Source of the DNA: an uncultured Halobacteria archaeon | Lineage (GTDB): Archaea > Halobacteriota > Syntropharchaeia > Alkanophagales > Methanospirareceae | Assembly: GCA_964400255.1 (NCBI GenBank) | Contig: CAYNTR010000001.1 | Location: forward strand, 1-61,064 | DNA length: 61,064 nucleotides | Direction: 5' to 3' | Shown here: in pieces, positions 1-61,064 of the stretch | How the letters are laid out: each line of letters starts with the position of its first letter | How positions within the stretch are numbered: position 1 is the first letter of the stretch | Translations under genes and position numbers: made by a program | Notes under the pieces: model-generated | Databases searched by the model: none | What the model was told of the DNA's origin: nothing | What the model saw: the letters and a program-made list of their open reading frames with translations, nothing else

Positions 1-380
1 ATCCACGAATTAAACCGTTCAACTCCCCCTCTGCAGCGGTATGATACCTCATCAAACCGAAACGGCCTTCCTCGCTTTGGTTGCTTCCTATTCCTCGAAT
101 TGATCGGAATGTTAGCCGTGATACCCCTCTTCCTCAGGTATTGCCGAATTGCATCTGTATCATACGCCGGGTCTGCGTTGATTTCCCAGGGTCTTGTCTT
201 TGACCTGCCCCTCATCCCTCGCAGCTCTATTCCATCGGCCAGATCGGTAAAATACCGACTATCGTGCTCATTCCCCGCACTGATCGCCACACTCAGCGGT
301 AAACCTTCTTTGCTGACCGCTGCATGGATCTTTGTGCCTTTCTTTTTCTTATGTCCGTCGTATCCGACGCACTCGCCCCT
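1..380 (-). CDS. IS5-family transposase orfB (DDE domain), partial, reached by a -1 shift from orfA
   Basis: My own translation of the -1 frame from AGG at 380-378 gives RGECVGYDGHKKKKGTKIHAAVSKEGLPLSVAISAGNEHDS...INADPAYDTDAIRQYLRKRGITANIP...FDEVSYRCRGGVERFNSW. The frame is open to nt 1. Confidence 0.65.
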
Positions 381-700
381 TTTTTGGCCACGACCGTCTT
401 ACTATCGATGGATACCGACTCTATCGAGATTCTAACTGCTCTATACACCTCGTTTTTCAATTGCTTCATAATTCTGCTCCATACTCCTAGCTCCCCCCAG
501 TTCTTGAGTCGTCTCCATGCGGTTACTGAAGATCCATAAACTCGTGGCATATCGGCCCATTTACAGCCAGTTATAAGCACGTAGCGAATTCCATTGATCG
601 TTCTTCTGTCATCTGCCCGCGGTCTGCCCGTGGGAGCTGGCTCTGGCAGATTAGGGCTGATCAAATTCCATTCCTCTTCTGATAATTCCTCGAATTTCAT
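293..700 (-). CDS. IS5-family transposase orfA (N-terminal HTH part)
   Basis: ATG at 700. RTINGIRYVLITGCKWADMPRVYGS..TAWRRLKNW is the typical IS5/DUF4096 N-terminal region. After SIDSKTVVAKKG the 0 frame decays into a basic, non-homologous tail. Confidence 0.75.
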   Translation of the reverse strand: MKFEELSEEEWNLISPNLPEPAPTGRPRADDRRTINGIRYVLITGCKWADMPRVYGSSVTAWRRLKNWGELGVWSRIMKQLKNEVYRAVRISIESVSIDSKTVVAKKGASASDTTDIRKRKAQRSMQRSAKKVYR

Positions 701-989
701 TATACGCCATCAACTACAATTGATTTGTTATACGGGGGCATATAAGGGTTTTGAAATAGGCTCTTAGTTAATGATATTATAACGTAAACAATAAAACGCA
801 CAGCCTCTCTTATAGCCGCTTCCTTAAAGCGGCTTTGCACTTATATTCACTTTTGCACTTCTATTCATGATTCTGCACCTTTATTCATCCAAAGTTAGTA
901 TTTTAGGTGCAAAGCCCTCAATAGTAAAACTTTATAGAGCCTAAGATTCGAAAAGGGTAGATGAGTGGAATCGCAATATCCAATATCCT

Positions 990-1772
990 TCATCCACTTC
1001 TCTTTTCAGTTATCTCTTCCTCATACTCAGCGGCTATTTTTTCAGCTATAGCTTCCCCGTAAGATTCAGCCGCTAGTTTCTGACCGTGCTCTTTCCCAAA
1101 TTTCTTAAAGTATATTCTGGCATATTCCTCGTGAATTTTTAAAATTTCTTCTGAAGAAAATCCCTGATTACGATGTATCTGATCCATCATCAGTACTTGT
1201 AATTCTTTGTATTTTTGGTCAAACCATTCATGAGTGGCAACCACACTATTAAATTCATCATCGGTGACATCAAGATCAGAAAATTTCTTTGGATGCATAA
1301 GTCGATTACGTAGCTTTATTGATTGCTTCAAAGAGTTCCACCCCGATTCATGGACCGGAAGTGTATAGGTAAGTCCGACGGATTTGGCATAAATGGAGAA
1401 AGCGAATTTAATATTCTTCTCCAATTTTAGATAGTTCGGCCGGATAATTGGTTCCCCCTTGTCATTTAGATCGTATAACTCCTCAGCTATTAAGGCTAAC
1501 TCAGCCGCCGATAACTTCTCAATACTATTCCGCGCTAACTGCTTCATAACGTAAATTGTACCCTCGATCATCGCAAATACTGCCCGGACGTATTGTCGTA
1601 TCGCGTACTCCTTTACATCAGTCTCAACATGCGAACGACTTATTATTGCATCTATCCCAAGTTCGGCATAGAGTATCATAAGTTTTTTAACTCCCTGCCC
1701 ATCTTCGGAGTTAAACCATTCGTCGAATTCTTCTCGAGGATCCCGATTGCGACGGTGATTTTGTGGTGCCAT
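990..1772 (-). CDS. Hypothetical helical protein with a HEPN-like RNxxxH motif
   Basis: 260-aa ORF with ATG start. IKLRNRLMHPKKF fits the Rx4-6H HEPN signature. It has an acidic C-terminal tail. I recognise no other family. Confidence 0.45.
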   Translation of the reverse strand: MAPQNHRRNRDPREEFDEWFNSEDGQGVKKLMILYAELGIDAIISRSHVETDVKEYAIRQYVRAVFAMIEGTIYVMKQLARNSIEKLSAAELALIAEELYDLNDKGEPIIRPNYLKLEKNIKFAFSIYAKSVGLTYTLPVHESGWNSLKQSIKLRNRLMHPKKFSDLDVTDDEFNSVVATHEWFDQKYKELQVLMMDQIHRNQGFSSEEILKIHEEYARIYFKKFGKEHGQKLAAESYGEAIAEKIAAEYEEEITEKRSG

Positions 1773-2102
1773 ATCATCTAGGTCAGTTTAATTGAACCAT
1801 AAACCACTCACTATTAAAAATTACTGTTCATTATTTTGTTTGATATCTCAGGGTTCGATTACTATATAAAGAAGAAAACTCCTTTTTCACCGCTTTTTTT
1901 CGTAGACCCGTTGGTTATTCGTTTTCGGCACTTTTTGTGGACAAGGTTATGGGTAAAAGTGCGATGAGATAAAAGCGATAACTATTTATGAGGATTTTAA
2001 TTTCCTTCCCTTTTCTGTTCCATCCTCCATATATTTTTTGGTGGTTATTCGACGTTTTTGGCTTTTTCAAAAACCTCTATACTTAACCGTAAAATTTCAC
2101 TT

Positions 2103-3035
2103 TCACTCAATCACCGTCCCCGCCCGCCCCGCAAGCGCCTCAACGACAAATTCGGGCCTACAGACAATTGCTCGATCACCGCCGTTTTCGACGAACTCGA
2201 CCGCCGCTTCTATCTTGGGGCCCATACTCCCGGGCGGAAACTGCCCCTCGCTCAAGTACTGTTGGGCTTCAGCCAGGCTCAGCCGATCCAGGTCGACCTG
2301 CTGCGGCGAATTATAGTTCAGTGCTACCCGCTCCACAGTTGTCAGGAACATGAGCACCTCGGCCTTTATCTCGACCGCCAGCAGGCTGGAAGCTAGGTCT
2401 TTATCGATCACCGCATCCACACCGTTCAGCGCACCACCGTTCTCTTCTGCGACCGGGACGCCGCCGCCGCCACATGCTACCACAATTGACCCAGCCTGTA
2501 CGAGTTCTTTTATGATATCAGTCTCGATGATCCTGATCGGTCGGGGTGAGGGCACCACACGCCGCCAGCCGCGTCCGCTGTCCTCAACTATGGCATGACC
2601 AAGGCGTTCCAGCTCCGCGGCCCGTTCCCTGGTATAAAATGCGCCGACCGGTTTGGTCGGATTCTGCATGGCCGGGTCATCACGATTCACAAGCACCTGC
2701 GTCATCACGGCTGCCACGCAGGTATCAATGCCATGCTCCTTTAACTGGTTTATGAGGCTCTGGGCGATCATGTACCCCATACTGCCCTGTGACTGGGCGA
2801 CATCCACATGTAACGGGGCAGTCGGGACCTTACCCGCGGCTGCTTCTACCTGGATCATGATAAACCCCACCTGGGGGCCGTTCCCGTGGGTCAGCACCAC
2901 CTGGTGCCCTGCTCTGATCAGATGCGCGATATAGCCCATACTCTCATAGGTGTTGCGGAACTGCTGAGCGAAGGTGCCCTGCTCGCCCTTTTTAATTATT
3001 GCATTGCCACCAAGCGCAGCCACTATCAGAGTCAT
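2103..3035 (-). CDS. arcC: Carbamate kinase
   Basis: The N-terminus LIVAALGGNAI...LTHGNGPQVG and the later GGGGVPV and PKIEAA motifs are classic for the carbamate kinase / amino-acid kinase fold. Its ATG directly follows the stop of the upstream gene. Confidence 0.85.
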   Translation of the reverse strand: MTLIVAALGGNAIIKKGEQGTFAQQFRNTYESMGYIAHLIRAGHQVVLTHGNGPQVGFIMIQVEAAAGKVPTAPLHVDVAQSQGSMGYMIAQSLINQLKEHGIDTCVAAVMTQVLVNRDDPAMQNPTKPVGAFYTRERAAELERLGHAIVEDSGRGWRRVVPSPRPIRIIETDIIKELVQAGSIVVACGGGGVPVAEENGGALNGVDAVIDKDLASSLLAVEIKAEVLMFLTTVERVALNYNSPQQVDLDRLSLAEAQQYLSEGQFPPGSMGPKIEAAVEFVENGGDRAIVCRPEFVVEALAGRAGTVIE

Positions 3036-4367
3036 TCATACCTTCACCTGCGCTAAAAACGCATCAACCACCTCTTCCAGAGTTGCATCGCCGATCTCCT
3101 TAATACTGTACCGCACCCGTGTTGCAGGTTTATTGATCGTAATAACACGCGTCAGGTCAATAGGCGTGCCGATAACCACCGCATCGCAATCGGCTGCGTT
3201 GATGGTCTGCTCCAGGTCATGGATCTGCTCCTCGCTGTACCCCATAGCAGGCAGCAGCGGCCCGATATCAGGATACTCGCTGAAGGTTTCCGTGATCGTG
3301 CCGGTGGTAAACGGACGTGGGTCAACGATCTCTTTTGCGCCTGCCTTACGAGCCGCAATGAGTCCTGCACCGTACTTCATGCCGCCGTGTGTCAGTGTGG
3401 GCCCGTCCTCGACCACGAGCACCCGCTTGCCCTTGATAAGCTCAGGGTGCTCGACGGTGATCGGAGATGCCGAATCAATGATCTTTGCATCCGGATTTAC
3501 TTTCATTATATTCCTGCGTACCAGCTCGATCTTTTCCAGTTCCGCGGTATCCTGCTTATTGATCACGACCACATCAGCCATTCGTGCATTGATCTCACCC
3601 GGGTAGTACGTCAATTCATCTCCGGCACGGTGCGGATCTGCAACCACGATGTTCAGATCGGATTTGAAGAAGGAGAAATCGTTATTGCCACCGTCCCAGA
3701 TGATAATATCCGCTTCGGTTTCCGCCTGCCGCAGGATCTTCTCATAGTCCACACCGGCATAGACGGTACAGCCTGCATCGATATGCGTTTCATATTCTTC
3801 CCGCTCCTCTATCGTGCACCCCATACGCTCAATGTCCTCATAAGATGAGAACCGCTGTACCGCTTGCTGGGCAAGGTTGCCGTAGGGCATGGGATGTCGT
3901 ACTACTACCACGGTCTTGTTGCGCTGACGCAGGAGCTGACAGAGCTTTTTACTTACCGAGGTCTTACCACTGCCGGTACGCACCGCACAGACGCTGATCA
4001 CAGGCACGCGGCTTCGCAGCATGGTCGCATGCGGGCCCAGCATGATAAAATCCGCACCCGCGGCATTTACTTCCGCTCCTCTTGTCATAACATATTCATA
4101 AGGCACATCACTGTACGCGAAGACGACACGATCAATCGCATGCTCGTTTATCAGACTGACCAGCTCTTCTTCAGGGAATATGGGTATACCGTCCGGGTAC
4201 AAGCCGCCAGCCAGTTCTGCAGGATACGTTCTGCCTTCTATATCAGGTATCTGGGTCGCGGTGAATGCAACGACACGGTATGCAGGATTATCTCTGAAAT
4301 AAACGTTAAAGTTGTGAAAGTCCCGGCCCGCTGCGCCCATAATGATAACTCTTTTTGGGACGTTCAT
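3036..4367 (-). CDS. COG2403-type P-loop protein (predicted GTPase / cyclic 2,3-diphosphoglycerate synthetase-like)
   Basis: 443 aa. Starts VIIMGAAGRDFHNFN and has a Walker A-like RTGSGKTS. Length and layout fit the COG2403 family. Directly abuts arcC. Confidence 0.55.
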   Translation of the reverse strand: MNVPKRVIIMGAAGRDFHNFNVYFRDNPAYRVVAFTATQIPDIEGRTYPAELAGGLYPDGIPIFPEEELVSLINEHAIDRVVFAYSDVPYEYVMTRGAEVNAAGADFIMLGPHATMLRSRVPVISVCAVRTGSGKTSVSKKLCQLLRQRNKTVVVVRHPMPYGNLAQQAVQRFSSYEDIERMGCTIEEREEYETHIDAGCTVYAGVDYEKILRQAETEADIIIWDGGNNDFSFFKSDLNIVVADPHRAGDELTYYPGEINARMADVVVINKQDTAELEKIELVRRNIMKVNPDAKIIDSASPITVEHPELIKGKRVLVVEDGPTLTHGGMKYGAGLIAARKAGAKEIVDPRPFTTGTITETFSEYPDIGPLLPAMGYSEEQIHDLEQTINAADCDAVVIGTPIDLTRVITINKPATRVRYSIKEIGDATLEEVVDAFLAQVKV

Positions 4368-4433
4368 GGTCTTGTTTATTGCGAATACCTCCGTGGATAT
4401 ATATGCAGGCTAAATGAATAAATCCCTTTACTC
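4324..4433. repeat. Direct repeat copy 1 (promoter plus first ~14 codons of the COG2403 gene)
   Basis: About 90% identical by eye to 5290-5399, with roughly 10 differences over ~110 nt. Confidence 0.9.
4395..4406 (-). promoter_or_regulatory. Putative TATA box of the COG2403/arcC operon
   Basis: The minus strand reads GCATATATATCC about 30-40 nt upstream of the ATG at 4367. The element lies inside the duplicated segment. Confidence 0.3.
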
Positions 4434-4608
4434 TGTTAGATTTTTCCGGATGATTTTTTGGGAACGATGCGCAGGCACTGGCGAATCTGTGGGAGTGGGG
4501 TGAGGATACTGGGACAAGACTGCACAAGAATGGGTGAAAAAGTTTACTTAGAAAATGGTGCATGAAAGTTTGATGGTACCGTCTTGCGTACAGGAGAGTT
4601 GGTTCCAA

Positions 4609-4863
4609 TCACTTATAAATTCGCGGCCTTTTGTCTATTTTGATGATACCTATTAACTTGTTCTTATAATCGACCTCGTAGAGTATCCTGTAATCCCCAA
4701 CTCGTACCCGGAACAAACCGGGAGAGCCTTCGACTCTCTTTGTATCGTGAATAATTGGATCTTCTCTGAGTTTTTCTATTTTGTCCAGTATCCTTGTGGC
4801 GAGGACTTCATCGGCTTTCTTGAGAAATCTCTTTGATCGGTTGGAGTAGCATATGGTAAACAT
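4609..4863 (-). CDS. relE: RelE/ParE-superfamily toxin
   Basis: 84 aa. KRFLKKADEVLATRILDKIEKL..DP and GDYRILYEVDYKNKLIGIIKIDKRP are typical of RelE/StbE. The ATG at 4863 overlaps the antitoxin TGA by 1 nt; the track start at 4866 is a GTG. Confidence 0.85.
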   Translation of the reverse strand: MFTICYSNRSKRFLKKADEVLATRILDKIEKLREDPIIHDTKRVEGSPGLFRVRVGDYRILYEVDYKNKLIGIIKIDKRPRIYK

Positions 4864-5063
4864 CACAATCCCAGCTCTTTTTTGAGTGATTCGTGCGATG
4901 TTAGAGTTCCCTCAGATTTCTCTCTCTTATAATCTTGCAGTGCTTTATAGTCGTCTTCCGTCATGATGCTGTCAATGTCAACCATATGTTCTTTTATCTC
5001 CTTTAATTCCTTCTTCAGAATTTCCAGGTCTTTGTGTATGCGCTCCAAGGTGACGTCTTCCAT
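4863..5063 (-). CDS. Putative antitoxin of the RelE pair
   Basis: 66-aa helical, acidic ORF directly upstream of the toxin and overlapping it. The assignment rests on position and size. Confidence 0.6.
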   Translation of the reverse strand: MEDVTLERIHKDLEILKKELKEIKEHMVDIDSIMTEDDYKALQDYKREKSEGTLTSHESLKKELGL

Positions 5064-5289
5064 CTGTGCTCACCGCTTTTCACCAACCTTTTTAGCGGTT
5101 CCCCTCTTAGTTGTAGTACAGCTTTTTCTACCTTTAAACTTTGCTTTCGCCGAGAACCCGGCATTGACAACGCTATCGTGGGTAGAAAAGCGTCGTCAGG
5201 ACTAGATAGAAGCTGATGGACTGTAATCACCGGTCTACATGGTGGGAATGACGGCGTAAGCAGAGCAGCGGGCGGGAGTTGAGAAGAAG

Positions 5290-5399
5290 CGGCCCGCTGC
5301 GCCCATAATAATAACATTTTTGGGAGCGTTCATGGTCTTAGTCATTGCGAATACCTCCGTGGATATATGTGCAGGCTAAATGAATAAATCCCTTTGCTC
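5290..5399. repeat. Direct repeat copy 2 (duplicated promoter plus 14-codon gene stub)
   Basis: The minus strand reads ATGAACGCTCCCAAAAATGTTATTATTATGGGCGCAGCGGGCC (MNAPKNVIIMGAAG), compared with MNVPKRVIIMGAAG of the intact gene. Similarity stops after GAAGR. Confidence 0.9.
5361..5372 (-). promoter_or_regulatory. Duplicated TATA-like element now facing the TA cassette
   Basis: GCACATATATCC on the minus strand is the counterpart of 4395-4406. Confidence 0.25.
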
Positions 5400-5592
5400 C
5401 GGCTCGATGAGTTAGTAACGGTGAGTGAAATTCGCATTTTTCCGTTAAGCTGGTGTAATCAACGCCATTTATGGTTTGATGCCTCGTGCAAGGACATGTA
5501 AGTGGATTACTTTGGCATGTGTACTGAGGGAATGTTAACAGGGTGTGTAAATTCATGGGCATGATAGAGAGAATTTGATGACCACTAACGTG

Positions 5593-6042
5593 TTATGATT
5601 TAAGATTTGCATGAATTTGGTTATATTTTTGAATAACGCTTTTACAAGTTTCCTCAAATCCATCTTTAAACTTAAAATCGTTATTCCTATTAAATAAATA
5701 ATAAGCAAAAATTTCACAAAAAATTTCTTTTTCTTCATCGACATTAATGCGGTAAAAGGGAACATATTTATCGCCCCTTAGTAATTCTTGTAGTTTTAAT
5801 ATGTCTGTACCAAGGTTTAGATCCCACATGAAACCATCTTCATAAATAGCATGACAATACTCATGTAGTATATTCAACACTAGTCTATCAATGTTCTTAC
5901 CAATGAGATGAGATTTAATAAATATTTTAACTACTCCCTTTTCTGATGATTCCAACTGGTACATTGCAGCAGTTCTGAAATAAATGTCCTTTTTATCTTC
6001 TAAATATACTTCAAATGGAACAATCAATCGATTATCTTTCAA
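5593..6042 (-). CDS. Hypothetical HExxH protein (putative metallopeptidase), possibly a pseudogene
   Basis: Carries the LNILHEYCHAIY motif and is very AT-rich. The track start is a TTG. The same frame is open upstream to an ATG at 6192 apart from one TAA at 6073-6075. Confidence 0.4.
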   Translation of the reverse strand: MKDNRLIVPFEVYLEDKKDIYFRTAAMYQLESSEKGVVKIFIKSHLIGKNIDRLVLNILHEYCHAIYEDGFMWDLNLGTDILKLQELLRGDKYVPFYRINVDEEKEIFCEIFAYYLFNRNNDFKFKDGFEETCKSVIQKYNQIHANLKS

Positions 6043-6505
6043 TATAGCTTCTGCCTGATTTTTTGCTTGATTTTATATGTTACTTTTTTGTTTCTGTGAC
6101 ATGAATTTTGAAATGAGGTAAAATTTAATAGCAGTCAACCAATCTCTTTTATGTTTTTTGAAATCATTTATATTTCTCCAAAATTTTTTCATATTTCTTC
6201 AGTTGTATCACAAATGTTTCCCTTTAAAAACTTTGTTCTGAAAAAACGGGGGTTTAAAGTAGATAAGATACCTTTGATGTCAGAGAATTTTATTTTTAAA
6301 AAGCTGTTTCGCCCGTACTCTCAAATTTCAACGTCCCCATCGTCATCACAAAGGTAAGAGTGAATACTCTGAGCTATAAAACGTTGTGGGAGCCTTCAAA
6401 TCCCTAACTGACTTATTCCACTCAGGTGGGGCGTTTCTTACCGCTCTTCTCTCATGATCTACTACATCGACTATTTCACACTCATAACCGGAGAATAAGC
6501 ACTAT

Positions 6506-7081
6506 TCACTTTCTCTCCCTATCCAATTCATAGTGCAGCACGGTGATGCATTGCGAGGCGAGATACGAGGTCGTGCCGAGTGATACTTTCTCGTGCTCAA
6601 AGCGCTCAACGAACTTTTCCTCTTTCCGTGGCAGGCCGATGTGGTCTCCAAGTACAAATACAGAATCCTCCTTGAGTTCCACGTCACGTATATCCCTACC
6701 TTTCTCATGTAAGAGGTAAAAGAAGGCTCCTTCCGCTGCTAACTCCTCGATCAGCTGCTGAAAACTGATTTTACGGACGTTTATTCCCTGATTTCTTTTC
6801 TCACGCACTAATGATTTCTGTATCCACGAAGCTATGTTCCGTTCATCTGGTAATACGTCCCTCAATGAATCACCATAAAAGGAAATAACCACCGGTGGAT
6901 GAGGTCGACCGTAAGCGACGACGTGAATGCAGGAATCGCGTCTCAATGCATGACTTATCCAGAGCGCACTGGTTATACAGCGCGCAACAAGGTCCATTCT
7001 ACCACCACTGCCTGGCAGATCGTCCAGGGAGAAATTCGGACTCGTTACTGCTTTTCTCGCATACAGAATGAATTGTCTCAT
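6506..7081 (-). CDS. trmY: tRNA (pseudouridine54-N1)-methyltransferase TrmY (SPOUT, DUF358)
   Basis: FSLDDLPGSGGRMDLVARCITSAL and the ~190-aa length match the TrmY family. Confidence 0.8.
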   Translation of the reverse strand: MRQFILYARKAVTSPNFSLDDLPGSGGRMDLVARCITSALWISHALRRDSCIHVVAYGRPHPPVVISFYGDSLRDVLPDERNIASWIQKSLVREKRNQGINVRKISFQQLIEELAAEGAFFYLLHEKGRDIRDVELKEDSVFVLGDHIGLPRKEEKFVERFEHEKVSLGTTSYLASQCITVLHYELDRERK

Positions 7082-7117
7082 CTTTCAGTACGAGGTTAAA
7101 AGAATTGTGCAATAAAA

Positions 7118-8416
7118 CTAACCCGAACTCAGGGGCTCGCGGTTCACGAGCTTATAGGCAACTTCTTGCGCCTTCTCCTTTAGCTCATCCTCCCCTTCTA
7201 CCTTCCGTCCCTCCATTAGGATCTCACCATCGCATATAACGGTATCAACACAACTCCCATTGGCAGAATAAACGATGTTCGAGGTCAAATTGTGGTTTGG
7301 CACAAGCTCGACCTTCCTCAAATCGAGCAGGGCAATATCGGCCAGTTTTCCTGCAGCAATAACACCGGAATTCAACCGGAACACGTGAGCTGCATGTGCG
7401 GTGGCAAGCGCAAAGGCTTCGTGTGCGGGCATGCTCGTCGGATCACCGGAAAACGCCTTATGAACCAAAGAGGCGATCTTCATCTCCTTAAACATATCGA
7501 GGTTGTTGTTTGAGGCACAGCCATCGGTTCCCAGTGCGATATTCGGGTACAAGCCTGCCCTTTTCAGCTCCTCGTAGGGCATACGCCCCGCTGCAAGCTT
7601 CATATTCGATACCGGATTGTGGACGATCTTTACGTTATGCGTTTTCATCAATTCCATTTCCTTTCTGCTGAGATGCACGCAGTGGCAGGCTATGGTTCGC
7701 GGACTCAGAAATTCCATCTCAGCCAGAAATTCCACTGGTCGCATCCCATACCTCTTCTTGCACTCTTCTACCTCCTCCTCGGTCTCAGATACGTGAATAT
7801 GAACCAGAAGATCATGCTTCTCCGAAAATTCGTTCACCCAGTAGAGGCTCTCTTGTGAGACCGTGTAGAGCGCATGCGGTCCGAGTGCAAACATGATCCT
7901 ATCCGATAATGTTTTGCTTTCTTCGTATAACGATCTGTTTCTTTGTATCTGCTCGTGTGCCTTTTCCTCGTCAAAGCCGTCGATAAAAACCGCAGATAAC
8001 AGCGCTCGGATTCCGCTCTCCGCGACTGCTCTCGCACTCCCTTTCCAGTACCAATACATATCGTTAAAAAAGGTCGTGCCCGATTTGATCATCTCCAAAC
8101 AGGCGAGTTTCGTGCCCCAATACACATCCTCTTCGGTCATCTTGGCTTCTAACGGCCATATCTTCGTCGAAAGCCATTCGTGGAGCGGCATGTCATCTGC
8201 ATAGCCCCGGAGTAAAGTCATTGCCGCATGAGTGTGCCCGTTAAAAAGACTGGGGATTGCTGCTTTTCTCTTCCCATCAATGACAAATTCCGCTTCTCTT
8301 ACCCCCGCATAACCAGTACCCGCGGCGCTTATCTCCTCTATGAGATCGCCCGCGATGTAAATATCCCGCTCCTTGCCATCCACCAGCAAGTTTGTTATCA
8401 GAATCGACCCGCTCAT
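7118..8416 (-). CDS. mtaD: Amidohydrolase: 5-methylthioadenosine/S-adenosylhomocysteine (5'-deoxyadenosine) deaminase
   Basis: Motifs NGHTHAAMTLLRGYADDMPLHEWL, VHIHVSET and LGTDG.ASNN identify an MtaD/DadD-type deaminase. ATGA overlap with the upstream gene. Confidence 0.8.
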   Translation of the reverse strand: MSGSILITNLLVDGKERDIYIAGDLIEEISAAGTGYAGVREAEFVIDGKRKAAIPSLFNGHTHAAMTLLRGYADDMPLHEWLSTKIWPLEAKMTEEDVYWGTKLACLEMIKSGTTFFNDMYWYWKGSARAVAESGIRALLSAVFIDGFDEEKAHEQIQRNRSLYEESKTLSDRIMFALGPHALYTVSQESLYWVNEFSEKHDLLVHIHVSETEEEVEECKKRYGMRPVEFLAEMEFLSPRTIACHCVHLSRKEMELMKTHNVKIVHNPVSNMKLAAGRMPYEELKRAGLYPNIALGTDGCASNNNLDMFKEMKIASLVHKAFSGDPTSMPAHEAFALATAHAAHVFRLNSGVIAAGKLADIALLDLRKVELVPNHNLTSNIVYSANGSCVDTVICDGEILMEGRKVEGEDELKEKAQEVAYKLVNREPLSSG

Positions 8417-9195
8417 ACTATCTGCACTCCAAATGAATGGCCCACTAGAATTGCAATGCTACCCCCGGAGAGCGTCGCTAAGATGTTCACGTGATGTTTG
8501 TTTAAATTCACGATGTTCCGATTTTCTATGGTTGCACCGAAGATACTGTCGATAACACTACCCAAGAATCCTGATAAAAGACACACGAGGAAGAAAGTAA
8601 TCCGTACAGACGTTAAAACATTAGAAATGACGAAAAAAAGACTGACAAGCGAAATTAAAAACGACCCGAGCACTGCAGCGCCAAAACCAGGAAAACTCAC
8701 CCCGCCACTGGTGCCTACCGGCACTTTTTCTAATGTCGTGATTAATCTCGGCTTTCCTTCCGCTTGTCCGATTTCGGTTGAGAATGTGTCTGCACAGGCG
8801 GTAGCCACCGCACCGGAAAAACCGAGCAAAAAAAGTGAGTGATAACTCTGACTGGAAACAGCATAGAGCACGGCAAAGAGCAGTGGAGATAAGCCATTGC
8901 CGAGCACGTTGTGTATATCGCGCATGCCCCCGTTACTCTCTGCAACACCGAGCAGCACTTTCTTCTCATATTTATATCTGGTAGCCAAATTTCCGAACAG
9001 GAAGAAGGCGAGAAGTGCGAGCAGACCTGCAAACCCAAATTTCAGTCCCAGGGCTACCAGAATGATAGTGCCCAGTGCAAGTGACCCAATAAATGCAGAC
9101 GTATTTATTTTACGCTTGACATATGCATAGAGCACGATTGAAAATGCTGCCAAGGCGGTAATCGCAGTTATCACGAGGTGCCCACTGGATGTCAT
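8413..9195 (-). CDS. DUF92 (TMEM19-like) integral membrane protein
   Basis: 260 aa and polytopic. RDIHNVLGNGL and the glycine-rich TSGGVSFPGFGAA resemble DUF92. Confidence 0.55.
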   Translation of the reverse strand: MTSSGHLVITAITALAAFSIVLYAYVKRKINTSAFIGSLALGTIILVALGLKFGFAGLLALLAFFLFGNLATRYKYEKKVLLGVAESNGGMRDIHNVLGNGLSPLLFAVLYAVSSQSYHSLFLLGFSGAVATACADTFSTEIGQAEGKPRLITTLEKVPVGTSGGVSFPGFGAAVLGSFLISLVSLFFVISNVLTSVRITFFLVCLLSGFLGSVIDSIFGATIENRNIVNLNKHHVNILATLSGGSIAILVGHSFGVQIV

Positions 9196-9234
9196 ACCAA
9201 TAAAGAGAGGTGCCTGCGGTTTATTAAAACTTCT

Positions 9235-11178
9235 TTATTGTACGATTTGTTTATCCACCATGCCCTCAGGAATAATCTTCTCCATCATGGTGAAACCCTT
9301 TATCTTCTCGATGAACTTCTTTTTCATTTTGCCCACCAGTGCGTGCTCGAGCACATCCTCGATCGTCACCATGGGTATTATCTTCACTTTGTCCTTGTAT
9401 CGATCCTCGATGAGCACATCATTCAGGTTCGACTGCGGGATCAATACCGCTTTAATGCCCGCCTGTACTGCGGCCTCGATCTTCGGCGTTATTCCTCCTA
9501 CTGGCAAAACATCACCGCGCACCGACAGAGATCCGGTCATCGCGACACTCTGGTCTACCGGAATGTTCTCCAGAGAGGATATAACCGCTGTAGCAACGGA
9601 AATACTGGCAGAATCACCCTCTACTCCTTCGTGCGTGCCGACAAATTGAATATGAATGTCTTTACTGGATATATCCTTCCCGGTGAGTTTCTTGAATACT
9701 GCGGAAACATTTTGTACCGCTTCCTGTGCTATCTCCTGCAATCGACCAGTTGCTATTACCCGCCCCTCCTCCCTCGATTGTGCAGGTGTAACTACAGCAA
9801 TAATGGGGAGCATCACCCCGGAATCTCCCACGACAGCGAGCCCATTCACTCTACCGATCTCATACCCTTCCGTTTTGAACAATTTATAGTCCTTCTTGTG
9901 TTCGAGATACTCATCAGCGACTTGCTGCTCCACGGACTTTGCGATCGCTTTTGCTCTTATCACCTGATCGCCCGTTGTATATTTCCCGCCTTCCGCACGA
10001 GCAATATCTCCAGCTACGCGCACTAATCCGCCCAAATCCCGTAAGATGAGCGTAAGGTGTCCCTTTCTACCTGCTCTTCTCCGCGCCTCCCTTATTATCT
10101 CTTCCACGCCACTTCGATCAAAATGAGGGATCTTCTGATCCTTCCGTACCTCCTGAGCAACGAACCGGACGAGTTTCTGTCTGTTCTCGGGTGTATCGTC
10201 CATTGTATCTTTCATGTATATCTCGTATCCATAGCCTTTTATTCGAGAACGGAGCGCAGGATGCATACCTGCCATAGCATCCAGATTGCCCGCCGCAATC
10301 ATGATGAAATCACAAGGAACTGGGTCGGTTTTCACCATAGCTCCTGCGCTTCGCTCAGATTGCCCGGTTATCGAATATTCCTTCTCCTGCATCGCCGTAA
10401 GCAAGTTCTGTTGCGCCTCTATCCGCAGCGTGTTAATTTCATCGATGAAAAGGACGCCTTTATGCGCCCTGTGAATGGCCCCCGCTTCCACGCGATCATG
10501 TGCGGGTGTCTCCAATCCACCGGACTGATAGGGATCATGCCGAACATCGCCCAGCAAAGCTCCCGAATGCGATCCTGTTGCATCTATGAATGGTGCAGTC
10601 TCACGCCCAACATTGCTGATAAGCAACTTCGGCATCATCGCTTCCTCTTTCGGCATCATCCATCGAAACACTAACATTACCACCGCAGCAGCAATGATTG
10701 ACCAGAAAATATACTCAAATCTTCCCGTTTGGAGTGCATAAACCAAACCCATTCCCATGATGAGGAAGAACGTGAACATGAAAAAGGCATTGCGAACCTG
10801 AAAGCGTTTTCTCACTTCCAGCCGCTGTGCATCGACTATCTCCTTCCCTTTACCACGGGGGACAACCCGTATTTTGGGCGTGTTTTTATCCTCTGCGTTG
10901 GGGTACACCAAAATATCCTGCAATTCCTCCTTTGGCAGTAATTCTGCCATGCTGCTCGCAAGCATGGACTTTCCGGTACCCGGTGTGCCAATCAGCATTA
11001 CATGCCGTCTCTGCTTCGCTGCCTTCTTTATCACCTCCACGCCATGCTCCTGCCCGATTACTTGGTCTATCAGTAACTTTGGAACTTCAAAATCCTCCGT
11101 TGTTTTGAGCTCAATACCTGCTAAGAGTTCACCATCAATATGCTCTTCCTCAGTGCTGCCCTCTTTCAATTCCGACAT
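9235..11178 (-). CDS. lonB: Archaeal membrane-bound ATP-dependent Lon protease (LonB)
   Basis: Walker A GTPGTGKSM, two TM helices inserted in the AAA+ module, Walker B LFIDEIN, and a C-terminal Lon protease domain (GDSASIS..., VLPVGGI). Confidence 0.9.
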   Translation of the reverse strand: MSELKEGSTEEEHIDGELLAGIELKTTEDFEVPKLLIDQVIGQEHGVEVIKKAAKQRRHVMLIGTPGTGKSMLASSMAELLPKEELQDILVYPNAEDKNTPKIRVVPRGKGKEIVDAQRLEVRKRFQVRNAFFMFTFFLIMGMGLVYALQTGRFEYIFWSIIAAAVVMLVFRWMMPKEEAMMPKLLISNVGRETAPFIDATGSHSGALLGDVRHDPYQSGGLETPAHDRVEAGAIHRAHKGVLFIDEINTLRIEAQQNLLTAMQEKEYSITGQSERSAGAMVKTDPVPCDFIMIAAGNLDAMAGMHPALRSRIKGYGYEIYMKDTMDDTPENRQKLVRFVAQEVRKDQKIPHFDRSGVEEIIREARRRAGRKGHLTLILRDLGGLVRVAGDIARAEGGKYTTGDQVIRAKAIAKSVEQQVADEYLEHKKDYKLFKTEGYEIGRVNGLAVVGDSGVMLPIIAVVTPAQSREEGRVIATGRLQEIAQEAVQNVSAVFKKLTGKDISSKDIHIQFVGTHEGVEGDSASISVATAVISSLENIPVDQSVAMTGSLSVRGDVLPVGGITPKIEAAVQAGIKAVLIPQSNLNDVLIEDRYKDKVKIIPMVTIEDVLEHALVGKMKKKFIEKIKGFTMMEKIIPEGMVDKQIVQ

Positions 11179-11354
11179 GTTCGCTTTCTTTAAATTCGTC
11201 CCCGTTAAATTATTGTACCCGATAAGATAAATAATTTACAGTGGTGCTTTCTCTAATTAATACTATTACATCTCATTCTTTTTAAATGCAAGAATGAAAG
11301 GGTCGACCATTAATATAGTTTCCCCTCTTCGTGGCGGTTCGATTGTTAGGGCTC

Positions 11355-12776
11355 TTATCCCGTTTCCATCTCGAATACATCGTGTATTGCCTGAGCTGCC
11401 CGGTATGCGTCTGCCTTCTTCACGACAAAAGAGATGTTAAACTCGGAACTGCCCTGTGAGATCATTATCACGCTTATCCCCTCGTTACCAAGGGCGGAAA
11501 AGACTTTCCCGGCAACGCCAGGTGTTCCCGCCATACCTGCTCCGACCACGCCCATTGCGCACACGTCACTATTCGACGCGAAATCGCGTATTACCGCGCC
11601 ACCAGAGTTGATGTTTTGGATTGCGTCAACCGCACGATCCAATTGTGAGCCGGCGATAACGAGTGAGATGGTCAGTTCAGATGAGCCCTGGCTTATCATA
11701 ATGATGTCTACATTCTTCGCGGCCAAGACAGAGAATACGCGAGCTGCAACGTCCGATATACTCCGCACTCCGGTTCCCGAGACATTGATAATCGAGGTGT
11801 TTTCGATGAGCGTGATGGCTTTCGCTGCCTTTTTTGTCTTCTCAGCCTCTTGGCCGATAAGGGTGCCCTCGTCTTCAGGATTGAAGATATTCTTCACCCG
11901 TATCGGTATTTTGTTTTTCATTACGGGCAGTATTGCACGCGGATGGAGGACAGAAGCACCGAAGTAAGATAATTCCATCGCCTCTACATATGAGATGTAC
12001 GGTAACTTTCGGGCATTCGGTACGATTTTGGGGTCTGCGCTCATTATTCCCGCGGTCTCCTTCCAGAGCCAAATCTCATCGGCCTCGATCGCCGCACCAA
12101 TGATCGTTGCGGTGTAGTCAGAGCCACCCCGACCCAAGGTGGTAATAGTTCCTTTCTTCGTTTCGCCCATGAATCCTGCGACAACCACTATTTTATCTTC
12201 TAATAGTGGCATCATTCGCTCTCCTATCGCTCGTTCGGCAGTCCAGATTAGTTGTGCATTACCATAATCCTCGTTCGTTTTTATTCCCGCTTCACCACCC
12301 GTGAGATGCGTCGTCGGCATTCCCAATGATTGGAGCGTGCCCGCTAGGATGGGAGCTGCTAACCGTTCGCCAAAAGAACTGATATAGTCCAACGATCGTG
12401 GTGTTACTTCACCTAAAAGGCAGATACCGCTCAATGCTTTCTCCAGCTCTGCTATTCGCTCGTGTAATTCAGCATTCACCTTTTGCAACTCCGCTCTATT
12501 GCGTATCGCTTCCAGAGCCGCTCGTTCATGCTTCTCCTGGAGCATCTCCACGAATTCTTTCACCTGTTCCACATCACCTTCTCGTGCCACCCGATTTGCC
12601 GTATCCAGAAGCATATCGGTAACCGTCGAAAGTGCAGAGGTCACGACGACTATCTCAGCTCGTTCGCCCGTTTTTCGCTCTTCATCTTCTTTGAATTGCT
12701 GTATCAACTGCGCTACGGTCTTTATCTTCTCGCCATCTGCAACGGCAGCCCCCCCGAATTTCATCACCACTCTCAT
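11355..12776 (-). CDS. lysC: Aspartate kinase with C-terminal ACT domains
   Basis: VMKFGGAAV at the N-terminus, TTLGRGGSDYTA, and tandem ACT-like C-terminal repeats. Confidence 0.85.
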   Translation of the reverse strand: MRVVMKFGGAAVADGEKIKTVAQLIQQFKEDEERKTGERAEIVVVTSALSTVTDMLLDTANRVAREGDVEQVKEFVEMLQEKHERAALEAIRNRAELQKVNAELHERIAELEKALSGICLLGEVTPRSLDYISSFGERLAAPILAGTLQSLGMPTTHLTGGEAGIKTNEDYGNAQLIWTAERAIGERMMPLLEDKIVVVAGFMGETKKGTITTLGRGGSDYTATIIGAAIEADEIWLWKETAGIMSADPKIVPNARKLPYISYVEAMELSYFGASVLHPRAILPVMKNKIPIRVKNIFNPEDEGTLIGQEAEKTKKAAKAITLIENTSIINVSGTGVRSISDVAARVFSVLAAKNVDIIMISQGSSELTISLVIAGSQLDRAVDAIQNINSGGAVIRDFASNSDVCAMGVVGAGMAGTPGVAGKVFSALGNEGISVIMISQGSSEFNISFVVKKADAYRAAQAIHDVFEMETG

Positions 12777-12856
12777 GATCTTCTTATCTCCCCCTCTCTT
12801 CTCCTTTAACCTCGCCTTTTTCTCTTTCCCTAACTTATTAACCGTTCCAAAAAAAA

Positions 12857-12864
12857 TTTATATG
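12857..12864 (+). promoter_or_regulatory. Putative BRE/TATA of the thermosome gene
   Basis: AAAAAAA-TTTATATG lies ~80 nt upstream of the ATG. GAGGT sits 12 nt before the start codon. Confidence 0.35.
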
Positions 12865-12939
12865 CGATGAGTTAAATGTTACATAACGGTTGGTATTAAT
12901 TACTATTCCAACGTGTAAAGAGCGAGGTAAGTAAATAAA

Positions 12940-14610
12940 ATGGCAGGACAATTAGGTGGCGTTCCTATATTAATATTGCGGGAAGGGAGTGAAAGAATGC
13001 GTGGACGGGATGCACAGAGCACGAATATCAATGCGGCGAAAGCGGTTGCTGCGGCGGTTCGTACGACCCTGGGCCCCAAGGGAATGGACAAAATGCTTGT
13101 TGATTCTCTTGGTGACGTTGTTATAACGAACGACGGTGTAACGATCCTCAAGGAGATGGATATAGAGAGCCCGGCAGCGAAGATGATGGTTGAAGTGGCG
13201 AAAACCGTTGATGCAGAAGCGGGAGATGGCACGACAACGGCGGTGGTTCTTGGTGGCGAACTGCTCAAGAAGGCAGAAGAACTCTTGGAACAAGGATTAC
13301 ACCCCGCAGTAATCGCTATGGGATACCGGCTCGCAGCGGAGAAAGCGAAAGAGGTTCTCAATCAAATCGCAATTGATATTGATACGAAGAACGATGAAGA
13401 GCTGAAGAAGGTGGCACAAACGGCGATAACGGGAAAATCTGCGGAATCTTCACGCGATTTCCTCTCCGAAATTGCGATACAAGCGGTAAAGGCAATAGCA
13501 GAAGAGACGTCCGAAGGCAAAAAAGAGGTTGACGTGGATAATATAAGCGTCGAAAAGAAAGTTGGAGGACGAATAGGGGAGACCGAGTTGGTACAGGGAA
13601 TTGCTTTGGATAAAGAGATCGTGCACCCTGGCATGCCAAGGAAGATAAAGAATGCGAAAATAGCATTGATCAGCGCATCGCTCGAAGTGAAGAAGACAGA
13701 GACAAGTGCAGAGGTGAAGATAAGGACATCTGACCAGCTCAAGAGTTTCCTTGCGGAAGAGGAGCGAATGCTGCGGCACCTCGCGGAACGCATTAAGGAA
13801 AGTGGTGCGAATGTCGTGATATGCCAGAAAGGGATCGACGATCTGGTGCAGCACTATCTTGCGAAGGAAGGCATTATGGCGGTACGAAGAGCAAAGAAGA
13901 GCGACATGGAGAAGCTGGAAAAAGCGACGGGCGGCACGATAGTGAGTACGGTTGAGGAACTAACTGAAAGTGACTTGGGACATGCGGGATTAGTCGATGA
14001 GCGGAAGATATCGGGTGACAAGATGCTCTTCATCGAGCAGTGTAAGAATCCGCATGCAGTCTCCATCGTAGTTCGGGGTGGAACGGAACATGTGGTCGAT
14101 GAAGTTGAGCGCTCGTTACATGATACGCTTCGTGTGGTGGGAAGCATAATCGAGGATGGCAAAGCGGTCGCAGGTGGTGGCGCAGTGGAGACGGAGTTAG
14201 CATTGAAAATCAGGGATTATAGTTCGTCGCTCAAAGGGCGAGAGCAATTAGCAGTGGAGAAATTTGCAGAGGCAATGGAAATTATACCACGGACGTTGGC
14301 GGAGAATTCCGGACTCGATCCGATCGACAAGTTGGTGGCGTTGAAAGCAGCACACGAACGTGGTCAAAAGAATGCGGGTTTGGACGTTTATACCGGAAAA
14401 ATTATCGACATGCGTAAAAATAACGTTATCGAGCCGTTGAGGACAAAGCGGCAAGCAGTGGCATCCGCCGCCGACGCAGCAATCATGATCCTCAAGATAG
14501 ATGACGTGATCGCGTCGAAGAAGAGTGTAGCACCTCCACCGGGTGCAGGCGGAGGTGGAATGCCAGGAGGCATGCCAGGAGGCATGCCTGGAGGAATGCC
14601 GCCATACTAA
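12940..14610 (+). CDS. ths: Thermosome subunit (group II chaperonin)
   Basis: [46 protein letters not shown], and a C-terminal (GGMP)4 tail. Confidence 0.95.
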
Positions 14611-14657
14611 CCTTGTAGTCCTACAATCGTTCAAGAAGTAGGCTGGAGCAGAAGCAC

Positions 14658-14693
14658 TCAGAGAACAGAAAATCTGTTCTCTGATTTGTTTTT
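14658..14693 (+). terminator. Stem-loop plus T-tract downstream of the thermosome gene
   Basis: TCAGAGAACAG-aaaat-CTGTTCTCTGA forms an 11-bp perfect stem and is followed by TTTGTTTTT. Confidence 0.5.
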
Positions 14694-14789
14694 CATCATA
14701 ATTTGCTTGCAAATTCTTTTTCCCGGGCTCCTTTCTAGTCTGGAACTTTGCGAGAAAAAATCTCCTTTTTCGATTTTAATGCTTATCAC

Positions 14790-14965
14790 ACAACCTTTTA
14801 GGAAAAGTTTGATCAAAAAATCGGTTGTGATCTCTTTTAGACGGTTTTATTTCCTCAACTAAACCCTTTTAGAAAAAGCGTTTACGCAACAAACTTTTAG
14901 AAAAAGTTTGACCAAAAACGCTACGCCGACTACGCAACAAACTTTTTAGAAAAGTTCAATCAAAG
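14790..14965. repeat. Degenerate array of a palindrome-containing ~25-48-bp unit (CTTTTAGAAAAAG TTTGAYCAAAAA CGCTACGC)
   Basis: CTTTTAG cores lie at 14795, 14834, 14866, 14894 and 14942. ACGCAACAAACTTTT(T)AGAAAAG occurs twice, 48 bp apart (14884 and 14932). Confidence 0.7.
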
Positions 14966-15237
14966 ATGCTTCGCATAGAGCTGTCATAACAAATGTTTTT
15001 CGAGCGGAAAAAATACCGAAAAGCTTTTGTAGCATATCACCATTTTTAGTAACTATACAGAAGAGGTATGGCTGAAGCGAAGGCGGAAAGAGATAGGGTA
15101 ACAAGGAGCGAGTTTCGTCATGATGGAGAGAAAGAGAAGACACACAAAATCGGCTACATAACGCTTTATACCAAATATTTTATTGTTACAGGGCCCTGTT
15201 CTTACACGGGGTATGTGACTTAAAAGGAGGTGGGCAA

Positions 15238-15339
15238 ATGAATAAAATTTTTAGTGTGATGAAAGGGTTTAAGAGCAAATTCGTATATAAAGAGTTTTTT
15301 ACCATTGTTGAGTGTTATAACCAAGGAGGATTCTCATGA
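15238..15339 (+). CDS. Possible 33-aa leader ORF
   Basis: AAGGAGGTG lies 6 nt upstream of the ATG. The product is MNKIFSVMKGFKSKFVYKEFFTIVECYNQGGFS. Its TGA overlaps the next ATG (ATGA). Below the ORF-track cutoff. Confidence 0.3.
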   Translation: MNKIFSVMKGFKSKFVYKEFFTIVECYNQGGFS

Positions 15340-15650
15340 CTAAAACTGTTGAAAATTCTAAACAGGAAATACCAATAGCTATAAAAATCCACATTGCCAT
15401 TTTTGCAATTGTGGTGGGCTTACAGTTGATATCGGGCATTTTTGAGGTAGTGCTTGGGGGTCCTCTTTCACATTTCTCATTAGTTTTCTGGAGTATTTTT
15501 GCTGGGATATTTTTGGGGCTCTATACGCAATTATTAAAAAGGAAGAATTGGGCAAGAATTGTTATCGGCATATTAACGATACCTCTTGGTTTAATTTTGT
15601 TACTTTCCGATGAAGCTCGATCATACTGTTTAAAAAGTGAAGGTGATTGA
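15336..15650 (+). CDS. Small membrane protein (about 3 TM)
   Basis: Hydrophobic 104-aa ORF preceded by CAAGGAGGA. AT-rich. Confidence 0.5.
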   Translation: MTKTVENSKQEIPIAIKIHIAIFAIVVGLQLISGIFEVVLGGPLSHFSLVFWSIFAGIFLGLYTQLLKRKNWARIVIGILTIPLGLILLLSDEARSYCLKSEGD

Positions 15651-15654
15651 ATGT

Positions 15655-16338
15655 ATGGATAAGAAAATGATAGGTGTATCTGTTGTATTGTTTTTGATAG
15701 TGGTCGTATTTACCTGTGGATGCATAGAGGAAGAAAAAATAAAAGGAGGGATAGAAGGAATAAAAGAGGAAAGAATAACTATAGATGGAGACGTTAACGA
15801 TTGGCATAAATTGGGAATACAACCAGTTTTGATAAGCCAAAACGATCCAAATATTTCTGACGAAGTAGATATTAAAACGCTATATCTAGCAACTGATGGG
15901 GAAAATATTTATGCTCTGATTGAATTGTATGGCAATGTTAGTGCTATGGACTATATCTATGGGATAGCTCTCAGTCCTAACAAAACTATTGAGTCTGAAT
16001 ATGATAATACCTGGTTGTCAGTACGAATAGAAGGTGGAAATTGCGAGTTTGACGGTAGATTAATTAACTATCCATTACACTTTAATTCTACTTGTGCAGT
16101 AATAGGGCAAAATATTGAATTTATATGTGAAGGCACTACACCTTCATATATCATTTCGGAGTATGGATCAAAGGATTTCAAGCCTCTTACTCCCTATACA
16201 TTGATGGAAAAAAAATTGGACTTTAAATACGGAGTCAGATTGGTATGTTATTCAGCTATTGACACGGAACCTATTGAGCGTATAGAGAAGTGTAGTCCAA
16301 AAATTTCAGATATTGTACCCAAAATTCAAGTTGTGTAA
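15655..16338 (+). CDS. Hypothetical secreted or membrane-anchored protein
   Basis: N-terminal signal/anchor MIGVSVVLFLIVVVFTCGC. ATG at 15655; the track start at 15637 is a GTG. No family recognised. Confidence 0.5.
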   Translation: MDKKMIGVSVVLFLIVVVFTCGCIEEEKIKGGIEGIKEERITIDGDVNDWHKLGIQPVLISQNDPNISDEVDIKTLYLATDGENIYALIELYGNVSAMDYIYGIALSPNKTIESEYDNTWLSVRIEGGNCEFDGRLINYPLHFNSTCAVIGQNIEFICEGTTPSYIISEYGSKDFKPLTPYTLMEKKLDFKYGVRLVCYSAIDTEPIERIEKCSPKISDIVPKIQVV

Positions 16339-16340
16339 AA

Positions 16341-16874
16341 ATGTCTGATAGCAATAATCAGGAAGCAATTTCTGGTATTATAAAAATACTTGATGCATCT
16401 GGTCATTACAATCTGTTTTTTACATCGAATAGGGTTGTATTTGCTGTTACCTGTCGGGACTTTTTAAGTAATCCCCTTGGTATTGTTTTATTTGCGGTAA
16501 TCATGAATTTCGGCTATATCGGTCTAAAAGTTATGGGTTTTGGTATACTAGGTGGGTTTACAATAGCAAATGTTATCATCGCTATTGGAATTTTATTCAC
16601 GCTAAATACCAGGAGAGAACGTGCGGAAAAGAAATCAGAAGAACTAAAGATACTACCTCCCGATGATATACTGCGTGATCACCGGCGTAATTTTGAAATA
16701 CCATACTCAACACTCTTAAAAGTTGAGATTTTAAAATCTGAACGGAACCCTTTAATAAAGATTTTAACGGATAAATGGTGGGAAAAAATCGGTTATATAG
16801 ATAAAGAAGTATGCCCAGATTATTTGAATATAATACGTGCAGCTTTATCCGATAAGGAGGTGATAATGATATGA
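16341..16874 (+). CDS. Hypothetical membrane protein (2 TM)
   Basis: 177 aa. The 2-nt gap upstream and ATGA overlap downstream indicate an operon. Confidence 0.5.
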   Translation: MSDSNNQEAISGIIKILDASGHYNLFFTSNRVVFAVTCRDFLSNPLGIVLFAVIMNFGYIGLKVMGFGILGGFTIANVIIAIGILFTLNTRRERAEKKSEELKILPPDDILRDHRRNFEIPYSTLLKVEILKSERNPLIKILTDKWWEKIGYIDKEVCPDYLNIIRAALSDKEVIMI

Positions 16875-17125
16875 TAAATAGCAAAAAATTTAATCTGATG
16901 AAAAGATTTGCAAATGATCTTGTAGCGGCAACAGTCATTTTGTCTGTTTTGCTACCACTATTAGCAGTGCCAGTTATAGCAACTATAACAAACGAGGGCG
17001 TGAAACAATTGACCACAGAGCCATGGGACTCAAAATATTTTTCATGGAGACAGTATGCTTTTTCATGGAGTCCTGATAGTACAAAGATAGCATATTTCTC
17101 ACTTGAGAACATTTTTCAAGAATAG
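16871..17125 (+). pseudogene. Truncated TolB/PD40-like beta-propeller remnant
   Basis: A TM helix is followed by one PD40-like blade (FSWSPDSTKIAYFS) and then a stop. A further blade-like fragment (VMNADGSGK) lies out of frame at ~17180-17210. Confidence 0.4.
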
Positions 17126-17258
17126 AAGGAGTTAGAAGGTGGCATAATCTCCCGTAATATTAACAATAATCTTGTTTTAGGTGTGATGAATGCAGACGGA
17201 AGTGGAAAAATAAAATGCGATGAGTTTCAGCTGTAGGCGATAGGGAGGATGGGATTCT

Positions 17259-19058
17259 TTAATCCTCCCGATACACCGACTTCGCTGATTTTCCACCTCT
17301 TCCTGTGTACTTCAAGCGGCCTCCTTTAAACGTAAACTCTTGAGGTCTCCGCTCTGTTTCTATCAGTTCACGTGTTCTGCCGGATATCTGTGCTCCGATG
17401 TTCGCGGCCTCCTCAGCCACTTCACTCTTCGCGATATGCAGATCGTCTATTTTAATCATGCCTGCAGCCGCCGTAGCGGCAGTGATTAATGCCTGCAATT
17501 TCACGGTGTAGGGATCGAGTATCCCCTCTTCAAACATGTCTTTGATACTCTTATCCTTTCCTGATATCCCGGCATTTTTATTACCCCGGTAATGCTCAGA
17601 TCTGAGTGACGTGAGTGTGTTAATTTGATCCATGCCGCTGTTCTTTGCTAACGCCTTTGGTATACTCTCCAAAGCGTCCGCAAACACATTAACTGCTAAT
17701 TGCTCCTTGCTTGGTATCGTTCGTGCGAAGTTCCGTAATGCCGCTGCACATTCGATCTCTGCTGCACCCCCGCCGGGCAGTACTCGTGCATCATCATACA
17801 AGCGAGCGACAGCGTGCAACGCACTTTTAATATCGCCTACCATGCCCTCAAGAATCCTGATATGAGCGCCTCGTATAAGAATTGTAGACGACTTCTTATA
17901 CGGGCAGTCTTCAAAAAAGACGAGATTAACGCCACCTACCTTTCGCTGGACTACTCTTCCAGCAAAGCCCAATTTGTCTTCGCTTAGGTCGCTTACGTCT
18001 TTAACGACCTTGCCGTTGGTGGATTTCTCTAAACGTTTCAAATCGGTCATTTTCACCCGTTTCATCAGCATGATCCCGGCCCTTCGGAACTTATCGAGTG
18101 CATCATCATCCACACCCCACCGACAACACACCACGTTTGCACCGGAATTAATGACGCCGTCTATAAGCTCGTGGAAAATCCGTGTTCGCGTCTCACGAAA
18201 CGCTCTGAAATGCGATGCCTGTGAAATAGTGACGTGAAAATCAAGCGCTCCGACCGTTTCACCTGCTTTACTTCGCTCCCGTGCCATCGTTCCGGTTGGG
18301 AGCTCCCTTCTGCCTTTTACTTTCGGCTCTTTATGTTCAATGGGGAAATCAAGCAGCGCGATCTTTGCATTCTCCATTTCTGTGGGGAGCTCGTCCAGAA
18401 CATCTCTATCCACAACCACGCCTTCAACAAACCGTGTATCGTCAACTTTACCGCCCGCTTTTGTCTCTATCACTATATCGTCCACATTGAGCGGCCACTC
18501 GTCACTATCGCAGATCCGTTTTATGCTGTCTATGATTGCCTGTACTAACCGGTCTTCGCTGTAATAATTACTCTTCTTTAAAGCGGTCTTTGCCACTTTC
18601 CGCACGTACTCATCGTTTTCTTGTATCTCTACCGGGGATGCGATATCATGTAAAACCTCTCGTGCACGTTCCAGTGCCTTCTCATATCCCCCCACAACTA
18701 CATTTTGATGTATTCCGATATTTCTCAGTTCATAACCTCGCCATACCAACTCACCAGTTAGAATCATAACGGTAGCAATGCCATCTCCAACCCGTTCACC
18801 CTGTGCCAAGCCGGCATTCAAGAGTATATCCGCGGTAGGATGCTGGTATTTTAATTCCCGCACTAAACTGTACGCATTACTGGTTACGAGATCTGCCATC
18901 CCTCCCTGCGTAGCACCACTCGCTATCAATTTCTTCGAGCCAAGCGGCCCTATCATGGATTTGAAAATATTAGAAAAGGTAAATGAGACGAGAGCATTTG
19001 CTTCCTGGATTTCTTCAGGCGGCACTTCACCCGGTGGCAATTCTTCCGTTATTGTCAT
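17259..19058 (-). CDS. Divergent group II chaperonin (thermosome paralogue)
   Basis: Cpn60/TCP-1 architecture (IGPLGSKKL, LPGGGAAEIE, IEPLR-like ILDPYTVK). The nucleotide loop reads GDGIAT rather than GDGTTT. It has an insertion of roughly 50 aa and a basic C-terminal tail. Confidence 0.7.
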   Translation of the reverse strand: MTITEELPPGEVPPEEIQEANALVSFTFSNIFKSMIGPLGSKKLIASGATQGGMADLVTSNAYSLVRELKYQHPTADILLNAGLAQGERVGDGIATVMILTGELVWRGYELRNIGIHQNVVVGGYEKALERAREVLHDIASPVEIQENDEYVRKVAKTALKKSNYYSEDRLVQAIIDSIKRICDSDEWPLNVDDIVIETKAGGKVDDTRFVEGVVVDRDVLDELPTEMENAKIALLDFPIEHKEPKVKGRRELPTGTMARERSKAGETVGALDFHVTISQASHFRAFRETRTRIFHELIDGVINSGANVVCCRWGVDDDALDKFRRAGIMLMKRVKMTDLKRLEKSTNGKVVKDVSDLSEDKLGFAGRVVQRKVGGVNLVFFEDCPYKKSSTILIRGAHIRILEGMVGDIKSALHAVARLYDDARVLPGGGAAEIECAAALRNFARTIPSKEQLAVNVFADALESIPKALAKNSGMDQINTLTSLRSEHYRGNKNAGISGKDKSIKDMFEEGILDPYTVKLQALITAATAAAGMIKIDDLHIAKSEVAEEAANIGAQISGRTRELIETERRPQEFTFKGGRLKYTGRGGKSAKSVYRED

Positions 19059-19189
19059 CTCCCCTTGTCCCGCTAATCTTAAACACCTATAATTAAGAAA
19101 TACCCGTGAACTACTAATAACTTTTAAGGATACCTACAGGACCTCTCATGAGAATGGCGATCAAGTTCTCGTCAACCTTATTATGGGCA

Positions 19190-21157
19190 TCAGCTCCCTT
19201 TGACATACGCCCATCTACGGAAGTGCTCTCGTATTATATCAGATCTGCCGATTATTCCTACCAGCTCTTTCTTGCCCCCTTCACGTTCGTCAAGGACCAC
19301 GGGCAATCTTCCCACGTGATACTTGTCCATTTTGCGCAAAGCCTCTTCTAAAGGCTCTTCAGGATAGGTCACGATTACCTCCTTCACGCACAGCAGCCCT
19401 ACTTTTTTGTACGTCGATCCTTCCTCTCGTTCCTTCTCCAGGTCCATTACGGTCGTTATTCCGATCATCTTCCCTTCGTCATCAACCACGGGATAGGTGA
19501 TGTGCTCGTGTTTCTCGGCGAAATAGAGCGCCTCAATTACGGTCATGTCTTCTGGAATGGTGAGCACTGCTTTCGTATACGCATCTTCCACTCTCAAACC
19601 CTCGAGAATGTCAACCATGAATTCTCGCCTATGTGCGGGAGATTCTTTCTTCACATCATATTGCCCTGGATATATCGTCCATCTCCATAAGAGTGAGTAT
19701 GCGGGGATAATAGCGAGTAACGCAGGAACGAACAGCTCATACGAACCTGAAATTTCAGAGACGATAAAAAGAGCGGTAAGTGGTGCATTGGCCGCAGCTC
19801 CAAAGAAAGCGGCAGCACCGATGAGTGAAAATACCCACGGATTTCCTACCGTTTCAGGGAAAAAATAGGCGAGCGTTTGTCCGACTGCTCCTCCTACTGC
19901 TGCGCCGATGGTTAACGAGGGTAAAAATGAGCCTCCACTACCTCCCGATCCCAGGGTTAAAGCGGTCCCAATGATTTTCGCAACGGCGACAAACGCTAAG
20001 ACGCTCAAAGTGAGCTCTCCGTAAAATGCCAGTTGCATAAATCCATAGCCGCCACCAAAGATGCCACTCGCTATCTCTACCCCGTTTTCCCCTTCGTGCA
20101 GGAGATTGATGATAACATAGCCAATAAGAAATAGTAAACCAAGCAGCAGTCCGCCAAATCCCGGTTTGAGATAATCCGGGATTTTCAATTTCTCAAAGAA
20201 GAACACGCGTGAGAGTTCCATGAGTTTCGCAAAGGCGATGACAAATGGGATGCAGGCTATTCCGAGCGCCAGAAAGAGCAGTAACGAAAAGGGTTTTAAG
20301 AGGGTTACAAGGTCATACGTTCCTATTTCATACAGGGGGCCCACGCCGAAGAAGGTACTGGAGATGATGTACGCGGTGATAGAACAGATGATGGCCGGCG
20401 CTAATGCCTCTATCTCCATATCCCGTTTATATAACGTTTCAATGCCAAAGAACGCGCCACCAAGCGGGGATTTGAAAATGGCCGCAATGCCAGCACCCGC
20501 AGCAGCTGCAACGATTTTCCTCCGTTCGCGATCTTCCAATTTAAAAAGTCTGCTGGACACCGAGCCTATGGTTGCACCCAGCATTGCACTTGGGCCCTCT
20601 CTGCCTGCACTTCCGCCAGATCCGATTGTCAGCACCGAGCATATCCCTCGCACCAACCCAGTCTTGCCCTTGATTATCCCCCCCTCATTGTGAAATCCAT
20701 CGATGAAGACGTCAGTCTCGTGCAGTTCGGGTTTTTCAACCGGCAACAGTTTAAATTTGATGAGTCCGCAAATCAGGCCGCCGATGGCGGGAATAAGGGC
20801 TAAGAGCACTAATAAGGATGGATTAGCGAAAGCATCCCCGAAGAGTGGGCTGAACACGAACAACTGCGGTTCATTTCGTGGCGACGGGGGATGGTACCCC
20901 CCGAAGTATTCCAAGAGCAATGGTTGGACGAAATTTAAGGCTAAAAAGAAGGCGGTAATGCCAAGACCGACTAATACACCGATGAGTGCATAATAGAACG
21001 TCTGTAAAGCCCACGTTTCCAAATATCTCCGTTCAAATGCCAATTTCTCTCCCTCACCCTTTAAAAACGTCTTCTGGTATTTATATCCTTCCCTTGATAA
21101 TTGATTACACAAATGCGCTGCAGTAAACGAACATGCACGAATTCTGCGGTAATCCAT
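19190..21157 (-). CDS. ClC chloride channel/transporter with C-terminal CBS pair
   Basis: GSGGSAGREGP and GGSGGSFLPSL selectivity-filter motifs, plus C-terminal CBS-like repeats. The 5' end as drawn overlaps ttuA, so the start is uncertain. Confidence 0.85.
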   Translation of the reverse strand: MDYRRIRACSFTAAHLCNQLSREGYKYQKTFLKGEGEKLAFERRYLETWALQTFYYALIGVLVGLGITAFFLALNFVQPLLLEYFGGYHPPSPRNEPQLFVFSPLFGDAFANPSLLVLLALIPAIGGLICGLIKFKLLPVEKPELHETDVFIDGFHNEGGIIKGKTGLVRGICSVLTIGSGGSAGREGPSAMLGATIGSVSSRLFKLEDRERRKIVAAAAGAGIAAIFKSPLGGAFFGIETLYKRDMEIEALAPAIICSITAYIISSTFFGVGPLYEIGTYDLVTLLKPFSLLLFLALGIACIPFVIAFAKLMELSRVFFFEKLKIPDYLKPGFGGLLLGLLFLIGYVIINLLHEGENGVEIASGIFGGGYGFMQLAFYGELTLSVLAFVAVAKIIGTALTLGSGGSGGSFLPSLTIGAAVGGAVGQTLAYFFPETVGNPWVFSLIGAAAFFGAAANAPLTALFIVSEISGSYELFVPALLAIIPAYSLLWRWTIYPGQYDVKKESPAHRREFMVDILEGLRVEDAYTKAVLTIPEDMTVIEALYFAEKHEHITYPVVDDEGKMIGITTVMDLEKEREEGSTYKKVGLLCVKEVIVTYPEEPLEEALRKMDKYHVGRLPVVLDEREGGKKELVGIIGRSDIIREHFRRWAYVKGS

Positions 21158-22018
21158 CAGAAATACTCCGGGCTACACCTCTGTGAGGACCACTTCGTCG
21201 AGGATGTGGAACGAAAGGTAAAAAAGGAGATGAGAAAACGGCTGATGGTCGAGAAAGGGGATACGATTGCGGTAGCTCTGAGTGGCGGGAAGGACAGCGC
21301 AGCTCTCCTCTATATGCTCACTAAGATCTTCCATAATCGAGATGATTTGAAATTCTTTGCGCTATCCGTGGATGAAGGAATACACGGTTATCGCGCGATA
21401 ACGCTCAATAATGCGGAGAAGGTGGCGAAGGATTTCGGGGTGGATTTCTTTCAAATTTCATTTGAAGAAGAGTTCGGATTTCCGCTCGATGAACTCGTAG
21501 CTAAACAATTCGAGCAGGCGCCGTGCACCTTTTGCGGTGTCTTGCGGAGGAAGCTGATCGATCGAAAAGCCAGGGAACTGGGTGCTACGAAGGTAGCAAC
21601 GGCGCATAATCTCGACGACGAAGTTCAGACCGTATTAATCAATTATATTAGAGGTGATATCGAGCGATTAGGACGGCTGAATGGTCGTCGTGAAGAGTTC
21701 ATTCCACGAATTAAGCCGTTAAGAGTCGTTCCTGAGAAGGAAGTAGCGCTCTATGCGTTTCTAGCTGGTATACCAATAATTACCGTCGATTGCCCTTACG
21801 CTCCCCGTTCGTTCCGATTCACGGTGAAAAAGATGCTGAATGAAGTCGAGCGGAAACATCCGGGGACGAAATATTCCGTGATGCGCGGCTATGAACGGCT
21901 CTCCGAATTTTTACCCCGAGCGCAACCCGGAACAAAGCTATTCCAGTGTGAGCGATGTGGTGATGCCTCGGCATCACGTATTTGCAAAGCGTGTGAGATA
22001 CTCGAAAAGATGAAATGA
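21113..22018 (+). CDS. ttuA: PP-loop tRNA 2-thiolation protein (TtuA/NcsA family)
   Basis: SGGKDS PP-loop, an N-terminal Cys pair followed by LCEDHF, and a C-terminal CERCG..CKAC zinc ribbon. First ATG at 21113; the track start at 21101 is a TTG. Confidence 0.8.
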   Translation: MRCSKRTCTNSAVIHQKYSGLHLCEDHFVEDVERKVKKEMRKRLMVEKGDTIAVALSGGKDSAALLYMLTKIFHNRDDLKFFALSVDEGIHGYRAITLNNAEKVAKDFGVDFFQISFEEEFGFPLDELVAKQFEQAPCTFCGVLRRKLIDRKARELGATKVATAHNLDDEVQTVLINYIRGDIERLGRLNGRREEFIPRIKPLRVVPEKEVALYAFLAGIPIITVDCPYAPRSFRFTVKKMLNEVERKHPGTKYSVMRGYERLSEFLPRAQPGTKLFQCERCGDASASRICKACEILEKMK

Positions 22019-22059
22019 AGAACGATTGGAATCGCAAATTACGATGATGTTCTGATCGG

Positions 22060-24189
22060 TTATCGTGTATACGTTCTCGGGAACTTAAATGGCGAGAACT
22101 CGATCCCGCCTCCCTCATAAAATTTCGTGAACCACTCGTAGTAGTGCAATCTGACCGCATGGATTGCGGACATTATCGCTTCGAGGAGTACCACGACTGT
22201 AGTCCCGGCAATGAAGACCACAAGAGCCAATACTATGTTTACCTGCGCACTTATGAAGGTCAAGAGGATGAAGACCTCAATTAACGCTGCATGAGCCAAT
22301 GCGAGCGCGAGAATTCTGCCGTAAGAGATGGTATTCGCGAGGAATCTGAAGAAGTTTTCCAGTACTGCCTCGATCACACCGGTAATGGCAATGATAAAGA
22401 TATCGATGAAAGATGGCTTCCCATGAGCGCTTTCGTGCTTCAACTCCTTAATAAAACTGAGTAGAAAGAGCAGGAATATAGGAAGCGCGACGAAGACCAC
22501 AATGCCCGTCATGACGTTAATACTCTCGATTATATTCATAACAAAGGTAATAACGCCAATCTCCACATCTGCTACAGAGGAGCGGAGTAGAACGAGTAAG
22601 AAATAGAGCGCGCCAAGTAACGTCCAAATTTTGACGATCCCGATTATTGTCCCTAGTATGTCTTTATCGGAAAGTTTGTTCGTCACACCCAATACCACGC
22701 CGAGGCCCATGTGGATTGCACCAATTAACAGAGTAATGACAAACATCCCCGTTACGTTCGGTATCGGCTCGAACCACAAGGGCTCGTGGATGAGTATCGT
22801 ATGAAGCAGATGGGGGACCTCCATCTCCATTGACGAATGGAGTAAGTGCGCTGCGTACTCACTGAATCCGAAGAATTCGCCAAAGAGGATACCCCCAATG
22901 ATCGCCCAAACACCACATAACGAGATAATCACACCCATATCTCCGAAGCCTTTTAAGCCCTTTACCCCATAAAACAGAGCCAATCCCATCACAAGTAATA
23001 ATAAACCGTGTCCGATATCCGGGAACATAAGACCAAAGAGCAGCGGGAATATTATGGCAGTGATCAGCGTCGGGTCAATATCCCGGTACGAAGGAAGGCT
23101 GTACATCCTGATGATCGATTCAAAGGGTTTGACGAATTTCGGGTTCTTTAACAGCGAAGGCACACGCACATCCACTCTCTTGGGCTCTCGCACCTCAATC
23201 ACACACAGCCCACCCACCTCTTCGCTTATCCCCTCGATTACGGTATCAACCTTTTCCTCAGGTGTCCACCCCTCGATGACCCGTACACGTTCACTTGAGC
23301 CGAAGAGAATCTTAATCTTTGCCTTGCTTTCCTCTATTTGCACGAGCTCGTGCATCAGTAGCAGGTCTTGAAGTCGTGCGCTCCGAATTTCTTCAACCTC
23401 ACGCTCTTTTTCTTTTATCTTAGCCTCAAGCCCCTCTATTCTCGTTTCTACATTCGCTATTGCATCGGTTGTTCTCTGGGGAATCTCACGGGGGAGCCGA
23501 TAGGACTCAAAGTCCACTATTCTCAGTGCCCGTTCAACTTCCGCTTTATCCTTTTTCAAGGCTACAATTACAGCGAACGCAAAAGAGATGGTTTCTCCTT
23601 CCTCTGTCATCACCTTCGAAACAACAAGATGATTTTTACCAGTCACCGTTTCGAGTGATGTCTTCAGCTCCTCTAAATTCTTGATCGGCACTTTACCCAC
23701 ATACACGGACGTAAAATCCTTCTCGCCTACAAAATCCAAATCAATATCAAATTCTTTTAAGAGCTTTAAAACCCGTAAGAGACCCTTTGGATGTGACAGG
23801 TCCTCTCGTAATCGTCCAATATCCGAGGTTAACGTCGTTACGGTCTTCTCTAATTCGCTAAACTCCTTTTCTATCTTGTCTACTTGTATCTCCTCTGCCG
23901 TTACTTTCACTCCTTTCTCCTCGAACGGCCGCTCAATTTTCAATTCTTCACCTGCACTCGGGGGTCGCAGCAAAGCTATCAGATTGGCCATCCTCGTCAA
24001 GAGCTCAGAGGCTTTGAGTACCGTTGCTTCAGCTTTAGATGGCTCTATTAACCCTTCCCATTCATCTAAGAATTCCTTTATATCAGTAATATGAACAGTA
24101 CCTAAGGTGTCGAGTTTTTTGATTATCAGATCGGTATCTTTATCCAACGCGACAATGCGCAGTTCCCTCATCTCCGCAGGTTTCAGCAT
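22060..24189 (-). CDS. atpI: A/V-type ATP synthase subunit I (a-subunit)
   Basis: N-terminal coiled-coil cytoplasmic half and a polytopic C-terminal half with ISYGRILALALAH (essential Arg) and RLHYYEWFTKFYEGGG. ATG at 24189 (MLKPAEMREL); the track start at 24210 is a GTG. Confidence 0.85.
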   Translation of the reverse strand: MLKPAEMRELRIVALDKDTDLIIKKLDTLGTVHITDIKEFLDEWEGLIEPSKAEATVLKASELLTRMANLIALLRPPSAGEELKIERPFEEKGVKVTAEEIQVDKIEKEFSELEKTVTTLTSDIGRLREDLSHPKGLLRVLKLLKEFDIDLDFVGEKDFTSVYVGKVPIKNLEELKTSLETVTGKNHLVVSKVMTEEGETISFAFAVIVALKKDKAEVERALRIVDFESYRLPREIPQRTTDAIANVETRIEGLEAKIKEKEREVEEIRSARLQDLLLMHELVQIEESKAKIKILFGSSERVRVIEGWTPEEKVDTVIEGISEEVGGLCVIEVREPKRVDVRVPSLLKNPKFVKPFESIIRMYSLPSYRDIDPTLITAIIFPLLFGLMFPDIGHGLLLLVMGLALFYGVKGLKGFGDMGVIISLCGVWAIIGGILFGEFFGFSEYAAHLLHSSMEMEVPHLLHTILIHEPLWFEPIPNVTGMFVITLLIGAIHMGLGVVLGVTNKLSDKDILGTIIGIVKIWTLLGALYFLLVLLRSSVADVEIGVITFVMNIIESINVMTGIVVFVALPIFLLFLLSFIKELKHESAHGKPSFIDIFIIAITGVIEAVLENFFRFLANTISYGRILALALAHAALIEVFILLTFISAQVNIVLALVVFIAGTTVVVLLEAIMSAIHAVRLHYYEWFTKFYEGGGIEFSPFKFPRTYTR

Positions 24190-24376
24190 CGTATCCTCGT
24201 ACCTGTACACCGTGGGTATCTCTACCTACCTACCTAACTATATACCAAACGAAATGTTATGCTTTTTAAAACTTATGCTTTTGATCCACGGGAGGAGAGA
24301 ACCGGAATCAAACTTTTTATATGCCGAGCGGCATGGTTATGGTATCAACAAACAAGAACAGAGGAAAGGGTCAAAA

Positions 24377-25501
24377 ATGGAAGAGAGAAAGGATTTCAGC
24401 GATTTGAAGCGTGAAGTAATAGATGCGGGTAAATGTTCACTGTGCGGTGGTTGCGTTGCTACCTGCAAGTTGCTCGATCTTGGTTTTCTTGGTATGGACT
24501 TTTCTGAGGGTAAACCAGTGATTGGAGAAGGGCAGGTGCTTTCGTCGATGTGCGGGTCCTGTTATGCGTCGCAAGCTAGACCAGTGATAATCGAAGGGCA
24601 GCGGTGCCCGATAAATTGTGGATACTGCTACTATCAGTGCCCACGGGTAGCGGAACCGAAGTCAAGGGAAGGACTGGAAGAGATTTACGAAGTGGTGAGT
24701 AAAGATGCGGAGATTAGGCAAGCATGTAATAATGGTGGTGCGGCTCTTTCACTGCTCGCCTCCGCACTTGCTGATGCGGTAGTGGAGGGGTGCATAACTG
24801 TTGGCCATGATGGCGATCTGATGCCTGAGGTGCGCGTTGCAATGCATAAGGGTGCTTTACTAGAGAAAGAGAGCGGCCCCTATGGGTCTGCAGCCGTACT
24901 GACTGGTATACCAGATGCGATTTTGAACTACGGCCTCTGGAGCGTCGCCTTAATGGGTACACCGTGTCAAATGGCGGCGTATGAGAAGATGCTTGAAGTG
25001 GGCCGTGGTACACACAATGCCCATGATTTTTCGTCCAATATACGATTAAGGATTAGCGTATTTTGCAGGGGTGCGTATTCGTATGACGCCTTAATGAAGG
25101 ACTTTCTTGAACGCGAGCATGGTATTACTCCTGACGAGATAACAAAGTTAGACATTCAGGAGGATGGATTCCATGTATATGCCGGAGATAAGGAGCTGTT
25201 ACATGCAAGATTAGTCGAGATCGAAGATTATAAGCGAGAGGGGTGCAAGATCTGTGAAGATTTAATCGGGCGGTTTGCAGACGTCAGTGTTGGGCATATC
25301 GGCTCACCTGCGGGTAAGTCAACCGTTATCATTCACACTGAGGTTGGGAAGGAGGTATTCGAACGTGCGATTGAATGGGGCTTTATTGAAGTGAAACCGT
25401 TAGACAAGGCAGGTGCAGATTTGATACGTCGATTGCAGCAAGAGAAGAAAGAGACGGGAATGGCAGAGAAGGAACGAAGGGAAAAGTTGGCAGAGCAGTA
25501 G
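24377..25501 (+). CDS. Coenzyme F420 hydrogenase/dehydrogenase beta-subunit family protein (FrhB/FdhB-like)
   Basis: CSLCGGCVATC and CGYCYYQCP clusters, a FrhB-like N/C domain layout, and C..KICEDL near the C-terminus. The ATG at 24377 follows GGAAAGGG. The 90 upstream codons of the track ORF overlap the atpI 5' region and look non-coding. Confidence 0.6.
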   Translation: MEERKDFSDLKREVIDAGKCSLCGGCVATCKLLDLGFLGMDFSEGKPVIGEGQVLSSMCGSCYASQARPVIIEGQRCPINCGYCYYQCPRVAEPKSREGLEEIYEVVSKDAEIRQACNNGGAALSLLASALADAVVEGCITVGHDGDLMPEVRVAMHKGALLEKESGPYGSAAVLTGIPDAILNYGLWSVALMGTPCQMAAYEKMLEVGRGTHNAHDFSSNIRLRISVFCRGAYSYDALMKDFLEREHGITPDEITKLDIQEDGFHVYAGDKELLHARLVEIEDYKREGCKICEDLIGRFADVSVGHIGSPAGKSTVIIHTEVGKEVFERAIEWGFIEVKPLDKAGADLIRRLQQEKKETGMAEKERREKLAEQ

Positions 25502-25522
25502 AGAAGGACTGGTACCATAATA

Positions 25523-26335
25523 ATGGAGATAGAGGAGCTGTTAGAGATTTCCTCGGAGATACGAGATTCTATACGAACCTACCTTTTAGAGACTCCAGAC
25601 TATGGAGAAGTACTAAAGCGAAGAACGCAGGACGTAACGAGAAAGATCGATCTGTTCGCGGAAGAGGCGTTACAAAATGCCTTACAGAGCCGTAATCTCT
25701 GTGCGCGGATAATCTCAGAGGAATTGGGTGACCATGTGTATCCGGAAGACGGCGAACCGGAATTCACGCTCATCTTTGACCCTGTCGATGGGTCTACTAA
25801 TGCTACCCTTGGTATCCCGTTCTTCTGCTCCTCGATTGCGTACTCATCGAACGTGGAACACGTTATGTTTAAAGACCTTGAAATGAGTGTCGTTACGTCT
25901 ATCTATGGGAAGACCTATTATGCGGTGAAGGGCGACCGTGCATGGGTCGATGGCACGCGGCTTCCTCGTACGATAAAAGGGAAGACGAAACGTGCGTTCT
26001 CGATCTATACCTACGGCGCTGATGCAATTCCCGATGCTCTGATAAAATTCCTGAAAAACAGGAATATGGTTATTCGCGTGCTGGGCAGTATAGCCTTGGA
26101 GATATGCTTAGTTGCGGAAGGTGTCTTGGATGCGGTCGTAGATGTTCGTGACTTAATAAACGGTTATGACATTGCCGGGGCCGCACTCATTTTAAAAGAG
26201 GCGGGTGGCATCATTACCGATTCAGAAGGGAAAGCGTTTAAAACTGAAGTAGGGAAAACGAGCAACATTTCCCTTATTGCTGCGTTAGAGCCGGATATGT
26301 ATAGACAAATGCGTGAGATTGCATCGTCACAATAG
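25523..26335 (+). CDS. suhB: Inositol monophosphatase / fructose-1,6-bisphosphatase family protein
   Basis: EE..., FDPVDGSTNA and the later W.YDIAG-type motif (NGYDIAGAALI). Confidence 0.75.
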   Translation: MEIEELLEISSEIRDSIRTYLLETPDYGEVLKRRTQDVTRKIDLFAEEALQNALQSRNLCARIISEELGDHVYPEDGEPEFTLIFDPVDGSTNATLGIPFFCSSIAYSSNVEHVMFKDLEMSVVTSIYGKTYYAVKGDRAWVDGTRLPRTIKGKTKRAFSIYTYGADAIPDALIKFLKNRNMVIRVLGSIALEICLVAEGVLDAVVDVRDLINGYDIAGAALILKEAGGIITDSEGKAFKTEVGKTSNISLIAALEPDMYRQMREIASSQ

Positions 26336-26347
26336 ACTGAAGAACCC

Positions 26348-26581
26348 TTAAAGACTCCCAATGAGTTCAAGCCATTCGTCCCTCGATAGTTTTGCATCGC
26401 TTATTATTTTTCGAATCATACCTTTTCCAATATCCTCTCCGGGGTGAACGGTAATGAGCGTAGTTCTCCCATCGGGATGTCGCATGAATAAATGACCTCC
26501 TTTTTGTCTGATTTGTTTGAAACCAATCTTTTCCAGCGCTTTTATTATTGTTTTAGCGGGAAGAGGTTTGATTTTTGTCAT
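26348..26581 (-). CDS. hicA: HicA-family toxin
   Basis: KTIIKALEKIGFKQIRQKGGHLFMRHPDGRTTLITVHPGEDIGKGMIRKI is canonical HicA/YcfA. Confidence 0.85.
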   Translation of the reverse strand: MTKIKPLPAKTIIKALEKIGFKQIRQKGGHLFMRHPDGRTTLITVHPGEDIGKGMIRKIISDAKLSRDEWLELIGSL

Positions 26582-26700
26582 TTTATAGCTCTGCTTATCT
26601 AGGACTTAATAAAGGGCAGTGTCGTGATGTAACCTTTAATAGCACTTCACAAATCACCATAGAAAACGAGACTACCAATTTCAAAAATTCATTTAGATAG

Positions 26701-26913
26701 TCACTTCAACCTTCTGAATACCCACAATGCTAAAGGGATCTCCTCTACGAGTTCAGATTCAACCTCTAGATAGAGCTGTATTGCCTCTTTTATCCGTTCT
26801 TGCAACTCTTCGAGAGTTTTAGCCTGCGTATGGCAGCCTTCCAGTTCAGGTACCGAGGCGACATATATTCCATCCTCATCCTGCTCGATAACGATGGTGA
26901 ATTCCTTCTTCAT
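26701..26913 (-). CDS. hicB: HicB-like (UPF0150) antitoxin
   Basis: FTIVIEQDEDGIYVASVPELEGCHTQAKTLEEL..IKEAIQLYLE is typical of small HicB. A 119-nt gap separates it from hicA. Confidence 0.8.
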   Translation of the reverse strand: MKKEFTIVIEQDEDGIYVASVPELEGCHTQAKTLEELQERIKEAIQLYLEVESELVEEIPLALWVFRRLK

Positions 26914-26963
26914 CTTAATTTCATCCTTAACTCAGATATTTAAAAGGTTTTTCATAAAGACCG

Positions 26964-26970
26964 TTTATAT
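26964..26970 (+). promoter_or_regulatory. Putative TATA box upstream of ABCE1
   Basis: TTTATAT lies ~75 nt upstream of the ATG at 27044. Confidence 0.3.
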
Positions 26971-27043
26971 TCTTCTTCAGCAGTCTTGTACTGAACCAGC
27001 CAGAAACCAATAACCAAACGGGCAATGGAGAACAAAAGTAAAA

Positions 27044-28816
27044 ATGCGAATAGCGATCGTGAAGAAGGACAAGTGCCAACCGAAGAAGTGTATGTACGAA
27101 TGCATCAAATACTGCCCGATGGTGCGTACCGGTGAGGAGACAGTCATTGTAGGTGATGATAGCAAGCCCGTTATTTCAGAGGAATTATGCGAGGGCTGTG
27201 GGATATGCATCAAGAAATGTCCTTTTACCGCTATTTCTATTATCGGCTTGCCGGAGGAGCTGGCGGGTGAGGAGACGCACCGCTATGGTGAAAATGGTTT
27301 TGTTTTGTATGGCATGCCGATTCCCAAAGCCGGTAAGGTTACCGGTCTGTTAGGCCAGAACGGGATTGGGAAGAGCACTGCGATCAAAATTTTGTCACGG
27401 CTCCAAGTTCCGAACCTCGGGAACGTTGATCGCGAGGTGCGGTGGGATGAGATCATCAAGCGGTATGCAGGTTCAGAGTTACAGAATTACTTCGATAAAT
27501 TGTCAAAAGAAAAAATCAAGGTTTCATATAAGCCGCAATATGTCGATGCGATACCAAAATTCTTCGATGGTACGGTCTCTGAGCTATTAGAGAGGACGGA
27601 CGAGACCGGCGAATCAGAGGGGCTTGTAACGGCTTTTGAGCTCGGAAAGGCGCTGAAGACAGATATCAAGGCGCTCAGTGGTGGTGAATTACAACGGGTT
27701 GCGATCTTAGCGTGTCTGATACACGATGCTGATTTTTACTTCCTGGATGAAATAACGCCGTATCTGGATATTTACCAACGTGTTCAAGTGGCAAAGGGGA
27801 TCCGGACGGTTCTAACAGAAAAAGCGGTGGTTGTGGTGGAGCACGATCTCGCTATTCTGGACATGGTTGCGGATTATGTGCATCTTCTCTACGGCAACCC
27901 GGGGGAGTATGGTGTGGTGACCCTGCCCAAGAGCACGAGTAGAGGGATAAACGAATATTTGAGTGGATTCCTGCAGGCGGAGAACGTGCGAATACGCGAT
28001 AAGCCGATCGAGTTCACCGCGCATCCACCACGTGAGAAACTTGAAGCGCGTAACGTTTTCATCGAGTATGGTGGATTTGAGAAGCGCTACGGTGAGGGCG
28101 GGTTTATCTTGGAAGCAAAACCTGGCAGTATAGAGGAAGCGGAGGTGTTAGGTGGTGTTGGGCGCAACGCGATCGGTAAAAGTACATTCGTAAAGGTTTT
28201 GGTAGGTGAGACAGAGCCGACAACCGGTGAAATATCGTTTGCGATTACCGCTTCGTACAAGCCGCAGTATATAAAGGCCGCGTTGGATATGAAGGTCAAG
28301 GATTTCATCTATTCGCTCAAAGAGGGTGGACTAACCGATGCCGATATCATTGAGGTGGTGCGACCGTTGGGCATACCGGAGATAGAGGAAAAGAACATCA
28401 ATGATCTCAGTGGTGGTGAATTACAAAACGTCGCGATAGCAGCATGTTTGTGCCAGGATGCCTCGTTCTACGTGCTGGATGAGCCGTCGGCGCATCTTGA
28501 TGTGGAGCAGAAGGTGCGATTGATCAAGACGTTACGGCGGTATGCAGAACGGCGGGAGGTACCAATGCTGATTGTGGATCATGACATCTATCTGGTGGAT
28601 CTGGTTAGTGATCGCTTGATGGTATTTGACGGCACGCCAGGTGTGCGGGGCGAGATAAAAGGCTCTTTTGAGATGCGTGAGGGCATGAATATGTTCTTGA
28701 AGGATTTAGGTGTAACCTTCAGACGAGATGAAAGCACGCTCCGGCCGCGTATCAATAAGATCGGCTCGGCAAAAGATCGAGAGCAGAAGGCGAAAGGGAA
28801 GTATTATTATTTGTGA
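27044..28816 (+). CDS. abce1: ABCE1 / RNase L inhibitor homologue (ribosome recycling factor)
   Basis: N-terminal Fe-S domain (CQPKKCMYECIKYCP, CEGCGICIKKCP) followed by twin ABC cassettes (GQNGIGKST, LSGGELQ twice). Confidence 0.95.
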   Translation: MRIAIVKKDKCQPKKCMYECIKYCPMVRTGEETVIVGDDSKPVISEELCEGCGICIKKCPFTAISIIGLPEELAGEETHRYGENGFVLYGMPIPKAGKVTGLLGQNGIGKSTAIKILSRLQVPNLGNVDREVRWDEIIKRYAGSELQNYFDKLSKEKIKVSYKPQYVDAIPKFFDGTVSELLERTDETGESEGLVTAFELGKALKTDIKALSGGELQRVAILACLIHDADFYFLDEITPYLDIYQRVQVAKGIRTVLTEKAVVVVEHDLAILDMVADYVHLLYGNPGEYGVVTLPKSTSRGINEYLSGFLQAENVRIRDKPIEFTAHPPREKLEARNVFIEYGGFEKRYGEGGFILEAKPGSIEEAEVLGGVGRNAIGKSTFVKVLVGETEPTTGEISFAITASYKPQYIKAALDMKVKDFIYSLKEGGLTDADIIEVVRPLGIPEIEEKNINDLSGGELQNVAIAACLCQDASFYVLDEPSAHLDVEQKVRLIKTLRRYAERREVPMLIVDHDIYLVDLVSDRLMVFDGTPGVRGEIKGSFEMREGMNMFLKDLGVTFRRDESTLRPRINKIGSAKDREQKAKGKYYYL

Positions 28817-28835
28817 GCTTGAGGAGTCAGAACTG

Positions 28836-29099
28836 CTAGTACGCGTGCTCACGATGGTCAATCCAGTTGAGATAAACCACCTTCTCGCTTTCGTTAGGTG
28901 TAAATATAAGTCGGTATCTCTTTGTTATTCGTGTTGATTTCTTACCGTGTAGTTCTCCCGAAAGCCAACCGCCGATGTGTAACGGATCTTCTTGTAACCG
29001 TTTAATTTTCTTATCGAGTTCTTCGAGGGCTTGCTTGTTCTTTTGGATGGATTTTAGAGAGGACAAAAACGTATTTGTTCGTTTTACTATCCAGGTCAT
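28836..29099 (-). CDS. relE: RelE/ParE-superfamily toxin (second copy, unrelated in sequence to the first)
   Basis: 87 aa. The LQEDP..G..L.G.L.G, RITKRYRLIF and VVYLNWIDHREHAY layout fits RelE/YoeB. Confidence 0.7.
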   Translation of the reverse strand: MTWIVKRTNTFLSSLKSIQKNKQALEELDKKIKRLQEDPLHIGGWLSGELHGKKSTRITKRYRLIFTPNESEKVVYLNWIDHREHAY

Positions 29100-29174
29100 G
29101 CCTTTAGTTAGTGATCTTGCAGAAGACTTAATAAACCTCTCAGGAATTCTTCCCCACTTTACACCTACGAATGC

Positions 29175-29390
29175 TCAAAGCTCTGCAAGCAAATCCTTGA
29201 CAGACGTAACTTCCTTAACCCTGCCAGCTTTGATATCCTGGTCACTTTTGCGAAGTGCTTCCATCGTTTTGGGATTGCTCAGAATTTCAACTGAATCCAC
29301 AAGTGCGTCGAGATCCTCTCGAGTAACCATCTTCTCTTCAATTCTCTTCAGTGCTTCGTAAACCTCTTGAATTGTTACCGATCCAGTCAT
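29175..29390 (-). CDS. Putative antitoxin
   Basis: 71-aa ORF upstream of the toxin. ALRKSDQDIKAGRVKEV resembles the C-terminal region of Phd/YefM-RelB-type antitoxins. Confidence 0.55.
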   Translation of the reverse strand: MTGSVTIQEVYEALKRIEEKMVTREDLDALVDSVEILSNPKTMEALRKSDQDIKAGRVKEVTSVKDLLAEL

Positions 29391-29462
29391 ACTTTTCCTT
29401 TAGTTTCAGGACTATATAACTATTTTGGTTTGTATTGCACATAACTTTTCGCAGGCAGAATC

Positions 29463-30374
29463 CTAAAGTTCTAAGCCCAATCGACTCGCGAGTATCAAAT
29501 AAAACCCAGCCAGGCCTTTCCAGCGTCCCCACTTTTCGGCGATTTTGCGTGCCTCGACGCTGGAGATTTTGAGATCGTTACAGTAGTAATGCGCGATGTG
29601 GCGTCGTAGGCCGAGGTCATCCGCTGGGAATGCCTCTAATTTATGCATGCCGCGGAGCATCGTGAGCTCTGCCGTCCATACTCCGATGCCGCGCACTTTA
29701 CAGAGTTCCTTGATAATCGCCTCCGCGTCCTCATAGGTTTTGAAATGCTCTAAATCCAGCTCGCCTTTAACAATAGCAGTAGCAATACCGTGGATATACT
29801 CTGCCTTTCGCATACTCAAGCCGCAGTTACGGAGTTGCTCAACCGTTCCGTGAGCGATGTTTTGGGGTGTCGGAAATGCGTAATATACTTTCTCATCCAG
29901 TTCCAGCGTAGCACCAAACGTTTTGATCACGTTTCGTTCTAACACATGTGCCACATTGAGCGAGATCTGCTGTTCTATTATTGAATCGACCAACGCTTCG
30001 AAGACCATCGGTGTTGTCGGACTTTTTAACCCCTTTAATTGCCGAGTCAAGGTTGACATAATCGTATCGTTTTTGACCTCCTCGTAGAACGCAGTAAGGT
30101 CACAGGTTAAATTGAAAAGGGAAGAGACTATTTCTTCAGCGCGTTTTTGGTCGTTCGTAGAAAGTTCAGCGTTTGATTTTAATTCAACTTCTAATTTCGG
30201 GTTGTCTATCCTTCCTGATGAGGTGATCGTAACAAGTACTAATTTCTCGTTCAGGCGCAGAACCTGCCAGTACTTGCCATGTTCATAAGTACGAATGTGG
30301 GGATCACCACCAGCAAAAATCCTAGCACTTAAATGGAAATCAAACGGTGAAACAGGTGTTATCGTGAGGTTCAT
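29463..30374 (-). CDS. alkA: DNA-3-methyladenine glycosylase II (AlkA, HhH-GPD)
   Basis: AlkA-like N-terminal domain and an HhH-GPD core (VRGIGVWTAELTMLRGM...FPADDLGLRR). Confidence 0.8.
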   Translation of the reverse strand: MNLTITPVSPFDFHLSARIFAGGDPHIRTYEHGKYWQVLRLNEKLVLVTITSSGRIDNPKLEVELKSNAELSTNDQKRAEEIVSSLFNLTCDLTAFYEEVKNDTIMSTLTRQLKGLKSPTTPMVFEALVDSIIEQQISLNVAHVLERNVIKTFGATLELDEKVYYAFPTPQNIAHGTVEQLRNCGLSMRKAEYIHGIATAIVKGELDLEHFKTYEDAEAIIKELCKVRGIGVWTAELTMLRGMHKLEAFPADDLGLRRHIAHYYCNDLKISSVEARKIAEKWGRWKGLAGFYLILASRLGLEL

Positions 30375-30408
30375 AGCTCAGTACTAGCCTTAAAGTGGTA
30401 TAAATGTT

Positions 30409-31068
30409 TTATAACAACCCTTTCTCTTTCATGCTCAAATATCCCTTCTTCGAGACAATAAGATGATCCAATACCTTGATACCTAAAACCGATCCTGCCT
30501 CGACGAGTTGTTTTGTCATGAGAATATCTTGCTTGCTCGGTTCCAAAATGCCAGAAGGATGGTTATGCACGAGAATAACAGAAGCCGCTCGATCTGTAAT
30601 AGGATCAGCGAAAACCTCTCGTGGATGAACAAGGTTATGATCAAGTAATCCAACCGTTATTATTCTGTTGCCAACAATCTCGCCCGCTCCGTTTAACGAA
30701 ATACAAACAAAATATTCTTGCTTTTTATCCGCTATATTGGATACAAGCGGTATAACATCTGTCGGCGAAGTGATCTTTACAGCTTCTTTTATGAGATATC
30801 GACGTGCAAGTTCAAAGCTTGCCATTATTTGACACGCTTTTGCCGATCCTACGCCTTCGATTTTCTGGAGATTTTCATAAGTGAGTTGTGCGAGGTCGTT
30901 CTTCAGGGTTTTAGAGATTTCTCTGGCTATTTGAAAAGCATCCATTCCCGGAACTCCCTTTCCGATGATAATTGCGATTAATTCAATGTCGGAAAGCGCT
31001 TCAGGGCCTTTGCTAATGAGTTTTTCCCGTGGGCGGTCAAAATCAGGCAGTTCTTTGATTCGTTTCAT
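30409..31068 (-). CDS. radC: RadC-like JAB/MPN domain protein
   Basis: ELPDFDRPREKL...SDIELIAIIIGKG, an HhH (IEGVGSAKA), and the JAMM motif HNHPSG....PS..D. The ATG at 31068 lies 1 nt after the hsdR stop. Confidence 0.85.
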   Translation of the reverse strand: MKRIKELPDFDRPREKLISKGPEALSDIELIAIIIGKGVPGMDAFQIAREISKTLKNDLAQLTYENLQKIEGVGSAKACQIMASFELARRYLIKEAVKITSPTDVIPLVSNIADKKQEYFVCISLNGAGEIVGNRIITVGLLDHNLVHPREVFADPITDRAASVILVHNHPSGILEPSKQDILMTKQLVEAGSVLGIKVLDHLIVSKKGYLSMKEKGLL

Positions 31069-31069
31069 C

Positions 31070-34000
31070 TTATCCAACTCCAACCGGAAATGAGAGCTCA
31101 GCAGATACAGGAACATAATCCTGATAGAGGTTGATTGCTTGCTCCATTATGGTGCTCACCATTGGGTCGTAGATCTCAGGCGTGAACCCTTCCCGTTTGA
31201 GCAAGCGCTTGACACTCGCGCGTATTTTGCTTTTGACATTCTCATGGTCCGTCCAATCAATGCTCAAGTTGCTTTTGATCGTGACCACTAATTTCTTAGC
31301 TAACTCCAGAAGCTGTTCATCTGATTTGATATGTTCTCTTCCTTGGGCGACGGCATCGTAGAATGCGATTTCTTCATCAGTCAGACCGAGTTGTTCACCA
31401 CGATGTTCCACGGTTCGAAGATCTCGTGCCATGTCAACCAACCGTTCAATCACTTCGGCAGATTCTATTGTGCGGTTCTGATACCTCTTGATCGTATTTT
31501 CCAGCATCTCCTTGAACGAGCGGTAAGTTACGACGTTCTTTTTCATTTTCCCGGTTATCTCATCATTGATTAGTTTCTTAAGCACTTCGACCTGCAAATT
31601 CTTGTGCTCGATCTTCTGGATGTCATTCAGGAACTCGTCACTGAGAATGGAAATTTCTGGGCGGTCCCTTTCTCGGAATCCGAATATATCCACGACTTCA
31701 TCTGAGGAGACGCCTTCGGAGACGAGTTGTTTGATTGCTGTCTCGACATCTTCGGATGCGTCCCTTACAGAAGGTGTGTATTTTCGTATACTTCTGCGGA
31801 CGCTCTGAAAGAAGAGCACATCGTCACGAATATCAGTAGCCTCCTTATGGGGGCTGACCAGCGCAAAAGCCTTTGACAAAGCGGTGCACTGCCTGAGGAA
31901 GCTGTCTTTTGTTTCATCGTCCGTGGTTACCGCATTGTGAGCTCGTTGAATGAGATAGGTTAACTCTACGGGCGCTAACCGCCGCCAGTTTGCATATTCG
32001 ATGCCGTGGAAGAACGAACACACGATATCGTATTTCTCTTGTAAGACGGTAATTGCGTCCTCAATGGCGATCATGGAATCGTGCCGTACTTCATCGCTGT
32101 AGACTCTGAGTGACTTCTTGAGGTCGTCGGCGATACCAATGTAGTCCACGATGAGACCACCTGGTTTATCTTTGAAGACGCGGTTCACTCTCGCAATCGC
32201 TTGCATGAGGTTGTGATCACGCATTGGCTTATCGACATACATGGTGTGAAGGCATGGCGCATCGAAGCCGGTCAGCCACATGTCACGAACAATGACAAAC
32301 TTCAGCGGATCGTTCGGGTCTTTGAACCGTGCTTTGACATCTTCCTGTTCCTGTTTGGTCATCCTCGGCAACCCGAAATCCTCTGGCCGGGTTATGACCA
32401 CAGCAGTCTCGGGCGCCTCGGGGATTTGTCCGAGTAATTCGTACATTTTAACGGCGATGCGTCGACTCATGCAGACGATCATTGCTTTACCTTTGAGTTC
32501 TCGTTGATTGAAGTGCTCAACGATATCCTGAGCAATTTGTTTCACCCGAGTTTCAGTGCCGACGACAGCTTCAAGACGTGCCCATTTGGATTTCAGCTTC
32601 TCTTTGATGATCTCTTCTTCTCGTTCGGTAATCTCCTCGAATTCTTCGTCGATGAATTCATTGGTGAGGCGGACTTTAGCCAGCCGGCCTTCGTAATAGA
32701 TCGGAACCGTGTTTCCGTCTTCCCTTGATTGCCGCATCATATAAACGCTGATATAGTCCCCGAACGTCACCCGCGTTGAACGGTCTTCAAGTTCTATGGG
32801 CGTGCCGGTAAATCCGATGAATGACGCGTTAGGGAGCGCATCCCGAACGTTCCCGGCGAGTAACCGATATTGGGAGCGGTGCGCCTCGTCCGCAATGACG
32901 ATGATGTTCTTTCGCTCAGAGAGCAAGGGATATTTCTCGCCATTCTTGGTCTGGAACTTCTGGATCGTCGTGAAGATGATGCCGCCTGCAGGGATATTGA
33001 GCTTCTGCTTGAGATCCTCGATGTCTTCAGCCTGTTTCGGGTAGGGTATCAAATCCATCGCCTTAGCGAAGTTATCTTTGTATATTTGGTTATCTAAATC
33101 GTTTCGATCGGTCAGAACGAGAATAGTAGGATTCTCAAGCGCGGGGTGTTTAATGATTTTGGCGGTGAAGAAGACCATGGAGAGCGATTTCCCGCTGCCC
33201 TGCGTGTGCCAGATAACCCCGATCTTGCGGTCGCCTTCTTCTGCCGTTGCTCGCAATGTCTCCTGCATCGCACGATTGACGCCGTGATACTGATGGTACA
33301 TGGCCATCTTCTTAACGACGGTGTCGCGATGCGTTTCAAAGAGAATGAAGTTCTGGATGATGTCCAGCAAGCGCGATTTCTCGAAGATGCCTTTGATCAT
33401 GACCTCTAATTCGGGCCTACTGTCGGGCGGTTCCATACCATTCTCAATCACACGCCAGGGGGTGTACCAATCCCAGTCAGCTGTAAGTGTCCCGTGCCGT
33501 GCCTCCTTAACGTCGCTGGCGACGAGAATTTCATTGTAGTGATAGAGCTGCGGGATTTCGCTCTTGTAGACTTTGATGTTCTTGGTAAACGCTTCCTTTG
33601 CCCGCTCATAGCCTACCGGATTCTTCACTTCAATATCCACCAGTGGCAGGCCATTGACAAAAATCAAGACATCAGGCCGGCGATTATGCTCTCCATCAAC
33701 AACGGTGAACTGGTTCACCACGAAGAAATCGTTATTCTCTGGATTCTCGAAGTCAAAGACCCGTGCGAGATCGCCTCTTCGCTCTCCCTCCGGTGTGGTT
33801 ATTTCCACCTTAACGCCGTTGACCGCCATCACATGAAAGCGGTGATTATTGACGTACAGATTCGGCGAATCGAGTGTGAGGAGCTGGTGCATGGCATCCT
33901 CAACGGCATCGTCAGGCAAGTGCGGGTTCAGCCTCTCCAGAGCGGCTCGCAGCCTCCGTTTGAGCACAACGTCACTGTACGAATCCCGTTCCGGGAAGAG

Positions 34001-34111
34001 CCCGCCGGGACTGATGTCCGGTCCGAAGGCTACCTCGTAATCCAGCTCTTGGAACCATGCGAGTGCCGGTTGCTCCGCAAGAACATCCTCAGAAAGCGTT
34101 GCTGAGGTCAT
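31070..34111 (-). CDS. hsdR: Type I restriction enzyme R subunit
   Basis: N-terminal PD-(D/E)xK (PDVLIFVNGLPLVDIEVK), an SF2 helicase (QGSGKS, ADEAHRSQ) and a C-terminal DUF3387-like region. Confidence 0.95.
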   Translation of the reverse strand: MTSATLSEDVLAEQPALAWFQELDYEVAFGPDISPGGLFPERDSYSDVVLKRRLRAALERLNPHLPDDAVEDAMHQLLTLDSPNLYVNNHRFHVMAVNGVKVEITTPEGERRGDLARVFDFENPENNDFFVVNQFTVVDGEHNRRPDVLIFVNGLPLVDIEVKNPVGYERAKEAFTKNIKVYKSEIPQLYHYNEILVASDVKEARHGTLTADWDWYTPWRVIENGMEPPDSRPELEVMIKGIFEKSRLLDIIQNFILFETHRDTVVKKMAMYHQYHGVNRAMQETLRATAEEGDRKIGVIWHTQGSGKSLSMVFFTAKIIKHPALENPTILVLTDRNDLDNQIYKDNFAKAMDLIPYPKQAEDIEDLKQKLNIPAGGIIFTTIQKFQTKNGEKYPLLSERKNIIVIADEAHRSQYRLLAGNVRDALPNASFIGFTGTPIELEDRSTRVTFGDYISVYMMRQSREDGNTVPIYYEGRLAKVRLTNEFIDEEFEEITEREEEIIKEKLKSKWARLEAVVGTETRVKQIAQDIVEHFNQRELKGKAMIVCMSRRIAVKMYELLGQIPEAPETAVVITRPEDFGLPRMTKQEQEDVKARFKDPNDPLKFVIVRDMWLTGFDAPCLHTMYVDKPMRDHNLMQAIARVNRVFKDKPGGLIVDYIGIADDLKKSLRVYSDEVRHDSMIAIEDAITVLQEKYDIVCSFFHGIEYANWRRLAPVELTYLIQRAHNAVTTDDETKDSFLRQCTALSKAFALVSPHKEATDIRDDVLFFQSVRRSIRKYTPSVRDASEDVETAIKQLVSEGVSSDEVVDIFGFRERDRPEISILSDEFLNDIQKIEHKNLQVEVLKKLINDEITGKMKKNVVTYRSFKEMLENTIKRYQNRTIESAEVIERLVDMARDLRTVEHRGEQLGLTDEEIAFYDAVAQGREHIKSDEQLLELAKKLVVTIKSNLSIDWTDHENVKSKIRASVKRLLKREGFTPEIYDPMVSTIMEQAINLYQDYVPVSAELSFPVGVG

Positions 34112-35175
34112 GTTTTATTCTTTTCTCGATATAGCTTCCAGATTTCATCCAAGGACTTTTCTTTAAGGGTGTCTTTAATCGCTCTTATTGCTTCTCGTGA
34201 ATATTTGTAGTATTTGGATTTACCAATGGGAATCGCCTTGCAATAAGTTTCATTATCTTTCAGCTTCAAGTACCAAATTAAAGCATCTGTCTTTCTCTTT
34301 GACAATCCTACCGCTTCTGCCAGTTGATCTCTTCCCATCGTATAGTAACTCAGCTCTTTTACCTTTCTTATTCCCACGACCATCGCTCCTGGCGTTCCCT
34401 CAGGAACCACCTGTATTGGAATTCCGTCCTTCTTGGTAAAACGAAGATTGAGCGATAGCCCTGAGCCTTCAGTGGTCATGTTTAGAGAGGCAACCCCCGG
34501 GAAGATCGTTTGCCAATCGATTCCGCCCGCTATCTTCGTCAATTTTTTCCGCAGTTTTGCATCAGTTACCGGAACATGCTCCCCACTGATAGCGCTTTCC
34601 ATTATATCTAACGCTCGTAATCTAGCTAAGGCTAATGACTTTTTCCGGCTACCCGGCATGAGCATTGCCTTGATGTGCTCTATTTCATTCTCGAACAAAA
34701 CATCAATATCCTTGGGCGGAACGGTAGAAATGGGAAGAACTCGTTGTGGCATAAATTCTGAGAGATCTTTACCAAAAACGGTTTTTAAAATGTCTTTAAA
34801 GAGTGTCACGCCCCCTTGCATAAGCAGATAATGCTGATCCTCAGGGATATCAATGAAATAATGCTGTTCAGCATCTCTCATGCTGTTGATCATCTGAAGC
34901 GTCAACGCTTGCTCATCGGTTAAAAATCTCACGTTACCCGCACCAATAGCCAGTCGTACACATTTATCAAATCCAACCGTCTGTTTAGACTCTTTATCGT
35001 AAATTTTTGCCCTTCTCTGTAAAAGAGTGGCCTTGAGGAGCATCTCAAACGCATGGTCAAGTAATATCAAAGAAGCATGGATTCTCCCTCTATCAAAGGG
35101 TCGGTTAAAAAATTCAATGCTGAGCAGCAAAGAATCGGTGGCTTTGCTCAGCAGGATCTTAACTATTCTCTTCAT
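34108..35175 (-). CDS. DUF3644-like protein embedded between hsdS and hsdR
   Basis: SLLLSIEFFNRPFDRGRIHASLILLDHAFEMLLKA resembles the DUF3644 N-terminal signature, with a C-terminal HTH-like region. The ATG at 35175 gives the shortest overlap with hsdS; ATGs at 35199 and 35244 are also possible. Confidence 0.45.
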   Translation of the reverse strand: MKRIVKILLSKATDSLLLSIEFFNRPFDRGRIHASLILLDHAFEMLLKATLLQRRAKIYDKESKQTVGFDKCVRLAIGAGNVRFLTDEQALTLQMINSMRDAEQHYFIDIPEDQHYLLMQGGVTLFKDILKTVFGKDLSEFMPQRVLPISTVPPKDIDVLFENEIEHIKAMLMPGSRKKSLALARLRALDIMESAISGEHVPVTDAKLRKKLTKIAGGIDWQTIFPGVASLNMTTEGSGLSLNLRFTKKDGIPIQVVPEGTPGAMVVGIRKVKELSYYTMGRDQLAEAVGLSKRKTDALIWYLKLKDNETYCKAIPIGKSKYYKYSREAIRAIKDTLKEKSLDEIWKLYREKNKT

Positions 35176-36424
35176 TCTTTGCTCCCGTTTTATCACCATT
35201 ATTCCCTCGTATTTGACCCGAAAGAAGTTTCGGGAGGAGTGCATCTCTGAGATTCACTAATTGACGAGATTCTATATTGTTATTTATGAAAGTCTCTATC
35301 AAGGGATTCATTAGTTCATTCATTTTTTCAATGATTTCTTTTGGGGGTATTAATACATAGGTCTCAGATAAATGATGACGTTGAATATGACCCATTGTTG
35401 TAGCCTTTCCTTTGGCAATATGCCGAAATATAGGCAAATAAAATTTAATCCATTGATAATAGAACCATTTAGGGTAAGTTTGAGATGTAACTTTAAATAG
35501 ATGTTGATTTAGCGCACCTTTACCACCGCACCAGATACAAACTTCAAGGCTACCTGACCATGAAAAAAGAATATCGCCATCATCAACAATATATCGTTTA
35601 TCAATGTCTGGACTCGCTTTATCACTCGATTCTGTTATACCTTGCCGAAGTTCCCTTATCTTGATCCCAGGCAAATAGTTTTCATCTTTTGGTGGGTATT
35701 TCTGTAGGGCTAAACCGTTTAAGAAATTTGCTATCTCATCAATTGGTTTCGCCACCCACCCCTTCGGAATCTTCTTTCCCAGCTCCTCAGAATAGACCAT
35801 CTCGCCGCCGCTTGACTTATACGGCTGCCCCTGCCCGTTCGGGAACTCGAAGTCCACGAACCAGTGTTTGAAGATCGCCTGCGCCATCGCCTCCAGCGTT
35901 CTGTTCATCGCATGGTTGAGCTCGATCTTGTCGTCTAAGGCAGATAAAATAGAGGCGATCTTTTGCTGCTCGGGGAGGGGTGGAAGAACAATCTTTAAAT
36001 CGTCAAACGTCTTTTTTGTAATCGTATCAAATACCGTCCCATAAGAGAGGGAGTTTATCTTTTCCATCAGAGTTTTAAGTTTATAGAACAGGAACAGGGG
36101 ATATACACCTTCTTTTGCTATTAGACCATAACACGTTTGATTAAATGCCATTGAATAGGGTAATAGACAAGTCTTTCCAACGGTCCCTCGAGATGTAATT
36201 ACAATTGTATTTCGTGGCAATAATTTTGTGGCACTGTTTTCCAACCCTTCTTGAGTTATTGTTTTTTCAGTTTCATAAATGTATCTGCCATTACAATTTG
36301 CTATGTCCTTAGCACTAGCCCACTTTATATTTCCACCCCAATATTCTGGTTTATTTGTTTTTGGCGTTCCGCCTATCACAATATCAGCAATCTCAGAAAT
36401 AGCGAGCTCTTGTTCAGAACCCAT
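35159..36424 (-). CDS. hsdS: Type I R-M specificity subunit
   Basis: Two target-recognition domains, each beginning GGTPKT-like or ending FP.., separated by conserved coiled regions (LPPLPEQQKIASILSALDDKIELN). Confidence 0.9.
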   Translation of the reverse strand: MGSEQELAISEIADIVIGGTPKTNKPEYWGGNIKWASAKDIANCNGRYIYETEKTITQEGLENSATKLLPRNTIVITSRGTVGKTCLLPYSMAFNQTCYGLIAKEGVYPLFLFYKLKTLMEKINSLSYGTVFDTITKKTFDDLKIVLPPLPEQQKIASILSALDDKIELNHAMNRTLEAMAQAIFKHWFVDFEFPNGQGQPYKSSGGEMVYSEELGKKIPKGWVAKPIDEIANFLNGLALQKYPPKDENYLPGIKIRELRQGITESSDKASPDIDKRYIVDDGDILFSWSGSLEVCIWCGGKGALNQHLFKVTSQTYPKWFYYQWIKFYLPIFRHIAKGKATTMGHIQRHHLSETYVLIPPKEIIEKMNELMNPLIETFINNNIESRQLVNLRDALLPKLLSGQIRGNNGDKTGAKNEENS

Positions 36425-36440
36425 ACTCCAGCTCCTCCAT
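36415..36440. repeat. Junction repeat D (remnant ..MEELEYGF* fused to the hsdS start MGSE)
   Basis: CAGAACCCATACTCCAGCTCCTCCAT matches the hsdM/AlbA_2 junction at 22 of 23 nt. Confidence 0.85.
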
Positions 36441-36498
36441 TACTATCATCTCAACTAAAACCATCTTTAAGCCTTTTATGCCTTCAAAGAGAGAGTTC

Positions 36499-36912
36499 CT
36501 AATCAAACTGCACACCTCCTTTCATAATCATAGAATCATCAACATAACGGAAAGATTGCGGCGGCACGAAATCTGGTTTTAATTCTTCAGGATCAACAAA
36601 ATGCTTAAAAATATGAAGAGATTGAATTTCAATTGCAAAACCTTCCTTATATCCGTTAAAATAGCTAAAGAAATCATCCTCGTTAATCCCTGACACATCT
36701 TTATATTTCTTCCACAGTACTTCAGGGGCTTCTTTTACGACTTCACCAATTTTAAAATAGCCGACAACCTTTTTTTGAGGAGAAGCGGAATAGATAAATA
36801 CTTTAGCTATGTCCCGGTGCTTCTTAAATATAGTCTTCCTGAACTCATATCTCTTATTGCCATTCATTATCTCTTTTACGTAGATTGGCTTAATCGAAAG
36901 TAAAATGTCCAT
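36499..36912 (-). CDS. ASCH (PUA-like) domain protein
   Basis: ILLSIKPIYVKEIMNGNKRYEFRK......VFIYSASPQKKVVGYFKIGEV..APEVLW is the canonical ASCH pattern. Its start overlaps the upstream ORF by 23 nt. Confidence 0.75.
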   Translation of the reverse strand: MDILLSIKPIYVKEIMNGNKRYEFRKTIFKKHRDIAKVFIYSASPQKKVVGYFKIGEVVKEAPEVLWKKYKDVSGINEDDFFSYFNGYKEGFAIEIQSLHIFKHFVDPEELKPDFVPPQSFRYVDDSMIMKGGVQFD

Positions 36913-38371
36913 CTATACCACCTCTTTCTTTTATTTTCAAATATTTATCATGGTCTATTTCAGTGATGGACTGGGGAGCGCCTCTTAATATATCGTTTTC
37001 TATCAAATCATTTAGTATCAATGGGTTTTCTATATAGAAATGCCAACTGAAAAATATTAGTAACGTGGGCTTTTTTGCCATTTCTTTAATTTCTTCATAA
37101 GTATACACGCTTCTTTTTCCCACATATCGCATTATTTCGTTTTTTGTTAAATTACCTCTGTAAACCCTTTCAACAACTCCCAGAGCAGTTATACTGCTCA
37201 TATCACCGGAGCGATAAAACAAAACAACATCTCCACTATTGATTTTTATGCTTCTTGAATGAGAAAGATATGCTTTTTTTATCGTGTTTCCTTCAACAAT
37301 GAATTGCCCGAGATATTCAGGTAAGGTTGATTGCCTTTTATAATCCGTGAATAATCTATCATGGTATTCTGGACGAATCGGAATTACGAATTTATTTACC
37401 TTTCTTCCATCATATAACGACGGGTAGTATTTCTTGCAGATTTCTTGGTATGCTATCTCGGTTCCTTCATCCGGTTTTAATTTCTTTAGATAGACTTCTT
37501 CTCCTCTTTCATTCACAGCTGCTCGGTAGAACCCGAATTCAGTTATCAATTCGATCAAGAGGTCATTTTCTTTTGTGAAGTGTGTTAGATACATTTCGTC
37601 GATATTGTTTCGTACACATAGATTTACAGTCAGTTTGATAAAAAGCTCGCCAATTTTATAACCTGTATGAGAAACTTTCATGGTGGATATCTTTAATCTT
37701 CTTTTTTTAGGTAACGGTGGAATGGAATCAATAGCTTCCTCTTCAATCTTATAGATAAGTAAAGCACCGATCTTGTGATTGCCGTAGTATACCCAGCATT
37801 TTCTCCCTTCCCTGGAAATTTTATTAAACCATTGTTCAAATTCACCATACTCCTTTTTCAATGAGTCGAAAAATGGATCTTTGATATCCAAGTTATGCAC
37901 TGGAACTTTCTGGATTGCCGGAGGTGGTGTCACATCGGTATTCAAATATCTCTTTAAAAAAACTAAGCCATCCTCGATGTTAAACACGCGATCATCGACT
38001 CCAATTTTCTTAGATTTCGTGTATATGCCCCTATCTTCTGTTACTAGAAAATCGATTGCGTTTTTATAAAGGCTAAAAAGCAATGCATTATCCACACGTT
38101 CATTATGGCTCTGTGGCACCCCAACTATTGACACAAAATCAGGGTCAGGGTCTATTGGGGACTCCAAATATCTATAGGTTTTTATTTTAGAGAGAATAAC
38201 TCCTTTTCTCTTTTCATCTTTATCTCGATAAATCTCGCTAACAGAAAGAGGGTGGATCAAAATCTCCGCTTTCAGCTCACTTAAAAGTCTCAATAGTTCC
38301 TGCAAATTGTCAGGGAGAACATTGTTATCCTCTCTGTATATGAAAATATTTGTATCTATCAAGACTCTCAT
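36890..38371 (-). CDS. PIN / GNAT-like / PUA-like three-module fusion protein
   Basis: The PIN module has MRVLIDTNIFIY and LVTEDRG. The central region has a GNAT-like loop (MKVSHTGYKIGELFIKL, EFGFY). The C-terminal beta-rich module has KFVIPIRPEYHDRLF and SGDVVLFYRSGDMSSITALGVVERVY. The PIN call is solid. The other two are inferences from motif shape. Confidence 0.55.
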   Translation of the reverse strand: MRVLIDTNIFIYREDNNVLPDNLQELLRLLSELKAEILIHPLSVSEIYRDKDEKRKGVILSKIKTYRYLESPIDPDPDFVSIVGVPQSHNERVDNALLFSLYKNAIDFLVTEDRGIYTKSKKIGVDDRVFNIEDGLVFLKRYLNTDVTPPPAIQKVPVHNLDIKDPFFDSLKKEYGEFEQWFNKISREGRKCWVYYGNHKIGALLIYKIEEEAIDSIPPLPKKRRLKISTMKVSHTGYKIGELFIKLTVNLCVRNNIDEMYLTHFTKENDLLIELITEFGFYRAAVNERGEEVYLKKLKPDEGTEIAYQEICKKYYPSLYDGRKVNKFVIPIRPEYHDRLFTDYKRQSTLPEYLGQFIVEGNTIKKAYLSHSRSIKINSGDVVLFYRSGDMSSITALGVVERVYRGNLTKNEIMRYVGKRSVYTYEEIKEMAKKPTLLIFFSWHFYIENPLILNDLIENDILRGAPQSITEIDHDKYLKIKERGGIDGHFTFD

Positions 38372-39486
38372 GATACTCCCTCCATCATCTTCTTTCCCTT
38401 CTCCTTTTCCAAATCGCCTTCCACCTCTTCTAAGAGCCCTGCCAATTGCCGTGGGTCCGGCAGTTGACCGCTGAGTTCTTTCGGCAGTTTAAGCGTGAGC
38501 TTGTATTCGGATACTCCAATGGGTTTGCTCATATCCCTGAGTGAGTATTCTGCGATAAGCCCCTTTTTTGTCTTGCATAATATGATCCCGACAGAAGGCT
38601 GGTCATCTGGGTGCCGCACCATGTCGTCCAGTGCCGAGAGGTAGAAGTTCATCTTCCCGGCGTATTCCGGCATGAACTCGCTCATCTTCAGGTCGACGGC
38701 CACCAGACACCGCAACCGATGGTGGTAGAAAAGCAGATCAATATAAAAATCGCGCTCTGCCACTTCCAGGTGGTACTGGTTGCCCATGAAGGCGAATCCC
38801 ACGCCCAGCTCGAGCAGGAACTCTGTGAGCTTTTCCCGCAACGCCTTCTCGAGATCGCGCTCCTTTGCATCCCTCGCAATGGTGATGAAATCGAAGATGT
38901 ACGGGTCTTTAATCGCCTGTTCCACCAGTTCAGATTGTGGCGATGGGAGCGTCTGTGGGAAATTGGTAGTTTTGGCGGCAACAGCCTGCCTTCCATAAAG
39001 GTCGCTCTCTATCTGGTGAACCAGGACATTGCGGCTCCAGCCGTTCATCTTGGTCTGCTCTGCATACCATAAACGCTCCTTAGAATTTTTAACTTTCTCC
39101 AGCAAAACCACATTATGCCCCCATGGAATTTCTGCGACAGCTTGTGGCAGATTTACAACGTCAATATCTCGCACAAGTTGTGCGAGTTTCTCAACATCTT
39201 CAGAATATGCCAAATAAAACGCGCGCATCCGCCAGATATTGCTTGGAGAGAACCCCTTCACATCTGGAAACTCCCGCCGTAGATCCCGAGCCAACTGCTC
39301 CACAACACCTTTACCCCAGCTCGTTTCCTCCTGTTTCTCAACTATACTTTTACCAATATCCCAGTAAAGAGCAATTAACTCCCTGTTAACAGACAAAACC
39401 GCTTTGGTCTGGGCAATTCTAATACGCTCTTTCAGTTCGTCGAGGAATTCTGGATACCCGGATCGTTCTATCAGCTCAGAATCCAT
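38368..39486 (-). CDS. DUF1016 / YhcG-family PD-(D/E)xK nuclease
   Basis: The family signature is AQTKAVLSVNRELIALYWDIGKSI...WGKGVVEQLARDLRREFPDVKGFSPSNIWRMRAFYLAY. The nuclease core is DLLFYHHRLRCLVAVDLK. Confidence 0.85.
   Translation of the reverse strand: MDSELIERSGYPEFLDELKERIRIAQTKAVLSVNRELIALYWDIGKSIVEKQEETSWGKGVVEQLARDLRREFPDVKGFSPSNIWRMRAFYLAYSEDVEKLAQLVRDIDVVNLPQAVAEIPWGHNVVLLEKVKNSKERLWYAEQTKMNGWSRNVLVHQIESDLYGRQAVAAKTTNFPQTLPSPQSELVEQAIKDPYIFDFITIARDAKERDLEKALREKLTEFLLELGVGFAFMGNQYHLEVAERDFYIDLLFYHHRLRCLVAVDLKMSEFMPEYAGKMNFYLSALDDMVRHPDDQPSVGIILCKTKKGLIAEYSLRDMSKPIGVSEYKLTLKLPKELSGQLPDPRQLAGLLEEVEGDLEKEKGKKMMEGVS
38379..38403. repeat. Junction repeat C (..EKGKKMMEG at the DUF1016 3' end)
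   Basis: The 25-mer CCTCCATCATCTTCTTTCCCTTCTC is identical to 39496-39520. Confidence 0.9.
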
Positions 39487-40630
39487 ACCCCAGCTCCTCC
39501 ATCATCTTCTTTCCCTTCTCAGTAATTACATATCTCTGCTTGCTGCTTCGGGGCTTATCCGGGATGGTCATGGCCAACCATCCGGCCTCCAGAGCAGGCA
39601 GGATATATGCTTTCCGAAGATGCCATCGATCCACAAGCGCCAGTATCTTCTGAATCTCCTCCCGGGATTTCGGCTCTGCACAGGCAGCCAGCATCGTTCT
39701 AACTTGTGGGGTAACTTGTGGGGTAACTTGTGGCCTTCTATCGAATATAACGGTGAAGAACGAGGTGAACTCATACCGGGGCTCGGGTAGGCCGCTGGAG
39801 ACCATCATCTCTTTCATCCGGGTTATGCCCGACCCTATCTTTTCCACCGCTCCGATCCGGTGGAAGAAATCGGCGATCATCGCGTTCCTGCGCACGCTCT
39901 TCTTACCGAGGTCTTCCGGTTTCATTCCCGGTGGTAACCCGCCGGGATCGGCTATCTCCACCCGGTCCCGGTACACCTCTACAGAAATGTTCGCGGACTC
40001 GAAATGGTAGTCACGATGCATGACGGAATTGAGCACCGCCTCACGGAGGACCTCTTCCGGAATCTCCAGAATCTCCTTCCTTTTCAAGCCGGTAATCTCA
40101 TATTTCAATGGCAGATGCATCTTCAGGAAGAGCATTGCCTGCTTCACATTTTCCATGAGATTGCCTTTCAGCTCTTTTCTATCCAGAATATCAACCTTGT
40201 CCGTACCCGCGAGTAACACACAATCGACGGTAGCATGCCTCAGAAATCGTATCGGCTCCCGGGCAAAGAAGAGAACGCCAGTATTCGTGAATAGCAACCT
40301 TTCGTCGTGCTGTTTTGCAACACCGAGATTTACGAGAACATCCTCGGTACTCATGCCGGTGGATGATACCCCTGCACTATCCAAAATCTTCAAAGGTACC
40401 GGAGGATCACAGCCCCGAGCAATACTTTCCAGCTTTGAAATCTGGCTATTAATGTTTGAAACGCCCACAACCTTCCTATCATTATCCATCCCCACGAGGA
40501 TATGACCTCCCCCGGAATTGGCGAATGCCACCATCTCACGATTGATCGAACTGGAAACTGATCGTTTATACTCTATAAACTGACCCTCCGGCTGAGAGAG
40601 CATCATGTCCAAGCTCTTCTCAGAACCCAT
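39476..40630 (-). CDS. AlbA_2 (Schlafen-like) plus HATPase_c_4 plus wHTH protein
   Basis: The AlbA_2 domain is shown by [10 protein letters not shown]....[29 protein letters not shown]. The HATPase_c_4 domain is shown by [41 protein letters not shown]. The C-terminus looks like a wHTH. Confidence 0.75.
39477..39520. repeat. Junction repeat B (..[13 protein letters not shown] fused to MDSE)
   Basis: The first 23 nt match junction A at 22 of 23. The last 25 nt are identical to junction C. Confidence 0.9.
39699..39734. repeat. In-frame 12-bp x 3 tandem repeat
   Basis: (G/C)TAACTTGTGGG repeated three times on the plus strand encodes [11 protein letters not shown] in the AlbA_2 protein linker. 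Confidence 0.9.
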
Positions 40631-42200
40631 ACCCCAGCTCCTCTAAATTCGCTTTTATCTCGTCCCTGAGACCCTCTGCTCGCTCAAACTGCGCGGCAAG
40701 TTCTGCAACAAGTCGTTGCATTTTCTCCTCAAACGGCTCATCGTCGTCCTCGACCTCTTCCGTGCCAACGTACCGACCCGGGGTGAGCACGTACCCGTTT
40801 TTTCTTATCTCATCGAGAGTAGCGACCTTACAGAAACCCGGAGCGTTTTCGTACTCCCGCATTCCTGCTTCACCGCGATGCGCGTGGTAGGTATCCGCAA
40901 TTTGCTTGATCTGCTCATCTGTCAACTCGTTGTGCGTCCGGTCCACTTTCCGGAAGAGCTTGCGTGCATCGATGAATAACGTTTCACCTCTACGGTTGCG
41001 CTGCTCATTTTGCGCTTTGTTCTTGGTGACGAACCATAAACAGGCCGGAATGCCCGTGGTATAAAACAACTGCATGGGCAATGCGATCACGCAATCCACG
41101 AGATCCTCCTCAATGATCTTCTTCCGAATCTCGCCTTCGATACCGCCCACGGACATCGAGCCGTTCGCCATCACAAATCCAGCAATCCCGTTGGGCGCTA
41201 AATGATAGATGAAATGCTGGATCCACAGGTAATTAGCGCTTGAATTTGGTGGCGTGCCGTATTTGAGCCGGACGTCACCCTGCACCCGGTCAACGCCCCA
41301 CTCGCTCACGTTGAACGGCGGATTCGCGAGAATACAGTCGGCACGCAAATCCTTGAATTTGTCGTCCCAGTAGCTGTTCCCGAGCTGGATGTTGCCCTCA
41401 ATACTCCGAATGGCGAGGTTCATCTTACAGATCCGCCAGGTCGTATCGATACTTTCCTGCCCGAAGATCGAGATATCGGCCCGCTTGCCGCCGTGTGCTT
41501 GGATGAACTTGATGCTCTGGACGAACATGCCGCCGGAGCCACACGCAGGGTCGAATATGCGGCCGCGATAGGGCTCCATCATTTCAACCAGGAGTTTGAC
41601 GATGCAGCGCGGCGTGTAAAACTCGCCACCTCCTTTGCCTTCCTGTTGCGCAAACCGCCCGATGAAATATTCGTAGACACGGCCGAGGATGTCTTTCGCG
41701 ATCGCATCGACGGTTCCAAACCCGATCGTGCTGAAGAGGTTGATGATCTCACCTAACGTAAGATAATCGATATTCGACCGTGCATAGATCTTTGGGAGGA
41801 CACCGCGGAACTGCTTCGGGTTCTCCTTTTCGATCGCTACCATAGCGTTGTCCACCAGCTTGCCAAGATTTAGATTCGTCGCATTCGCCATTAAAGACGA
41901 CCACCGGGCCTCTGGCGGCACCCAGAAGATGTTCTCGCTGAGATATTCGTCTTTCTCTTCAAGTGCATCGGAGATGCCGTAGTATTCGAGGTTTCCGGGA
42001 TCTTTCACCGCTCGGTTCAGATACTGCTGCCGCTCGACAAAGGCATCGGAGATGTATTTCAAGAAAATAAGACCCAGTACGATGTGTTTATATTCGGCGG
42101 ACTCGACGCTCCCGCGCAGTTTGTCCGCAGCCTTCCAGAGCGATTCGGCGAAATTGAGGTCGCCATTCTCGTTCGATTGTTGCGGTTTTTTGTTGGGCAT
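40620..42200 (-). CDS. hsdM: Type I R-M N6-adenine DNA methyltransferase subunit
   Basis: HsdM_N region, AdoMet motif ([10 protein letters not shown]) and catalytic NPPF. Confidence 0.95.
40621..40643. repeat. Junction repeat A (hsdM ..EELGYGF* fused to MGSE of the next gene)
   Basis: CAGAACCCATACCCCAGCTCCTC is the reference copy of the junction motif. Confidence 0.9.
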
Positions 42201-42320
42201 GGAGGTTCACCGTTAAAGTTAAGAGGTTAGTTTCTTTTCTTATCTCTATGTACTGTCCACAGCGTACTTATATCTTTCCATTCTTCGCATCTTTTTTAGC
42301 TTCGAACCCTTAACTAACAG

Positions 42321-43730
42321 ATGCTGAGTACGAAAATGATCCTCATTCGACCGACGAGAAGCATCTGCCCCGTCTGTTACCGTCCGATAGATGCAACTGT
42401 CTACGAAGCGAACAGCGCCGTATGGATCGCGAAAAGTTGTGAAGAGCACGGCACGTTCAAAGATCTCTGCTGGTCTGATTCTCAGCTTTATCAGCAATTC
42501 CAAGCGCGAGATTTAGAAGGAGCAGGCAACCGAAGCCAAGGGATTGCAGAACAGAGCGAAGAATGCCCCTTCGCCTGCGGCCTGTGCCCACAGCACGGCT
42601 CTTCCACTGTTCTGGGAGTGATCGATGTGACTGAGCGCTGCAACCTGAGCTGCCCAACCTGCTTTGCAAAGAGTGATACTAATGACGCTGACACAGACCT
42701 TCCGCAAGAGAAAATCAAAGCAATAATCGACAATTTTGCTTCGAATACCAACGCTTCCGGATTGCAGTTCAGTGGTGGTGAGCCCACGCTCCGAGTTGAC
42801 CTCCCGGAGCTAATTAAATACGCACGCACCAAATTCGAGCACGTGGAAGTGAACACGAACGGCGTGAAGATGGCTGCGAGCGTGGACTATTGCAGTGAGT
42901 TAGAATCAGCAGGCTTGAGTGTGGTGTATCTTCAGTTCGATGGCGTTACTGAGGAGCCCTATGAAAAATTAAGAGGGCGAAACCTGCTTGACGTTAAGCT
43001 CAAAGCAATCGAGAACCATCGCAGCGCAGGCCCGAAACCCGCGATCGTACTCGTGCCGACCATCGTCAAAGGCGTAAACGACGATCAGATTGGTGATATA
43101 ATACGGTTCGCTATTGAGAACAGCGACATTATCCGTGGCGTCAATTTTCAGCCGGTGTCGTTCTGCGGTCGAACCTCACACGATCATAACGACCGGATAA
43201 CAGTCTCTGATGTCATTCATAAGGTCGAAGACCAAACAGGGTTTCTTCGGACCGATGATTTTTATCCACCATCCGTGATGAGCGTGCTGCTCGGTACGTT
43301 GGGCAAATCAGAAGTGGGCTGCCATTTCTCCTGCGGCGCGTTCTCTTATCTCGTGCTCACTCAAGAGAAAAATGGGACAAAAGTAGAGCCGATAACGAAG
43401 TACGTGGACATTGAGAAATTAGCCGTCGCATACCAGAAAACTAGAAAGATACCGCTCTTAACCGCACTAAGAAGTCTCCATCCCGGTCTGTTAAAAGAGC
43501 TCTTTATCAGCTTCATCAAAAGCAGCGATTACGAAGACTTGAGCGACCTCCATTTTAATCTGCTCTTCATCGGCGCGATGCATTTCATGGACCCCTACAA
43601 CTTCGATTGCGCACGAGTCCGGAAATGTGTAGTTCACTATGGGCTGCCCGATGGGAGAATCGTGCCCTTCTGCGCTTACAATACCATACACAGGAATGGG
43701 AAAAATCCAAATCACACAAACGTCCTTTAA
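42321..43730 (+). CDS. Radical SAM protein, MJ0619/Tes (tetraether lipid synthase)-like
   Basis: N-terminal zinc ribbon (ICPVCYRPIDA...CEEHG), CPFACGLCPQH, the radical SAM triad CNLSCPTCF, and a C-terminal MHFMDPYNFDCARVRKCVVHY..PDGRIVPFCAYN. An alternative ATG lies at 42336. The family recall comes from memory, not a search. Confidence 0.5.
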   Translation: MLSTKMILIRPTRSICPVCYRPIDATVYEANSAVWIAKSCEEHGTFKDLCWSDSQLYQQFQARDLEGAGNRSQGIAEQSEECPFACGLCPQHGSSTVLGVIDVTERCNLSCPTCFAKSDTNDADTDLPQEKIKAIIDNFASNTNASGLQFSGGEPTLRVDLPELIKYARTKFEHVEVNTNGVKMAASVDYCSELESAGLSVVYLQFDGVTEEPYEKLRGRNLLDVKLKAIENHRSAGPKPAIVLVPTIVKGVNDDQIGDIIRFAIENSDIIRGVNFQPVSFCGRTSHDHNDRITVSDVIHKVEDQTGFLRTDDFYPPSVMSVLLGTLGKSEVGCHFSCGAFSYLVLTQEKNGTKVEPITKYVDIEKLAVAYQKTRKIPLLTALRSLHPGLLKELFISFIKSSDYEDLSDLHFNLLFIGAMHFMDPYNFDCARVRKCVVHYGLPDGRIVPFCAYNTIHRNGKNPNHTNVL

Positions 43731-43737
43731 CGAACGT

Positions 43738-44754
43738 TTAAAGGAGCAACCCGGTTGTATGCTCTGCATTACCGACTGATTTGCCGAGATCTTCTGAGCT
43801 CATCGTTTCCCCTGTTTTCTTATTTGCCAGTTTGAGCTCAGAGATACGTGCGGGATATTCGTTGTAGGTTAAGTTATTAGGAATAATGCCGAAAATTCTT
43901 CTCCTGAATGCCCATGACGAGTGGGAATAAGCATTCACAATGAAGTGTATTCGTTCATGCTCGTTCTCTCCTGATACCGTAAAAGTGGGCATAGTCTCTC
44001 CGGATACCGTTAATTTTATGTCAGTGAACTCGTGCAGTTTGGTGCCGTCAAAGAACGATATTTCTTTCTTAACAGCTTTGCCCAGCAAATGCAGCTTGAA
44101 GTACGTCAGAACACCCCCATTCTCGAAATGGAATATGCCCCAGTACCACGGTATTGCGGGTGCAGTCACAAAAACACGCTGGAAATAAGCACTCCCCTGA
44201 ATTGGGTTATTCCTGACTTTCCCGCGTAACTCCAGATGATTTAATCGTAGTATCGAATACCCCATGTTGCCCAGGTACGTGTGCGAACGATAGCTGGGCA
44301 TCGTAAAATTGTGGTTATTCCCTGCTTGTGCAATAAATTCAAAATCATCGCCAATTTTTACGGTGTTCTTAGTCTTGGTTATAGAAAAACAAGTGGGAGT
44401 ACGAGAATCCGAGAAGAGTCCCCTTTCAGACACCTGTATACTGCACTGCTCAAGAAGAAAGTTGTGGTGCATCTGTTCTCCATCAAAATACCAGGCAGCG
44501 ACAGCGCCATCAAGAGTGCTCCGGTCCATAGGATGATGGTTCAATCTAATTTTCAGGTTGTTGCACTCGATCGCTCGCACGTTCTTCGTGGACCAGAGGA
44601 TCATTAATTGCTGCGGGGTTGCGGGATTTTCTGGATTGTTGAAGAAGAACAACCAAAACCACCACCACCACGCGCCACGAGGCATGGGCTCGTTTTGTAT
44701 CGCAAAAACTCTCTGTTCTAAGTCACTTAACGTCGCGTTACTTTTGCGTTCCAT
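43738..44754 (-). CDS. Hypothetical Trp-rich beta-type protein (possibly CrtC/AttH-like lipocalin-fold)
   Basis: 338 aa. PRGAWWWWFWLFFFNNPEN near the N-terminus and WYWGIFHFENGG later on. Function unknown. Confidence 0.35.
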   Translation of the reverse strand: MERKSNATLSDLEQRVFAIQNEPMPRGAWWWWFWLFFFNNPENPATPQQLMILWSTKNVRAIECNNLKIRLNHHPMDRSTLDGAVAAWYFDGEQMHHNFLLEQCSIQVSERGLFSDSRTPTCFSITKTKNTVKIGDDFEFIAQAGNNHNFTMPSYRSHTYLGNMGYSILRLNHLELRGKVRNNPIQGSAYFQRVFVTAPAIPWYWGIFHFENGGVLTYFKLHLLGKAVKKEISFFDGTKLHEFTDIKLTVSGETMPTFTVSGENEHERIHFIVNAYSHSSWAFRRRIFGIIPNNLTYNEYPARISELKLANKKTGETMSSEDLGKSVGNAEHTTGLLL

Positions 44755-44977
44755 TTTTCATCGATCAGGTGCTTTGCAGATACCGAAGGTTTATTCCTCT
44801 CCAGTCTCGTCACGAGCACGGCATTTCTAGTATAGACGCTGCCCCCGTACCTATCGCTTCTTTTTGGAGGGGTCTACTCACTACCACTTAACCTACTTTA
44901 AAGTCGCGGAATATGATGAATTTTTACCTTTTCTGAAAAGTTTCAAATCTTTTGATGCGTGGCTTCTGTTATTTCTT

Positions 44978-45811
44978 TTACCCGTACATGTACTGATCCG
45001 GTTCCGCGCCGACACCCTCGCCCCGATACGCTGCTTTTGCTCGCTCGCGTTGCTCTCGTATCCGTGCTTCAACGGCTTCTGCACTCTGCTTAAATCGCTC
45101 TTCGATCTCGCTCGTGTCTATCTCCAGCCCGGACAAGTGCTTCAAAGCTCGCAGCGCGCGTGCACACGCTCTCAAATCTTCCGGATAGCTGCCAACGCCA
45201 AGAATAGAATAACTCTCAATGCTCAGCTTAGCGGCAAAACCAGGAAGTAGGCCGGTCTTTCGAATGATCGTATACCGTCCAATGGTTTTTCTCGTCATCT
45301 TTTTCATGCGATTCGAAAGTTCTTTCTTCGCGCCCTCAAAACAGCCGATATACGCTTCCAACTCCTCTTTCCGCCCTCTAAACGGTTCTTGCGACGGGAG
45401 GATGACACCGATGGTGTAGAGCTCCTTAACATAAAGCTCGCGTGCGAGGTGCGCCACGCCCTCAGCCTGTTTATACGCTGATTTAGGGATATATTCGGTC
45501 TCGGGATATTTCCCAACATAGCAGAACAAACGTTTCTCCGCACTGTACCACAGCTCGTCATGCGGGATCTCGAATTCGTCGTCTCGGGCCTCGACCATCG
45601 GCGGGAAATCATACGAATACAAACTCATGATCTTCTCAGAATCCGTTAAAAGCTCCTTCAAATGATATGGTATGATATTCCCCATGGGCGGAAAGCCAGC
45701 TACGAAAATATTCTCACGACCCTTTATCTTCTCTTTAAATTTCTCGGCATCGACATTCCAGTAATAACTGAACTCCTCGATTTCAAAACGTTCTGTTCCA
45801 AAAACGCTCAT
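44978..45811 (-). CDS. PAC2-family proteasome assembly chaperone / PbaA-like
   Basis: 277 aa with a PAC2-like core and a helical C-terminal extension ending in an HbYX tripeptide (..QYMYG). Confidence 0.5.
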   Translation of the reverse strand: MSVFGTERFEIEEFSYYWNVDAEKFKEKIKGRENIFVAGFPPMGNIIPYHLKELLTDSEKIMSLYSYDFPPMVEARDDEFEIPHDELWYSAEKRLFCYVGKYPETEYIPKSAYKQAEGVAHLARELYVKELYTIGVILPSQEPFRGRKEELEAYIGCFEGAKKELSNRMKKMTRKTIGRYTIIRKTGLLPGFAAKLSIESYSILGVGSYPEDLRACARALRALKHLSGLEIDTSEIEERFKQSAEAVEARIREQRERAKAAYRGEGVGAEPDQYMYG

Positions 45812-45918
45812 TACATACCTATTAATCCCCGAAGCTATTTATATCATTTGCTGGTTATAAGTTGTTGGCTGATGAGACGTATTACACGGGATTCTCAATG
45901 CCAAAGTAGAGCTTGACA

Positions 45919-47100
45919 ATGAAAGAGGAAAGGTACGATGTTGTTGTTGTAGGAGCAGGCCCTGCGGGCAGTGTGACGGCTCGGAAAGCCGCTGAGCGTG
46001 GCTTAGAAGTCCTTTTAATCGAACGTAACCAGGAGATCGGCGTGCCGGTGAAATGCGCAGAAGGCGTGAGCAAAGAGATAGAGCAGTTCGTTAAGCCTGA
46101 TAAGAAATGGATCAGCGCGGAGGCGAAAGGTGCGAATATCTATGCACCTGACGGTACGAAAGTGGTTATGGCAGGCGAGAAGATGGAGGATGTGGGCTAT
46201 GTGCTCGAACGTCGGATATTCGACAAGTTCCTCGCAAGCGAAGCGGCACGTGCTGGTGCTAAGGTTCGCGTTAAAACTGAAGCGTATGGCCTCATTAAGG
46301 AAGATGGCTATGCCAAGGGCGTTTCTGTTCGGTTTATGGGGGAAACCAAACGCATTGATGCGCGGGTCGTGGTTGGTGCTGACGGTGTGGAATCGCATGT
46401 TGGCCGATGGGCCGGTATTAATACGAGGCTGCGCCCCTCTGACATCGACGTCTGCGCTGAGTTCCTCATGTGTGATACAAACATCAACAACGAGTATTCG
46501 GAATTCTTCTTGGGCAGTGAGATCGCACCCAAAGGCTACGCATGGGTATTTCCAAAAGGCGAGGATTGCGCTAATGTCGGTGTGGGGATCGGTGGCGATA
46601 TGTCTGGCAAGGGGCACCATGCGATAGATTATTTAAAGGCGTTCGTACGCAGCAGGTTCCCCAACGGCAAGATACTGGCTGAGATGTACGGTGCTGTGCC
46701 GGTATGCGGCCTGATCAGCGAAAGCGTAGCAGATGGGCTGGTGTTAGTCGGTGATGCAGCATGGCATGTCAACCCGTTAACCGGCGGCGGCATACTATAC
46801 GCGATGCACGCAGGCGAAATAGCTGGCGAAGTCGTTGCAAAAGCAGTTCAGGAGAACGACGTGTCAAAGAAACGATTGAAGGAATACGACACGAGGTGGC
46901 GAAAGGCGTTTGGAAAGCGGCTGGACGTAGGTTTAAAAGCGAAAGAATTCCTCTTCACGCTCTCGGACGACGATCTCAATACGCTTGCACATTCGTTAGC
47001 AGGCATAAAAATACATGAGCTCACCACGAAAGCATTGTTGTTCGAACTCGTGAAACGGAATCCCAAGCTGCTGATGAGATTGGCGAGAACGCTCCTTTAA
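45919..47100 (+). CDS. Geranylgeranyl reductase family (digeranylgeranylglycerophospholipid reductase)
   Basis: YDVVVVGAGPAGS FAD fold, VKCAEG, and GDAA..VNP.TGGGI. ATG at 45919; the track start at 45913 is a TTG. Confidence 0.9.
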   Translation: MKEERYDVVVVGAGPAGSVTARKAAERGLEVLLIERNQEIGVPVKCAEGVSKEIEQFVKPDKKWISAEAKGANIYAPDGTKVVMAGEKMEDVGYVLERRIFDKFLASEAARAGAKVRVKTEAYGLIKEDGYAKGVSVRFMGETKRIDARVVVGADGVESHVGRWAGINTRLRPSDIDVCAEFLMCDTNINNEYSEFFLGSEIAPKGYAWVFPKGEDCANVGVGIGGDMSGKGHHAIDYLKAFVRSRFPNGKILAEMYGAVPVCGLISESVADGLVLVGDAAWHVNPLTGGGILYAMHAGEIAGEVVAKAVQENDVSKKRLKEYDTRWRKAFGKRLDVGLKAKEFLFTLSDDDLNTLAHSLAGIKIHELTTKALLFELVKRNPKLLMRLARTLL

Positions 47101-47164
47101 AACCTTTCTAAAGAAAGCTTTACCAAAGACCGCTTACGCTATTTTCTTTTTTACAAAAAGAAAA
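47101..47164 (+). terminator. Copy of the dispersed palindromic repeat plus an A/T hairpin after the reductase gene
   Basis: AACCTTTCTAAAGAAAGCTTTACCAAAGACCGCTTACGC resembles the 14.8-kb array unit. It is followed by TTTTCTTTTT-tac-AAAAAGAAAA. Confidence 0.4.
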
Positions 47165-47269
47165 CCTGTGCTAAGAAAGAGTGAACTCTTTAGTCAATCT
47201 TTGTGTTTTGATTGATTCGCATGTAACAACTTACAAAACTCATCTTGGTGGAACTATATTATTAGAGTA

Positions 47270-48142
47270 ATGTCGATGCCTGCATCAGAAGAATATGGGA
47301 GGGGTTACCGACGTATCCCTTTTATCACGCTTTCGGAGCTGCGGCCACGCGTGTGGATCACACTTTCCGGTTGTAACTTTCGCTGTAAGGGCTGTTTTAG
47401 CATCGCTCGTGATCCCGTCGGCGAGCCGATGACCATTGCGCAGTTGATCAACTTGGTGAAGAATTCGTCACGTGAATACTATGGCAATAAGCCGCTCGAA
47501 GAAGTTGTCATAACGGGTGGCGAACCCACGCTTGACCGAGAGTACCTTCTTGAGTTGATTGCTAAACTGAAAGAATTCGTGAACTGGATCGTGCTCGATA
47601 CGAATGGCTCCTTCTTAGACGATGCGTATCTCCAGGAACTCATCGAAGCGGGTCTAGCGGAAGTCGTGTTCGACTTAAAGGCATGGGACGAAAAACTGCA
47701 CGAGTGGTACACAGGGTATTCAAATCGAAGAATATTAGAGAACATAAAAAATGCCTACGGAAAGGTAAAAATTGTAGTGAACACCATCTACATACCAGGA
47801 ATTATTGATGATCGTGAAATCGAGCATATAGCACGGTTTTTAGCTGAAATAGAAGATAAAGAGGAGATCGATTACCGGATCAATCGGTTCAGAGCGGAGT
47901 TAAGCCATGACAAGATTGCACGGAATCCGTATCCAGAGGAGATTGAGCATGCGTACTCGATTGTCGCGACCTACATGAAAAATCCGGTCATTGGCAAGAG
48001 CTGCGTGCGAGAACGGGAGATCAAGGTAAAAAGAGGTTGGATAACCGTATTTCCCGATGGGACTTCAAAGAGACGGACGTTAGCTGATTACCGAGCGGAT
48101 AATGAAACTTTAAAATTGACAAAGAGGTCTCCTGTCATTTAA
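47270..48142 (+). CDS. Radical SAM protein (activase-like)
   Basis: CNFRCKGCFS triad and the GGEPTL motif. Confidence 0.7.
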   Translation: MSMPASEEYGRGYRRIPFITLSELRPRVWITLSGCNFRCKGCFSIARDPVGEPMTIAQLINLVKNSSREYYGNKPLEEVVITGGEPTLDREYLLELIAKLKEFVNWIVLDTNGSFLDDAYLQELIEAGLAEVVFDLKAWDEKLHEWYTGYSNRRILENIKNAYGKVKIVVNTIYIPGIIDDREIEHIARFLAEIEDKEEIDYRINRFRAELSHDKIARNPYPEEIEHAYSIVATYMKNPVIGKSCVREREIKVKRGWITVFPDGTSKRRTLADYRADNETLKLTKRSPVI

Positions 48143-48199
48143 ATCATCTTTGCCATCTGAGCAAATAATCTTCTCTAACACTCGTAGTGGATACCGGAA

Positions 48200-48643
48200 A
48201 TGATACGAAAAATCAAAAAGTCGGACTTGGGTGCGATTTTAAGCATAGAAAAGGAGGCATTCCCCAAATCGCCGTACAAGTTGGTTACCTTCATGTATTA
48301 TGCAGAGGTCTATCCTGATAATTTCTTGGTTTACCTCTGTGACGATCCGGGCAAAGGTCTGCAGACAATCGTGGGCTATATCATCTTTTATCCGCACGGG
48401 CATATCGTGTCAATCGCCGTGCACCCTGCGTATAGGAGAAGGGGGATTGGAACAGAGCTTGCAGAGGCAGTATTGAAGCGAACGAAAGGTACAGCATGCG
48501 TAGAAGTGCGTGCGAGCAACGAGGTGGCACGGAAGTTTTATGAGCATTTAGGCTTCTTGCTCCAAACGGTCATCCCCCAGTATTATGGCGATGAAGATGC
48601 ATTGTTAATGGTACGACTCGGTCCAGACACGAGCTTTAAGTGA
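48200..48643 (+). CDS. rimI: GNAT N-acetyltransferase (RimI / N-alpha-acetyltransferase type)
   Basis: IVSIAVHPAYRRRGIGTEL and ARKFYEHLGF. Confidence 0.8.
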   Translation: MIRKIKKSDLGAILSIEKEAFPKSPYKLVTFMYYAEVYPDNFLVYLCDDPGKGLQTIVGYIIFYPHGHIVSIAVHPAYRRRGIGTELAEAVLKRTKGTACVEVRASNEVARKFYEHLGFLLQTVIPQYYGDEDALLMVRLGPDTSFK

Positions 48644-48675
48644 TCAAACTGGACCTTCCTCGGGGTCTTGCATTA

Positions 48676-49740
48676 CTACTTGGGGAACTCTGATATTTCG
48701 CTGATTCCTAAGTGGTTCATAAGTTCAGAAAGCAGGTTCTGCTTGAAATTAGCGTATGCACCCTTATTTGGTACCGCTATTGCTATCTTCCGCTCTGATA
48801 ATTTCGGATACGCGTTCTTAAACACAGCCTGAAGGTCATTTATCCATTTCGGGATCTCGTCAGCGATAAAAATTACGGGAAAGTCCTTCCATTCTACAAC
48901 GTCATGCCGTGATAAGGTATCGGTAAGTGCGATGTACAGGGTATCACGGCCCAAAAGTATATAACTCCTAAGGAACGGTAAAAATTTGTCGATTTCAAAG
49001 CCAGTGAAATATCCCGTAGTCTCTAATATACCCTGCTCGGTCATCGCAGCCTGTTCTGCCATCTTTGTACTCCACGGTTTTATTATCCATCTCGCCTCTT
49101 TTATCAGTTCGTCTATCTCCTTTTCGAGCGTTTCCCTTATCGGTAAGACGGCGAGTTGGTTCGCTTTCCATGCTTGCAATTGCTCTTTAACCTTCTTTTT
49201 CGTATCCTCGCTCTGGTACAACTCCAAGAATTCCTGCTCTCGCTTCTTCCCGTATAGGCATAACCGCTCTCTCAGTAAGTCATTTTCTATAGCATGGAAG
49301 GCCTCAAGCGAAAACAGCTCAGACAATTCCTTTCTGATACTTTCATACTGCGTGAGTCCGGGAGTGCCATGTTTACCGATTTTCAAGAGCAAATCAATCA
49401 TCTTGAGCTTTGCGAGGTCCCCAGCTTCCGCGGCTTTCTCAAAATAGCTCACGAAATCACCCGGCTGCGGTAAATATCTCCCGGTGATTTCATCGAAAAA
49501 CTCTTCATAGCCCGACAGGCAGAGATAATCGTTATGAGTGCCTATTTTAAGAATCCCTTTCCTCCTTAACACCTTTAATAAATCTGTACAATCCTTCCCA
49601 GTGATTGCCGTGAAGTTTTTTACCAGCGTTTCCTCTGTCGTATATCCTTTCGCGAGATGAAAGAGCCCCAACAGGGTCTTCATATCTTCGTTCTCTTCAG
49701 CCAAACGTAACAGTGTGCTTTTAAATTCCTCTGGAAACAT
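48676..49740 (-). CDS. Hypothetical protein downstream of ftsY
   Basis: 354-aa ORF with ATG start. A wHTH may be present at the N-terminus. No family recognised. Confidence 0.45.
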   Translation of the reverse strand: MFPEEFKSTLLRLAEENEDMKTLLGLFHLAKGYTTEETLVKNFTAITGKDCTDLLKVLRRKGILKIGTHNDYLCLSGYEEFFDEITGRYLPQPGDFVSYFEKAAEAGDLAKLKMIDLLLKIGKHGTPGLTQYESIRKELSELFSLEAFHAIENDLLRERLCLYGKKREQEFLELYQSEDTKKKVKEQLQAWKANQLAVLPIRETLEKEIDELIKEARWIIKPWSTKMAEQAAMTEQGILETTGYFTGFEIDKFLPFLRSYILLGRDTLYIALTDTLSRHDVVEWKDFPVIFIADEIPKWINDLQAVFKNAYPKLSERKIAIAVPNKGAYANFKQNLLSELMNHLGISEISEFPK

Positions 49741-49765
49741 TTCTTTTCACTCCTCCCTCTACTGT

Positions 49766-50797
49766 TCATCCTTCATTTTGGTTATCACCCAATAATCGAT
49801 CCACGAGCCATTCGGGATCAAACGTCTCCAAATCATCATATTCCTGCCCTACACCTAAGAATAATATGGGTTTAGAGGTCGAATGAGCGATGGAAATAGC
49901 TGCTCCACCTTTTGCATCCACGTCAACCTTGGTTAACATCCCCGCATCGATCCCGACCGCTTCATCAAATCTCTTTGCACGTTCTACTGCATCATTTCCG
50001 GCAACCGCTTCATCCACAAAGATCACCAGGTCTGGCTTGGTCACGCGACAGATCTTCTTCAACTGTTCCATAAGATCGACAGACGTGTGCATTCGTCCCG
50101 CGGTATCTGCAAGAACCACATCTTTCCCATGCGCTCTCGCATAGTTCATCGCGTCATAAACAACGGCTGCGGGATCTGCACCGTATTGATGCTTTATCAC
50201 CTTTATGCCCAGATTTGATGCGTGTGTCTCTATCTGTTCTGTTGCTCCTGCTCTGTACGTGTCCGCAGAGGCAATTGCGACCGAATAATTCGCATCAAGC
50301 AATTTCTTCGCAACTTTTGCGATGCTCGTGGTCTTACCCGTGCCATTGACACCAACAAAGACGATATTTATCGGCTTCTTGCTCGTAGCCACAAACTTAT
50401 CAAAATCAAGCTCACCACCCGTGGAAAAGACCTTTAACAACGCGTTCCTGATCGCCGCTTTTACCAACCCTTCGGTATTCACACCCCATTTCTTCCGCTC
50501 ACCCACTAATTCTTTCTTCACGCCGGCGATAATCTCTTCAGCAACCGATAATGCAACATCGCTCTCCAATAACGCTAGCTCCAACTCTTCTAAAGGCTTT
50601 TCCAAATCCTTTTCGTCTAAAATCGTCTCCCGTTCGAGCAGTGCCTTACCTTTCTCTTTTATTGTCTCTTTTACACCTGCGGGTGCGGGCCTCTCCGCTT
50701 CTTTTCTCGCTCTCTCCGCTTCCTTGCCTTTCTCTTTTATCTTCCCGACGACGGTCTCTCGAAATTCGCTCAGCTTCGTCCTCAGTCGCTCAAACAT
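49766..50797 (-). CDS. ftsY: Signal recognition particle receptor
   Basis: An acidic/basic N-terminal region is followed by the NG domain (GVNGTGKTTS, DTAGR, TKVD). Confidence 0.95.
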   Translation of the reverse strand: MFERLRTKLSEFRETVVGKIKEKGKEAERARKEAERPAPAGVKETIKEKGKALLERETILDEKDLEKPLEELELALLESDVALSVAEEIIAGVKKELVGERKKWGVNTEGLVKAAIRNALLKVFSTGGELDFDKFVATSKKPINIVFVGVNGTGKTTSIAKVAKKLLDANYSVAIASADTYRAGATEQIETHASNLGIKVIKHQYGADPAAVVYDAMNYARAHGKDVVLADTAGRMHTSVDLMEQLKKICRVTKPDLVIFVDEAVAGNDAVERAKRFDEAVGIDAGMLTKVDVDAKGGAAISIAHSTSKPILFLGVGQEYDDLETFDPEWLVDRLLGDNQNEG

Positions 50798-50867
50798 TTT
50801 TCCGTTACTTTTTAGATCCTTTCTCGTTCTCTATCGCGCTCTCGTCTCGTTTACTTCAACGAGCCGT

Positions 50868-51317
50868 TCATGATTGAGCGGAGAGCTCTTGTAATCGTAC
50901 CTGTAATTTCTGCGCCTCCCGCTCCAAATTTTGTAATAAGCCAGCTATTTCACGCTGTGCATTCTCCAACTCATTTCTCTTTTCAGTCAGATACTCTATT
51001 GAAGCGTCGGGATCTTTTTCCGCACTTATCCCCCCTCCCACGCTCACGATAATTTTATCAGTATTACTCAGGGTAACGTAAACAGATGAATTGGCACCAA
51101 TGGGCACCAGTAACTCGTCTCCTGCTTTCATCTTCTTCAACTGTTTTATCGTCTCTATCGCTTTCTCATGGTCACTCATCGCCTGCCGAACAAAAAGCAA
51201 CTCTTGAGACGTTTGTTCCGCCTGCGCTTGATATTGTCGTAATTTAATCAGGAGAGATTGCAGTTCAGCTTGCTGTTCTCTCTCTTTTTCAGTTAATTCT
51301 TTCTCACTTTCCGCCAT
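50868..51317 (-). CDS. pfdA: Prefoldin alpha subunit
   Basis: Coiled-coil / beta-hairpin / coiled-coil layout (LVPIGANSSVYV). ATG at 51317; the track start at 51332 is a TTG. Confidence 0.85.
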   Translation of the reverse strand: MAESEKELTEKEREQQAELQSLLIKLRQYQAQAEQTSQELLFVRQAMSDHEKAIETIKQLKKMKAGDELLVPIGANSSVYVTLSNTDKIIVSVGGGISAEKDPDASIEYLTEKRNELENAQREIAGLLQNLEREAQKLQVRLQELSAQS

Positions 51318-51447
51318 TTTTACCGCCTTCAAGAACTATTACTCGTTTCGTGCTTATAAAATCCTTGTTCTCCACCAGATAGTAGAAATAGGTGTAAACT
51401 ATAGGAATGTTAGAGGGAACGACAGAAAAGGCGCACGAGGAGGAACC

Positions 51448-51852
51448 ATGAGAATAAGAGGAAGGAGCATCTCAAAGGGGTTAGCCACCGGAAAAGCATT
51501 GATAACAAAGCAAAAAATCTCCTTCCTCGGTGCCGTTGATCCGGTTACGGGCATTATTGTGGATAAAGCACTCGATATCTACGGGAAAAGCATAGCGAAT
51601 CGTATTTTGATATTTCCCGGTGGAAAAGGCTCAACCGTTGGCTCATATGTCATCTACCAACTGAAGAGACATGGGGTAAGCCCGTCTGCTCTGATTACTC
51701 GTCGTTCTGATACCATAGTGGCAGTTGGTGCGATTATAGCAGAGATACCCGCAGTTGACATGCTTGAAATTGACCCACTTGAGGGCGAGCTGATACGGAA
51801 TGGCGCGGAGGTGCTGGTGAATGGAACCGATGGCTACATTGAATTACTCTAA
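51448..51852 (+). CDS. DUF126 / aconitase-X swivel domain protein (phosphomevalonate dehydratase small-subunit type)
   Basis: ISFLGAVDPVTGII...GKSIANRILIFPGGKGSTVGSYVIYQL...SPSALI matches the DUF126 pattern. Confidence 0.65.
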   Translation: MRIRGRSISKGLATGKALITKQKISFLGAVDPVTGIIVDKALDIYGKSIANRILIFPGGKGSTVGSYVIYQLKRHGVSPSALITRRSDTIVAVGAIIAEIPAVDMLEIDPLEGELIRNGAEVLVNGTDGYIELL

Positions 51853-52768
51853 AGAGACGATAAAAACGCTGGAAAAGCAGGGATACCATTTTGTAGGCAC
51901 GCACAAGCACAGTGCGGTAAAAACGTGTCTTTGGTTAAGAAAATCGCTAAGAGAAGAGGGAACGTGTTATAAAGGGAAATTCTACGGGATTAATGCGCAT
52001 CGATGCATCCAGATGACGCCTTCTATTTTCTGTAACCAGCGGTGTATCCATTGCTGGCGCCCGCTCGAGGCATTTAACATCGGGCTGGACGGTGAGGCAG
52101 TCATTTGGGATTCTCCAAACGAGATAGTAGAAGATTGTATGAGAGAGCAAAACCGGCTTATTTCGGGGTTTAAAGGCTCGGTCAAAACGAGTAGAGAAGC
52201 ATTTGCAGAGGCCGCTATTCCAAAACATGCCGCCATTTCACTCATAGGAGAGCCGACACTGTATCCCTATTTGAAGGAACTCATTCAGGAGTTCCATGCG
52301 CGTGACATGACCACATTTGTGGTGACCAACGGCACGAATCCTGAGGTGGTGCGAGAAATTCGCCCGTACCAGTTATACATCTCCCTCAATGCACCGGATG
52401 AAGCCACATACCAAAAAACAGCTCACGCTCACTACTGGTCTCGAATAAACGAATCGTTGGACGAGATGGGAAGACTGAAAGGGCGAACGAGAAGAGCGGT
52501 ACGAATCACCTGTCTTGCAGGGCTGAACATGCGGGATCCCGCGGGATATGCGGAATTGTTAGGACAAGCAAATCCTGATTTTATCGAGGTGAAGGCGTAT
52601 ATGCATATCGGGTATTCGCGAAAACGGTTGAGTAGAGCAGCAATGCCCACGCATGTAAGCGTGAAAGAATTCGCCCGTGAAATTGCAGATGCGCTCGCAT
52701 CATTAGGCTACAACTATAACATCACTGACGAATCAGAGATAAGCAGAGTTGTCCTCATTTCAACGTAA
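51821..52768 (+). CDS. taw1: tRNA 4-demethylwyosine synthase (Taw1/TYW1, radical SAM)
   Basis: LEKQGYHFVG.HSAVK.C.W and the CNQRCIHCWR cluster. Confidence 0.85.
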   Translation: MEPMATLNYSKETIKTLEKQGYHFVGTHKHSAVKTCLWLRKSLREEGTCYKGKFYGINAHRCIQMTPSIFCNQRCIHCWRPLEAFNIGLDGEAVIWDSPNEIVEDCMREQNRLISGFKGSVKTSREAFAEAAIPKHAAISLIGEPTLYPYLKELIQEFHARDMTTFVVTNGTNPEVVREIRPYQLYISLNAPDEATYQKTAHAHYWSRINESLDEMGRLKGRTRRAVRITCLAGLNMRDPAGYAELLGQANPDFIEVKAYMHIGYSRKRLSRAAMPTHVSVKEFAREIADALASLGYNYNITDESEISRVVLIST

Positions 52769-52933
52769 GCCGCTTCTCAATGAAGGTCTCAACCTCGTTC
52801 GTTTGAAAAAAATCGTTAACCGTGACAGAGGACTGCGAAAATACAGAGGGCCGAGTAGGGGTTCTTAGCTTTATCTATAAGAGTTAGATTGTACTGAACT
52901 CAAACGAACCGGCTTCTTTTTATTCCGGGTTCA

Positions 52934-53107
52934 CTATTCCTTCGCTTTTGAGGCCCACTTCAATTTTCGGCTCTTTCGGCCCAGCTTGATCATGTTGCGT
53001 TCGCACTTGGAGCTGCAGAAATAATAGACGGTCCCATCCTTTTTTACAAACATCATCCCACTGCCCGGCTCGATTGGCGTCTCACAAAATGAGCATTTCT
53101 GTTCCAT
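52934..53107 (-). CDS. rpl24e: Ribosomal protein eL24 (L24e)
   Basis: Not in the ORF track because it is only 57 aa. My translation is MEQKCSFCETPIEPGSGMMFVKKDGTVYYFCSSKCERNMIKLGRKSRKLKWASKAKE. Confidence 0.85.
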   Translation of the reverse strand: MEQKCSFCETPIEPGSGMMFVKKDGTVYYFCSSKCERNMIKLGRKSRKLKWASKAKE

Positions 53108-53117
53108 CCCTCGTTCG

Positions 53118-53330
53118 TTACCTCCGCGACAGTTTCCGCACTTCTCGTGCGGTCTCTATGAGCCTGAGGATATCCCCCACTCGTATAGGACCGACACAAT
53201 TCCTCGTGAGGATTCGCCCTTTGTTATTTCCTTCAAGTATCTTACACTTTACCTGGATGGATTCACCATGCATCCCCGTTCTCCCAACGATCTCTATTAT
53301 CTCTGCTGGTGTGCCCCTCTCTTCGCTCAT
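53118..53330 (-). CDS. rps28e: Ribosomal protein eS28 (S28e)
   Basis: [27 protein letters not shown].....[16 protein letters not shown]. Confidence 0.95.
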
Positions 53331-53353
53331 TTCTTACCTCGCCCTTCAATTCA

Positions 53354-53752
53354 CTATTTCAGCTTGTTTAATCCCTCTACAACCTTTCCAATCAATTCTT
53401 CAGCTTTTCCAGGGTCAACGATGGCAACAGAGGCACACCCCTTGTTAATACCACAGGCAGCCCCTAAATCTCTCTGACTTGACACGTAGAGGTAAGGAAC
53501 GCCTTTCTCCTCACACAGCGGTGGCAGATGCATTACGATCTCCTCCGGAGTGACGTCCTTACTTATTACCACTAATTTAGCCATGCCTCGTTCGATGATC
53601 TTCGTGGTTTCATTTGTTCCCTTTTTTATGGTACCTGTCGTCCTCGCTAACTCGACCGCTTCTAATGATTGCTTCTGCACTTCCTCGGGTACCTCAAACT
53701 TGACATACGTCGACGTTTTCTTTCCTTTCTCTTTTCCTTCTTTATCGCTCAT
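53354..53752 (-). CDS. rpl7ae: Ribosomal protein L7Ae
   Basis: [46 protein letters not shown]. Confidence 0.95.
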
Positions 53753-53763
53753 CTTTCATCCCC

Positions 53764-54981
53764 TTACAGTGTTACCTGCTGTCTTACTCTAATAGTAGAT
53801 AGTGGTTTAAGTTTATAGTCTTCAAGTAAGACCGGCTGCACGCACTCTTCGGCCACACTGAGAGAGATCTCCTTAGTTCTGCCATACCGGCCTTTGCTCA
53901 CGATCACCGCATTGACCAATCCCAAAATATCCAATTCGGAGACAAAATCGGTAACCCGCCGCTGCGTTAGTGCGTCGAGGTCCAAATGGTTGCACAATCG
54001 CCGATACATGTTATAGACTTCACCACTGGAGAATCGTCTTTTATTCCGTTCCCGACTTAACATGAGCACGCTGCTGAGCACGATCTTTGATTGCAAAGGG
54101 AGTGTCTTGACCACTTCAGCCACCCGGTTCATTTCTAATTTCTCACTTGCAAGCCGCACATGTTCTTCACTCACCATATTGGAGCCTGAACGTTCTGCAA
54201 TTTCCCCTGATACCCGGAGCAGGTCAAGAGCACGCCGTGCATCTCCATGCTCCGAGGCGGCGAGCGCAGCGCAGAGCGGTATGACTGCTTCGCCAAGCAC
54301 ATCTTCATAAAAAGCACGATTCGCCCGTTCATACAAAATATCCTTCAACTGTTCGGCATTATACGGCGGGAATATTATCTCTTCCTCGCCTAACGAGGAC
54401 TTAACCCGAGGGTCTAATAAATCCGTGAAGGTGAGGTCATTAGAAATCCCTATGAGGCTGACTCGCGCATTTTTCAGCTCGCAGTTTATTCTGGTGAGGT
54501 TGTAGAGCGCTTCGTCTCCTTTAGTCGCTAACTTATCCACCTCATCTAAAATCACAATTACGCATTGTTCCTCGGTATCCAGCGAACTCTTAAACTCTGA
54601 ATACACCATATCTGTGGGCCATCCGATCATCGGAACGCGTTTATTGAATACCCGCGCGAGATACGCAAAAACCCGATACTGCGTGTCAAATACCTCACTG
54701 TTAATGTACAGCGGAGTACAATTGGTCCTCCTCTTCTGAGCCATCTCCTCTAATTCATTGCTCACATATTTTACCGTTGAGGTCTTACCCGTTCCCGTCT
54801 TCCCGTAAATCAGTATATTGGAGGGGGTCTCACCCTTTAACGCCGCGGATAGTATATTCGCTAACCCCTTTATCTGCTCATTCCGATGCGGCAATTTCTT
54901 CGGGACATAGGTGGGGCGCAGCACTTCTTTATTTGCAAATATCCCGCCCTCGTCTATAAGGCTTTCGAAGAGGTTATCCAT
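53764..54981 (-). CDS. cdc6: Orc1/Cdc6 replication initiator
   Basis: LRPTYVPKKLPHRNEQI, Walker A GKTGTGKT, Walker B ILDEVD, and a C-terminal winged helix. Confidence 0.9.
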   Translation of the reverse strand: MDNLFESLIDEGGIFANKEVLRPTYVPKKLPHRNEQIKGLANILSAALKGETPSNILIYGKTGTGKTSTVKYVSNELEEMAQKRRTNCTPLYINSEVFDTQYRVFAYLARVFNKRVPMIGWPTDMVYSEFKSSLDTEEQCVIVILDEVDKLATKGDEALYNLTRINCELKNARVSLIGISNDLTFTDLLDPRVKSSLGEEEIIFPPYNAEQLKDILYERANRAFYEDVLGEAVIPLCAALAASEHGDARRALDLLRVSGEIAERSGSNMVSEEHVRLASEKLEMNRVAEVVKTLPLQSKIVLSSVLMLSRERNKRRFSSGEVYNMYRRLCNHLDLDALTQRRVTDFVSELDILGLVNAVIVSKGRYGRTKEISLSVAEECVQPVLLEDYKLKPLSTIRVRQQVTL

Positions 54982-55093
54982 GGTCTCGCTAAAGGTTACC
55001 CTACCTAGCTCAAAGAACTATCGGGGTGTACACACTTAAAAGTATCCATTTCTTTAGGTTGATATAAGAATTGCGGATAGGTTTCTAGTGGAG

Positions 55094-56257
55094 CTATCGC
55101 GAGAGAATATGGACGACCGCTGTTCCGCCCGTTCCACCGATATTATGGGTCAGACCAACTTCAGCGTTGGGGACCTGTCTTTTACCAGCCTCCCCCCTGA
55201 GTTGCTGTACTATCTCGACTATTTGCCGTATGCCCGTTGCACCGAGTGGATGTCCACATGCTTTTAATCCACCGGAAGGGTTTACCGGTATACGGCCCCC
55301 TATCTCTGTCTCGCCTTCTTCGGTCGTTACCCCGCCATCTCCTTTGGTACAGAATCCTAAGTCTTCGATGGCTAGTAGCTCGGCAATCGTATAGGAATCG
55401 TGTACCTCGGCAAGATCGATCCTGGAAGGGTCTAGAGAAGCCATCTGGTACGCCTTCTTTGCCGCGAATACTGTTGCATCCATTGTTGTTAAGTCACGGC
55501 GATCGTGAAGCGAGATGGTATCACACGCCTGTGCTGATGCTTTAACATAGACCGGGGAATCCGTATACTGTTTCACTTTCTCCGCGGCACAGAGGACAAC
55601 AGCAGCTGCACCGTCTGCGATGCTCGAGCAATCCAACATATGGAGCGGATCAGCGACGATGGGTGAAGCAAGAACGCTCTCGAGGGTTATCGCTCTTTGG
55701 TATTGAGCATACGGGTTGTGGACGGCATTCGCATGATTTTTTACCGCCACCTTTGCCATTTGCTCTCTGGTGGTGTGATATTTCTCCATATGTGTTCGTG
55801 CAATTTGAGCGAACAGAGCAGGAAGTGTCGCGCCGTAGATCGCTTCCCATTTGCTATCTACGGAAGACGCGAGCAGGTCATCTGCTACGTCTGATTCCAC
55901 ATCGGTCATCTTCTCCACGCCCGCGGCTATCACGAGGTCGTACCAGCCGGAAGCCACGGAAAGAACGGCTAAATGCAGTGCCAGGGCACCGGACGCGCAC
56001 GCAGCTTCTGCTCGTGTCGCGGCGATATGAAGTCCCGCCAAGCCCGCGTAATCGGCGATGAGCGCACCGATATGCTCCTGCTCAATAAATCTGCCGGCTG
56101 ACATGTTCCCGCCATAGAGCGCCTCGATCTCATCGCCACTTATTCCGGCGTCCTCGATCGCTTTTACTCCGGCTTCGACCGCGATGTCACGCAAGGATTT
56201 CTCCCAGAGTTCCCCGAATTGCGTGGTTCCTACACCTATTATCGCTACTTCTCTCAT
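55094..56257 (-). CDS. Archaeal thiolase (acetoacetyl-CoA thiolase)
   Basis: Thiolase-fold Cys regions (EAACASG, NPSGG..ACGHP.GATG). ATG at 56257; the track start at 56266 is a GTG. Confidence 0.85.
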
Positions 56258-56268
56258 CACAATCACAC

Positions 56269-57306
56269 CTACATCCTTATTTTCCGTTGATGTTTTGCAT
56301 ACCCTGCGTAATCGAGATATTTTTTCGTAAGAAGGAATGATTCAACCTTCGGCGCTCGCTCCCGCAGCTCATCGATCCGGTCGGTAACGCGCAATACAAA
56401 CGCGTCGGAACCCGCGCCCGAGCCAAACGAGGTCATTAATATCCGTTGCGAAGGCATTGCCTGGTCAAGGGTTGCGGCAAGCCCTATCAACGAAGATGCG
56501 GAATACGTGTTTCCGAAGTGCGTGACCATCAGACCCGGTTTGAGTTGGGCGGAGGAGAACCCGAGCGACTTTGCAGCCTTGAGTGGGAATTTGCCGTTCG
56601 GTTGATGGAAGACGGCGAAGTCAAAATCCGTGGGTTGAAGGCCCGTTTTTTCCATCAATGCCTGAGAAGCGGCGATGGTATGCCGGAAATACGCAGGTTC
56701 ACCGGTGAAGCGACCGCCGTGTGCGGGGTATTTCTGGAGGTCTCGGCGCCAGAAGTCCGGGGTATCGGTGGTAAAAGACGCATACTCCTCTATCTCCGCG
56801 ACGATGTTGTCGTGCCCGATGACAAAAGCGGCGGCACCGGCGCCGGCGGAATATTCTAACGCATCGCCCGGGCTTGATTGCGAGACATCCGCACCGATCG
56901 CAACGCCGTAGGTTACTTTATTGAGCGATACGAGGCCCATACACGTTTGTATTGCTGCAGTACCCGCTTTACAGGCGAATTCGAAGTCTGCAGCGGTGAT
57001 AGAGTGTGGCGCACCGAGTGCCGCCGCAACGATAGTGGCGGTGGGCTTGACGGCATAGGGGTGGCTTTCCGAGCCGACGTAGATGGCACCAATGTTCGCG
57101 GGATTCAGTTCCGCTCGGCGGATCGCAGCACGAGCGGCCTCTACCGCCATTGTCGCGGTATCTTCATCGAGGTCAGGCACGGACTTCTCTTCCACGAGCA
57201 ACCCGGCCTTGATGTTCTCGGGATTTTCACCCCACTGTCTCGCGATATCATCCACTCGTATCCTATACAAAGGCACGTAGACGCCATACGAGACTAATCC
57301 TATCAT
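56269..57306 (-). CDS. Hydroxymethylglutaryl-CoA synthase (archaeal type)
   Basis: [18 protein letters not shown] and FHQPNGKF are HMGCS signatures. The gene lies immediately upstream of the thiolase. Confidence 0.85.
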
Positions 57307-58447
57307 GAGAAATAGATTTATGGGCGCAGATAATAAAAGTTACGTTAAGATGAACGAAGAGCTGAAAGATTACCTGGCGCGCAAATTTGGAACGCCACTG
57401 AAACTCATCAGTGTAACGGAATTAGGACTGGAGTCGGATTCCAAGCAGAGGGAGGAGCGTGATATAAAAGGGTTCGGGTATGGGAAACCGTACCTCGTTG
57501 AGTTTGAGCGGGGAGGAGAAGTAAAGGAAGTCGTTATCTCCACGATGAAGGGTGATGGGTTCGGGCATGACCATTTCTCGGACCGTGCACAGATCATGCT
57601 CTGGCAGCACCATGCGTTCAATACGCTGCCGAAGCATGTGAAGTCACGCGATGTCGGGTACCTCACAAAAGACGGAAAGATGGAATCGACCAGTGATGCG
57701 GAGGAATTTTTTATTGTCTGTGATAAAGTGGAAGGCGAGGAATACGTTCACGATTTAAACCGATTACGAGACGGTGGGCAATTACGCGCGCTGGATAAGG
57801 AACGAGTATCTGCGTTGGCTTCGTATCTGGCTGAGATTCATGCAGTGAAGAAAGACGATGAGCAGCTTTACGTGCGAAGGATACGGGAGTTGGTGGGGCA
57901 TAGCGAATGCATCTTCGGATTGACAGACAGTTATCCTCCACATAGTGAATTCATAACGGGCGATACACTGAAAGAAATAGAGAAAAAGTGCATCGACTGG
58001 CGCTGGAAACTGAAAGAGCGGACGAACAGGTTATGCCAAGTGCACGGGGATTTCCACCCGTGGAACGTGATGTTCCGGGAAGGCACTGATTTCACGGTAC
58101 TCGACCGCAGCCGGGGCGAATGGGGCGAAGTGGCAGATGACGTCTCATCAATGACCATCAATTATCTCTTTTTCGGGCTGCTCAAAACGGATGGTAAGGA
58201 GCTTGATCGAGAGTTCAAGGAGTTATTCGAGCTGTTCTTTGACGTTTACCTGAAGAAGACGGGCGATTACGAGTTGCTGGAGGTGATTCAGCCGTTTTAT
58301 GCGTTTCGGGGGCTTGTCGTTGCATCGCCTGTTTGGTACCCCAACATCTCGCTGGCTACACGGCGGAAATTGTTTAACATCATCAAGAACGTGCTCGACG
58401 CGGAGAAGTTTGATTATAAGGGCGTGGAAAAGTATTTGGAAGGATAG
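57305..58447 (+). CDS. Aminoglycoside-phosphotransferase-like (protein-kinase-fold) phosphotransferase
   Basis: [11 protein letters not shown] catalytic loop followed by [10 protein letters not shown]. The true start may be 57320 or 57350 (MNEELKDY), because 57305 overlaps the divergent HMGCS ATG. Confidence 0.65.
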
Positions 58448-58688
58448 ATAGAAATACGACAACAAGGCTGCGTGAGCGTATTTTGTAGGAATGATCTGAA
58501 GCACTAATGAGCAAGCAGATTGCAGGATCAATACCAGAGTTGTAGCTAGCGATTATGCGTTATGTACGCGGAACGCCAAAGATGAGCTGCCACAAAAACC
58601 GTTGAACTATTTGAATTTGCGATAAATCGGCTCGGCTTTTGTGGTCTGTCTCAATCTTTTTATTAGGGCTTTCAATTTTACAATTTTC

Positions 58689-59378
58689 TCATTTTGCAAC
58701 CCAAACATCTGCCTGAGGGTCATATTCAAAGTCTTTTGGATCACCTGGGCAGATTGAACCAACATGTTCAATACCAGTTTGTCTATCTTTTATTATCGTT
58801 TGATATAGGCCAACAATGCTTTGTTCTACCCTAACTTCTGTCGAGGCATCTTGATAAATGATGCCGTTCCCTTGGTTTTTTCCAATAGCAGATCTCTCCA
58901 CAATAGGAGGCATTACTATTCGAATCTCTCTTTTTACATTTGCCTTCTCTATAATCTTCTTAATTTTCTCTACGGATTTATCGGAAAAAGTGTTGTCGAT
59001 AAATCGTTTCTCGAAATTGGTCTTTCTAAAACTTAACACATACTCATTTTTATCATTTAAATTCCATTTCATGATGTCATCTACGAAAAAGGTAAAAAGG
59101 TGAGTGTTTCCCCCATTACCAGCATCAATATATAAAAAGGTAACAAAAGAACCCTTTACATATTCTTGTGGAATTTTAATCGATGACGATCCAGAATTAA
59201 TCAAAGACCTCCCTTTACATTGAATCCGACAAATGCTAACACTATCTTTTACCTCCATTAGAGCGATTAAGTCAGCACCTTCCCTATCAAACTTAGGTTT
59301 TAATATGAGGATACCAGCACTTTCTAATTTGTGTGCTACTAAATCCTCTGCGGTGGATTCCATGAGTTTTGTATCCAT
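58689..59378 (-). CDS. Hypothetical protein with a DUF4365-like PD-(D/E)xK N-terminal domain
   Basis: AEDLVAHKLESAG...FDREGADLIAL...ICRIQCKGRS fits the E...D...(Q/E)xK nuclease pattern. The C-terminal ~100 aa are unassigned. AT-rich. Confidence 0.45.
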   Translation of the reverse strand: MDTKLMESTAEDLVAHKLESAGILILKPKFDREGADLIALMEVKDSVSICRIQCKGRSLINSGSSSIKIPQEYVKGSFVTFLYIDAGNGGNTHLFTFFVDDIMKWNLNDKNEYVLSFRKTNFEKRFIDNTFSDKSVEKIKKIIEKANVKREIRIVMPPIVERSAIGKNQGNGIIYQDASTEVRVEQSIVGLYQTIIKDRQTGIEHVGSICPGDPKDFEYDPQADVWVAK

Positions 59379-59398
59379 ATTTCTCTCAATCCATGAGC

Positions 59399-59465
59399 CC
59401 TAACATTGCTTTTTATATTTATTCTATTATTTCCCAAATCGTATAAATAACCATTGGTAAATTAC
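59399..59465 (-). promoter_or_regulatory. Conserved upstream element U1 (TATA-containing) of the 58689-59378 gene
   Basis: About 75% identical by eye to 60939-61004. The minus strand contains TTATTTATACGATTTGGGAAATAATAGAATAAATATAAAAAGCAATGTTAGG. Confidence 0.45.
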
Positions 59466-59514
59466 TATCTTATATCCTAAATTATTTCAAATCAACGCCG
59501 GAGTAAGAGCGTGA

Positions 59515-59766
59515 CGTAAAGGGGTTCGGGATTTCAACGCGTTATATGACCTGTTTTTTGACGTCTACCTCAACGAGACAGGAGATTATGAATTATTAGG
59601 GGTCATACAGCCCTTTTATGCGTTTCGAGGGCTCGTGGTCGCGTCGCCCGTATGGTATCCCAACATTTCACTGGCTACCCGACGGAAGTTGTTTAACTTC
59701 ATCAAGAACGTGCTTGAAGCGGAGGAGTTTGAGTATAAGGGTGTGAGTAAGTATTTGGAGGGATGA
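59515..59766 (+). pseudogene. Orphan 3' fragment of a kinase-like gene (duplicate of 58208-58447)
   Basis: The fragment translates to [79 protein letters not shown]. That is ~80% identical to the C-terminus of the intact gene. It is preceded by an in-frame TGA and has no start codon. Confidence 0.85.
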
Positions 59767-59907
59767 AGTGGTAATCGTAAGAGATTTTATCTCGAGGACC
59801 CGAAGCTCAAGAATACCCTCAACGAGTGCCTCCACGGATAAAGTCCTCACTGCTCTAACGGCCAAGCTCAGCTGCGCCGCTTTAGTGGCGTCGGTTGGAG
59901 TAGATTG

Positions 59908-60905
59908 TTAGGTACTAAATTGTAACACTTTCTTTAGTTCGCTTAGCAGATGCGCTGATTCTTCTCGGTTTAGATAAGGAACTTTGATTGTGCGAGCCCC
60001 AAAAAAGGATTTACCCGTCACCTGTGAAACTTGGCTAAATGGCATACATTTAATGATGCCCTGATCGCGCTTAGGAATTGGCGTAAGAAATCTCACATCT
60101 CGGTATTTTTCATCTGGCCCCTCATCCTTCACTGATCCAATTACTTCCGCAGCAGCGACGATACCCACCCACTTGTGCGAAAAGAAGACAAGGTCCTTAG
60201 GATTAAGATATTCAACGACATATTTTATATTGCCGTATGCGGCTACACGAGATTTTTCCATCATTTCCCATATGGCGTCTTCGTAATAGCTACGGTTCGT
60301 ATCGAATAGCACTCCTTTTATGACTGCTGGATTTTGGTGTCTATCATATGGTAAAGCAAAAAACTCAAAATAGTATTGCTCGCCAATTCTATATACGCGA
60401 TAAGGTAAAAAATCAGCAGATAGACCTTGTCGCTTCCAGTAATCTACAGCATTTATTAACGCATCGTTTGCAGCGTTGCCAACAATGACGAACTGTTGCC
60501 GTCTGTTGAACTCGGAGGGTAATAAGGGGCGCTCTAGGTTGAAAGCTTCTTTATGTGCTTCAGCCAATGAAACTGCATCCTTTTGGTAATATGTCTTGTA
60601 TCGCTCTTCAAGTTTGTTATATGTCCACTGCCCGGCATCTTGGGCATAACGCAGCGCTTGGAGCATGGCATCAGCGCCGGCAAATCCCCATCGTGGTTTA
60701 GGGCGTAAATATCGGCCTCTGCTTGCATCGCTCGCTCTTGGAATATTGGCATAAGGGCAGCACCTTCAAAAAGCACATCAAATAAATGTTCCGCTAAAAT
60801 TATCTCTAAATCCTTCTCAAGCATCCTAAGTTCTGAGAAATCAAGAAAGGGGAGAGATTCCAAATTTTCGAACGCATCATCTGATCTTGTTAGCTTGTAA
60901 AGCAT
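59908..60905 (-). pseudogene. Frameshifted nuclease-like (NucS/DUF91-type N-terminus) plus EVE/PUA-like C-terminal gene
   Basis: Two overlapping ORFs (60534-60905 and 59908-60666) read as one gene broken near 60670-60700. The N-terminal part ends ...AEADIYALNHDGDL where an ExK strand is expected. The second frame continues GADAMLQALRYA. The C-terminus has DLVFFSHKWVGIVAAAEVIGSV (EVE-like). Confidence 0.45.
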
Positions 60906-60938
60906 AGTAGCTCCTTGATGCTTTGATAGCCAAAAGCA

Positions 60939-61004
60939 CCTAACTTGCTTTTTATCTTTATCCTAGTATTTCTCAATCGGATATAAATAAACGTAGTAAT
61001 TTAT
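60939..61004 (-). promoter_or_regulatory. Conserved upstream element U2 of the 59908-60905 gene
   Basis: Homologous to U1. The minus strand contains TTATTTATATCCGATTGAGAAATACTAGGATAAAGATAAAAAGCAAGTTAGG. Confidence 0.45.
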
Positions 61005-61064
61005 CATACCTCTTAAGTATATCGTGCCGAAAAGAAAGGATTATAAAGATGCACAATCCATTTT

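Follow-up and report, generated by a model that had tools for sequence, protein, structure and literature searches.

How, and why, do genes become embedded in defence loci? The question was posed by Payne et al. (2024, bioRxiv 10.1101/2024.01.29.577857), who described 'guilt-by-embedding' in type I restriction-modification (R-M), BREX, DISARM and Hma loci, found embedded genes to be co-oriented in 96.7% of cases and called the significance of embedding unexplored. It is raised again by a type I R-M locus in the stretch of DNA analysed here (the window, 61,064 nucleotides), which comes from the metagenome-assembled genome (2.06 Mb) of an uncultured ANME-1 (Methanophagales-like) archaeon.

Organisation of the locus

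Positions 30409-42200 of the window are occupied by nine open reading frames (ORFs), all on the minus strand and all where an earlier note on this DNA had placed them, in the order hsdM, AlbA_2, DUF1016, M11A, M11B, hsdS, HEPN-REase, hsdR and RadC. This island of 11.8 kb lies between a divergent gene for a radical-SAM protein with an HMPTM zinc ribbon on its right (42321-43730, plus strand; Pfam) and, outside the island on its left, a gene for an HhH-GPD (OGG/AlkA-like) DNA glycosylase (29463-30374, minus strand; Pfam and NCBIfam), which has a TATA-like element of its own about 30 nt upstream. Domains were assigned by searches with Pfam, PADLOC and NCBIfam profiles.

Besides hsdM, hsdS, hsdR and RadC there are four extra units. 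Three occupy the variable slot between hsdM and hsdS: an AlbA_2/HATPase_c_4/wHTH gene, the gene for a DUF1016 nuclease, and a pair coding for a PIN-GNAT-ASCH and an ASCH protein. The fourth, a HEPN-REase gene, fills the second variable slot, which lies between hsdS and hsdR. Junction distances were recomputed from the coordinates and start codons. From hsdM to RadC they are overlaps of 11, 11, 4 and 23 nt, a gap of 74 nt, overlaps of 17 and 4 nt, and a gap of 1 nt; all eight figures given earlier were reproduced, and the description of six passengers as co-oriented and closely spaced within a type I R-M locus stands. The 17-nt overlap between hsdS and the HEPN-REase gene assumes ATG 35175, where the PADLOC PDC-S19 profile begins, and the 1-nt gap between hsdR and RadC assumes ATG 31068, where the NCBIfam RadC profile begins.

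The R-M core and RadC

The three hsd genes were confirmed to be full-length and, as judged from their motifs, intact type I R-M genes, as had been proposed. HsdM (526 aa, 40620-42200) matches Pfam HsdM_N and N6_Mtase (9e-112, profile positions 2-311 of 311) and PADLOC MTase_I (1e-192); its SAM motif I (DPACGSG at 217) and catalytic motif IV (NPPF at 293) are intact, and the methyltransferase subunit ends in NLEELGYGF. HsdS (421 aa, 35159-36424), which begins MGSEQE and has two target-recognition domains, matches Pfam Methylase_S in two stretches (2.4e-42) and PADLOC Specificity_I (5e-118, profile positions 7-396 of 403); the conserved segments LPPLPEQQKI and LLPKLLSGQIR are present, and alignment of the gene with its relatives at the DNA level is limited to the central conserved region. 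HsdR, the restriction and translocase subunit (1013 aa, 31070-34111), contains the Pfam domains HSDR_N, SWI2_SNF2, T1R_D3-like and T1RH-like_C and matches TIGR00348 (1e-186). Its motifs GSGKS, DEAH, FTGTP and PD...EVK belong to a PD-(D/E)xK nuclease and an SF2 motor, followed by a C-terminal assembly domain.

RadC (219 aa, 30409-31068; UPF0758_N and a JAB metalloprotease-like domain; NCBIfam RadC, 1.5e-64) starts 1 nt past the hsdR stop and carries the JAB motif HNHPSG...S..D. Its closest orthologues (82-91%) follow hsdR in every case.

The embedded genes

The DUF1016 protein (372 aa, 38368-39486) is a predicted PD-(D/E)xK nuclease composed of DUF1016_N and YhcG_C (Pfam matches at 1.6e-64 and 4e-46). 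It corresponds to PADLOC PDC-S02 (4.5e-148) and carries the D...DLK motif (PD-DxK). An orthologue (74-78%) stands after hsdM in the related loci L008, L178 and L179.

The gene in the second slot (34108-35175) codes for a protein of 355 aa with a DUF3644 domain (Pfam, 2.3e-12) and an EC042_2821 REase-like domain, corresponding to PADLOC PDC-S19 (6e-137); the Rx4-6H motif is present as R100-DAEQ-H105 (RDAEQH). DUF3644 is a HEPN domain, and one DUF3644 HEPN protein, HEC-08, has been characterised as an Hma-embedded candidate (Payne et al. 2024, bioRxiv 10.1101/2024.01.29.577857). A 91% orthologue of the gene sits before hsdR in the same-genus locus L156. The earlier note had counted two PUA-like readers in the row, this protein among them. 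Two such domains do exist, namely the ASCH-like C-terminus of M11A and the 137-aa ASCH protein M11B, but the DUF3644 protein is not one of them: Pfam searches even at E <= 10 gave just DUF3644 and the EC042_2821 REase-like domain.

M11A (493 aa, 36890-38371) matches PADLOC PDC-M11A over profile positions 1-500 of 501 (5.4e-161). Its fold, as modelled, is an N-terminal PIN domain, a central GNAT-fold domain and a C-terminal ASCH/PUA-like domain. Pfam matches to PIN are weak (PIN_12, E = 0.023; PIN_3, E = 0.15), as is a match to EVE; the PIN assignment is supported by precomputed PIN_3 matches of the homologues and by four acidic residues (D6, D94, D107 and D113) invariant across 43 homologues. 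In the AF2 model (pLDDT 85) the central domain resembles GNAT structures, that of GmvT among them (Foldseek E 1e-5 to 3e-4, TM 0.5-0.66), a G-x-K-I-G-E segment is conserved, and the ASCH-like C-terminus matches ZmASCH with a TM of 0.8.

M11B (137 aa, 36499-36912) is an ASCH-domain protein (PADLOC PDC-M11B, 1e-48; Pfam ASCH, 0.0016), so that the adjacent genes match both PADLOC profile sets of the two-gene candidate system PDC-M11. Their 23-nt overlap is kept in loci L120, L121 and L123. M11A has more than 1400 well-conserved homologues, and elsewhere the pair occurs autonomously between housekeeping genes. GC content is 35% in the pair versus 50-53% in hsdM, AlbA_2, DUF1016 and hsdR. A toxin-antitoxin pair of the TacT/AtaT/GmvT type was considered for the two genes: the central domain of M11A is a candidate GNAT acetyltransferase toxin; its partner is an ASCH-domain protein and not the small DNA-binding (RHH or HTH) antitoxin of such pairs. 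ASCH proteins have been described as N4-acetylcytidine amidohydrolases (PMC6972931; bioRxiv 10.64898/2026.02.27.708502), and by analogy the pair is possibly a candidate writer/eraser-type RNA-acetylation toxin module.

The remaining gene (39476-40630) codes for a protein of 384 aa with a partial AlbA_2 domain, HATPase_c_4 and a Fic-like_C wHTH (Pfam), with the N-terminus MGSEKS, like that of HsdS, and the C-terminus ELGYGF, like that of HsdM. It had been called Schlafen-like; the AlbA_2 domain is indeed present, but the match covers only profile positions 1-75 of 118, and alignment with a 469-aa homologue showed that about 75 aa have been deleted internally, from this region.

Relatives of the locus

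The comparative genomics proposed in the earlier note was carried out, and it revealed gain and loss among close relatives. In the same-genus genome G023 the site is empty, and some 210 nt separate the radical-SAM gene from OGG. At L178 the same site reads radical SAM, hsdM-DUF1016-hsdS-hsdR-RadC (five genes), OGG and ABCE1; the radical-SAM flank is also found in L176. Other relatives hold differing subsets. The AlbA_2 gene is absent from the L178, L179 and L008 loci, and G015 retains an AlbA_2 fragment outside any hsd locus. In L155 a deletion has fused hsdM to hsdR. Among relatives with 80-85% hsdM identity, L177 retains just a 140-aa mini-AlbA_2, L179 has M11B without M11A, and the hsdS-hsdR slot of L008 holds Gabija and GmrSD, both proven defence systems.

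The stacking itself had been thought unusual, which these data do not support. Embedded DNA is present in 43 of 46 loci of this hsdM family and missing from three; the median hsdM-to-hsdR distance over the 46 is 3.0 kb, the locus in the window ranking fifth. Locus L123, on a metagenome contig, is a type I stack of 11 genes, and embedding has been published (Payne et al. 2024).

Proposed function of the embedded genes in defence

PADLOC was run on the region, as the earlier note had suggested, and bore out its link between the passenger types and defence: three passenger units match defence-candidate families (PDC-S02, PDC-M11 and PDC-S19; E = 5e-161 to 1e-48), which as 'phage defence candidates' are candidates by definition, and the slot in L008 holds the two proven systems. 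We consider it likely that the locus is a type I R-M island grown by junction recombination, a single coupled row that joins R-M to second-line effectors. The R-M enzyme would act first, against invading DNA that is unmethylated, and the embedded nucleases would be separate second-line effectors of the abortive-infection type, DUF1016 acting on DNA, and the PIN, HEPN and GNAT/ASCH proteins on RNA, probably tRNA. Some may be triggered by inhibition of the R-M complex, as PrrC is.

The passengers might instead be hitchhiking or decaying cargo in an insertion-tolerant locus, a genomic sink in which only the R-M core matters, a hypothesis raised by Payne et al. (2024) themselves. The shortened AlbA_2 and its remnants in L177 and G015, the loss of M11A in L179, the fusion in L155 and the GC mosaic across the row all speak for it, and since AlbA_2 is internally deleted here and decaying in relatives, not every passenger need be functional. 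This reading is somewhat unlikely. DUF1016, M11A, M11B, HEPN-REase and RadC have kept their full length and their conserved catalytic residues; the numerous M11A homologues and the free-standing M11 pairs, together with Gabija and GmrSD in the same slots of L008, also argue against it, and the junctions have been preserved in frame, which implies selection on expression.

Transcription and translation of the row

Under the reading as one coupled row, a promoter ahead of hsdM would drive transcription of all nine genes, and their translation would proceed as a coupled chain, so that HsdS and HsdR would still be made. Purine runs resembling Shine-Dalgarno motifs precede most internal starts, hsdR excepted, and none of the internal starts has a TATA-like 8-mer at a distance of 20-60 nt upstream.

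Several units can be drawn instead, for example hsdM-AlbA_2-DUF1016, the AT-rich M11 pair and hsdS-HEPN-hsdR-RadC, the spacing being a mere relic of insertion. The 74-nt gap ahead of hsdS could hold an internal promoter; sense-strand runs of T5-T7 inside M11A (T7), hsdS (T6) and the HEPN gene (T6) could, by their composition, act as archaeal terminators; and the sharp drop in GC at the M11 pair, autonomous elsewhere, suggests foreign DNA that may bring its own signals. We regard this division as unlikely, given that only one of the eight junctions, the 74-nt gap, separates its genes by more than 1 nt, every gene is co-oriented, and the internal starts lack the TATA-like element and are preceded by motifs typical of internal operon genes.

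Copies of the hsdM/hsdS junction border the inserted genes

The tight spacing is not a matter of chance. A 27-nt element (family D2 of the repeat search; minus strand) is present in three near-exact copies, one at each 11-nt overlap and one ahead of hsdS, and no further copy occurs anywhere in the 2.06-Mb genome. J1 (TTAGAGGAGCTGGGGTATGGGTTCTGA, 40620-40646) contains the hsdM stop and the ATG of the AlbA_2 gene, and J2 (ATGGAGGAGCTGGGGTATGGATTCTGA, 39476-39502) the AlbA_2 stop and the DUF1016 ATG. J3, inside the 74-nt gap (36414-36464; D2 copy at 36414-36440, and translation), encodes a relic hsdM-type tail, MEELEYGF and a stop. Read from ATG 36464, it gives a mini-ORF of 16 codons whose last 11 nt overlap hsdS at its ATG, and it may act as a relay ORF. 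The 27 nt pack a GGAGG Shine-Dalgarno motif, 8-9 nt before the ATG, together with the ATG of the next gene and the hsdM stop. An exact 25-nt repeat (GAGAAGGGAAAGAAGATGATGGAGG, family D1, minus strand) is common to the 3' ends of DUF1016 (38379-38403) and AlbA_2 (39496-39520); it encodes the native C-terminus of the AlbA_2-family wHTH and occurs in the genome as this one pair.

What the 11-nt overlaps repeat is the hsdM-3'/hsdS-5' junction, which recurs on both sides of AlbA_2, at the 5' end of DUF1016 and, as the relic, after the M11 pair and before hsdS. AlbA_2 and DUF1016 begin with the first codons of HsdS (MGSE/MDSE), and AlbA_2 also ends with the last codons of HsdM. DNA homology with L178 breaks off at 40620, where J1 ends, and is picked up again within J2, at 39501; a second break extends from 38375 to 34096. 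Across phyla, 63 of the 81 hsdM-end ORFs of the family have the tail L.ELGYG. followed by the stop, and unrelated passengers end in an hsdM-type tail as well (HepT, Hypoth_Ymh, small unknown proteins and AlbA_2). Such a tail, scored with the strict motif, lies at the hsdS start in 14 of 56 loci with an insert, versus 0.17 expected (P = 1e-22).

The hsdM-hsdS inserts are thus shown, as far as repeats and breakpoints record it, to have come or gone by recombination in the conserved hsdM-3'/hsdS-5' junction, and AlbA_2 and DUF1016 would for this reason start like HsdS, and AlbA_2 end like HsdM. Since the copies are not consistently closest to the hsdM tail of their own locus, import from other hsd loci fits better than local duplication. 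The pattern suggests insertion and loss at a coupled junction that is regenerated each time. The overlap geometry of the parental junction is retained at these boundaries, and the direct repeats would also permit precise cassette loss, which would explain the different subsets in close relatives.

We give even chances to a broader proposal, that the hsdM-stop/hsdS-start junction is a reusable docking site for defence and toxin cassettes throughout the cross-phylum family with the L.ELGYG. tail. Each captured, unrelated gene would be fused in frame to the first codons of HsdS and the last codons of HsdM, so that the translational relay to hsdS would never be broken, and the outcome would be an integron-like, recombinase-free cassette array within a defence operon. 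Convergence, by which any gene before hsdS evolves the Shine-Dalgarno motif and ATG needed for hsdS translation, fits the placement of GGAGG and the finding that the hsdM tail of the same locus is not in every case the best match of a copy, but is very improbable because the likeness extends to GYGF and the stop, codons without a role in initiation, and to the passenger's first codons MGSE, the peptide is common to unrelated proteins, the breakpoints against L178 coincide with the repeat ends, and 25 and 27 nt are nearly identical inside a single locus.

Comparison with known systems

Embedding in type I R-M loci was already known; what appears here, from the junction sequences, is that inserts recreate the junction they interrupt. 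As in the loci of Payne et al., co-oriented extra genes (here PDC-S02, PDC-M11 and PDC-S19) are nested between hsd genes. How embedding arises was not described there, whereas insertion scars and a series of gains and losses are visible here, and the host is an uncultured ANME-1 archaeon. PrrC, the anticodon nuclease in the type IC hsd locus EcoprrI, is an RNA-targeting effector that comes into play as a reserve once the R-M enzyme has been inhibited (Payne et al. 2024, bioRxiv 10.1101/2024.01.29.577857). The island likewise has putative RNA-targeting effector genes inside a type I operon, but they code for PIN, HEPN and GNAT/ASCH proteins, beside the PD-(D/E)xK protein; no passenger matched the PrrC-type ABC-ATPase N-domain and anticodon-nuclease C-domain in Pfam, PADLOC or NCBIfam.

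L123 has the order hsdM, two small ORFs, M11A, M11B, an RNase_HII-domain protein, hsdS, MNT, HepT, hsdR and a YgjP-like protease. In common with the window it has the M11 pair; its hsdS-hsdR slot likewise contains toxin-like genes, and hsdR is again followed by a metalloprotease. Its hsdM, by contrast, belongs to another subfamily, one that lacks the LGYG tail, and junction copies were not seen. In the hsd loci of Campylobacter jejuni, Miller et al. reportedly found in 2005 that rlo (restriction-linked ORF) genes lie between hsdR, hsdS and hsdM and vary by strain. Those loci resemble ours in their variable sets of unrelated ORFs and differ in hsd family and gene order; we know of no junction duplication reported for them.

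Integron arrays offer a functional analogy only: unrelated co-oriented cassettes, a short repeated site and, as predicted here, a single upstream promoter. Unlike the attC hairpin, the repeat in the island is a coding junction (stop/start overlap), and none of the nine ORFs matched integrase or recombinase families in Pfam or NCBIfam. Cassettes are probably exchanged by homologous or microhomology recombination.

The search for new immune systems now makes use of embedding in R-M, BREX and DISARM loci, and how and why genes become embedded is the question (Payne et al. 2024) that this locus and its relatives address, with a readable series of empty site, five-gene island, nine-gene island and partial deletions, all with scars at their borders. 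By bringing three PADLOC candidates together with a HEPN-REase fusion and with RadC, this archaeal row offers combinations in which cooperation with a type I enzyme may be sought, in ANME-1, a lineage whose defence against viruses is little known.

Gene layout and integrity of the type I core

ORF calling reproduced the nine minus-strand ORFs that the earlier note had described at 30409-42200, in the same order: hsdM, a gene for an AlbA_2/HATPase_c_4/wHTH protein, a DUF1016 gene, M11A (493 aa), M11B (137 aa), hsdS, a DUF3644 gene, hsdR and a RadC gene. The eight junction distances were recomputed and all agreed: the first four junctions overlap by 11, 11, 4 and 23 nt, the fifth is a gap of 74 nt, the sixth and seventh overlap by 17 and 4 nt, and the last is a gap of 1 nt. 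For the 17-nt and 1-nt figures the internal start codons ATG 35175 and ATG 31068 were taken, at which the matches to the family profiles start.

Profile and motif inspection found hsdM, hsdS and hsdR to be of full length, with no inactivating lesion visible in the core: hsdM matched the entire N6_Mtase profile (9e-112) and contains DPACGSG and NPPF; Methylase_S matched hsdS in two stretches; and hsdR contains HSDR_N, SWI2_SNF2, domain 3 and the C-terminal domain, along with GSGKS, DEAH and a nuclease motif, PD...EVK. ORFs of 153-203 aa that run antisense within the operon matched no family and were treated as spurious.

Genomic site

The host genome is a 2.06-Mb MAG in 142 contigs, and its closest hsdM (81%) is found in a Methanophagales (ANME-1) MAG. 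The nine genes lie between a plus-strand radical-SAM gene on the right (42321-43730) and a minus-strand HhH-GPD glycosylase gene on the left (29463-30374), followed by ABCE1. In the same-genus genome G023 the site is empty, the radical-SAM and glycosylase genes being about 210 nt apart; in the metagenome contig L178 (hsdM 84%) the same two flanks surround five genes, hsdM-DUF1016-hsdS-hsdR-RadC; other same-genus genomes have, adjoining the glycosylase gene, unknown inserts of 1.6-2.8 kb or an Eco57I-like methylase gene. Taken together, these versions identify the whole row, including RadC, as an island at a variable site. In one of the same-genus genomes (G019; L170:1343-3328) a 661-aa Eco57I/MmeI-type methylase-like ORF takes the place of the type I island by the glycosylase gene. 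Different R-M genes are attracted to this site.

The glycosylase gene is outside the island and is probably a separate transcription unit, because the 34-nt spacer that separates it from RadC (30375-30408) contains a TATA-like ACATTTATACC about 30 nt before the glycosylase ATG, a position that would fit a leaderless mRNA. Beyond this gene, adjoining ABCE1, an 87-aa ORF of the ParE/RelE toxin family was found on the minus strand (28836-29099; Pfam ParE_toxin 3e-5), with a 71-aa ORF without family match upstream from it (29175-29390).

A repeated hsdM/hsdS junction

A repeat search revealed that a single 27-nt element, ATGGAGGAGCTGGGGTATGGGTTCTGA, is present three times, at the two 11-nt overlaps and immediately upstream of hsdS (40620-40646, 39476-39502 and 36414-36440); it was not found elsewhere in the 2.06-Mb genome. 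In this family the element constitutes the canonical junction between hsdM and hsdS, with a GGAGG motif, the start codon of hsdS and, 11 nt later, the hsdM stop. Accordingly, HsdM and the AlbA_2 protein both end in ELGYGF*, and the AlbA_2 protein, the DUF1016 protein and HsdS begin with MGSE, MDSE and MGSE, respectively. The third copy falls within the 74-nt gap and is readable as a mini-ORF of 16 codons that ends in ...MEELEYGF* and overlaps the hsdS ATG as hsdM would. DNA homology between the window and L178 stops at 40620, the final base of the first copy, and restarts at 39501, within the second, so that the AlbA_2 insert is bounded exactly by the repeat.

A second, 25-nt exact repeat is common to the 3' ends of the AlbA_2 and DUF1016 genes. 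An origin in DUF1016 was first considered and was ruled out, since TEKGKKMIEE is the native C-terminus of the AlbA_2-family wHTH; the DUF1016 copy is probably a gene conversion tract. The idea that the M11 pair had split a DUF1016 tail formerly ending in the junction was likewise discarded, as the DUF1016 orthologues of three relatives (L008, L178 and L179) have the same native type of tail.

The junction is found well beyond this genome. Among genome-derived loci from many bacterial and archaeal phyla, the peptide L.ELGYG.* ends HsdM in 63 of the 81 ORFs at the hsdM end. Unrelated genes directly before hsdS often share it: HepT toxins in three loci (L029, L046 and L054), a Hypoth_Ymh protein in L083 and small unknown proteins in three others (L033, L041 and L052). 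Counting non-redundant loci with the strict peptide pattern, which leaves out diverged copies such as ELEYGF of the window, a copy lies within 90 nt of the hsdS start in 14 of the 56 loci with an insert, when 0.17 would be expected (Poisson P = 1e-22).

A simple local target-site duplication of the junction was considered as the source of these copies. When each copy was compared with the hsdM tail of its own locus, the own tail was the best match in four of nine cases and clearly not in two, and on this mixed result the explanation was dropped. Since the copies are not always nearest to their own hsdM tail, exchange of cassette plus junction between hsd loci is favoured over local duplication. 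Within the literature collection that was searched, nothing relevant emerged on junction duplication or on rlo genes.

In the same-genus genome G015, a contig without hsd genes (L118:791-1259) carries the degraded 3' part of an AlbA_2 gene with 84% DNA identity, ending in ...KKMLDELGYGR*; here the junction tail has moved along with the gene.

Identity of the passenger genes

The earlier note had proposed a PADLOC check of the region. Three passenger units matched "phage defence candidate" families of the PADLOC profiles: the DUF1016/YhcG protein (PDC-S02, 4.5e-148), the 493-aa and 137-aa pair (PDC-M11A and PDC-M11B, 5.4e-161 and 1e-48) and the DUF3644 protein (PDC-S19, 6e-137). These families, defined by their embedding in type I R-M, BREX and DISARM loci, are candidates (Payne et al., bioRxiv 10.1101/2024.01.29.577857).

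The DUF3644 protein had been labelled a PUA-like reader, which was not borne out: DUF3644 is a HEPN domain, and the protein has R100-DAEQ-H105 together with a C-terminal EC042_2821 REase-like domain, on which grounds it is predicted to be an RNase/nuclease fusion.

M11A gave no above-threshold Pfam match. Its N-terminus (MRVLIDTNIFIY) has weak PIN matches, and four acidic residues are invariant across 43 homologues; in an AlphaFold model (pLDDT 85) the middle domain matches GNAT acetyltransferases and the C-terminal domain the Zymomonas ASCH protein (TM 0.8). M11A and M11B form a fixed unit with a conserved overlap of 23 nt, found free-standing between housekeeping genes in Methanoperedenaceae as well as embedded in other type I loci.

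The AlbA_2/HATPase_c_4/wHTH gene is not intact in the usual sense, as judged from a Pfam match covering the first 75 of 118 AlbA_2 positions only and from an alignment in which the protein is about 75 residues short of a 469-aa homologue. Its linker is built from three copies of a 12-bp unit (39699-39734) where the homologue has a GGVF repeat; the linker is of a variable, low-complexity kind.

The JAB motif of RadC is intact. The closest orthologues (82-91%) are always located downstream of hsdR, and more distant paralogues also adjoin hsd genes. In ANME-1 GoMg4 (L120:224-2784), a 326-aa RadC lies directly upstream of hsdM with a 1-nt overlap, in an operon that also contains a split hsdR and the M11 pair. 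RadC is linked to type I loci on either side, before hsdM or after hsdR.

Gain and loss of passengers in related loci

The stacking of passengers had been regarded as unusual; it proved to be common in this hsdM family. For the 46 loci in which hsdM and hsdR could both be placed, embedded DNA was absent in only three, the median hsdM-to-hsdR distance was 3.0 kb, and the window, with 6.5 kb, ranked fifth. In contig L123 the stack comprises eleven genes: hsdM, two small ORFs, M11A, M11B, an RNase_HII-domain protein, hsdS, MNT, HepT, hsdR and a YgjP-like protease.

Near relatives differ in their passengers. In L177 (hsdM 85%) a remnant of AlbA_2 of 140 aa, consisting of the N-terminus and the wHTH, lies between hsdM and hsdS, with hsdR after them, and in L178 DUF1016 is the sole passenger. 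The Methanophagales relative L008 (hsdM 81%) has DUF1016, Gabija and GmrSD: its hsdS-hsdR slot (13251-18898) is occupied by a GmrSD gene, oriented like the operon, and by oppositely oriented GajB-like (UvrD) and GajA-like (AAA_15 plus OLD TOPRIM) genes, which supports a defence role for the occupants of these slots.

L179 (hsdM 80%) reads hsdM-DUF1016-M11B-hsdS (4840-6315). M11B is kept (75%) and M11A is entirely gone, the 3' end of DUF1016 being joined to the M11A 3'-end/M11B-start sequence where both have similar SD sequences rich in purines. If M11A were a toxin and M11B its antidote, the large partner would be expected to be lost and the small one kept, as is the case here.

L155 (hsdM 79% over its first 188 aa only) carries hsdM(1-188) fused in frame, or nearly so, to hsdR(183-1008), with RadC next to the fusion (5360-8397), the result of a deletion that took everything between. 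The same-genus contig L156 (G019) begins in the HEPN gene and shares HEPN-hsdR-RadC with the window at 84% DNA identity. These are followed (4201-5942) by a 436-aa protein that matches no Pfam family and by an EVE-domain protein of 144 aa (1.5e-22), which adds a further PUA-like gene to those associated with this R-M lineage.

GC content is 35% in the M11 pair, 40-42% in hsdS and the HEPN gene and 50-53% in hsdM, AlbA_2, DUF1016 and hsdR, a mosaic that fits separate origins.

Transcription signals and proposed working

Bacterial promoter-like sites (25 versus 21.3 expected) and terminator-like sites (19 versus 14.3 expected) gave no signal, and these models do not apply to an archaeal host, which the closest hsdM, in a Methanophagales MAG, indicates. 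A crude archaeal TATA scan found no well placed internal TATA in the operon, and a crude oligo-T scan found several T runs, the longest of them a T7 on the sense strand within M11A (37956-37962, minus strand), which could be a partial archaeal terminator. Given its internal T runs and the 74-nt gap, the row could still be divided into sub-operons.

We propose that transcription would start upstream of hsdM and that translation would be relayed from gene to gene at overlapping stop and start codons accompanied by SD motifs. R-M would be the first line; the nucleases may be second-line effectors, either independent or guarding the R-M system on the PrrC model. RadC, like the YgjP-type protease located after hsdR elsewhere, might serve as a protease with the complex as its substrate or its partner.

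At the level of sequence, the type I core is intact, catalytic residues are conserved in the passengers and the insertions preserve the junction. The earlier interpretation was right in kind, its faults being an overstated rarity and one wrong domain label: the locus belongs to a known class, type I R-M operons with embedded defence candidates. New in it are the scar at the junction and the series of relatives with which it can be compared.

Follow-up and report, generated by a model that had tools for sequence, protein, structure and literature searches.

The operon and its nested genes

The window, that is, the whole 61,064-nucleotide stretch of archaeal DNA analysed here, carries what its sequence identifies as a chromosomal type I restriction-modification (R-M) operon (hsdM ... 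hsdS ... hsdR-radC) of an archaeon with a probable relationship to Methanophagales, in which candidate defence genes are nested in two slots. All its parts lie on the minus strand:

40620-42200, minus: hsdM, type I methylase subunit (Pfam N6_Mtase, PF02384, 9e-112; HsdM_N, PF12161, 2e-24)
40620-40646, minus: junction copy 1 (J1), hsdM tail core, with an 11-nt overlap with the next gene; Shine-Dalgarno (SD)-like GAGGAG at 40638-40643, next-gene ATG at 40628-40630, hsdM TGA at 40620-40622
39476-40630, minus: passenger 1, AlbA_2/HATPase_c_4/Fic-like_C protein, 384 aa (Pfam, homologues)
39476-39520, minus: junction copy 2 (J2), AlbA_2 tail (39496-39520) joined to an hsdM-type core (39476-39502) that overlaps the DUF1016 ATG at 39484-39486
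38368-39486, minus: passenger 2, DUF1016/YhcG PD-(D/E)XK nuclease, PDC-S02 (PADLOC 4.5e-148; Pfam YhcG_C 1.6e-64, DUF1016_N 4e-46)
38379-38403, minus: AlbA_2-tail remnant (25/25 identity), displaced and now joined to the 3' end of DUF1016
36890-38371, minus: passenger 3a, 493-aa protein, PDC-M11A (PADLOC 5.4e-161; without Pfam match; GC ~0.35)
36499-36912, minus: passenger 3b, 137-aa ASCH-like protein, PDC-M11B (PADLOC 1e-48; weak Pfam ASCH match)
36414-36464, minus: orphan 16-codon mini-ORF, MVLVEMIVMEELEYGF and stop, whose final 8 codons are junction copy 3
36414-36440, minus: junction copy 3, hsdM 3' remnant, TGA overlapping the hsdS ATG (36422-36424)
35159-36424, minus: hsdS, specificity subunit with two target-recognition domains (TRDs; Pfam Methylase_S, PF01420, 2.4e-42, two stretches)
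34108-35175, minus: DUF3644/EC042_2821-like passenger, PDC-S19, in the hsdS-hsdR slot (Pfam; PADLOC 6e-137 from residue 24); likely start ATG 35173-35175, inside the hsdS 3' end
31070-34111, minus: hsdR, restriction/translocase subunit (Pfam HSDR_N, SWI2_SNF2, T1RH-like_C)
30409-31116, minus: RadC-like JAB gene (Pfam; neighbour context)

The predicted products comprise HsdM, an HsdS with two target-recognition domains and the HsdR domain set, the latter with profile matches (PF04313, PF18766/PF04851, PF22679, PF11867) to a nuclease N-terminus, an SF2 translocase and a C-terminal domain. The embedded candidates match PADLOC families and, oriented like the hsd genes, occupy the interval from hsdM to hsdR. 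An ATGA overlap joins hsdR to the upstream PDC-S19 passenger. All close alleles with contigs that reach past hsdR have a RadC-like gene after it. Compared with homologues of 482-493 aa, the AlbA_2 passenger lacks ~80 internal residues, deleted in frame at about 40385 (alignment A1 of the homologues; tblastn match split at q82).

Embedded defence genes are known from other operons, including PrrC in EcoprrI, the rlo genes of Campylobacter hsd loci and TgvAB in V. cholerae VPI-2 (PMC11411939), as well as the 'guilt-by-embedding' candidates of Payne et al. 2024 (bioRxiv 10.1101/2024.01.29.577857). As in those cases, co-oriented extra genes are nested here between hsd genes, and three window passengers match families of Payne et al. 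(PDC-S02, PDC-M11A/B and PDC-S19), which in that study, too, are candidates with putative anti-phage function. Nesting inside operons such as those of R-M and BREX now guides the discovery of immune systems; Payne et al. state that the significance of embedding 'remains to be explored'. These studies catalogue content and test function. Neither the discussion of Payne et al. nor the passages on embedding in PMC11411939 give an account of how embedding arises or describe a reiterated hsdM tail/start junction or its association with passengers. Embedding itself is known; as far as these texts go, the scar at the junction seems to be novel.

A dual-coding junction and its copies

The repeat coordinates given by the first-pass annotation, and its minus-strand layout of the repeats at gene ends and starts, were all verified on the sequence. 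The 23-mer CAGAACCCATACCCCAGCTCCTC is exact at 40621-40643 and occurs with one mismatch each at 39477-39499 and 36415-36437, and no further match turns up in the window when as many as 3 mismatches are allowed (expected 0; 100 shuffles). The 25-mer CCTCCATCATCTTCTTTCCCTTCTC has exact copies at 39496-39520 and 38379-38403 (expected 0), so both are far more numerous than chance allows, and in a repeat search the two families (D1 and D2) were the top ones of the window. On the minus strand, the hsdM end, NLEELGYGF and stop, overlaps the AlbA_2 gene ATG (MGSE), the AlbA_2 gene end overlaps the DUF1016 ATG (MDSE), and an orphan peptide ending in MEELEYGF and stop overlaps the hsdS ATG (MGSE). The junction had been placed at four boundaries; the hsdM core is present at three, whereas the fourth (DUF1016/493-aa gene) has only the AlbA_2-type 25-mer.

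A metagenome assembler might have produced such a structure by joining strains via a shared short junction, a concern raised by the metagenome-type contig and the high strain-level allelic diversity at the locus. This is extremely improbable, since a second assembler gave hsdM-J1-AlbA_2-J2-DUF1016 exactly (the independent Logan assembly L100, from run SRR8652712, is identical over its whole length to window positions 39416-41271, covering the first two junctions), four or more independent assemblies of the diverged lineage L016-19 have this gene order as well, and final k-mers are usually longer than the repeats (23-45 nt).

The NLxELGYG motif at the HsdM C-terminus is conserved throughout 120 homologues. 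At the hsdM 3' end, the 23-mer codes for NLEELGYGF and stop, contains GAGGAG and overlaps the following ATG by 11 nt, the hsdM stop lying 5 nt past the embedded ATG. Of 63 related hsdM loci, 62 have TAT as the Tyr codon that holds this ATG, whereas the other Tyr codons of the same genes are 618 TAT to 836 TAC (42% TAT), and TAT is kept at the junction even by hsdM genes with 0 of 15-16 TAT elsewhere. The embedded ATG is thus under selection and the junction functional, a clean case of a start codon constraining the C-terminus of the upstream protein across phyla. The overlap is identical whether AlbA_2, DUF1016 or hsdS comes after hsdM, and is also present in a complete Deinococcus plasmid. 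Contrary to their earlier reading as hsdS-derived, the MGSE and MDSE starts are set by the overlap with the hsdM GYGF-stop codons; the 493-aa gene starts otherwise.

Throughout this HsdM clade, the next gene would have its translation-initiation region inside the last ~8 hsdM codons, with GAGGAG (Glu-Glu) as a putative SD-like site and the ATG supplied by TAT-G of the conserved Gly-Tyr-Gly. GAGGAG is assumed to work as SD in this organism; no 16S rRNA gene was found in the window. With the initiation region placed within the hsdM tail, hsdM and its downstream neighbour would have at least 24 nt in common. Coupled hsdM-hsdS translation is established for EcoKI (Roberts et al. 2012, PMC3510504), where the hsdS start likewise overlaps the hsdM end and expression of S is coupled to that of M. 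However, the EcoKI overlap is 1 nt, compared with 8-14 nt here, with the ATG within the conserved Gly-Tyr-Gly codons; here, too, passengers use the embedded start and the segment is duplicated.

The first-pass annotation held that the same motif in type I loci free of insertions would mean a conserved functional element rather than a duplication. The motif is indeed conserved and functional in such loci, which accounts for copy 1, but not for the extra copies. Its presence in many insertion-free loci also lends some substance to the idea that each boundary evolved the same layout of ribosome site, start and stop independently, without duplication. This idea is nevertheless highly improbable, as the 22-23/23 and 25/25 identities take in positions without obvious constraint, the extra copies are confined to passenger-bearing loci, and it is contradicted by longer remnants elsewhere, in which orphan copies encode hsdM-like peptides of up to 19-55 codons.

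The 25-mer encodes the peptide EKGKKMME, with which AlbA_2-family proteins, and not HsdM, natively end (alignment A1); the tail of the DUF1016 gene is therefore an AlbA_2 remnant. It carries GGAGG 8 nt upstream of the next ATG and an ATGA overlap at 38368-38371, and in L013 and L016 a homologous AlbA_2-tail remnant precedes M11A. The downstream half of J2 corresponds to the hsdM/DUF1016 junction of allele L003, which makes J2 chimeric, an AlbA_2 tail followed by an L003-type junction. The AlbA_2 3' end may hold the ribosome site of the next gene, and would have been duplicated once DUF1016 sat between them. As to the order of insertion, several scenarios fit, among them a tandem AlbA_2 duplication followed by replacement, or direct DUF1016 insertion.

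Allelic variation and recurrence in other type I loci

Ten alleles of the locus, defined by synteny (radical SAM upstream; RadC, HhH-GPD and ABCE1 downstream), hold differing passenger sets. These include the candidates PDC-S02, PDC-M11AB and PDC-S19 of Payne et al. and, in the same slots, the known systems Kiwa, GmrSD and MNT-HEPN. The comparison of related loci that the first-pass annotation had proposed thus has a positive outcome: at one and the same chromosomal locus, related archaea have different passengers between recurring junction copies. The presence or absence of AlbA_2 breaks exactly at both cores (compared with L003, L005, L009, L001 and L022). Footprints of tandem duplication were found in L013 (AlbA_2, then the junction and an AlbA_2-start remnant), L015 (a second, partial AlbA_2 copy) and L084 (the junction, then a second MNT start). 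The central region of hsdS is 81-89% identical to that of the alleles, and its TRDs are variable. No repeat scars were seen in the hsdS-hsdR slot, although its content varies just as much.

The alleles L016-19 share AlbA_2-DUF1016(fragment)-M11A-M11B-hsdS with the window at a uniform nucleotide identity of ~72%, indicating that the array is old and did not enter recently; the near-identity of the window copies must then be due to constraint or gene conversion. The low-GC block of the window is low-GC in all alleles.

In passenger-bearing alleles, hsdM 3' remnants sit directly on the hsdS start, with lengths of 8 codons in the window, ~19 in L005 and ~21 in L013. Their presence elsewhere was surveyed in 75 non-redundant type I loci, counting as a remnant any copy of the locus's own hsdM tail with a score of at least 29; the highest score in 995 kb of control sequence was 20. 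Remnants were found in 8 of the 32 loci with passengers between hsdM and hsdS and in 3-4 of the 12 loci of undetermined class, but in none of the 30 loci with hsdM directly before hsdS. The scar thus recurs in unrelated type I loci, and only in those with passengers. About three quarters of the passenger-bearing loci lack a detectable remnant, which means that duplication is not obligatory, or decays.

All remnants in the survey are short (up to ~55 codons). They could be the last pieces of second, once full-length hsdM copies, derived from tandem or merged type I modules, since L077 has a complete tandem hsdM-hsdS duplication and the remnants of 48-55 codons (L031, L036/L039) exceed what a ribosome site needs. 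We consider this unlikely: no intermediates between ~55 codons and full length were found among the 75 loci, the remnants stop precisely on the start of the downstream gene, with just 8 codons in the window copies, and the AlbA_2-tail duplication presents the same pattern with hsdM uninvolved.

The tail could instead be a functional peptide tag through which passengers dock onto HsdS or the methylase complex. Indeed, AlbA_2 proteins of this lineage terminate in EELGYGF or EELGYEF, the DUF1016 protein of L064 ends in NLEELGYGG and stop, and fusion of the EcoKI M C-terminus to the S N-terminus leaves the enzyme active (PMC3510504). However, several copies lie outside larger proteins altogether (the mini-ORF of the window; remnants of L005, L029, L084 and L092), the GYGF end is missing from more distant AlbA_2 homologues and has been lost by the window DUF1016, and nucleotide identities of 22-23/23 go beyond what peptide selection needs, all of which makes a tag decidedly improbable.

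Proposed recombination at the junction

According to the first-pass annotation, the passengers entered at the hsdM/hsdS junction. The repeats with their dual-coding nature, the allelic variation, the breakpoints at the cores and the general association of remnants with passengers are observed and support this in part, whereas the recombination itself is what we infer, together with its route, the order of events and the ability of the remnants to still drive hsdS translation. Our best reading, held with moderate confidence, is recombination at, and duplication of, the coupling junction without a dedicated recombinase. Since hsdM and its neighbour share a segment, any insertion that spares a full-length hsdM and leaves the downstream gene expressible must leave two copies of it. 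The copies would have arisen by recombination with the hsdM tail as short homology. DNA from another type I locus could have been integrated by a Campbell-type or a homology-facilitated illegitimate event; unequal crossing-over between alleles is a further candidate route. Selection for translational coupling of hsdS would preserve the remnants. Surviving insertions would thereby duplicate the dual-coding junction, and the resulting direct repeats of 24-45 nt could act as substrates for cassette deletion, tandem duplication and exchange. For one slot, the locus and its allelic series would thus give a sequence-level answer to how embedded genes enter and stay expressed.

Homology-facilitated illegitimate recombination and Campbell-type single-crossover integration are known from naturally transformable bacteria, and both predict foreign DNA flanked by duplicated anchoring homology, with a retained recipient copy of variable length. 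The remnants of 8-55 codons fit this prediction, although for these archaea the routes are presumptive.

Like integron cassettes (attI/attC, IntI), the passengers form an ordered, promoterless, co-oriented array with a short recurring boundary element and a content that varies between strains. This likeness would also suit an attachment site of a dedicated site-specific cassette system, integron-like or shufflon-like, for which the short sequence bounding the cassettes and the variation of passengers among alleles can be cited. Such a system is very unlikely. No integrase, invertase or transposase was found in the operon, the ~20 kb window flanks or the allelic loci; the repeats are direct, with no inverted-repeat arms and no significant fold at the junctions (z from -0.83 to +0.70); and distant loci repeat each their own hsdM tail, with no common site. 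An integron-like array was likewise rejected, as no recombinase domain is present in the operon, its flanks or the allelic loci and no attC-type hairpin at the junctions; here the boundary is host-gene coding sequence that differs per locus, and recombination presumably proceeds via general or short-homology pathways. Insertion of a transposon or IS with target-site duplication was rejected in view of the absence of a transposase from the operon and its flanks and the variable length of the duplications (24 to ~165 nt).

hsdS shufflons and epigenetic invertons change specificity by means of inverted repeats within hsdS and an invertase (PMC7672463). They share with this locus a recombination-driven diversification of type I loci via short repeats, but here direct repeats lie at gene boundaries and it is the accessory gene content that changes; with a single hsdS and no invertase, this mechanism was also discarded.

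A broader proposition, which we regard as doubtful, is that the conserved hsdM 3' tail is a recombinase-independent docking site in a large clade of bacterial and archaeal type I operons. Defence cassettes would carry a copy of the tail, integrate by short homology wherever an operon has a similar tail, and at once gain the ribosome site and start codon of that operon. If true, this would be a general-recombination analogue of the integron and would explain both the origin of embedding and the near-universal co-orientation of embedded genes. For annotation, an orphan peptide that resembles the hsdM tail and ends on a start codon can serve as a marker of both the boundary of an insertion and the genuine start of hsdS.

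Operon content and the repeated junctions

Between 30.4 and 42.2 kb, the minus strand of the window carries a single co-oriented operon, with hsdM as the first gene and radC as the last:

40620-42200, minus strand, hsdM
39476-40630, minus strand, AlbA_2/HATPase_c_4/Fic-like_C gene
38368-39486, minus strand, DUF1016/YhcG gene (PDC-S02 in PADLOC)
36890-38371, minus strand, 493-aa gene (PDC-M11A in PADLOC)
36499-36912, minus strand, 137-aa ASCH-like gene (PDC-M11B in PADLOC)
35159-36424, minus strand, hsdS
34108-35175, minus strand, DUF3644 gene (PDC-S19 in PADLOC)
31070-34111, minus strand, hsdR
30409-31116, minus strand, radC

PDC-S02, PDC-M11A/B and PDC-S19 all belong to the "guilt-by-embedding" set put forward by Payne et al. 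(2024; bioRxiv 10.1101/2024.01.29.577857), and thus the locus content is of a known kind, a type I operon in which candidate defence genes are embedded. Such embedding has been described before. The literature searched contained papers on embedding and coupling and none on hsdM 3' duplication, an absence that is not proof; nor did it yield the junction-duplication signature, the passenger association or codon-level evidence for the embedded start.

The repeats described in the first-pass annotation were recovered: the 23-mer of the hsdM 3' end lies at 40621, 39477 and 36415 with at most one mismatch each, the 25-mer encoding EKGKKMME lies at 39496 and 38379 in exact copies, and shuffled sequence gave 0 matches to either. 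An independent assembly (L100, run SRR8652712) is identical to the window over 39416-41271, a span that takes in the first two junctions, and assembly error as the source of the repeats is extremely improbable. A 17-nt stretch within hsdR (33878-33894) shows 88% complementarity with the junction core, probably by chance.

Dual coding at the gene ends

On the coding strand, the 23-mer reads GAGGAGCTGGGGTATGGGTTCTG, followed by A, and encodes the last hsdM codons, E-E-L-G-Y-G-F-stop. TAT-G supplies the ATG of the next gene, and the hsdM stop falls 5 nt past that ATG, giving an overlap of 11 nt. NLxELGYG is the usual C-terminus in the HsdM clade of the window. Codon usage was compared in 79 non-redundant loci, drawn from relatives and a metagenome scan, in 63 of which the HsdM tail contains Tyr. 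At the GY motif, TAT was the Tyr codon in 62 of these 63, against 42.5% (618 TAT:836 TAC) for Tyr codons elsewhere in the same genes, and the bias extends to GC-rich hsdM genes with 0 of 15-16 TAT elsewhere, indicating that the embedded ATG is under selection. The end of hsdM is dual-coding and acts as a translational-coupling junction, in agreement with the known coupling of EcoKI hsdM and hsdS (PMC3510504); a downstream start codon constrains codon choice in the upstream protein, across phyla.

The same embedded start serves AlbA_2, DUF1016 or hsdS, whichever comes after hsdM, and is also present in a complete Deinococcus aquaticus plasmid, pDATS03, which is the complete-replicon example for the overlap only, none being named for the remnant copies. 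Because one start is used whatever gene follows, the MGSE/MDSE N-termini are set by the hsdM GYGF-stop codons and are not borrowed from hsdS, as had been proposed. The extra copies of the hsdM-end motif are real, yet the motif has a conserved function in HsdM as well; that the likeness between junctions reflects nothing but a functional peptide tag is quite unlikely.

The 25-mer is indeed repeated at the DUF1016 3' end, but its origin had to be corrected. AlbA_2 homologues in many contexts end in Y-V-L-T-E-K-G-K-K-M-V/M-E-E-L, and EKGKKMME is therefore the native C-terminus of the AlbA_2 family. The copy at 38379-38403, fused to the DUF1016 end, is a displaced AlbA_2 3' fragment whose GGAGG lies 8 nt upstream of the ATG of the 493-aa gene; diverged AlbA_2-tail fragments are found directly upstream of the orthologues of this gene in the related loci L013 and L016. 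Like the hsdM tail, the AlbA_2 tail is a piece duplicated together with the ribosome site of the next gene, leaving both neighbours intact. The window AlbA_2 gene itself (39476-40630) has lost ~80 aa through an in-frame internal deletion at about 40385, which takes out the end of the AlbA_2 domain relative to homologues of 482-493 aa, so that the gene may be inactive. The AlbA_2 gene of L020 is still more reduced, 51 residues of the N-terminus running straight into the C-terminal wHTH.

Allelic variation and breakpoints

Close relatives of the window hsdM (80-91% amino-acid identity) occupy the same chromosomal position wherever flanks suffice to judge (L009/L010, L015), with a radical-SAM HMPTM gene upstream and RadC, HhH-GPD and ABCE1 downstream. 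Comparison of gene orders bears out the proposal that passenger content differs between alleles of related archaea.

Gene orders at related loci (L numbers denote the loci compared)
L009-12: hsdM-DUF1016-hsdS-hsdR
L005-7: hsdM-DUF1016-(hsdM remnant)-hsdS-KwaA-KwaB-hsdR
L013/14: hsdM-AlbA_2-M11A-M11B-(hsdM remnant)-hsdS-GmrSD-hsdR
L015: hsdM-AlbA_2-(partial second AlbA_2)-224 aa-hsdS-MNT-HEPN-hsdR
L016-19: hsdM-AlbA_2-DUF1016 fragment-M11A-M11B-hsdS
L020: hsdM-(heavily deleted AlbA_2)-hsdS-hsdR
L022: hsdM-DUF1016-M11B-hsdS
L003: hsdM-DUF1016 (5' part)-AlbA_2 fragment
L001: hsdM-DUF1016-hsdS

Against L003, L005, L009, L001 and L022, homology continues through hsdM to the end of the hsdM-AlbA_2 junction and restarts at the core of the AlbA_2-DUF1016 junction; thus, AlbA_2 is bounded exactly by two cores, spaced 1144 nt from start to start. 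The second of these junctions is chimeric, its upstream part being AlbA_2 tail and its downstream part (TATGGATTCTGAGCTGATAGAACG...) corresponding to the hsdM-DUF1016 junction of L003. Convergence as the reason why the boundaries look alike is very improbable. At the hsdS start the window remnant is 8 codons long, against ~21 in L013 (ending KELKEEIRGNLEELGYEF, then stop) and ~19 in L005, the window copy having a 42-nt internal deletion relative to that of L013. ATG-GAG-GAG, considered as a derived character linking the remnants at 39477 and 36415, was dropped because L013 shows that the window ATG arose from this deletion in a longer remnant. Footprints of tandem duplication were recognized in three loci: a junction plus AlbA_2-start remnant after AlbA_2 in L013, the partial second AlbA_2 copy in L015 and, in the unrelated locus L084, a junction after which the passenger start appears a second time.

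The order AlbA_2-DUF1016-M11AB-hsdS is common to the window and L016-19, at a nucleotide identity of ~71-73% that is uniform over all segments, so the array is older than their split. The GC step in the window was rejected as a mark of recent arrival, since the M11AB pair has a low GC content (0.35-0.37) in each allele (window 36499-38371, L013 2381-4313, L016 3770-5684) whatever the GC of hsdM (0.44-0.53). Identities between the window and L013 are mosaic (hsdM 86%, AlbA_2 core 92%, M11AB 69%, hsdS 3' part 89%, hsdR 83%), the divergent block beginning at the AlbA_2-tail remnant and ending where the junction at hsdS starts, a pattern that fits, without proving, cassette exchange between the repeats.

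In L001 (a Methanophagales MAG; 812-4218), a convergent, Gabija-like pair of an OLD-type ATPase/TOPRIM gene and a UvrD helicase follows hsdS in the expected place of hsdR. In L101 (Deinococcus sp. D7000 plasmid CP058535.1; 7044-8931), an ISL3 transposase lies directly after DUF1016 at the expected hsdS start, with an hsdS-like 5' stub alone left beside it.

Recurrence, origin and the second variable site

A genome-collection scan for a degenerate EELGYGF-stop/ATG junction returned 2 stretches only, from a Methanophagales MAG and from Oscillospiraceae, the latter probably by chance. The junction in its exact peptide form is thus rare, and the general pattern becomes visible through the tail of each locus. 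Accordingly, the last 9 residues plus stop of each HsdM (12 residues in an earlier version) were searched downstream on the same strand in a non-redundant set of 75 type I loci whose downstream sequence was long enough (hsdM identity 56-100%, GC 0.35-0.69); control upstream and antisense sequence (995 kb) gave a top score of 20. Scores of at least 29 were obtained in 8 of the 32 loci with an estimated hsdM-hsdS gap (window, L005, L013, L029, L031, L064, L080, L092), in 3-4 of 12 where hsdS was not reached (L036/L039, L084, L091), and in 0 of 30 with hsdS directly after hsdM, L077 being the sole exception. L077 (4770-11268) has a complete tandem hsdM-hsdS duplication upstream of one hsdR, which may be genuine or come from an assembly repeat. 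A tblastn search of plasmids with a 46-aa HsdM C-terminal peptide gave no match. The inspected remnants measure 9 to ~55 codons, have a stop overlapping the following start and lie downstream of passengers (DUF1016, MNT-HEPN, others); their origin by decay of second hsdM genes seems unlikely. The reiterated junction recurs as a scar of embedding and is not confined to the window contig.

No integrase, invertase or transposase was found in the operon, flanks or allelic loci, the repeats are direct and without significant fold, and in distant loci it is the hsdM tail of the respective locus that is repeated, observations which together make a dedicated site-specific system unlikely. A structured-RNA or attC element was likewise dropped, RNA folding of the four junctions giving no significant structure; Rfam and tRNA scans of the window gave no matches. 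The best-supported reading is recombination in three steps, the last two suggested by the anatomy of the loci. The segment common to hsdM and the next gene would make surviving insertions carry a duplicate; the duplicates would come from recombination anchored on the hsdM tail, either as DNA of another type I locus integrates, by a Campbell-type event or by homology-facilitated illegitimate recombination, or as alleles undergo unequal crossing-over; and the repeats, once there, could mediate passenger loss, tandem duplication and exchange. The cassette insertion first proposed is partly supported, by the repeats and the variable passengers, its recombination mechanism being putative.

The operon also varies at a second site, the hsdS-hsdR slot, which is occupied by DUF3644/PDC-S19 in the window (34108-35175), KwaA-KwaB (Kiwa) in L005 (9725-11151), GmrSD in L013 (5615-7456) and MNT-HEPN in L015 (8915-9611), and empty in L009. 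hsdS-tail remnants, sought upstream of hsdR as counterpart scars, were absent, and the slot showed no duplicated scar. Its passengers adjoin hsdR by an ATGA overlap (overlapping TAATGA in L013) and, on the other side, overlap hsdS or start a few nt downstream. A RadC-like JAB gene (window 30409-31116) follows hsdR, overlapping or abutting it, in all close alleles sequenced beyond hsdR, and may be part of the operon.

Follow-up and report, generated by a model that had tools for sequence, protein, structure and literature searches.

Two overlapping genes nested between hsdM and hsdS in the genome of an uncultured Halobacteria archaeon are, as their protein sequences indicate with near certainty, a member of PDC-M11, the two-gene module of the type '(PIN)-GNAT-EVE + ASCH'. 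The window analyzed here (61,064 nucleotides of contig CAYNTR010000001.1) encodes on its minus strand a 493-aa fusion protein and a 137-aa stand-alone ASCH protein, a combination that a first-pass annotation, made from the sequence alone, had taken to be undescribed. In fact this architecture is already known, computational studies having several times described it together with its ASCH partner and its link to type I R-M: the module is PDC-M11 in PADLOC and is treated in Matelska 2017 (PMC5499597) and Bell et al. 2020 (PMC7641849). The locus therefore leaves the published picture unchanged and should not count as a discovery; what it offers is a clean instance, from an archaeon, of a candidate immune module that is very widespread. 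Membership in PDC-M11 together with a toxin-antitoxin (TA)-like mechanism is the best explanation for the pair, although as a joint claim we hold it with slightly less than even confidence.

Both open reading frames start with ATG and were found exactly where the first-pass annotation had placed them, with the same 23-nt overlap, and their nesting in a type I hsd operon was likewise confirmed. This intact R-M operon consists of eight closely spaced minus-strand genes in the order hsdM, AlbA_2/HATPase_c_4, DUF1016/YhcG, fusion, ASCH, hsdS, DUF3644, and hsdR, and besides the M11 pair it embeds three further candidate genes. The features are as follows.

40620-42200, minus strand: hsdM, type I R-M methyltransferase, context (N6_Mtase E 9e-112, with HsdM_N)
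39476-40630, minus strand: AlbA_2/HATPase_c_4 gene
38368-39486, minus strand: DUF1016/YhcG gene
36890-38371, minus strand: PDC-M11A, 493-aa PIN / GNAT-like / PUA-like (EVE-ASCH) fusion protein (ORF, PADLOC PDC-M11A, homologues, AF2 model, PHROG)
37937-38371, minus strand: PIN nuclease domain, about aa 1-145 (PIN_3 in family members, conserved residues, model)
37472-37918, minus strand: GNAT-like domain with degenerate motif A, about aa 152-300 (Foldseek, Naa50 profile, Acetyltransf_1)
36893-37414, minus strand: C-terminal PUA-like (EVE/ASCH-like) beta-barrel, about aa 320-493 (Foldseek, EVE, conserved residues)
36890-36912, minus strand: 23-nt gene overlap, candidate translational coupling (read from the sequence)
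36499-36912, minus strand: PDC-M11B, 137-aa stand-alone ASCH protein of the ZmASCH family (PADLOC, family profile, Foldseek)
35159-36424, minus strand: hsdS, specificity subunit, context (Methylase_S E 2.4e-42, two stretches)
34108-35244, minus strand: DUF3644 gene
31070-34111, minus strand: hsdR, restriction subunit, context (HSDR_N, SWI2_SNF2, T1RH-like_C)

The ATG of the ASCH gene is preceded, 7 nt upstream, by the Shine-Dalgarno-like GAGGTGG, and hsdS begins 74 nt downstream of the ASCH gene. The fusion gene, which had been described as starting 4 nt after the DUF1016 gene, instead overlaps it by 4 nt (ATGA). GC content steps sharply at about position 38370, the M11 pair having 0.35 against 0.50-0.53 for hsdM, the DUF1016 gene, and hsdR; that of hsdS (0.40) is low like that of the pair.

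The large protein matches the PADLOC profile PDC-M11A (PDLC04422) with E 5.4e-161 over residues 1-492 and profile positions 1-500 of 501, and the small protein matches PDC-M11B (PDLC04424) with E 1e-48 over residues 1-131; one polypeptide carries the PIN, GNAT-like, and EVE/PUA-like domains in PDC-M11 order. Full-length homologues of the 493-aa protein make up more than 1465 protein clusters from Archaea, many bacterial phyla, plasmids, proviruses, and coliphages (nearest database relative, 60% identity; best PHROG match phrog_10674, E 3e-108), and this homologue count and the full-length profile matches put the pair far beyond anything expected by chance. Full-length matches, three-domain order, an overlapping downstream ASCH gene, and embedding in type I R-M are all common to PDC-M11 and the window pair, with no essential difference between them; the window instance has neither the AAA_17 P-loop gene, an optional component, nor the HTH fusion that many bacterial PDC-M11 loci carry. 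PDC-M11 was predicted by guilt-by-embedding in BREX, DISARM, and type I R-M, with 293 RefSeq instances (Payne et al. 2024, bioRxiv 10.1101/2024.01.29.577857); Bell, Wolf & Koonin 2020 described '(PIN)-GNAT-EVE + ASCH' operons and their frequent link to type I R-M, and regarded the modules as all uncharacterised; Matelska et al. 2017 described the same systems as PIN_15/PIN_17. Both of the latter papers credit the architecture to Iyer et al. 2013, which is cited here through them. A literature search on PDC-M11, GNAT-EVE, GevT, and GevA found no experimental characterisation. The first-pass annotation had thought broadly of a TA-like or defence module, and this idea is upheld.

All four domain assignments proposed earlier (PIN, GNAT-like, PUA-like, and ASCH) stand, on evidence from family-level Pfam searches, AlphaFold, and Foldseek. 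A family-level scan was required, since for the window protein alone PIN (PIN_12 E 0.023, PIN_3 E 0.15) and EVE both fall below the Pfam threshold and an NCBIfam search gives no family match. Among 30 family members, PIN_3 is matched by 27 (best 8.7e-7), EVE by 22, and Acetyltransf_1 by 14. Characterised members of the VapC/FCF1-like PIN groups are RNases. It is in these groups (PIN_3 and PIN_12; PIN_15/17 of Matelska) that the PIN domain of the fusion is placed. An alignment spanning Archaea and Bacteria shows residues D6, T7, H40, D94, and D113 to be invariant or nearly so: D6 is kept in 75/75 sequences, D94 and D113 in 74/75 each, and position 46 is acidic in 74/75, the acidic residues persisting at identities down to about 32%. 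The PIN region of the AlphaFold (AF2) model (pLDDT 86.5 for the 493-aa protein) has beta/alpha alternation. No PIN structure appeared among the PDB sequence matches of the full-length family profile, which gave a marginal Naa50 match (E 0.049) and spurious TCR matches, or among the top 50 Foldseek matches; the evidence for a PIN domain is accordingly that of Pfam and the conserved residues.

A structure search, which the first-pass annotation had recommended, matched GNAT proteins and ZmASCH. For the central region Foldseek retrieved Naa50, NatC, PaiA, and TacT (E 1e-5 to 2e-4, TM 0.5-0.65), and the weak Naa50 profile match lies at aa 229-288, on the beta4-alpha3-beta5 stretch; a BFVD fold search returned only generic GNAT and ASCH viral proteins. 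Among the 75 sequences G237 and G241 of the GNAT loop are invariant and E242 is kept in 74. The loop departs from the canonical acetyl-CoA pyrophosphate-binding motif A (Q/R-x-x-G-x-G/A): aligned as [R/T/V]236-G237-x-K/R239-x-G241, it has K/R239 in place of the central Gly in 74/75 sequences, and only 30/75 have R at position 1. Matelska et al. 2017 (PMC5499597) also noted the degenerate motif and judged acetyltransferase activity to be probably lost.

These residues bear on a proposal that is credited to Iyer et al. 2013 and that resembles an acetylation/deacetylation switch offered in the first-pass annotation: the GNAT-like domain would acetylate a DNA or RNA base, the ASCH protein would remove the mark as YqfB does, and the PUA-like domain would read it. 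The confirmed GNAT fold, a GNAT-like loop strictly conserved in its own form, and a locus (L016) in which ASCH is fused to a GNAT domain above the Pfam Acetyltransf_1 threshold (E 3e-8) are consistent with such a scheme, as is the N4-acetylcytidine amidohydrolase activity of the ASCH proteins YqfB and EOLA1 (PDB 9KYF/9KYH; 10.64898/2026.08.01.741249). Against it stand the replaced motif A residues, the probable loss of activity, and the invariant PIN nuclease, for which the scheme provides no role; the affinities of the ASCH partner, described next, point the same way.

The C-terminal domain of the fusion has ZmASCH (5GUQ) as its top Foldseek match (E 7e-8, TM 0.74-0.81), with invariant residues P331, I332, Y368, F385, Y386, and F441 and nearly invariant P334 and R420. 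Profile-profile comparison of this domain with the ASCH partner was not significant (probability 0.2%, E 0.32), the alignment being in register at IKP/IRP and PPQS/APQS, and the PUA-like modules of the two proteins are accordingly not claimed as sequence-detectable paralogues. The partner itself matches Pfam ASCH (E 0.0016), its family profile matches ZmASCH in the PDB with E 2e-24 (2.1e-24; residues 3-130), its Foldseek TM to the ZmASCH structure is 0.73-0.75, and ZmASCH in turn matches the PDC-M11B profile (3e-29). Within the partner motif GxKxxExR, K20, E23, and R25 are invariant and G18 is found in at least 90% of sequences; Y41 and S120 are also invariant and at least 90% of sequences have K47, these three being the equivalents of the tested ZmASCH residues Y47, S128, and K53, respectively. 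ZmASCH (ZMO0922, PDB 5GUQ/5GUS) binds nucleic acid and shows Mg-dependent cleavage of ssRNA only, ssDNA and dsDNA being left uncut, an RNase activity described as weak and seen in vitro only (Kim et al. 2017, PMC5615036). YqfB has the same fold, but its Foldseek match to the partner (E 3.5e-3, 10% identity, TMq 0.54) ranks below ZmASCH, TTHA0113, AF2351, McrB-N, and TRIP4; TRIP4-ASCH/dsDNA structures and a 5hmC-specific endonuclease are among the lower matches. The partner, then, is a bona fide sequence homologue of ZmASCH and far closer to it than to YqfB, so that the mention of ZmASCH in the first-pass annotation came nearer the mark than its reader realised. It belongs to the only biochemically studied prokaryotic ASCH branch (that of ZmASCH, an ssRNA RNase) and probably not to the ac4C amidohydrolase branch, which, with the degenerate motif A in 74/75 sequences, weakens the acetylation/deacetylation switch and makes the proposal that an acyl mark is written and erased on nucleic acid improbable. 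No DNA-binding Pfam domain was detected in the window's ASCH partner. Some databases call ASCH homologues 'predicted transcriptional regulator'.

The Z. mobilis gene for ZmASCH was considered as the partner of a Zymomonas GNAT-EVE gene, and this was rejected: the 375-aa gene upstream of ZMO0922 has no similarity to M11A. ZmASCH is thus an orphan without an M11A neighbour, whereas the window partner is paired with M11A, and the same pairing holds throughout the family. An ASCH gene adjoins M11A in 77/77 assessable loci from Archaea and Bacteria: in 73 it lies co-oriented directly downstream by ORF calling and in one more (L008) by tblastn, while in L048 it lies just upstream and in L010 and L030 it is convergent. 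An ASCH protein always beside M11A, in a family where ZmASCH exists without such a neighbour, is the asymmetry expected of a toxin and its neutraliser. The two genes overlap by 23 nt in 27 related loci and by 11 nt in 10, and the 23-nt overlap recurs in ORFD/ORF5 of psiM100 and in phage GevT/GevA. Of the co-occurrence for which the first-pass annotation had suggested a neighbourhood survey, the part concerning ASCH therefore held in every locus, but the part concerning hsd did not, hsd-like genes lying within 10 kb in only 18/77 loci, about a quarter. With the ASCH partner constant and R-M genes often absent, the module lends itself to study by itself.

This distribution tells against an R-M-guarded latent RNase as a family property, the other mechanism suggested at first, by which the Hsd complex would hold the PIN fusion inactive, as with PrrC, until a phage anti-restriction factor freed it. 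The nesting of a nuclease gene between type I R-M hsd genes does recall PrrC (EcoprrI), and the pair lies between hsdM and hsdS/hsdR in three surveyed loci (L005, L017, L032) as well as in the window; ASCH-HsdS fusions suggest contact with the R-M complex, and the low GC of both the pair and hsdS (0.35-0.40) looks as if the two were co-acquired. PrrC, however, is hardly ever found outside type I R-M operons (Payne et al. 2024, bioRxiv 10.1101/2024.01.29.577857), whereas only about a quarter of M11 loci are linked to hsd, and M11 also occurs in phages, on plasmids, in a provirus, and beside housekeeping genes; PrrC and M11 have no homology, and PADLOC-DB gave no PrrC match for the window proteins. 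We therefore give this latency mechanism little credence and take the hsd nesting, under the preferred TA-like reading, to reflect co-inheritance and co-expression with R-M and not an obligatory functional dependence.

The flanks of M11 are otherwise heterogeneous. The commonest Pfam families among upstream neighbours are R-M genes (N6_Mtase 9, Methylase_S 7), with GmrSD_N (2) and DUF499 (2) also present, and many loci lie amid housekeeping genes; the module is found on plasmids (33 records, the matches overlying 'GNAT / helix-turn-helix' features), in the archaeal provirus psiM100, in coliphages, and in PHROG families. L023 and L025 encode ASCH-HsdS fusions, as does Methanohalophilus (Bell et al. 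2020, PMC7641849), and HTH-ASCH fusions occur in alpha-proteobacteria (PMC7641849; PMC5499597). The location among housekeeping genes, the regulator name given to some ASCH homologues, and the protection phenotype being unpublished (Bell et al. 2020, PMC7641849) would suit a non-defence role, either as a mobile selfish addiction cassette or as an RNA-metabolism or regulatory pair hitchhiking in variable regions. Such a role seems to us rather doubtful, given the prevalence of R-M genes upstream, the selection of the pair by guilt-by-embedding, and the coliphage pair, which lies immediately after cI, where exclusion genes expressed in lysogens are typically found.

That coliphage pair, in Escherichia phage PhiR47_2 (PV340567.1), offers the closest named comparison. 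GevT aligns to residues 160-490 of the fusion (33% identity, E 6e-40) and GevA to the ASCH partner (41% identity, E 2e-32), and gene order and the 23-nt overlap are alike; GevT, however, has no PIN domain, and its gene is phage-borne, directly downstream of and co-oriented with cI instead of lying in an hsd operon. The labels 'GevT toxin' and 'GevA antitoxin' are the depositor's annotation, for which no supporting paper was found.

The PUA-like barrel also invites comparison with type IV restriction enzymes, which have a PUA-like reader in common with the window protein, but in which HNH, PD-(D/E)XK, PLD, or GIY-YIG domains stand in place of the VapC/FCF1-like PIN. On this account, which starts from the premise that invading modified DNA escapes the methylation-based type I system, the PUA-like modules would read modified invader bases, and cleavage of that DNA would fall to the PIN domain or to a nuclease that is recruited. 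Modification-dependent restriction enzymes in which a PUA-superfamily reader (EVE, ASCH, SRA, YTH) is joined to a nuclease are well established (PMC7897488; PMC7641849), and the ASCH-HsdS fusions of L023, L025, and Methanohalophilus, the HTH-ASCH fusions, the R-M, GmrSD_N, and DUF499 genes upstream, and the TRIP4 ASCH-dsDNA and 5hmC-specific endonuclease structures among the lower Foldseek matches are all in keeping with it. It is nevertheless unlikely. The PIN domain belongs to VapC/FCF1-like groups, whose characterised members are RNases; ZmASCH, the partner's closest characterised relative, cut ssRNA only; and the annotation of the PIN-less homologue marks it as toxic to its own host, which would be unexpected of an enzyme needing foreign modified DNA.

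Two families of known toxins resemble the pair in part. Like VapBC, it has a VapC/FCF1-like PIN domain that keeps its acidic residues, an operon of two overlapping genes, mobility, and a patchy distribution; it differs in that the effector is a 493-aa three-domain protein and in that the partner lies downstream and has a PUA-like barrel instead of an RHH/AbrB/HTH antitoxin fold, the small upstream antitoxin with an RHH, AbrB, HTH, or PhD DNA-binding domain being absent from the window pair. With TacT, AtaT, and KacT it shares the GNAT fold (TacT 5FVJ, TacT2, and AtaT2 are among the Foldseek matches, E 2e-4), but its motif A is degenerate, an RHH antitoxin is absent, and in the same polypeptide the GNAT-like domain is flanked by PIN and PUA-like domains.

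We tentatively propose that the pair is an autonomous, horizontally mobile, TA-like or abortive-infection module with a PIN RNase effector. Here the 493-aa protein would be the effector, its VapC/FCF1-type PIN domain acting as a metal-dependent RNase and its C-terminal PUA-like barrel docking it onto modified or structured RNA, most obviously tRNA or rRNA. The GNAT-like domain, whose phosphate-binding loop is reshaped but strictly conserved, would most likely be a regulatory module that binds a ligand or nucleic acid and not a canonical acetyl-CoA transferase. Translational coupling would set a fixed ratio of the small ASCH protein to the effector, and the ASCH protein, binding ssRNA, the effector, or both, would restrain the effector until infection or loss of the locus upsets the balance. 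The conserved acidic PIN residues support the effector role; the HTH-ASCH fusions, the helix-turn-helix features under the plasmid matches, and the PIN-less GevT/GevA pair support a TA-like organisation; homology to ZmASCH, with equivalents of Y47, K53, and S128 conserved, supports a putative link to RNA; and the few hsd neighbours, the plasmid, psiM100, and PHROG occurrences, and the GC step support autonomy and mobility. Several observations sit awkwardly with the TA-like model: effector-first gene order and a partner with no recognisable DNA-binding fold are atypical for VapBC; the ASCH-HsdS and HTH-ASCH fusions and the TRIP4-ASCH/dsDNA matches fit a DNA-directed role equally well; and the RNase of ZmASCH is weak and in vitro, while the toxin and antitoxin labels of GevT and GevA come from a depositor.

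A further conjecture, and decidedly a long shot, is that the conserved GNAT-like loop is still catalytic, transferring a group to a base of a nucleic acid or drawing on an unusual donor, with the ASCH partner erasing or reading the mark; the pair would then be an acyl-mark system of self/non-self recognition beside R-M, in which the PIN domain would degrade RNA or DNA that lacks the mark or bears it wrongly. Judged from the alignment, G237, K/R239, G241, and E242 are so strictly conserved that the loop must have a specific role, which the TA-like model leaves vague. The invariant PIN active site and the GNAT cofactor loop, remodelled in a conserved way, give experiments a sharper basis.

The 493-aa fusion protein (PIN, GNAT-like and PUA-like domains) and the 137-aa ASCH protein are almost certainly the pair catalogued as PDC-M11: in PADLOC-DB, the former matches PDC-M11A (E 5.4e-161) and the latter PDC-M11B (E 1e-48), both full-length. 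PDC-M11 corresponds to cassette CAS_00069, with 293 RefSeq instances, and owes its candidate status to 'guilt-by-embedding', the host systems being BREX, DISARM and type I R-M (Payne et al., bioRxiv 10.1101/2024.01.29.577857). Bell, Wolf and Koonin (2020, PMC7641849) described '(PIN)-GNAT-EVE' proteins with an ASCH protein encoded in almost all such operons and often an AAA_17 ATPase as well, with type I R-M as a frequent associate of the PIN-containing form in archaea as well as bacteria; they also noted an HsdS-fused ASCH in Methanohalophilus, and stated that none of these modules had been characterised. Matelska et al. (2017, PMC5499597) listed the same systems as PIN_15/PIN_17; Iyer et al. 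2013 is given credit in each of these two papers. The first-pass annotation took the architecture to be undescribed, which these records contradict; the pair is an unexceptional instance of a candidate system that is already known and catalogued.

The pair lies among eight closely packed genes on the minus strand, at 31070-42200 (ORF calling; identities by Pfam):

40620-42200, minus strand: hsdM (N6_Mtase, E 9e-112)
39476-40630, minus strand: AlbA_2/HATPase_c_4/Fic-like_C protein gene (Pfam)
38368-39486, minus strand: DUF1016/YhcG PD-(D/E)XK protein gene (Pfam; PADLOC-DB PDC-S02)
36890-38371, minus strand: 493-aa ORF, the fusion (PDC-M11A)
36499-36912, minus strand: 137-aa ORF, the ASCH partner (PDC-M11B)
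35159-36424, minus strand: hsdS (Pfam)
34108-35244, minus strand: DUF3644 protein gene (Pfam; PADLOC-DB PDC-S19)
31070-34111, minus strand: hsdR (Pfam)

A single type I R-M operon holds four separate embedded cassettes (the AlbA_2/HATPase_c_4/Fic-like_C gene, DUF1016, the PDC-M11 pair and DUF3644), an unusually dense case of defence genes inside a defence system. Almost all junctions overlap: from hsdM, by 11, 11, 4 and 23 nt, followed by a 74-nt gap and then overlaps of hsdS with DUF3644 and of DUF3644 with hsdR. ORF calls and the sequence at the junction bear out both ORFs of the pair and their 23-nt overlap, which contains the ASCH start codon, with a GAGGTGG motif 7 nt 5' of it; the 493-aa gene, said earlier to begin 4 nt after DUF1016, in fact shares 4 nt (ATGA) with the DUF1016 stop. 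The DUF3644 ORF as listed shares 86 nt with hsdS, and its real start is probably an internal Met at ~35175, since PADLOC alignments begin at residue 24. On the same strand, immediately 3' of hsdR, lie genes for a RadC-like JAB protein (30409-31116), an HhH-GPD DNA glycosylase (29463-30374) and a ParE/RelE-like toxin (28836-29099), the last directly preceded on its 5' side by a 71-aa ORF (29175-29390) that could be its antitoxin; the region 28836-31116 may extend the defence island.

Scanned alone, the window's 493-aa protein gave sub-threshold Pfam matches only (PIN_12, E 0.023; EVE, E 0.04). Its family comprises more than 1465 clusters of ~500 aa (the closest 60% identical), and members scanned singly matched PIN_3 (27/30), EVE (22/30) and Acetyltransf_1 (14/30). 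In an AlphaFold2 model made from the family alignment (mean pLDDT 86.5), Foldseek against PDB matched the C-terminal domain to ZmASCH (5GUQ; E 7e-8, TM 0.74-0.81) and the central domain to many GNAT enzymes (Naa50, NatC, PaiA, TacT; E 1e-5 to 2e-4, TM 0.5-0.65). The PIN, GNAT-like and PUA-like dissection proposed from sequence was correct. The stretch quoted there for the beta4-alpha3 loop (aa 229-288) aligns with the beta4-alpha3-beta5 region of Naa50 (E 0.049, profile search of PDB sequences). Because no PIN structure is among the listed fold matches, the PIN call rests on Pfam, secondary-structure pattern and conserved residues.

Conservation was assessed in 75 aligned fusion sequences from Archaea and diverse Bacteria, with identity down to ~32%. 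In the PIN domain D6, T7 and H40 are invariant, D94 and D113 are each present in 74/75, and position 46 is acidic in 74/75; to judge from this alignment, the acidic site is conserved and under strong selection. The GNAT fold has a remodelled cofactor loop: G237 and G241 are found in all 75 sequences and E242 in 74, while motif A (Q/R-x-x-G-x-G/A) carries Lys/Arg at the central Gly position in 74/75, which on alignment evidence is a conserved remodelling. Matelska et al. (PMC5499597) took the same view of motif A and doubted acetyltransferase activity; we consider an acyl write/erase system unlikely. The ac4C amidohydrolase YqfB is only a distant fold match to the partner (E 3.5e-3, 10% identity).

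The partner gives the pair its second PUA-like barrel. It has the ASCH GxKxxExR motif (G18, K20, E23, R25), its family profile matches ZmASCH (ZMO0922; PDB 5GUQ/5GUS) over the whole length (E 2e-24), its model matches that structure (TM 0.73-0.75, Foldseek), and the PDC-M11B profile matches ZmASCH itself (3e-29). In vitro, ZmASCH binds nucleic acid and shows weak Mg-dependent cleavage of ssRNA only, with contributions from Y47, K53 and S128 (PMC5615036); these correspond to Y41, K47 and S120 of the partner family, invariant or nearly so. A type IV-like restriction of modified DNA, which would also employ such barrels, is rather unlikely. ASCH proteins of this family can stand alone, since the gene 5' of ZmASCH in Zymomonas is unrelated to the fusion. 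That gene (L081:4825-5952, Zymomonas mobilis; same strand, 48 nt 5') encodes a conserved, uncharacterised 375-aa protein without a Pfam or PADLOC match; ASCH proteins of this family may have it as an alternative partner.

With each species represented by one genome, a scan yielded 80 related loci in many archaeal and bacterial phyla, with pairing assessable in 77. The pairing is obligatory and translationally coupled: an ASCH homologue adjoins the fusion in 77/77 and lies directly downstream on the same strand in 73. It is convergent in two (L010, L030), and in L008 it was detected by tblastn only, again with a 23-nt overlap. The two genes overlap by 23 nt at 27 loci and by 11 nt at 10. Some partners are fusions, of ASCH with HsdS (L023, L025) or with AAA_17 (L053, L057, L059, L073), and a separate AAA_17 gene occurs in eight loci. 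In a Methanolobus MAG (L016:11505-13202) the partner gene, a single case among the loci, encodes a 565-aa ASCH-GNAT-EVE fusion whose GNAT exceeds the Pfam Acetyltransf_1 threshold (E 3e-8); as it directly follows a normal PIN-GNAT-EVE gene, GNAT-EVE is present twice in this locus, once with a canonical GNAT.

The module is enriched near R-M genes without depending on them. The commonest upstream neighbours are R-M genes (N6_Mtase 9, Methylase_S 7, ResIII 5), yet they occur in a minority of loci, and other flanking genes include GmrSD, DUF499, AAA_21 and many housekeeping genes (Pfam census). Only 18/77 loci have any hsd-like gene within 10 kb. The order hsdM, fusion, ASCH, hsdS, hsdR recurs in L005, L017 and L032, an arrangement that would suit a PrrC-like RNase guarded by R-M; we consider such an RNase improbable. 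AlbA_2/HATPase_c_4-type genes adjoin hsdM or the pair in unrelated lineages (L053, L059, L023, L045, L047, L050 and the window, 39476-40630), and appear to be another frequent passenger of M11/hsd loci.

The module is also mobile. When 36425-38371 is set against its flanks, GC is 0.35 for the pair and 0.40 for hsdS, versus 0.50-0.53 for hsdM, DUF1016 and hsdR (GC3 0.34 versus 0.58-0.67); this difference, with its abrupt step at ~38370, points to horizontal acquisition of the pair, possibly as one block with hsdS. The fusion is present on 33 plasmids and belongs to PHROG families without an assigned function. In the Methanothermobacter provirus psiM100 (L085, NC_002628.3 8233-10078), ORFD is a full-length PIN-GNAT-EVE protein (40% identity) mostly inside 'inserted fragment IFa', followed with a 23-nt overlap by the ASCH partner ORF5 (49% identity); ORF5 is annotated as present too in phage psiM2, which is without the IFa insert. 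Escherichia phage PhiR47_2 encodes a PIN-less homologue and an ASCH partner (identity to their counterparts in the window 33% and 41%, respectively; 23-nt overlap) directly 3' of cI and co-oriented with it. Their annotations read 'GevT toxin' and 'GevA antitoxin', names for which a literature search found no paper.

We tentatively favour a toxin-antitoxin-like or abortive-infection module, in which the large protein would be the effector, a putative PIN RNase whose PUA-like domain would direct it to modified or structured RNA, and the ASCH protein would hold it in check through contact with the effector itself or with that RNA. The toxin-antitoxin-like reading is suggested by the GevT/GevA annotation, by HTH-ASCH fusions that resemble autoregulating antitoxins, and by the asymmetry of the pairing, as an ASCH gene accompanies every fusion whereas ASCH genes also occur without the fusion. 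We give little credence to a selfish or regulatory pair outside defence. In Desulfosporosinus (L048:8186-11449) the ASCH gene sits in tandem between a PIN-less GNAT-EVE gene and a PIN-GNAT-EVE gene, an arrangement that bears on the idea of Bell et al. (PMC7641849) that the PIN-less and PIN-containing forms counteract each other.

Follow-up and report, generated by a model that had tools for sequence, protein, structure and literature searches.

A probable integron-type gene-cassette array between an APH-family kinase gene and an arcTGT-like gene in ANME-1 archaea

How did two unrelated genes come to lie in tandem behind one kinase gene, each preceded by the same short element and with a second copy of the kinase 3' end between them? 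The question is raised by the right-hand end of a 61,064-nt stretch of DNA (the window), which is the entire contig (C1) of an ANME-1 (Methanophagales) MAG comprising 142 contigs and 2.06 Mb (genome G000). We know of no description of where archaeal integrons are located, of the form that their attI sites and promoters take, or of how their cassettes are expressed under archaeal transcription. On evidence drawn from MAGs and metagenome contigs throughout, we consider the locus to be probably an integron-type, sedentary gene-cassette array, lying between an APH-family kinase gene and an arcTGT-like gene (tgt) in many ANME-1 genera.

The conserved left flank of the array is a gene for an APH-family phosphotransferase (57305..58447, plus strand; Pfam APH, E = 1e-8), here called the kinase, with orthologues in 34 of 41 relatives. 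Its last 240 nt are repeated 1319 nt downstream (58207-58445 versus 59526-59764) in an ungapped alignment of 81% identity with an identical stop position, and an element of about 70 nt, termed U, precedes both minus-strand cargo genes (59399-59450 versus 60939-60990, 85% identity). Both repeats had been proposed in a first-pass annotation made from the sequence, as had the lack of relationship between the cargo genes, and these observations held: no similarity was found between cargo 1 and cargo 2, or between either of them and the cargo genes of relatives. Rfam and tRNA searches of 57000-61064 found no known RNA or tRNA.

The contig breaks at 61064 because a multi-copy IS630-family insertion sequence sits inside the second U copy, its left end occupying 61013..61064 (plus strand). 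The terminal 52-53 nt recur at the ends of at least 11 other contigs, and the opposite end of the insertion sequence opens contig C80 and at least six others. On C107, a diverged copy of full length carries a frameshifted gene for a DDE transposase, assigned to the IS630 type by reading its translation. When the end of C1 and the start of C80 are joined, they yield an uninterrupted U-D module that is 86-88% identical across the joint to the modules of other genomes. On C80 the locus goes on, and this contig holds another cargo gene (the third), another U (U3; C80:1056-1133, 87% identical to U2) and the arcTGT-like gene. The complete gene order is kinase, spacer sp1, attC1 with cargo 1, U1, foreign kinase relic, spacer sp2, attC2 with cargo 2, U2 cut by the IS630 element, D, cargo 3, U3 and tgt.

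Across the family, the interval between kinase and tgt holds from zero to at least eight single-gene cassettes whose cargo is hardly ever common, and in two genera the kinase and the tgt-like gene are directly adjacent with the array absent. Cargo content differs even among close relatives, and a comparison of 47 cargo proteins encoded next to U gave 39 clusters, with domains that include ThsB-TIR, TIR_2, CAP12-TIR, HNH, Mrr, EEP and ParE. A segment of about 2 kb, consisting of a cassette with its own U, is 96% identical between two genera. Conserved flanks, unrelated cargo and turnover among close relatives bear out the view of the locus as a cassette-exchange hotspot; the scenario named in advance as its refutation, a second kinase paralogue that simply decayed at a locus free of cargo variation, is excluded. 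In the window, cargo 1 is an ORF of 229 aa (58689..59378, minus strand) with a G+C content of 36% compared with 46% for the genome. It had been called DUF4365-like, a label that we do not retain, as Pfam gives just a match to PDDEXK_5 (PD-(D/E)XK_5) below the cut-off (E = 0.009), pointing to a possible PD-(D/E)XK N-terminal domain; searches of PADLOC, NCBIfam and PDB returned no relatives. Cargo 2 (59908..60905, minus strand) is split by a frameshift into two overlapping frames (60905-60534 and 60666-59908), of which the C-terminal one matches the PADLOC candidate PDC-S11 (E = 5.4e-9), making the gene a PDC-S11-like defence candidate. A PDB sequence search for cargo identity found nothing, and NCBIfam nothing meaningful.

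The element U is confined to this locus. U1 (type A; 59402..59480, plus strand; nhmmer E = 1.5e-20) and U2 (type B; 60942..61013, plus strand; nhmmer E = 3.4e-21), the latter interrupted by the insertion sequence, are with U3 the only copies in G000, and in relatives the copies cluster on one contig. The core TTTTTATMTTTATYCTATTATTTC was found in 34 of 68 genomes of the order, with one to seven copies each, on one contig and in a single orientation, while the reversed control pattern gave 0-1 hits. Exact core matches come almost exclusively from ANME-1 records, and the copies are located between kinase and tgt. We rejected a MITE or dispersed repeat because copies occur at this locus alone, and a structured RNA or DNA hairpin because U does not fold (z between -0.5 and +1.3; U1, z = +0.65). 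A viral or plasmid carrier was rejected too: U is absent from IMG/VR, where relatives of IntI are just 38-46% identical.

Conservation of U is one-sided. Across 76 unique copies, the information content rises at AAC| from 0.1-0.6 to 1.6-2.0 bits, and the cassette boundary AA|C of U1 falls at 59403/59404. This one-sided conservation, the G|TT boundary and the intI remains beside U suggest that U behaves as an attI-like insertion site, which adjoins intI in two loci of relatives (L119 and L041) and yet is repeated within arrays. Some 40 nt ahead of the cargo start codons stands the TATA-like AATAAAKATAAAAA, and TATAAATA points in the opposite direction. Judged by these boxes, U may carry archaeal promoters, one of them for the adjacent cassette. 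Breakpoints of homology between arrays are scattered within U (HMM positions 34-130), and a single precise crossover point inside U for all of them was rejected for this reason; the scatter indicates that homologous recombination contributes as well.

Cassettes share an anatomy in which an imperfect palindrome of 50-100 nt (attC) abuts each stop codon. The attC of cassette 1 (58568..58670, minus strand) consists, when read along the minus-strand cargo gene (gene sense), of the R'' box AGCCCTAAT, a long imperfect hairpin and the R' box GTTCCGC; as single-stranded DNA it folds with -16.4 kcal/mol (z = -2.4), and 3 of 200 shuffles were as good. The attC of cassette 2 (59853..59913, minus strand) has an R'' box, ACCTAAC, that overlaps the stop codon and an R' box GTTAGAG. 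Each R'' box is complementary to the 5' end of its own cassette, in 8-9 of 10-11 positions for cassette 1 (GTTAGGGCT) and 9 of 10 for cassette 2 (GTTAGGTGC). A covariance model (R1) was built from six aligned sites of relatives, leaving out short and long variants, which misaligned; 11 of the 17 pairs predicted by this alignment show compensatory changes, and the model detects 33 sites in arrays. It finds attC2 with 26.7 bits (E = 1.6e-6 when 58400-60000 alone is searched), at the predicted position and as the sole hit in the 61-kb window and the whole genome. attC1 is matched weakly (5.6 bits), in the right place and on the right strand, and cargo 3 lacks a recognisable attC. If a CALIN is defined by at least two palindromes of the form R'' RYYYAAC / R' GTTRRRY within 4 kb, the array in the window qualifies as one; attC1 has the correct hairpin and boxes despite its low score.

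Both ends of a cassette appear to belong together. Among 73 non-redundant cassettes, the 11-mer at the U edge recurs as its reverse complement beside the cassette's own stop codon more often than do the 11-mers of other cassettes (Wilcoxon p = 4e-6), and several cassettes match in 10-11 of 11 positions. Furthermore, one ParD/ParE cassette stands behind U in three genomes and behind the attC of another cassette in G050, and its homology breaks exactly at AAC|. With R'' answering to the cassette's own 5' TTRRRY and a crossover at G|TT, the cassette ends look as they should for circularly permuted inserts.

Which enzyme acted at these sites is suggested by the relatives, in which remains of intI come after a type-A U, as a pseudogene in L119 and as a 5' fragment in L041; a 5' piece of intI is also present in G050. 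The L119 pseudogene, a 217-aa fragment to the right of the U, scores 246 bits against TIGR02249 'integron integrase' versus 90 for XerA and holds the IntI-specific ALEKKYPNAGKEWGWFWLFPS...DPR insert. At no fewer than 20 loci (a few of them duplicate contigs), the plus strand has remains of the IntI C-terminus, as a rule some 100 nt rightward of U, and pseudogenes and relics alike are divergent from the cassettes. An intact IntI was found neither in G000 nor in the 68 species genomes of the order. The sole relative in G000 is encoded on C41 and belongs to the XerA type (its NF040815 score of 235.7 bits reaches or exceeds the cut-off), and PF00589 hits in eight genomes lie on contigs other than that of the array, except for one relic in G063. 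The first-pass annotation had seen no integrase in the window; IntI is absent from G000 and survives in relatives as pseudogenes and relics alone. As G000 has no intact IntI, its array is a CALIN and not a complete integron, and present-day movement of cassettes by IntI stays putative. U, the D segment and an intI relic recur every one or two cassettes, contrary to the textbook model, in which a canonical integron has one attI.

A cassette, in gene sense, starts with TTRRRY, contains one ORF and ends in an attC hairpin whose RYYYAAC box abuts or overlaps the stop codon and is complementary to the cassette's own start. We propose that U would serve as an attI-like double-stranded site, at which IntI would have inserted cassettes at GCAATG|TT (gene sense). 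Of its two outward-facing boxes, one may drive the adjacent cassette and the other may originally have driven the divergent intI; at the tgt-proximal U, this second box would now drive tgt. A true IntI probably served the array in the past and was lost from G000, which would have left the CALIN.

The second kinase 3' end has a separate origin. This orphan (codons 302-380; 59527..59766, plus strand) shares 84% of its amino acids with the resident tail, its frame is open over 80 codons and the differences between the two fall 5/5/38 on the three codon positions (p = 1.4e-10). The third-position bias indicates that the orphan was stranded recently and derives from a kinase that was functional in another lineage, as the relic of a foreign array end, and its nearest tail in the set belongs to another genus (86%). 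Directly upstream, a patch of 24-39 nt fused to the orphan tail (59492-59530, plus strand) resembles the kinase 5' region at 57440-57478 (codons 46-58; 74% over 39 nt); the local alignment outscores 1986 of 2000 shuffles (p ~0.007), which we take as weak evidence. Kinase relics with differing start points also occur in the arrays of G013, G063, G058 and G010 and in metagenome contigs, starting at codons 254, 264, 274, 300-316 and 357 and sitting deep inside the arrays.

The two spacers are likewise of different types. The 120-nt sp1 after the resident kinase stop (58448..58567, unstranded) ends with GCGTTATGTAC-GCGGAAC, forms the fixed distal end of the array and is 87-91% identical among several genera, exceeding the kinase coding sequence; Rfam and tRNA searches found no match to it. 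The alternative post-kinase spacer, sp2 (59767..59852, unstranded), has matches of 82-90%, which immediately follow the kinase stop in G008 and lie within the arrays of G007 and G013. From the orphan tail through sp2, attC2 and cargo 2 to U2, the sequence resembles the terminal, kinase-proximal segment of another lineage's array. The joint between U1 and the tail does not lie at a shared repeat, and since the joining points of the foreign segment are not att sites, we infer a non-site-specific capture of foreign locus DNA, in which the array end would have been joined by recombination outside att sites and then trimmed by deletion. The earlier idea of capture in tandem fits this segment, from orphan tail to U2, and is not supported as the main mechanism.

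Could the locus have formed without an integrase, alleles being swapped and stacked purely by homologous recombination through the kinase/spacer and U/tgt flanks once DNA had been taken up from relatives, and the palindromes being mere terminators? Such a hotspot is consistent with the scatter of breakpoints inside U, the variable codons at which kinase relics begin and the absence of intact IntI from 68 genomes, and the foreign kinase tail shows that whole locus segments do move. However, it leaves unexplained the complementarity of up to 11 nt between the two ends of each cassette, the exact AAC| break of one cassette behind U and behind attC, the IntI pseudogene and relics beside U, and the covarying AAC...GTT hairpins, and we regard it as improbable. 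The first-pass annotation had inferred recombination through the conserved flanks; we assign the main mechanism to the cassettes' own attC sites and G|TT boundaries.

We give very little credence to the variant in which the kinase 3' end is the target of a small integrative element that brings along a copy of this end, the orphan being the displaced original tail (attR). Duplication of the tail with the same stop speaks for such an element, and third-position divergence would be expected if both tails had served functional genes. Yet neither an element-borne integrase nor att direct repeats with fixed boundaries were found, an integrase being absent in and beside the units (window ORFs; array contigs of eight genomes, one relic excepted). 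Relics in other genomes start at many codons deep in the arrays, a kinase 5' patch precedes the orphan, sp2 elsewhere follows a kinase stop at a normal array start, and unit boundaries track attC/attI logic instead of the kinase repeat. On the reading that we favour, each cassette run is headed by U, as an attI-like site, and the integrase is of the IntI type. Slightly less credible still is an old in-situ tandem duplication of kinase and neighbour, after which the second kinase decayed and one cargo was replaced: decay would have spread changes evenly, in contrast to the 5/5/38 seen in an open 80-codon frame, sp1 and sp2 represent distinct spacer alleles, both of them known from other genomes, and cargo variation at the locus is extreme, although the units are in tandem and the 5' patch suggests that the orphan was once part of a longer kinase copy. 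At the bottom of the scale we place an assembly artefact in which alleles of one locus from two strains were concatenated. The division of the MAG into 142 contigs and the contig break at a repeat invite this suspicion, but the kinase tails are 19% diverged, well past strain level, the U1-to-tail joint is away from any shared repeat and similar kinase relics lie inside arrays in several independent assemblies.

The integron-type array that we favour resembles bacterial sedentary chromosomal integrons and CALINs, such as the Vibrio superintegron with its VCR attC repeats, in its one-ORF cassettes of single orientation, its RYYYAAC/GTTRRRY attC hairpins of a fairly homogeneous, family-specific type, its G|TT crossover, its fixed chromosomal place, its cargo rich in toxin-antitoxin and defence types and an integrase that is often inactivated. 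It differs from the bacterial sedentary integrons in its archaeal host, in having an attI-like element and intI relic every one or two cassettes and not once, in embedding pieces of a flanking housekeeping gene, and in archaeal TATA-type boxes with which each short cassette run would own a promoter. In the tycheposons of Prochlorococcus, repeated 3' fragments of a flanking gene reportedly mark successive acquisitions in a cargo island, but these elements are said to carry their own integrases and to use the repeats as att sites, whereas the kinase fragments in ANME-1 end at varying points and do not serve as recombination sites. We know of no dedicated recombination sites in the core defence hotspots of Pseudomonas aeruginosa, from which the ANME-1 locus differs by its attC/attI-type sites and IntI relics. 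Those hotspots are likewise bounded by two conserved genes with highly variable, defence-type content between them. Similarly, delta-attI-type cassettes of mobile integrons are unusual cassettes that contain attI remnants inside arrays (Sci Rep 2026, PMC12901181); such remnants reportedly turn up sporadically, in class 1 integrons of clinical origin, in contrast to the regular, conserved and, by prediction, promoter-bearing ANME-1 module.

The first report of integrons in archaea (Ghaly et al. 2022, Sci Adv 8:eabq6376; PMC9668308) catalogued clusters of attC sites along with six integrases. It describes IntI proteins that possess the domain specific to this family, arrays of attCs classed for the most part as CALINs, and putative attI sites whose insertion point is the canonical one. 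According to its Data S1-S3, two ANME-1 MAGs contain attCs and one of the two also has an IntI. These entries are table rows for other contigs (JAFNKG010000033, QENK010000...), and the paper describes neither the kinase-tgt locus conserved across the family nor U as a repeated element, nor does it treat possible promoters in U, remains of the kinase gene or the range of cargo genes. A search of the literature for a description of an ANME-1 hotspot or integron returned this catalogue alone.

The locus would provide a concrete archaeal integron model that recurs across a family, at a fixed site in an uncultured, globally important methane-oxidising lineage. The model offers a sharply bounded attI-like element with TATA-type boxes, homogeneous attC sites and largely defence and toxin-antitoxin cargo, and points to a second route of array growth, the import from other lineages of entire array ends that bring along fragments of the flanking kinase gene. 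It opens attI recognition, promoter use and the question of what moves cassettes after the death of intI to heterologous assays.

A more speculative idea, which we think doubtful, is that the U-D-(delta)intI module is itself mobile, an integron 'head' that moves like a cassette. If so, ANME-1 arrays would be repeated promoter-bearing platforms, each for one or two captured genes, and the integron architecture would be adapted to archaeal transcription by seeding insertion points and promoters wherever the module lands, with the inward-facing promoter co-opted for the essential tgt after the loss of intI. In gene sense, the module begins with TTATCTTATC right after the R' box of an attC and ends at GCAATG|.

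The first-pass annotation had described a tandem repeat of the kinase 3′ end and of an upstream element, and this repeat is real. The last 239-240 nt of the kinase gene (57305-58447; Pfam APH match) recur at 59526-59764 with 81% identity, without gaps and with an identical stop position. An AT-rich element, U, precedes both minus-strand ORFs, its two copies (59399-59450 and 60939-60990) being 85% identical. The ORFs have no relationship to each other, as the first-pass annotation had also judged: cargo 1 (58689-59378) has only a sub-threshold Pfam match to PD-(D/E)XK, and cargo 2 (59908-60905), whose reading frame is broken into two overlapping parts, matches PDC-S11, a candidate in PADLOC.

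The window comprises contig C1 in its entirety, one of the 142 contigs of a 2.06-Mb ANME-1 (Methanophagales) MAG. Its last 52-53 nt (61013-61064) are found again at the ends of at least 11 other contigs. The 60 nt that open contig C80 likewise reappear at six or more contig ends elsewhere. A diverged full copy of the insertion sequence, about 1.1 kb long, lies on contig C107 (C107:5057-6165), and we read its translation as that of an IS630-type transposase with a frameshift. This IS630-family element, with at least 11 copies, breaks many contigs of the MAG, and one copy sits inside U2 at TTAAG, its two ends being 61013-61064 and C80:1-61. When the end of C1 is placed against the start of C80, the interruption disappears, and the resulting element is 86-88% identical to the homologous modules of other genomes straight across the joint; the locus therefore continues on C80. 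There the interrupted U2 is followed by the short conserved segment D, a third cargo gene (cargo 3, C80:251-1036, minus strand), a third U copy (U3, C80:1056-1133) and an arcTGT-like gene of 596 aa (tgt). Beyond 61064, where the first-pass annotation had suggested looking, there is thus one more cargo gene with its U copy.

In two genera, the tgt-like gene directly follows the kinase with a gap of at most 18 nt, and many other genomes carry inserts of 1-6.6 kb between the two. The adjacency suggests that an integron-type insert split an apparent operon, after which tgt would have needed a new promoter. A 24-nt U core (≤3 mismatches) is present in 34 of the 68 genomes of the order, with one to seven copies per genome on one contig and in a single orientation throughout, while a reversed control pattern gave 0-1 hits. 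The core is matched exactly in 25 stretches of genomes and 38 of metagenomes, almost all of which are ANME-1. At the left edge of almost every U a minus-strand ORF begins, and the U-edge proteins (n = 47) form 39 clusters. Sampled cargo domains comprise ThsB-type TIR, TIR_2, CAP12/Pycsar TIR, HNH, Mrr, endonuclease/exonuclease/phosphatase (EEP) and ParE. None of cargo 1, 2 and 3 recurs among the species genomes; cargo 3 has homologues of 75-78% identity in three metagenome arrays. Cassettes differ even where the flanks of the genomes are 93-95% identical; conversely, two genera share a 2-kb segment at 96% identity. Genome G013 holds at least eight cassettes, spread over three contigs. The relatives thus bear out the cargo turnover at a conserved locus that had been proposed from the window.

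The locus itself varies. In the two genera without inserts (loci L027, genome G016, and L034, G022), the kinase and arcTGT-like genes adjoin or overlap and there is no array. U is absent from L025, L028, L029 and L031 (G004, G012, G009 and G003; four species of one genus), in which array and tgt are replaced by over 9 kb of shared, conserved sequence behind the kinase (~90% identity). At L043 (G063:C26:8500-13900), genes that we read from their translations as TrmO-like and CobT-like flank an array with three U copies, a kinase relic and a C-terminal remnant of intI. No kinase or tgt occurs near the array on this contig; the array, whole or in part, has been relocated.

On the plus strand, many U copies are followed on their right by decayed tyrosine recombinase coding sequence. 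The metagenome contig L119 carries a nearly full intI pseudogene about 300 nt right of a U, with the motif ALEKKYPNAGKEWGWFWLFPS...DPR; its 217-aa read-through fragment scores 246 bits on TIGR02249 ('integron integrase') versus 90 bits on archaeal XerA. IntI C-terminal relics (YVHPASLQKAFKTAVGKAGITKNA.VHTLRHSFATHLLE) were found in at least 20 loci, a few of which are duplicate contigs, typically about 100 nt right of U and always divergent from the cassettes, and G050 keeps a 5′ piece of intI. An intact IntI was found in none of the 68 species genomes. QENK01000356 carries an intact ANME-1 IntI. The integrase on contig C41 of the same MAG (C41:~15000-16050, 349 aa) is of the XerA type (NF040815, 235.7 bits, above cut-off); with the integron-integrase model it reaches 243 bits, yet the IntI insert is missing. 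Its orthologues are widespread in the family, and it is a candidate trans-acting recombinase.

On the plus strand the U edge reads ...RYYYAAC|ATTGC, with an information content of 0.1-0.6 bits left of AAC and 1.6-2.0 bits to the right (76 unique U copies), which fits the expectation for an integron crossover point. Read in reverse complement, the variable 11-mer of the U edge occurs beside the stop codon of its own cassette significantly more often than 11-mers belonging to other cassettes do (n = 73 cassettes; Wilcoxon p = 4e-6), and 10-11 of 11 positions match in several cassettes. Such complementarity of the two ends is what links R'' and R' in integron cassettes. An imperfect palindrome of 50-100 nt occupies the interval from the stop-proximal box to the next G|TT. 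The alignment of six attC-like sites yields 17 consensus pairs, of which 11 show compensatory changes, and a covariance model built from these six examples found 33 sites across the arrays. Its sole match in the 61-kb window and the whole genome is attC2 at 59853-59913 (minus strand; 26.7 bits), which abuts the cargo 2 stop. The attC1 of cargo 1 (58568-58670) forms a longer hairpin (z = -2.4) with correct boxes and a weak model match, and cargo 3 has no recognisable attC left.

A ParD/ParE cassette lies behind U in three genomes and behind the attC of another cassette in G050, and homology between the two contexts ends exactly at AAC|, which at the sequence level appears to demonstrate cassette behaviour directly. 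Given the integrase remains by U, the crossover-like U edge and the attC-like hairpins, we regard the cargo genes as integron-type cassettes. Recombination through the conserved flanks, which the first-pass annotation had proposed, would accordingly not be the main mechanism, as the cassettes are of integron type and homology breaks at AAC|. Homology breakpoints between arrays scatter within U too, so homologous recombination contributes as well. A cassette of ParE toxin and 61-aa antitoxin shows 75-95% amino-acid identity across genera (L058:5124-5599; L042:9024-9505; also L045, L047, L041 and L021) and is the tgt-proximal cassette in several genomes (L058, L059). The spacer sp1 (58448-58567, 120 nt after the kinase stop) is 87-91% conserved across genera and so exceeds the kinase coding sequence in conservation. 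Its end reads GCGTTATGTAC-GCGGAAC, and Rfam gave no match; the spacer may represent the original target site or a terminal cassette that lacks an ORF.

U showed no fold, is conserved on only one side of the crossover point and adjoins intI wherever intI survives; for these reasons we read it as a putative attI-like site. Some 40 nt before the cargo start codons, U contains AATAAAKATAAAAA (gene sense). A second box, TATAAATA, has the opposite orientation and points to intI, or to tgt where the copy is the tgt-proximal one. From these two opposed boxes we infer that U would act as an archaeal promoter in both directions, the counterpart of Pc and Pint together; once intI was lost, the Pint side would serve tgt. 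Type A copies are natively followed by D, an extension and intI, and type B copies are fused either with the tgt leader or with D plus a C-terminal remnant of intI. In the present genome, U1 belongs to type A and the other two copies to type B. In contrast to the canonical integron model, U-D-ΔintI modules are repeated inside ANME-1 arrays.

The orphan kinase tail differs from the resident one at 48 sites, split 5/5/38 by codon position (p = 1.4e-10), and its reading frame is open; the divergence therefore arose while both belonged to working genes. Its closest relative in the compared set is the kinase of another genus (86%). Behind the tail come a second spacer type, sp2, then attC2 and cargo 2, and elsewhere sp2 directly follows the kinase stop. 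Because of this arrangement and the nearest kinase, the segment from tail to U2 is best read as the normal kinase-proximal array end of another lineage, which would have been imported with kinase tail, sp2, attC2, cargo 2 and U2. Its left joint lies inside a type A U module and its right joint inside an intI relic, neither at an att crossover. A 24-39-nt patch at 59492-59530, directly upstream of the tail, resembles kinase codons 46-58 (an equally good match in only 14 of 2000 shuffles), which suggests that the imported copy later lost an internal stretch. Arrays of G013, G063, G058, G010 and several metagenome contigs also hold kinase relics, whose first codons are 254, 264, 274, 300-316 and 357; array-end import is therefore recurrent.

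Archaeal integrons were discovered by Ghaly et al. 2022 (PMC9668308), so this kind of element is already known. Their ANME-1 entries are two MAGs, one with seven attCs and one IntI and the other with two attCs; they concern other contigs and have no locus-level description. Beyond that study, we found no literature on ANME-1 together with integrons or hotspots. New here are the conservation of the site, the putative attI/promoter element together with its repeated occurrence, a cargo rich in defence genes, and kinase relics embedded in the arrays.

In G006, an integrase of another type (L052, G006:C92:7839-9254, 472 aa) lies about 5 kb from an array U; it is 87% identical to one on contig C118 of the present MAG and possibly belongs to an integrated element near the array. 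The window also contains, 2.3 kb upstream of the kinase, a gene that reads in translation as Orc1/Cdc6 (53764-54981); a replication origin may therefore be near the array.
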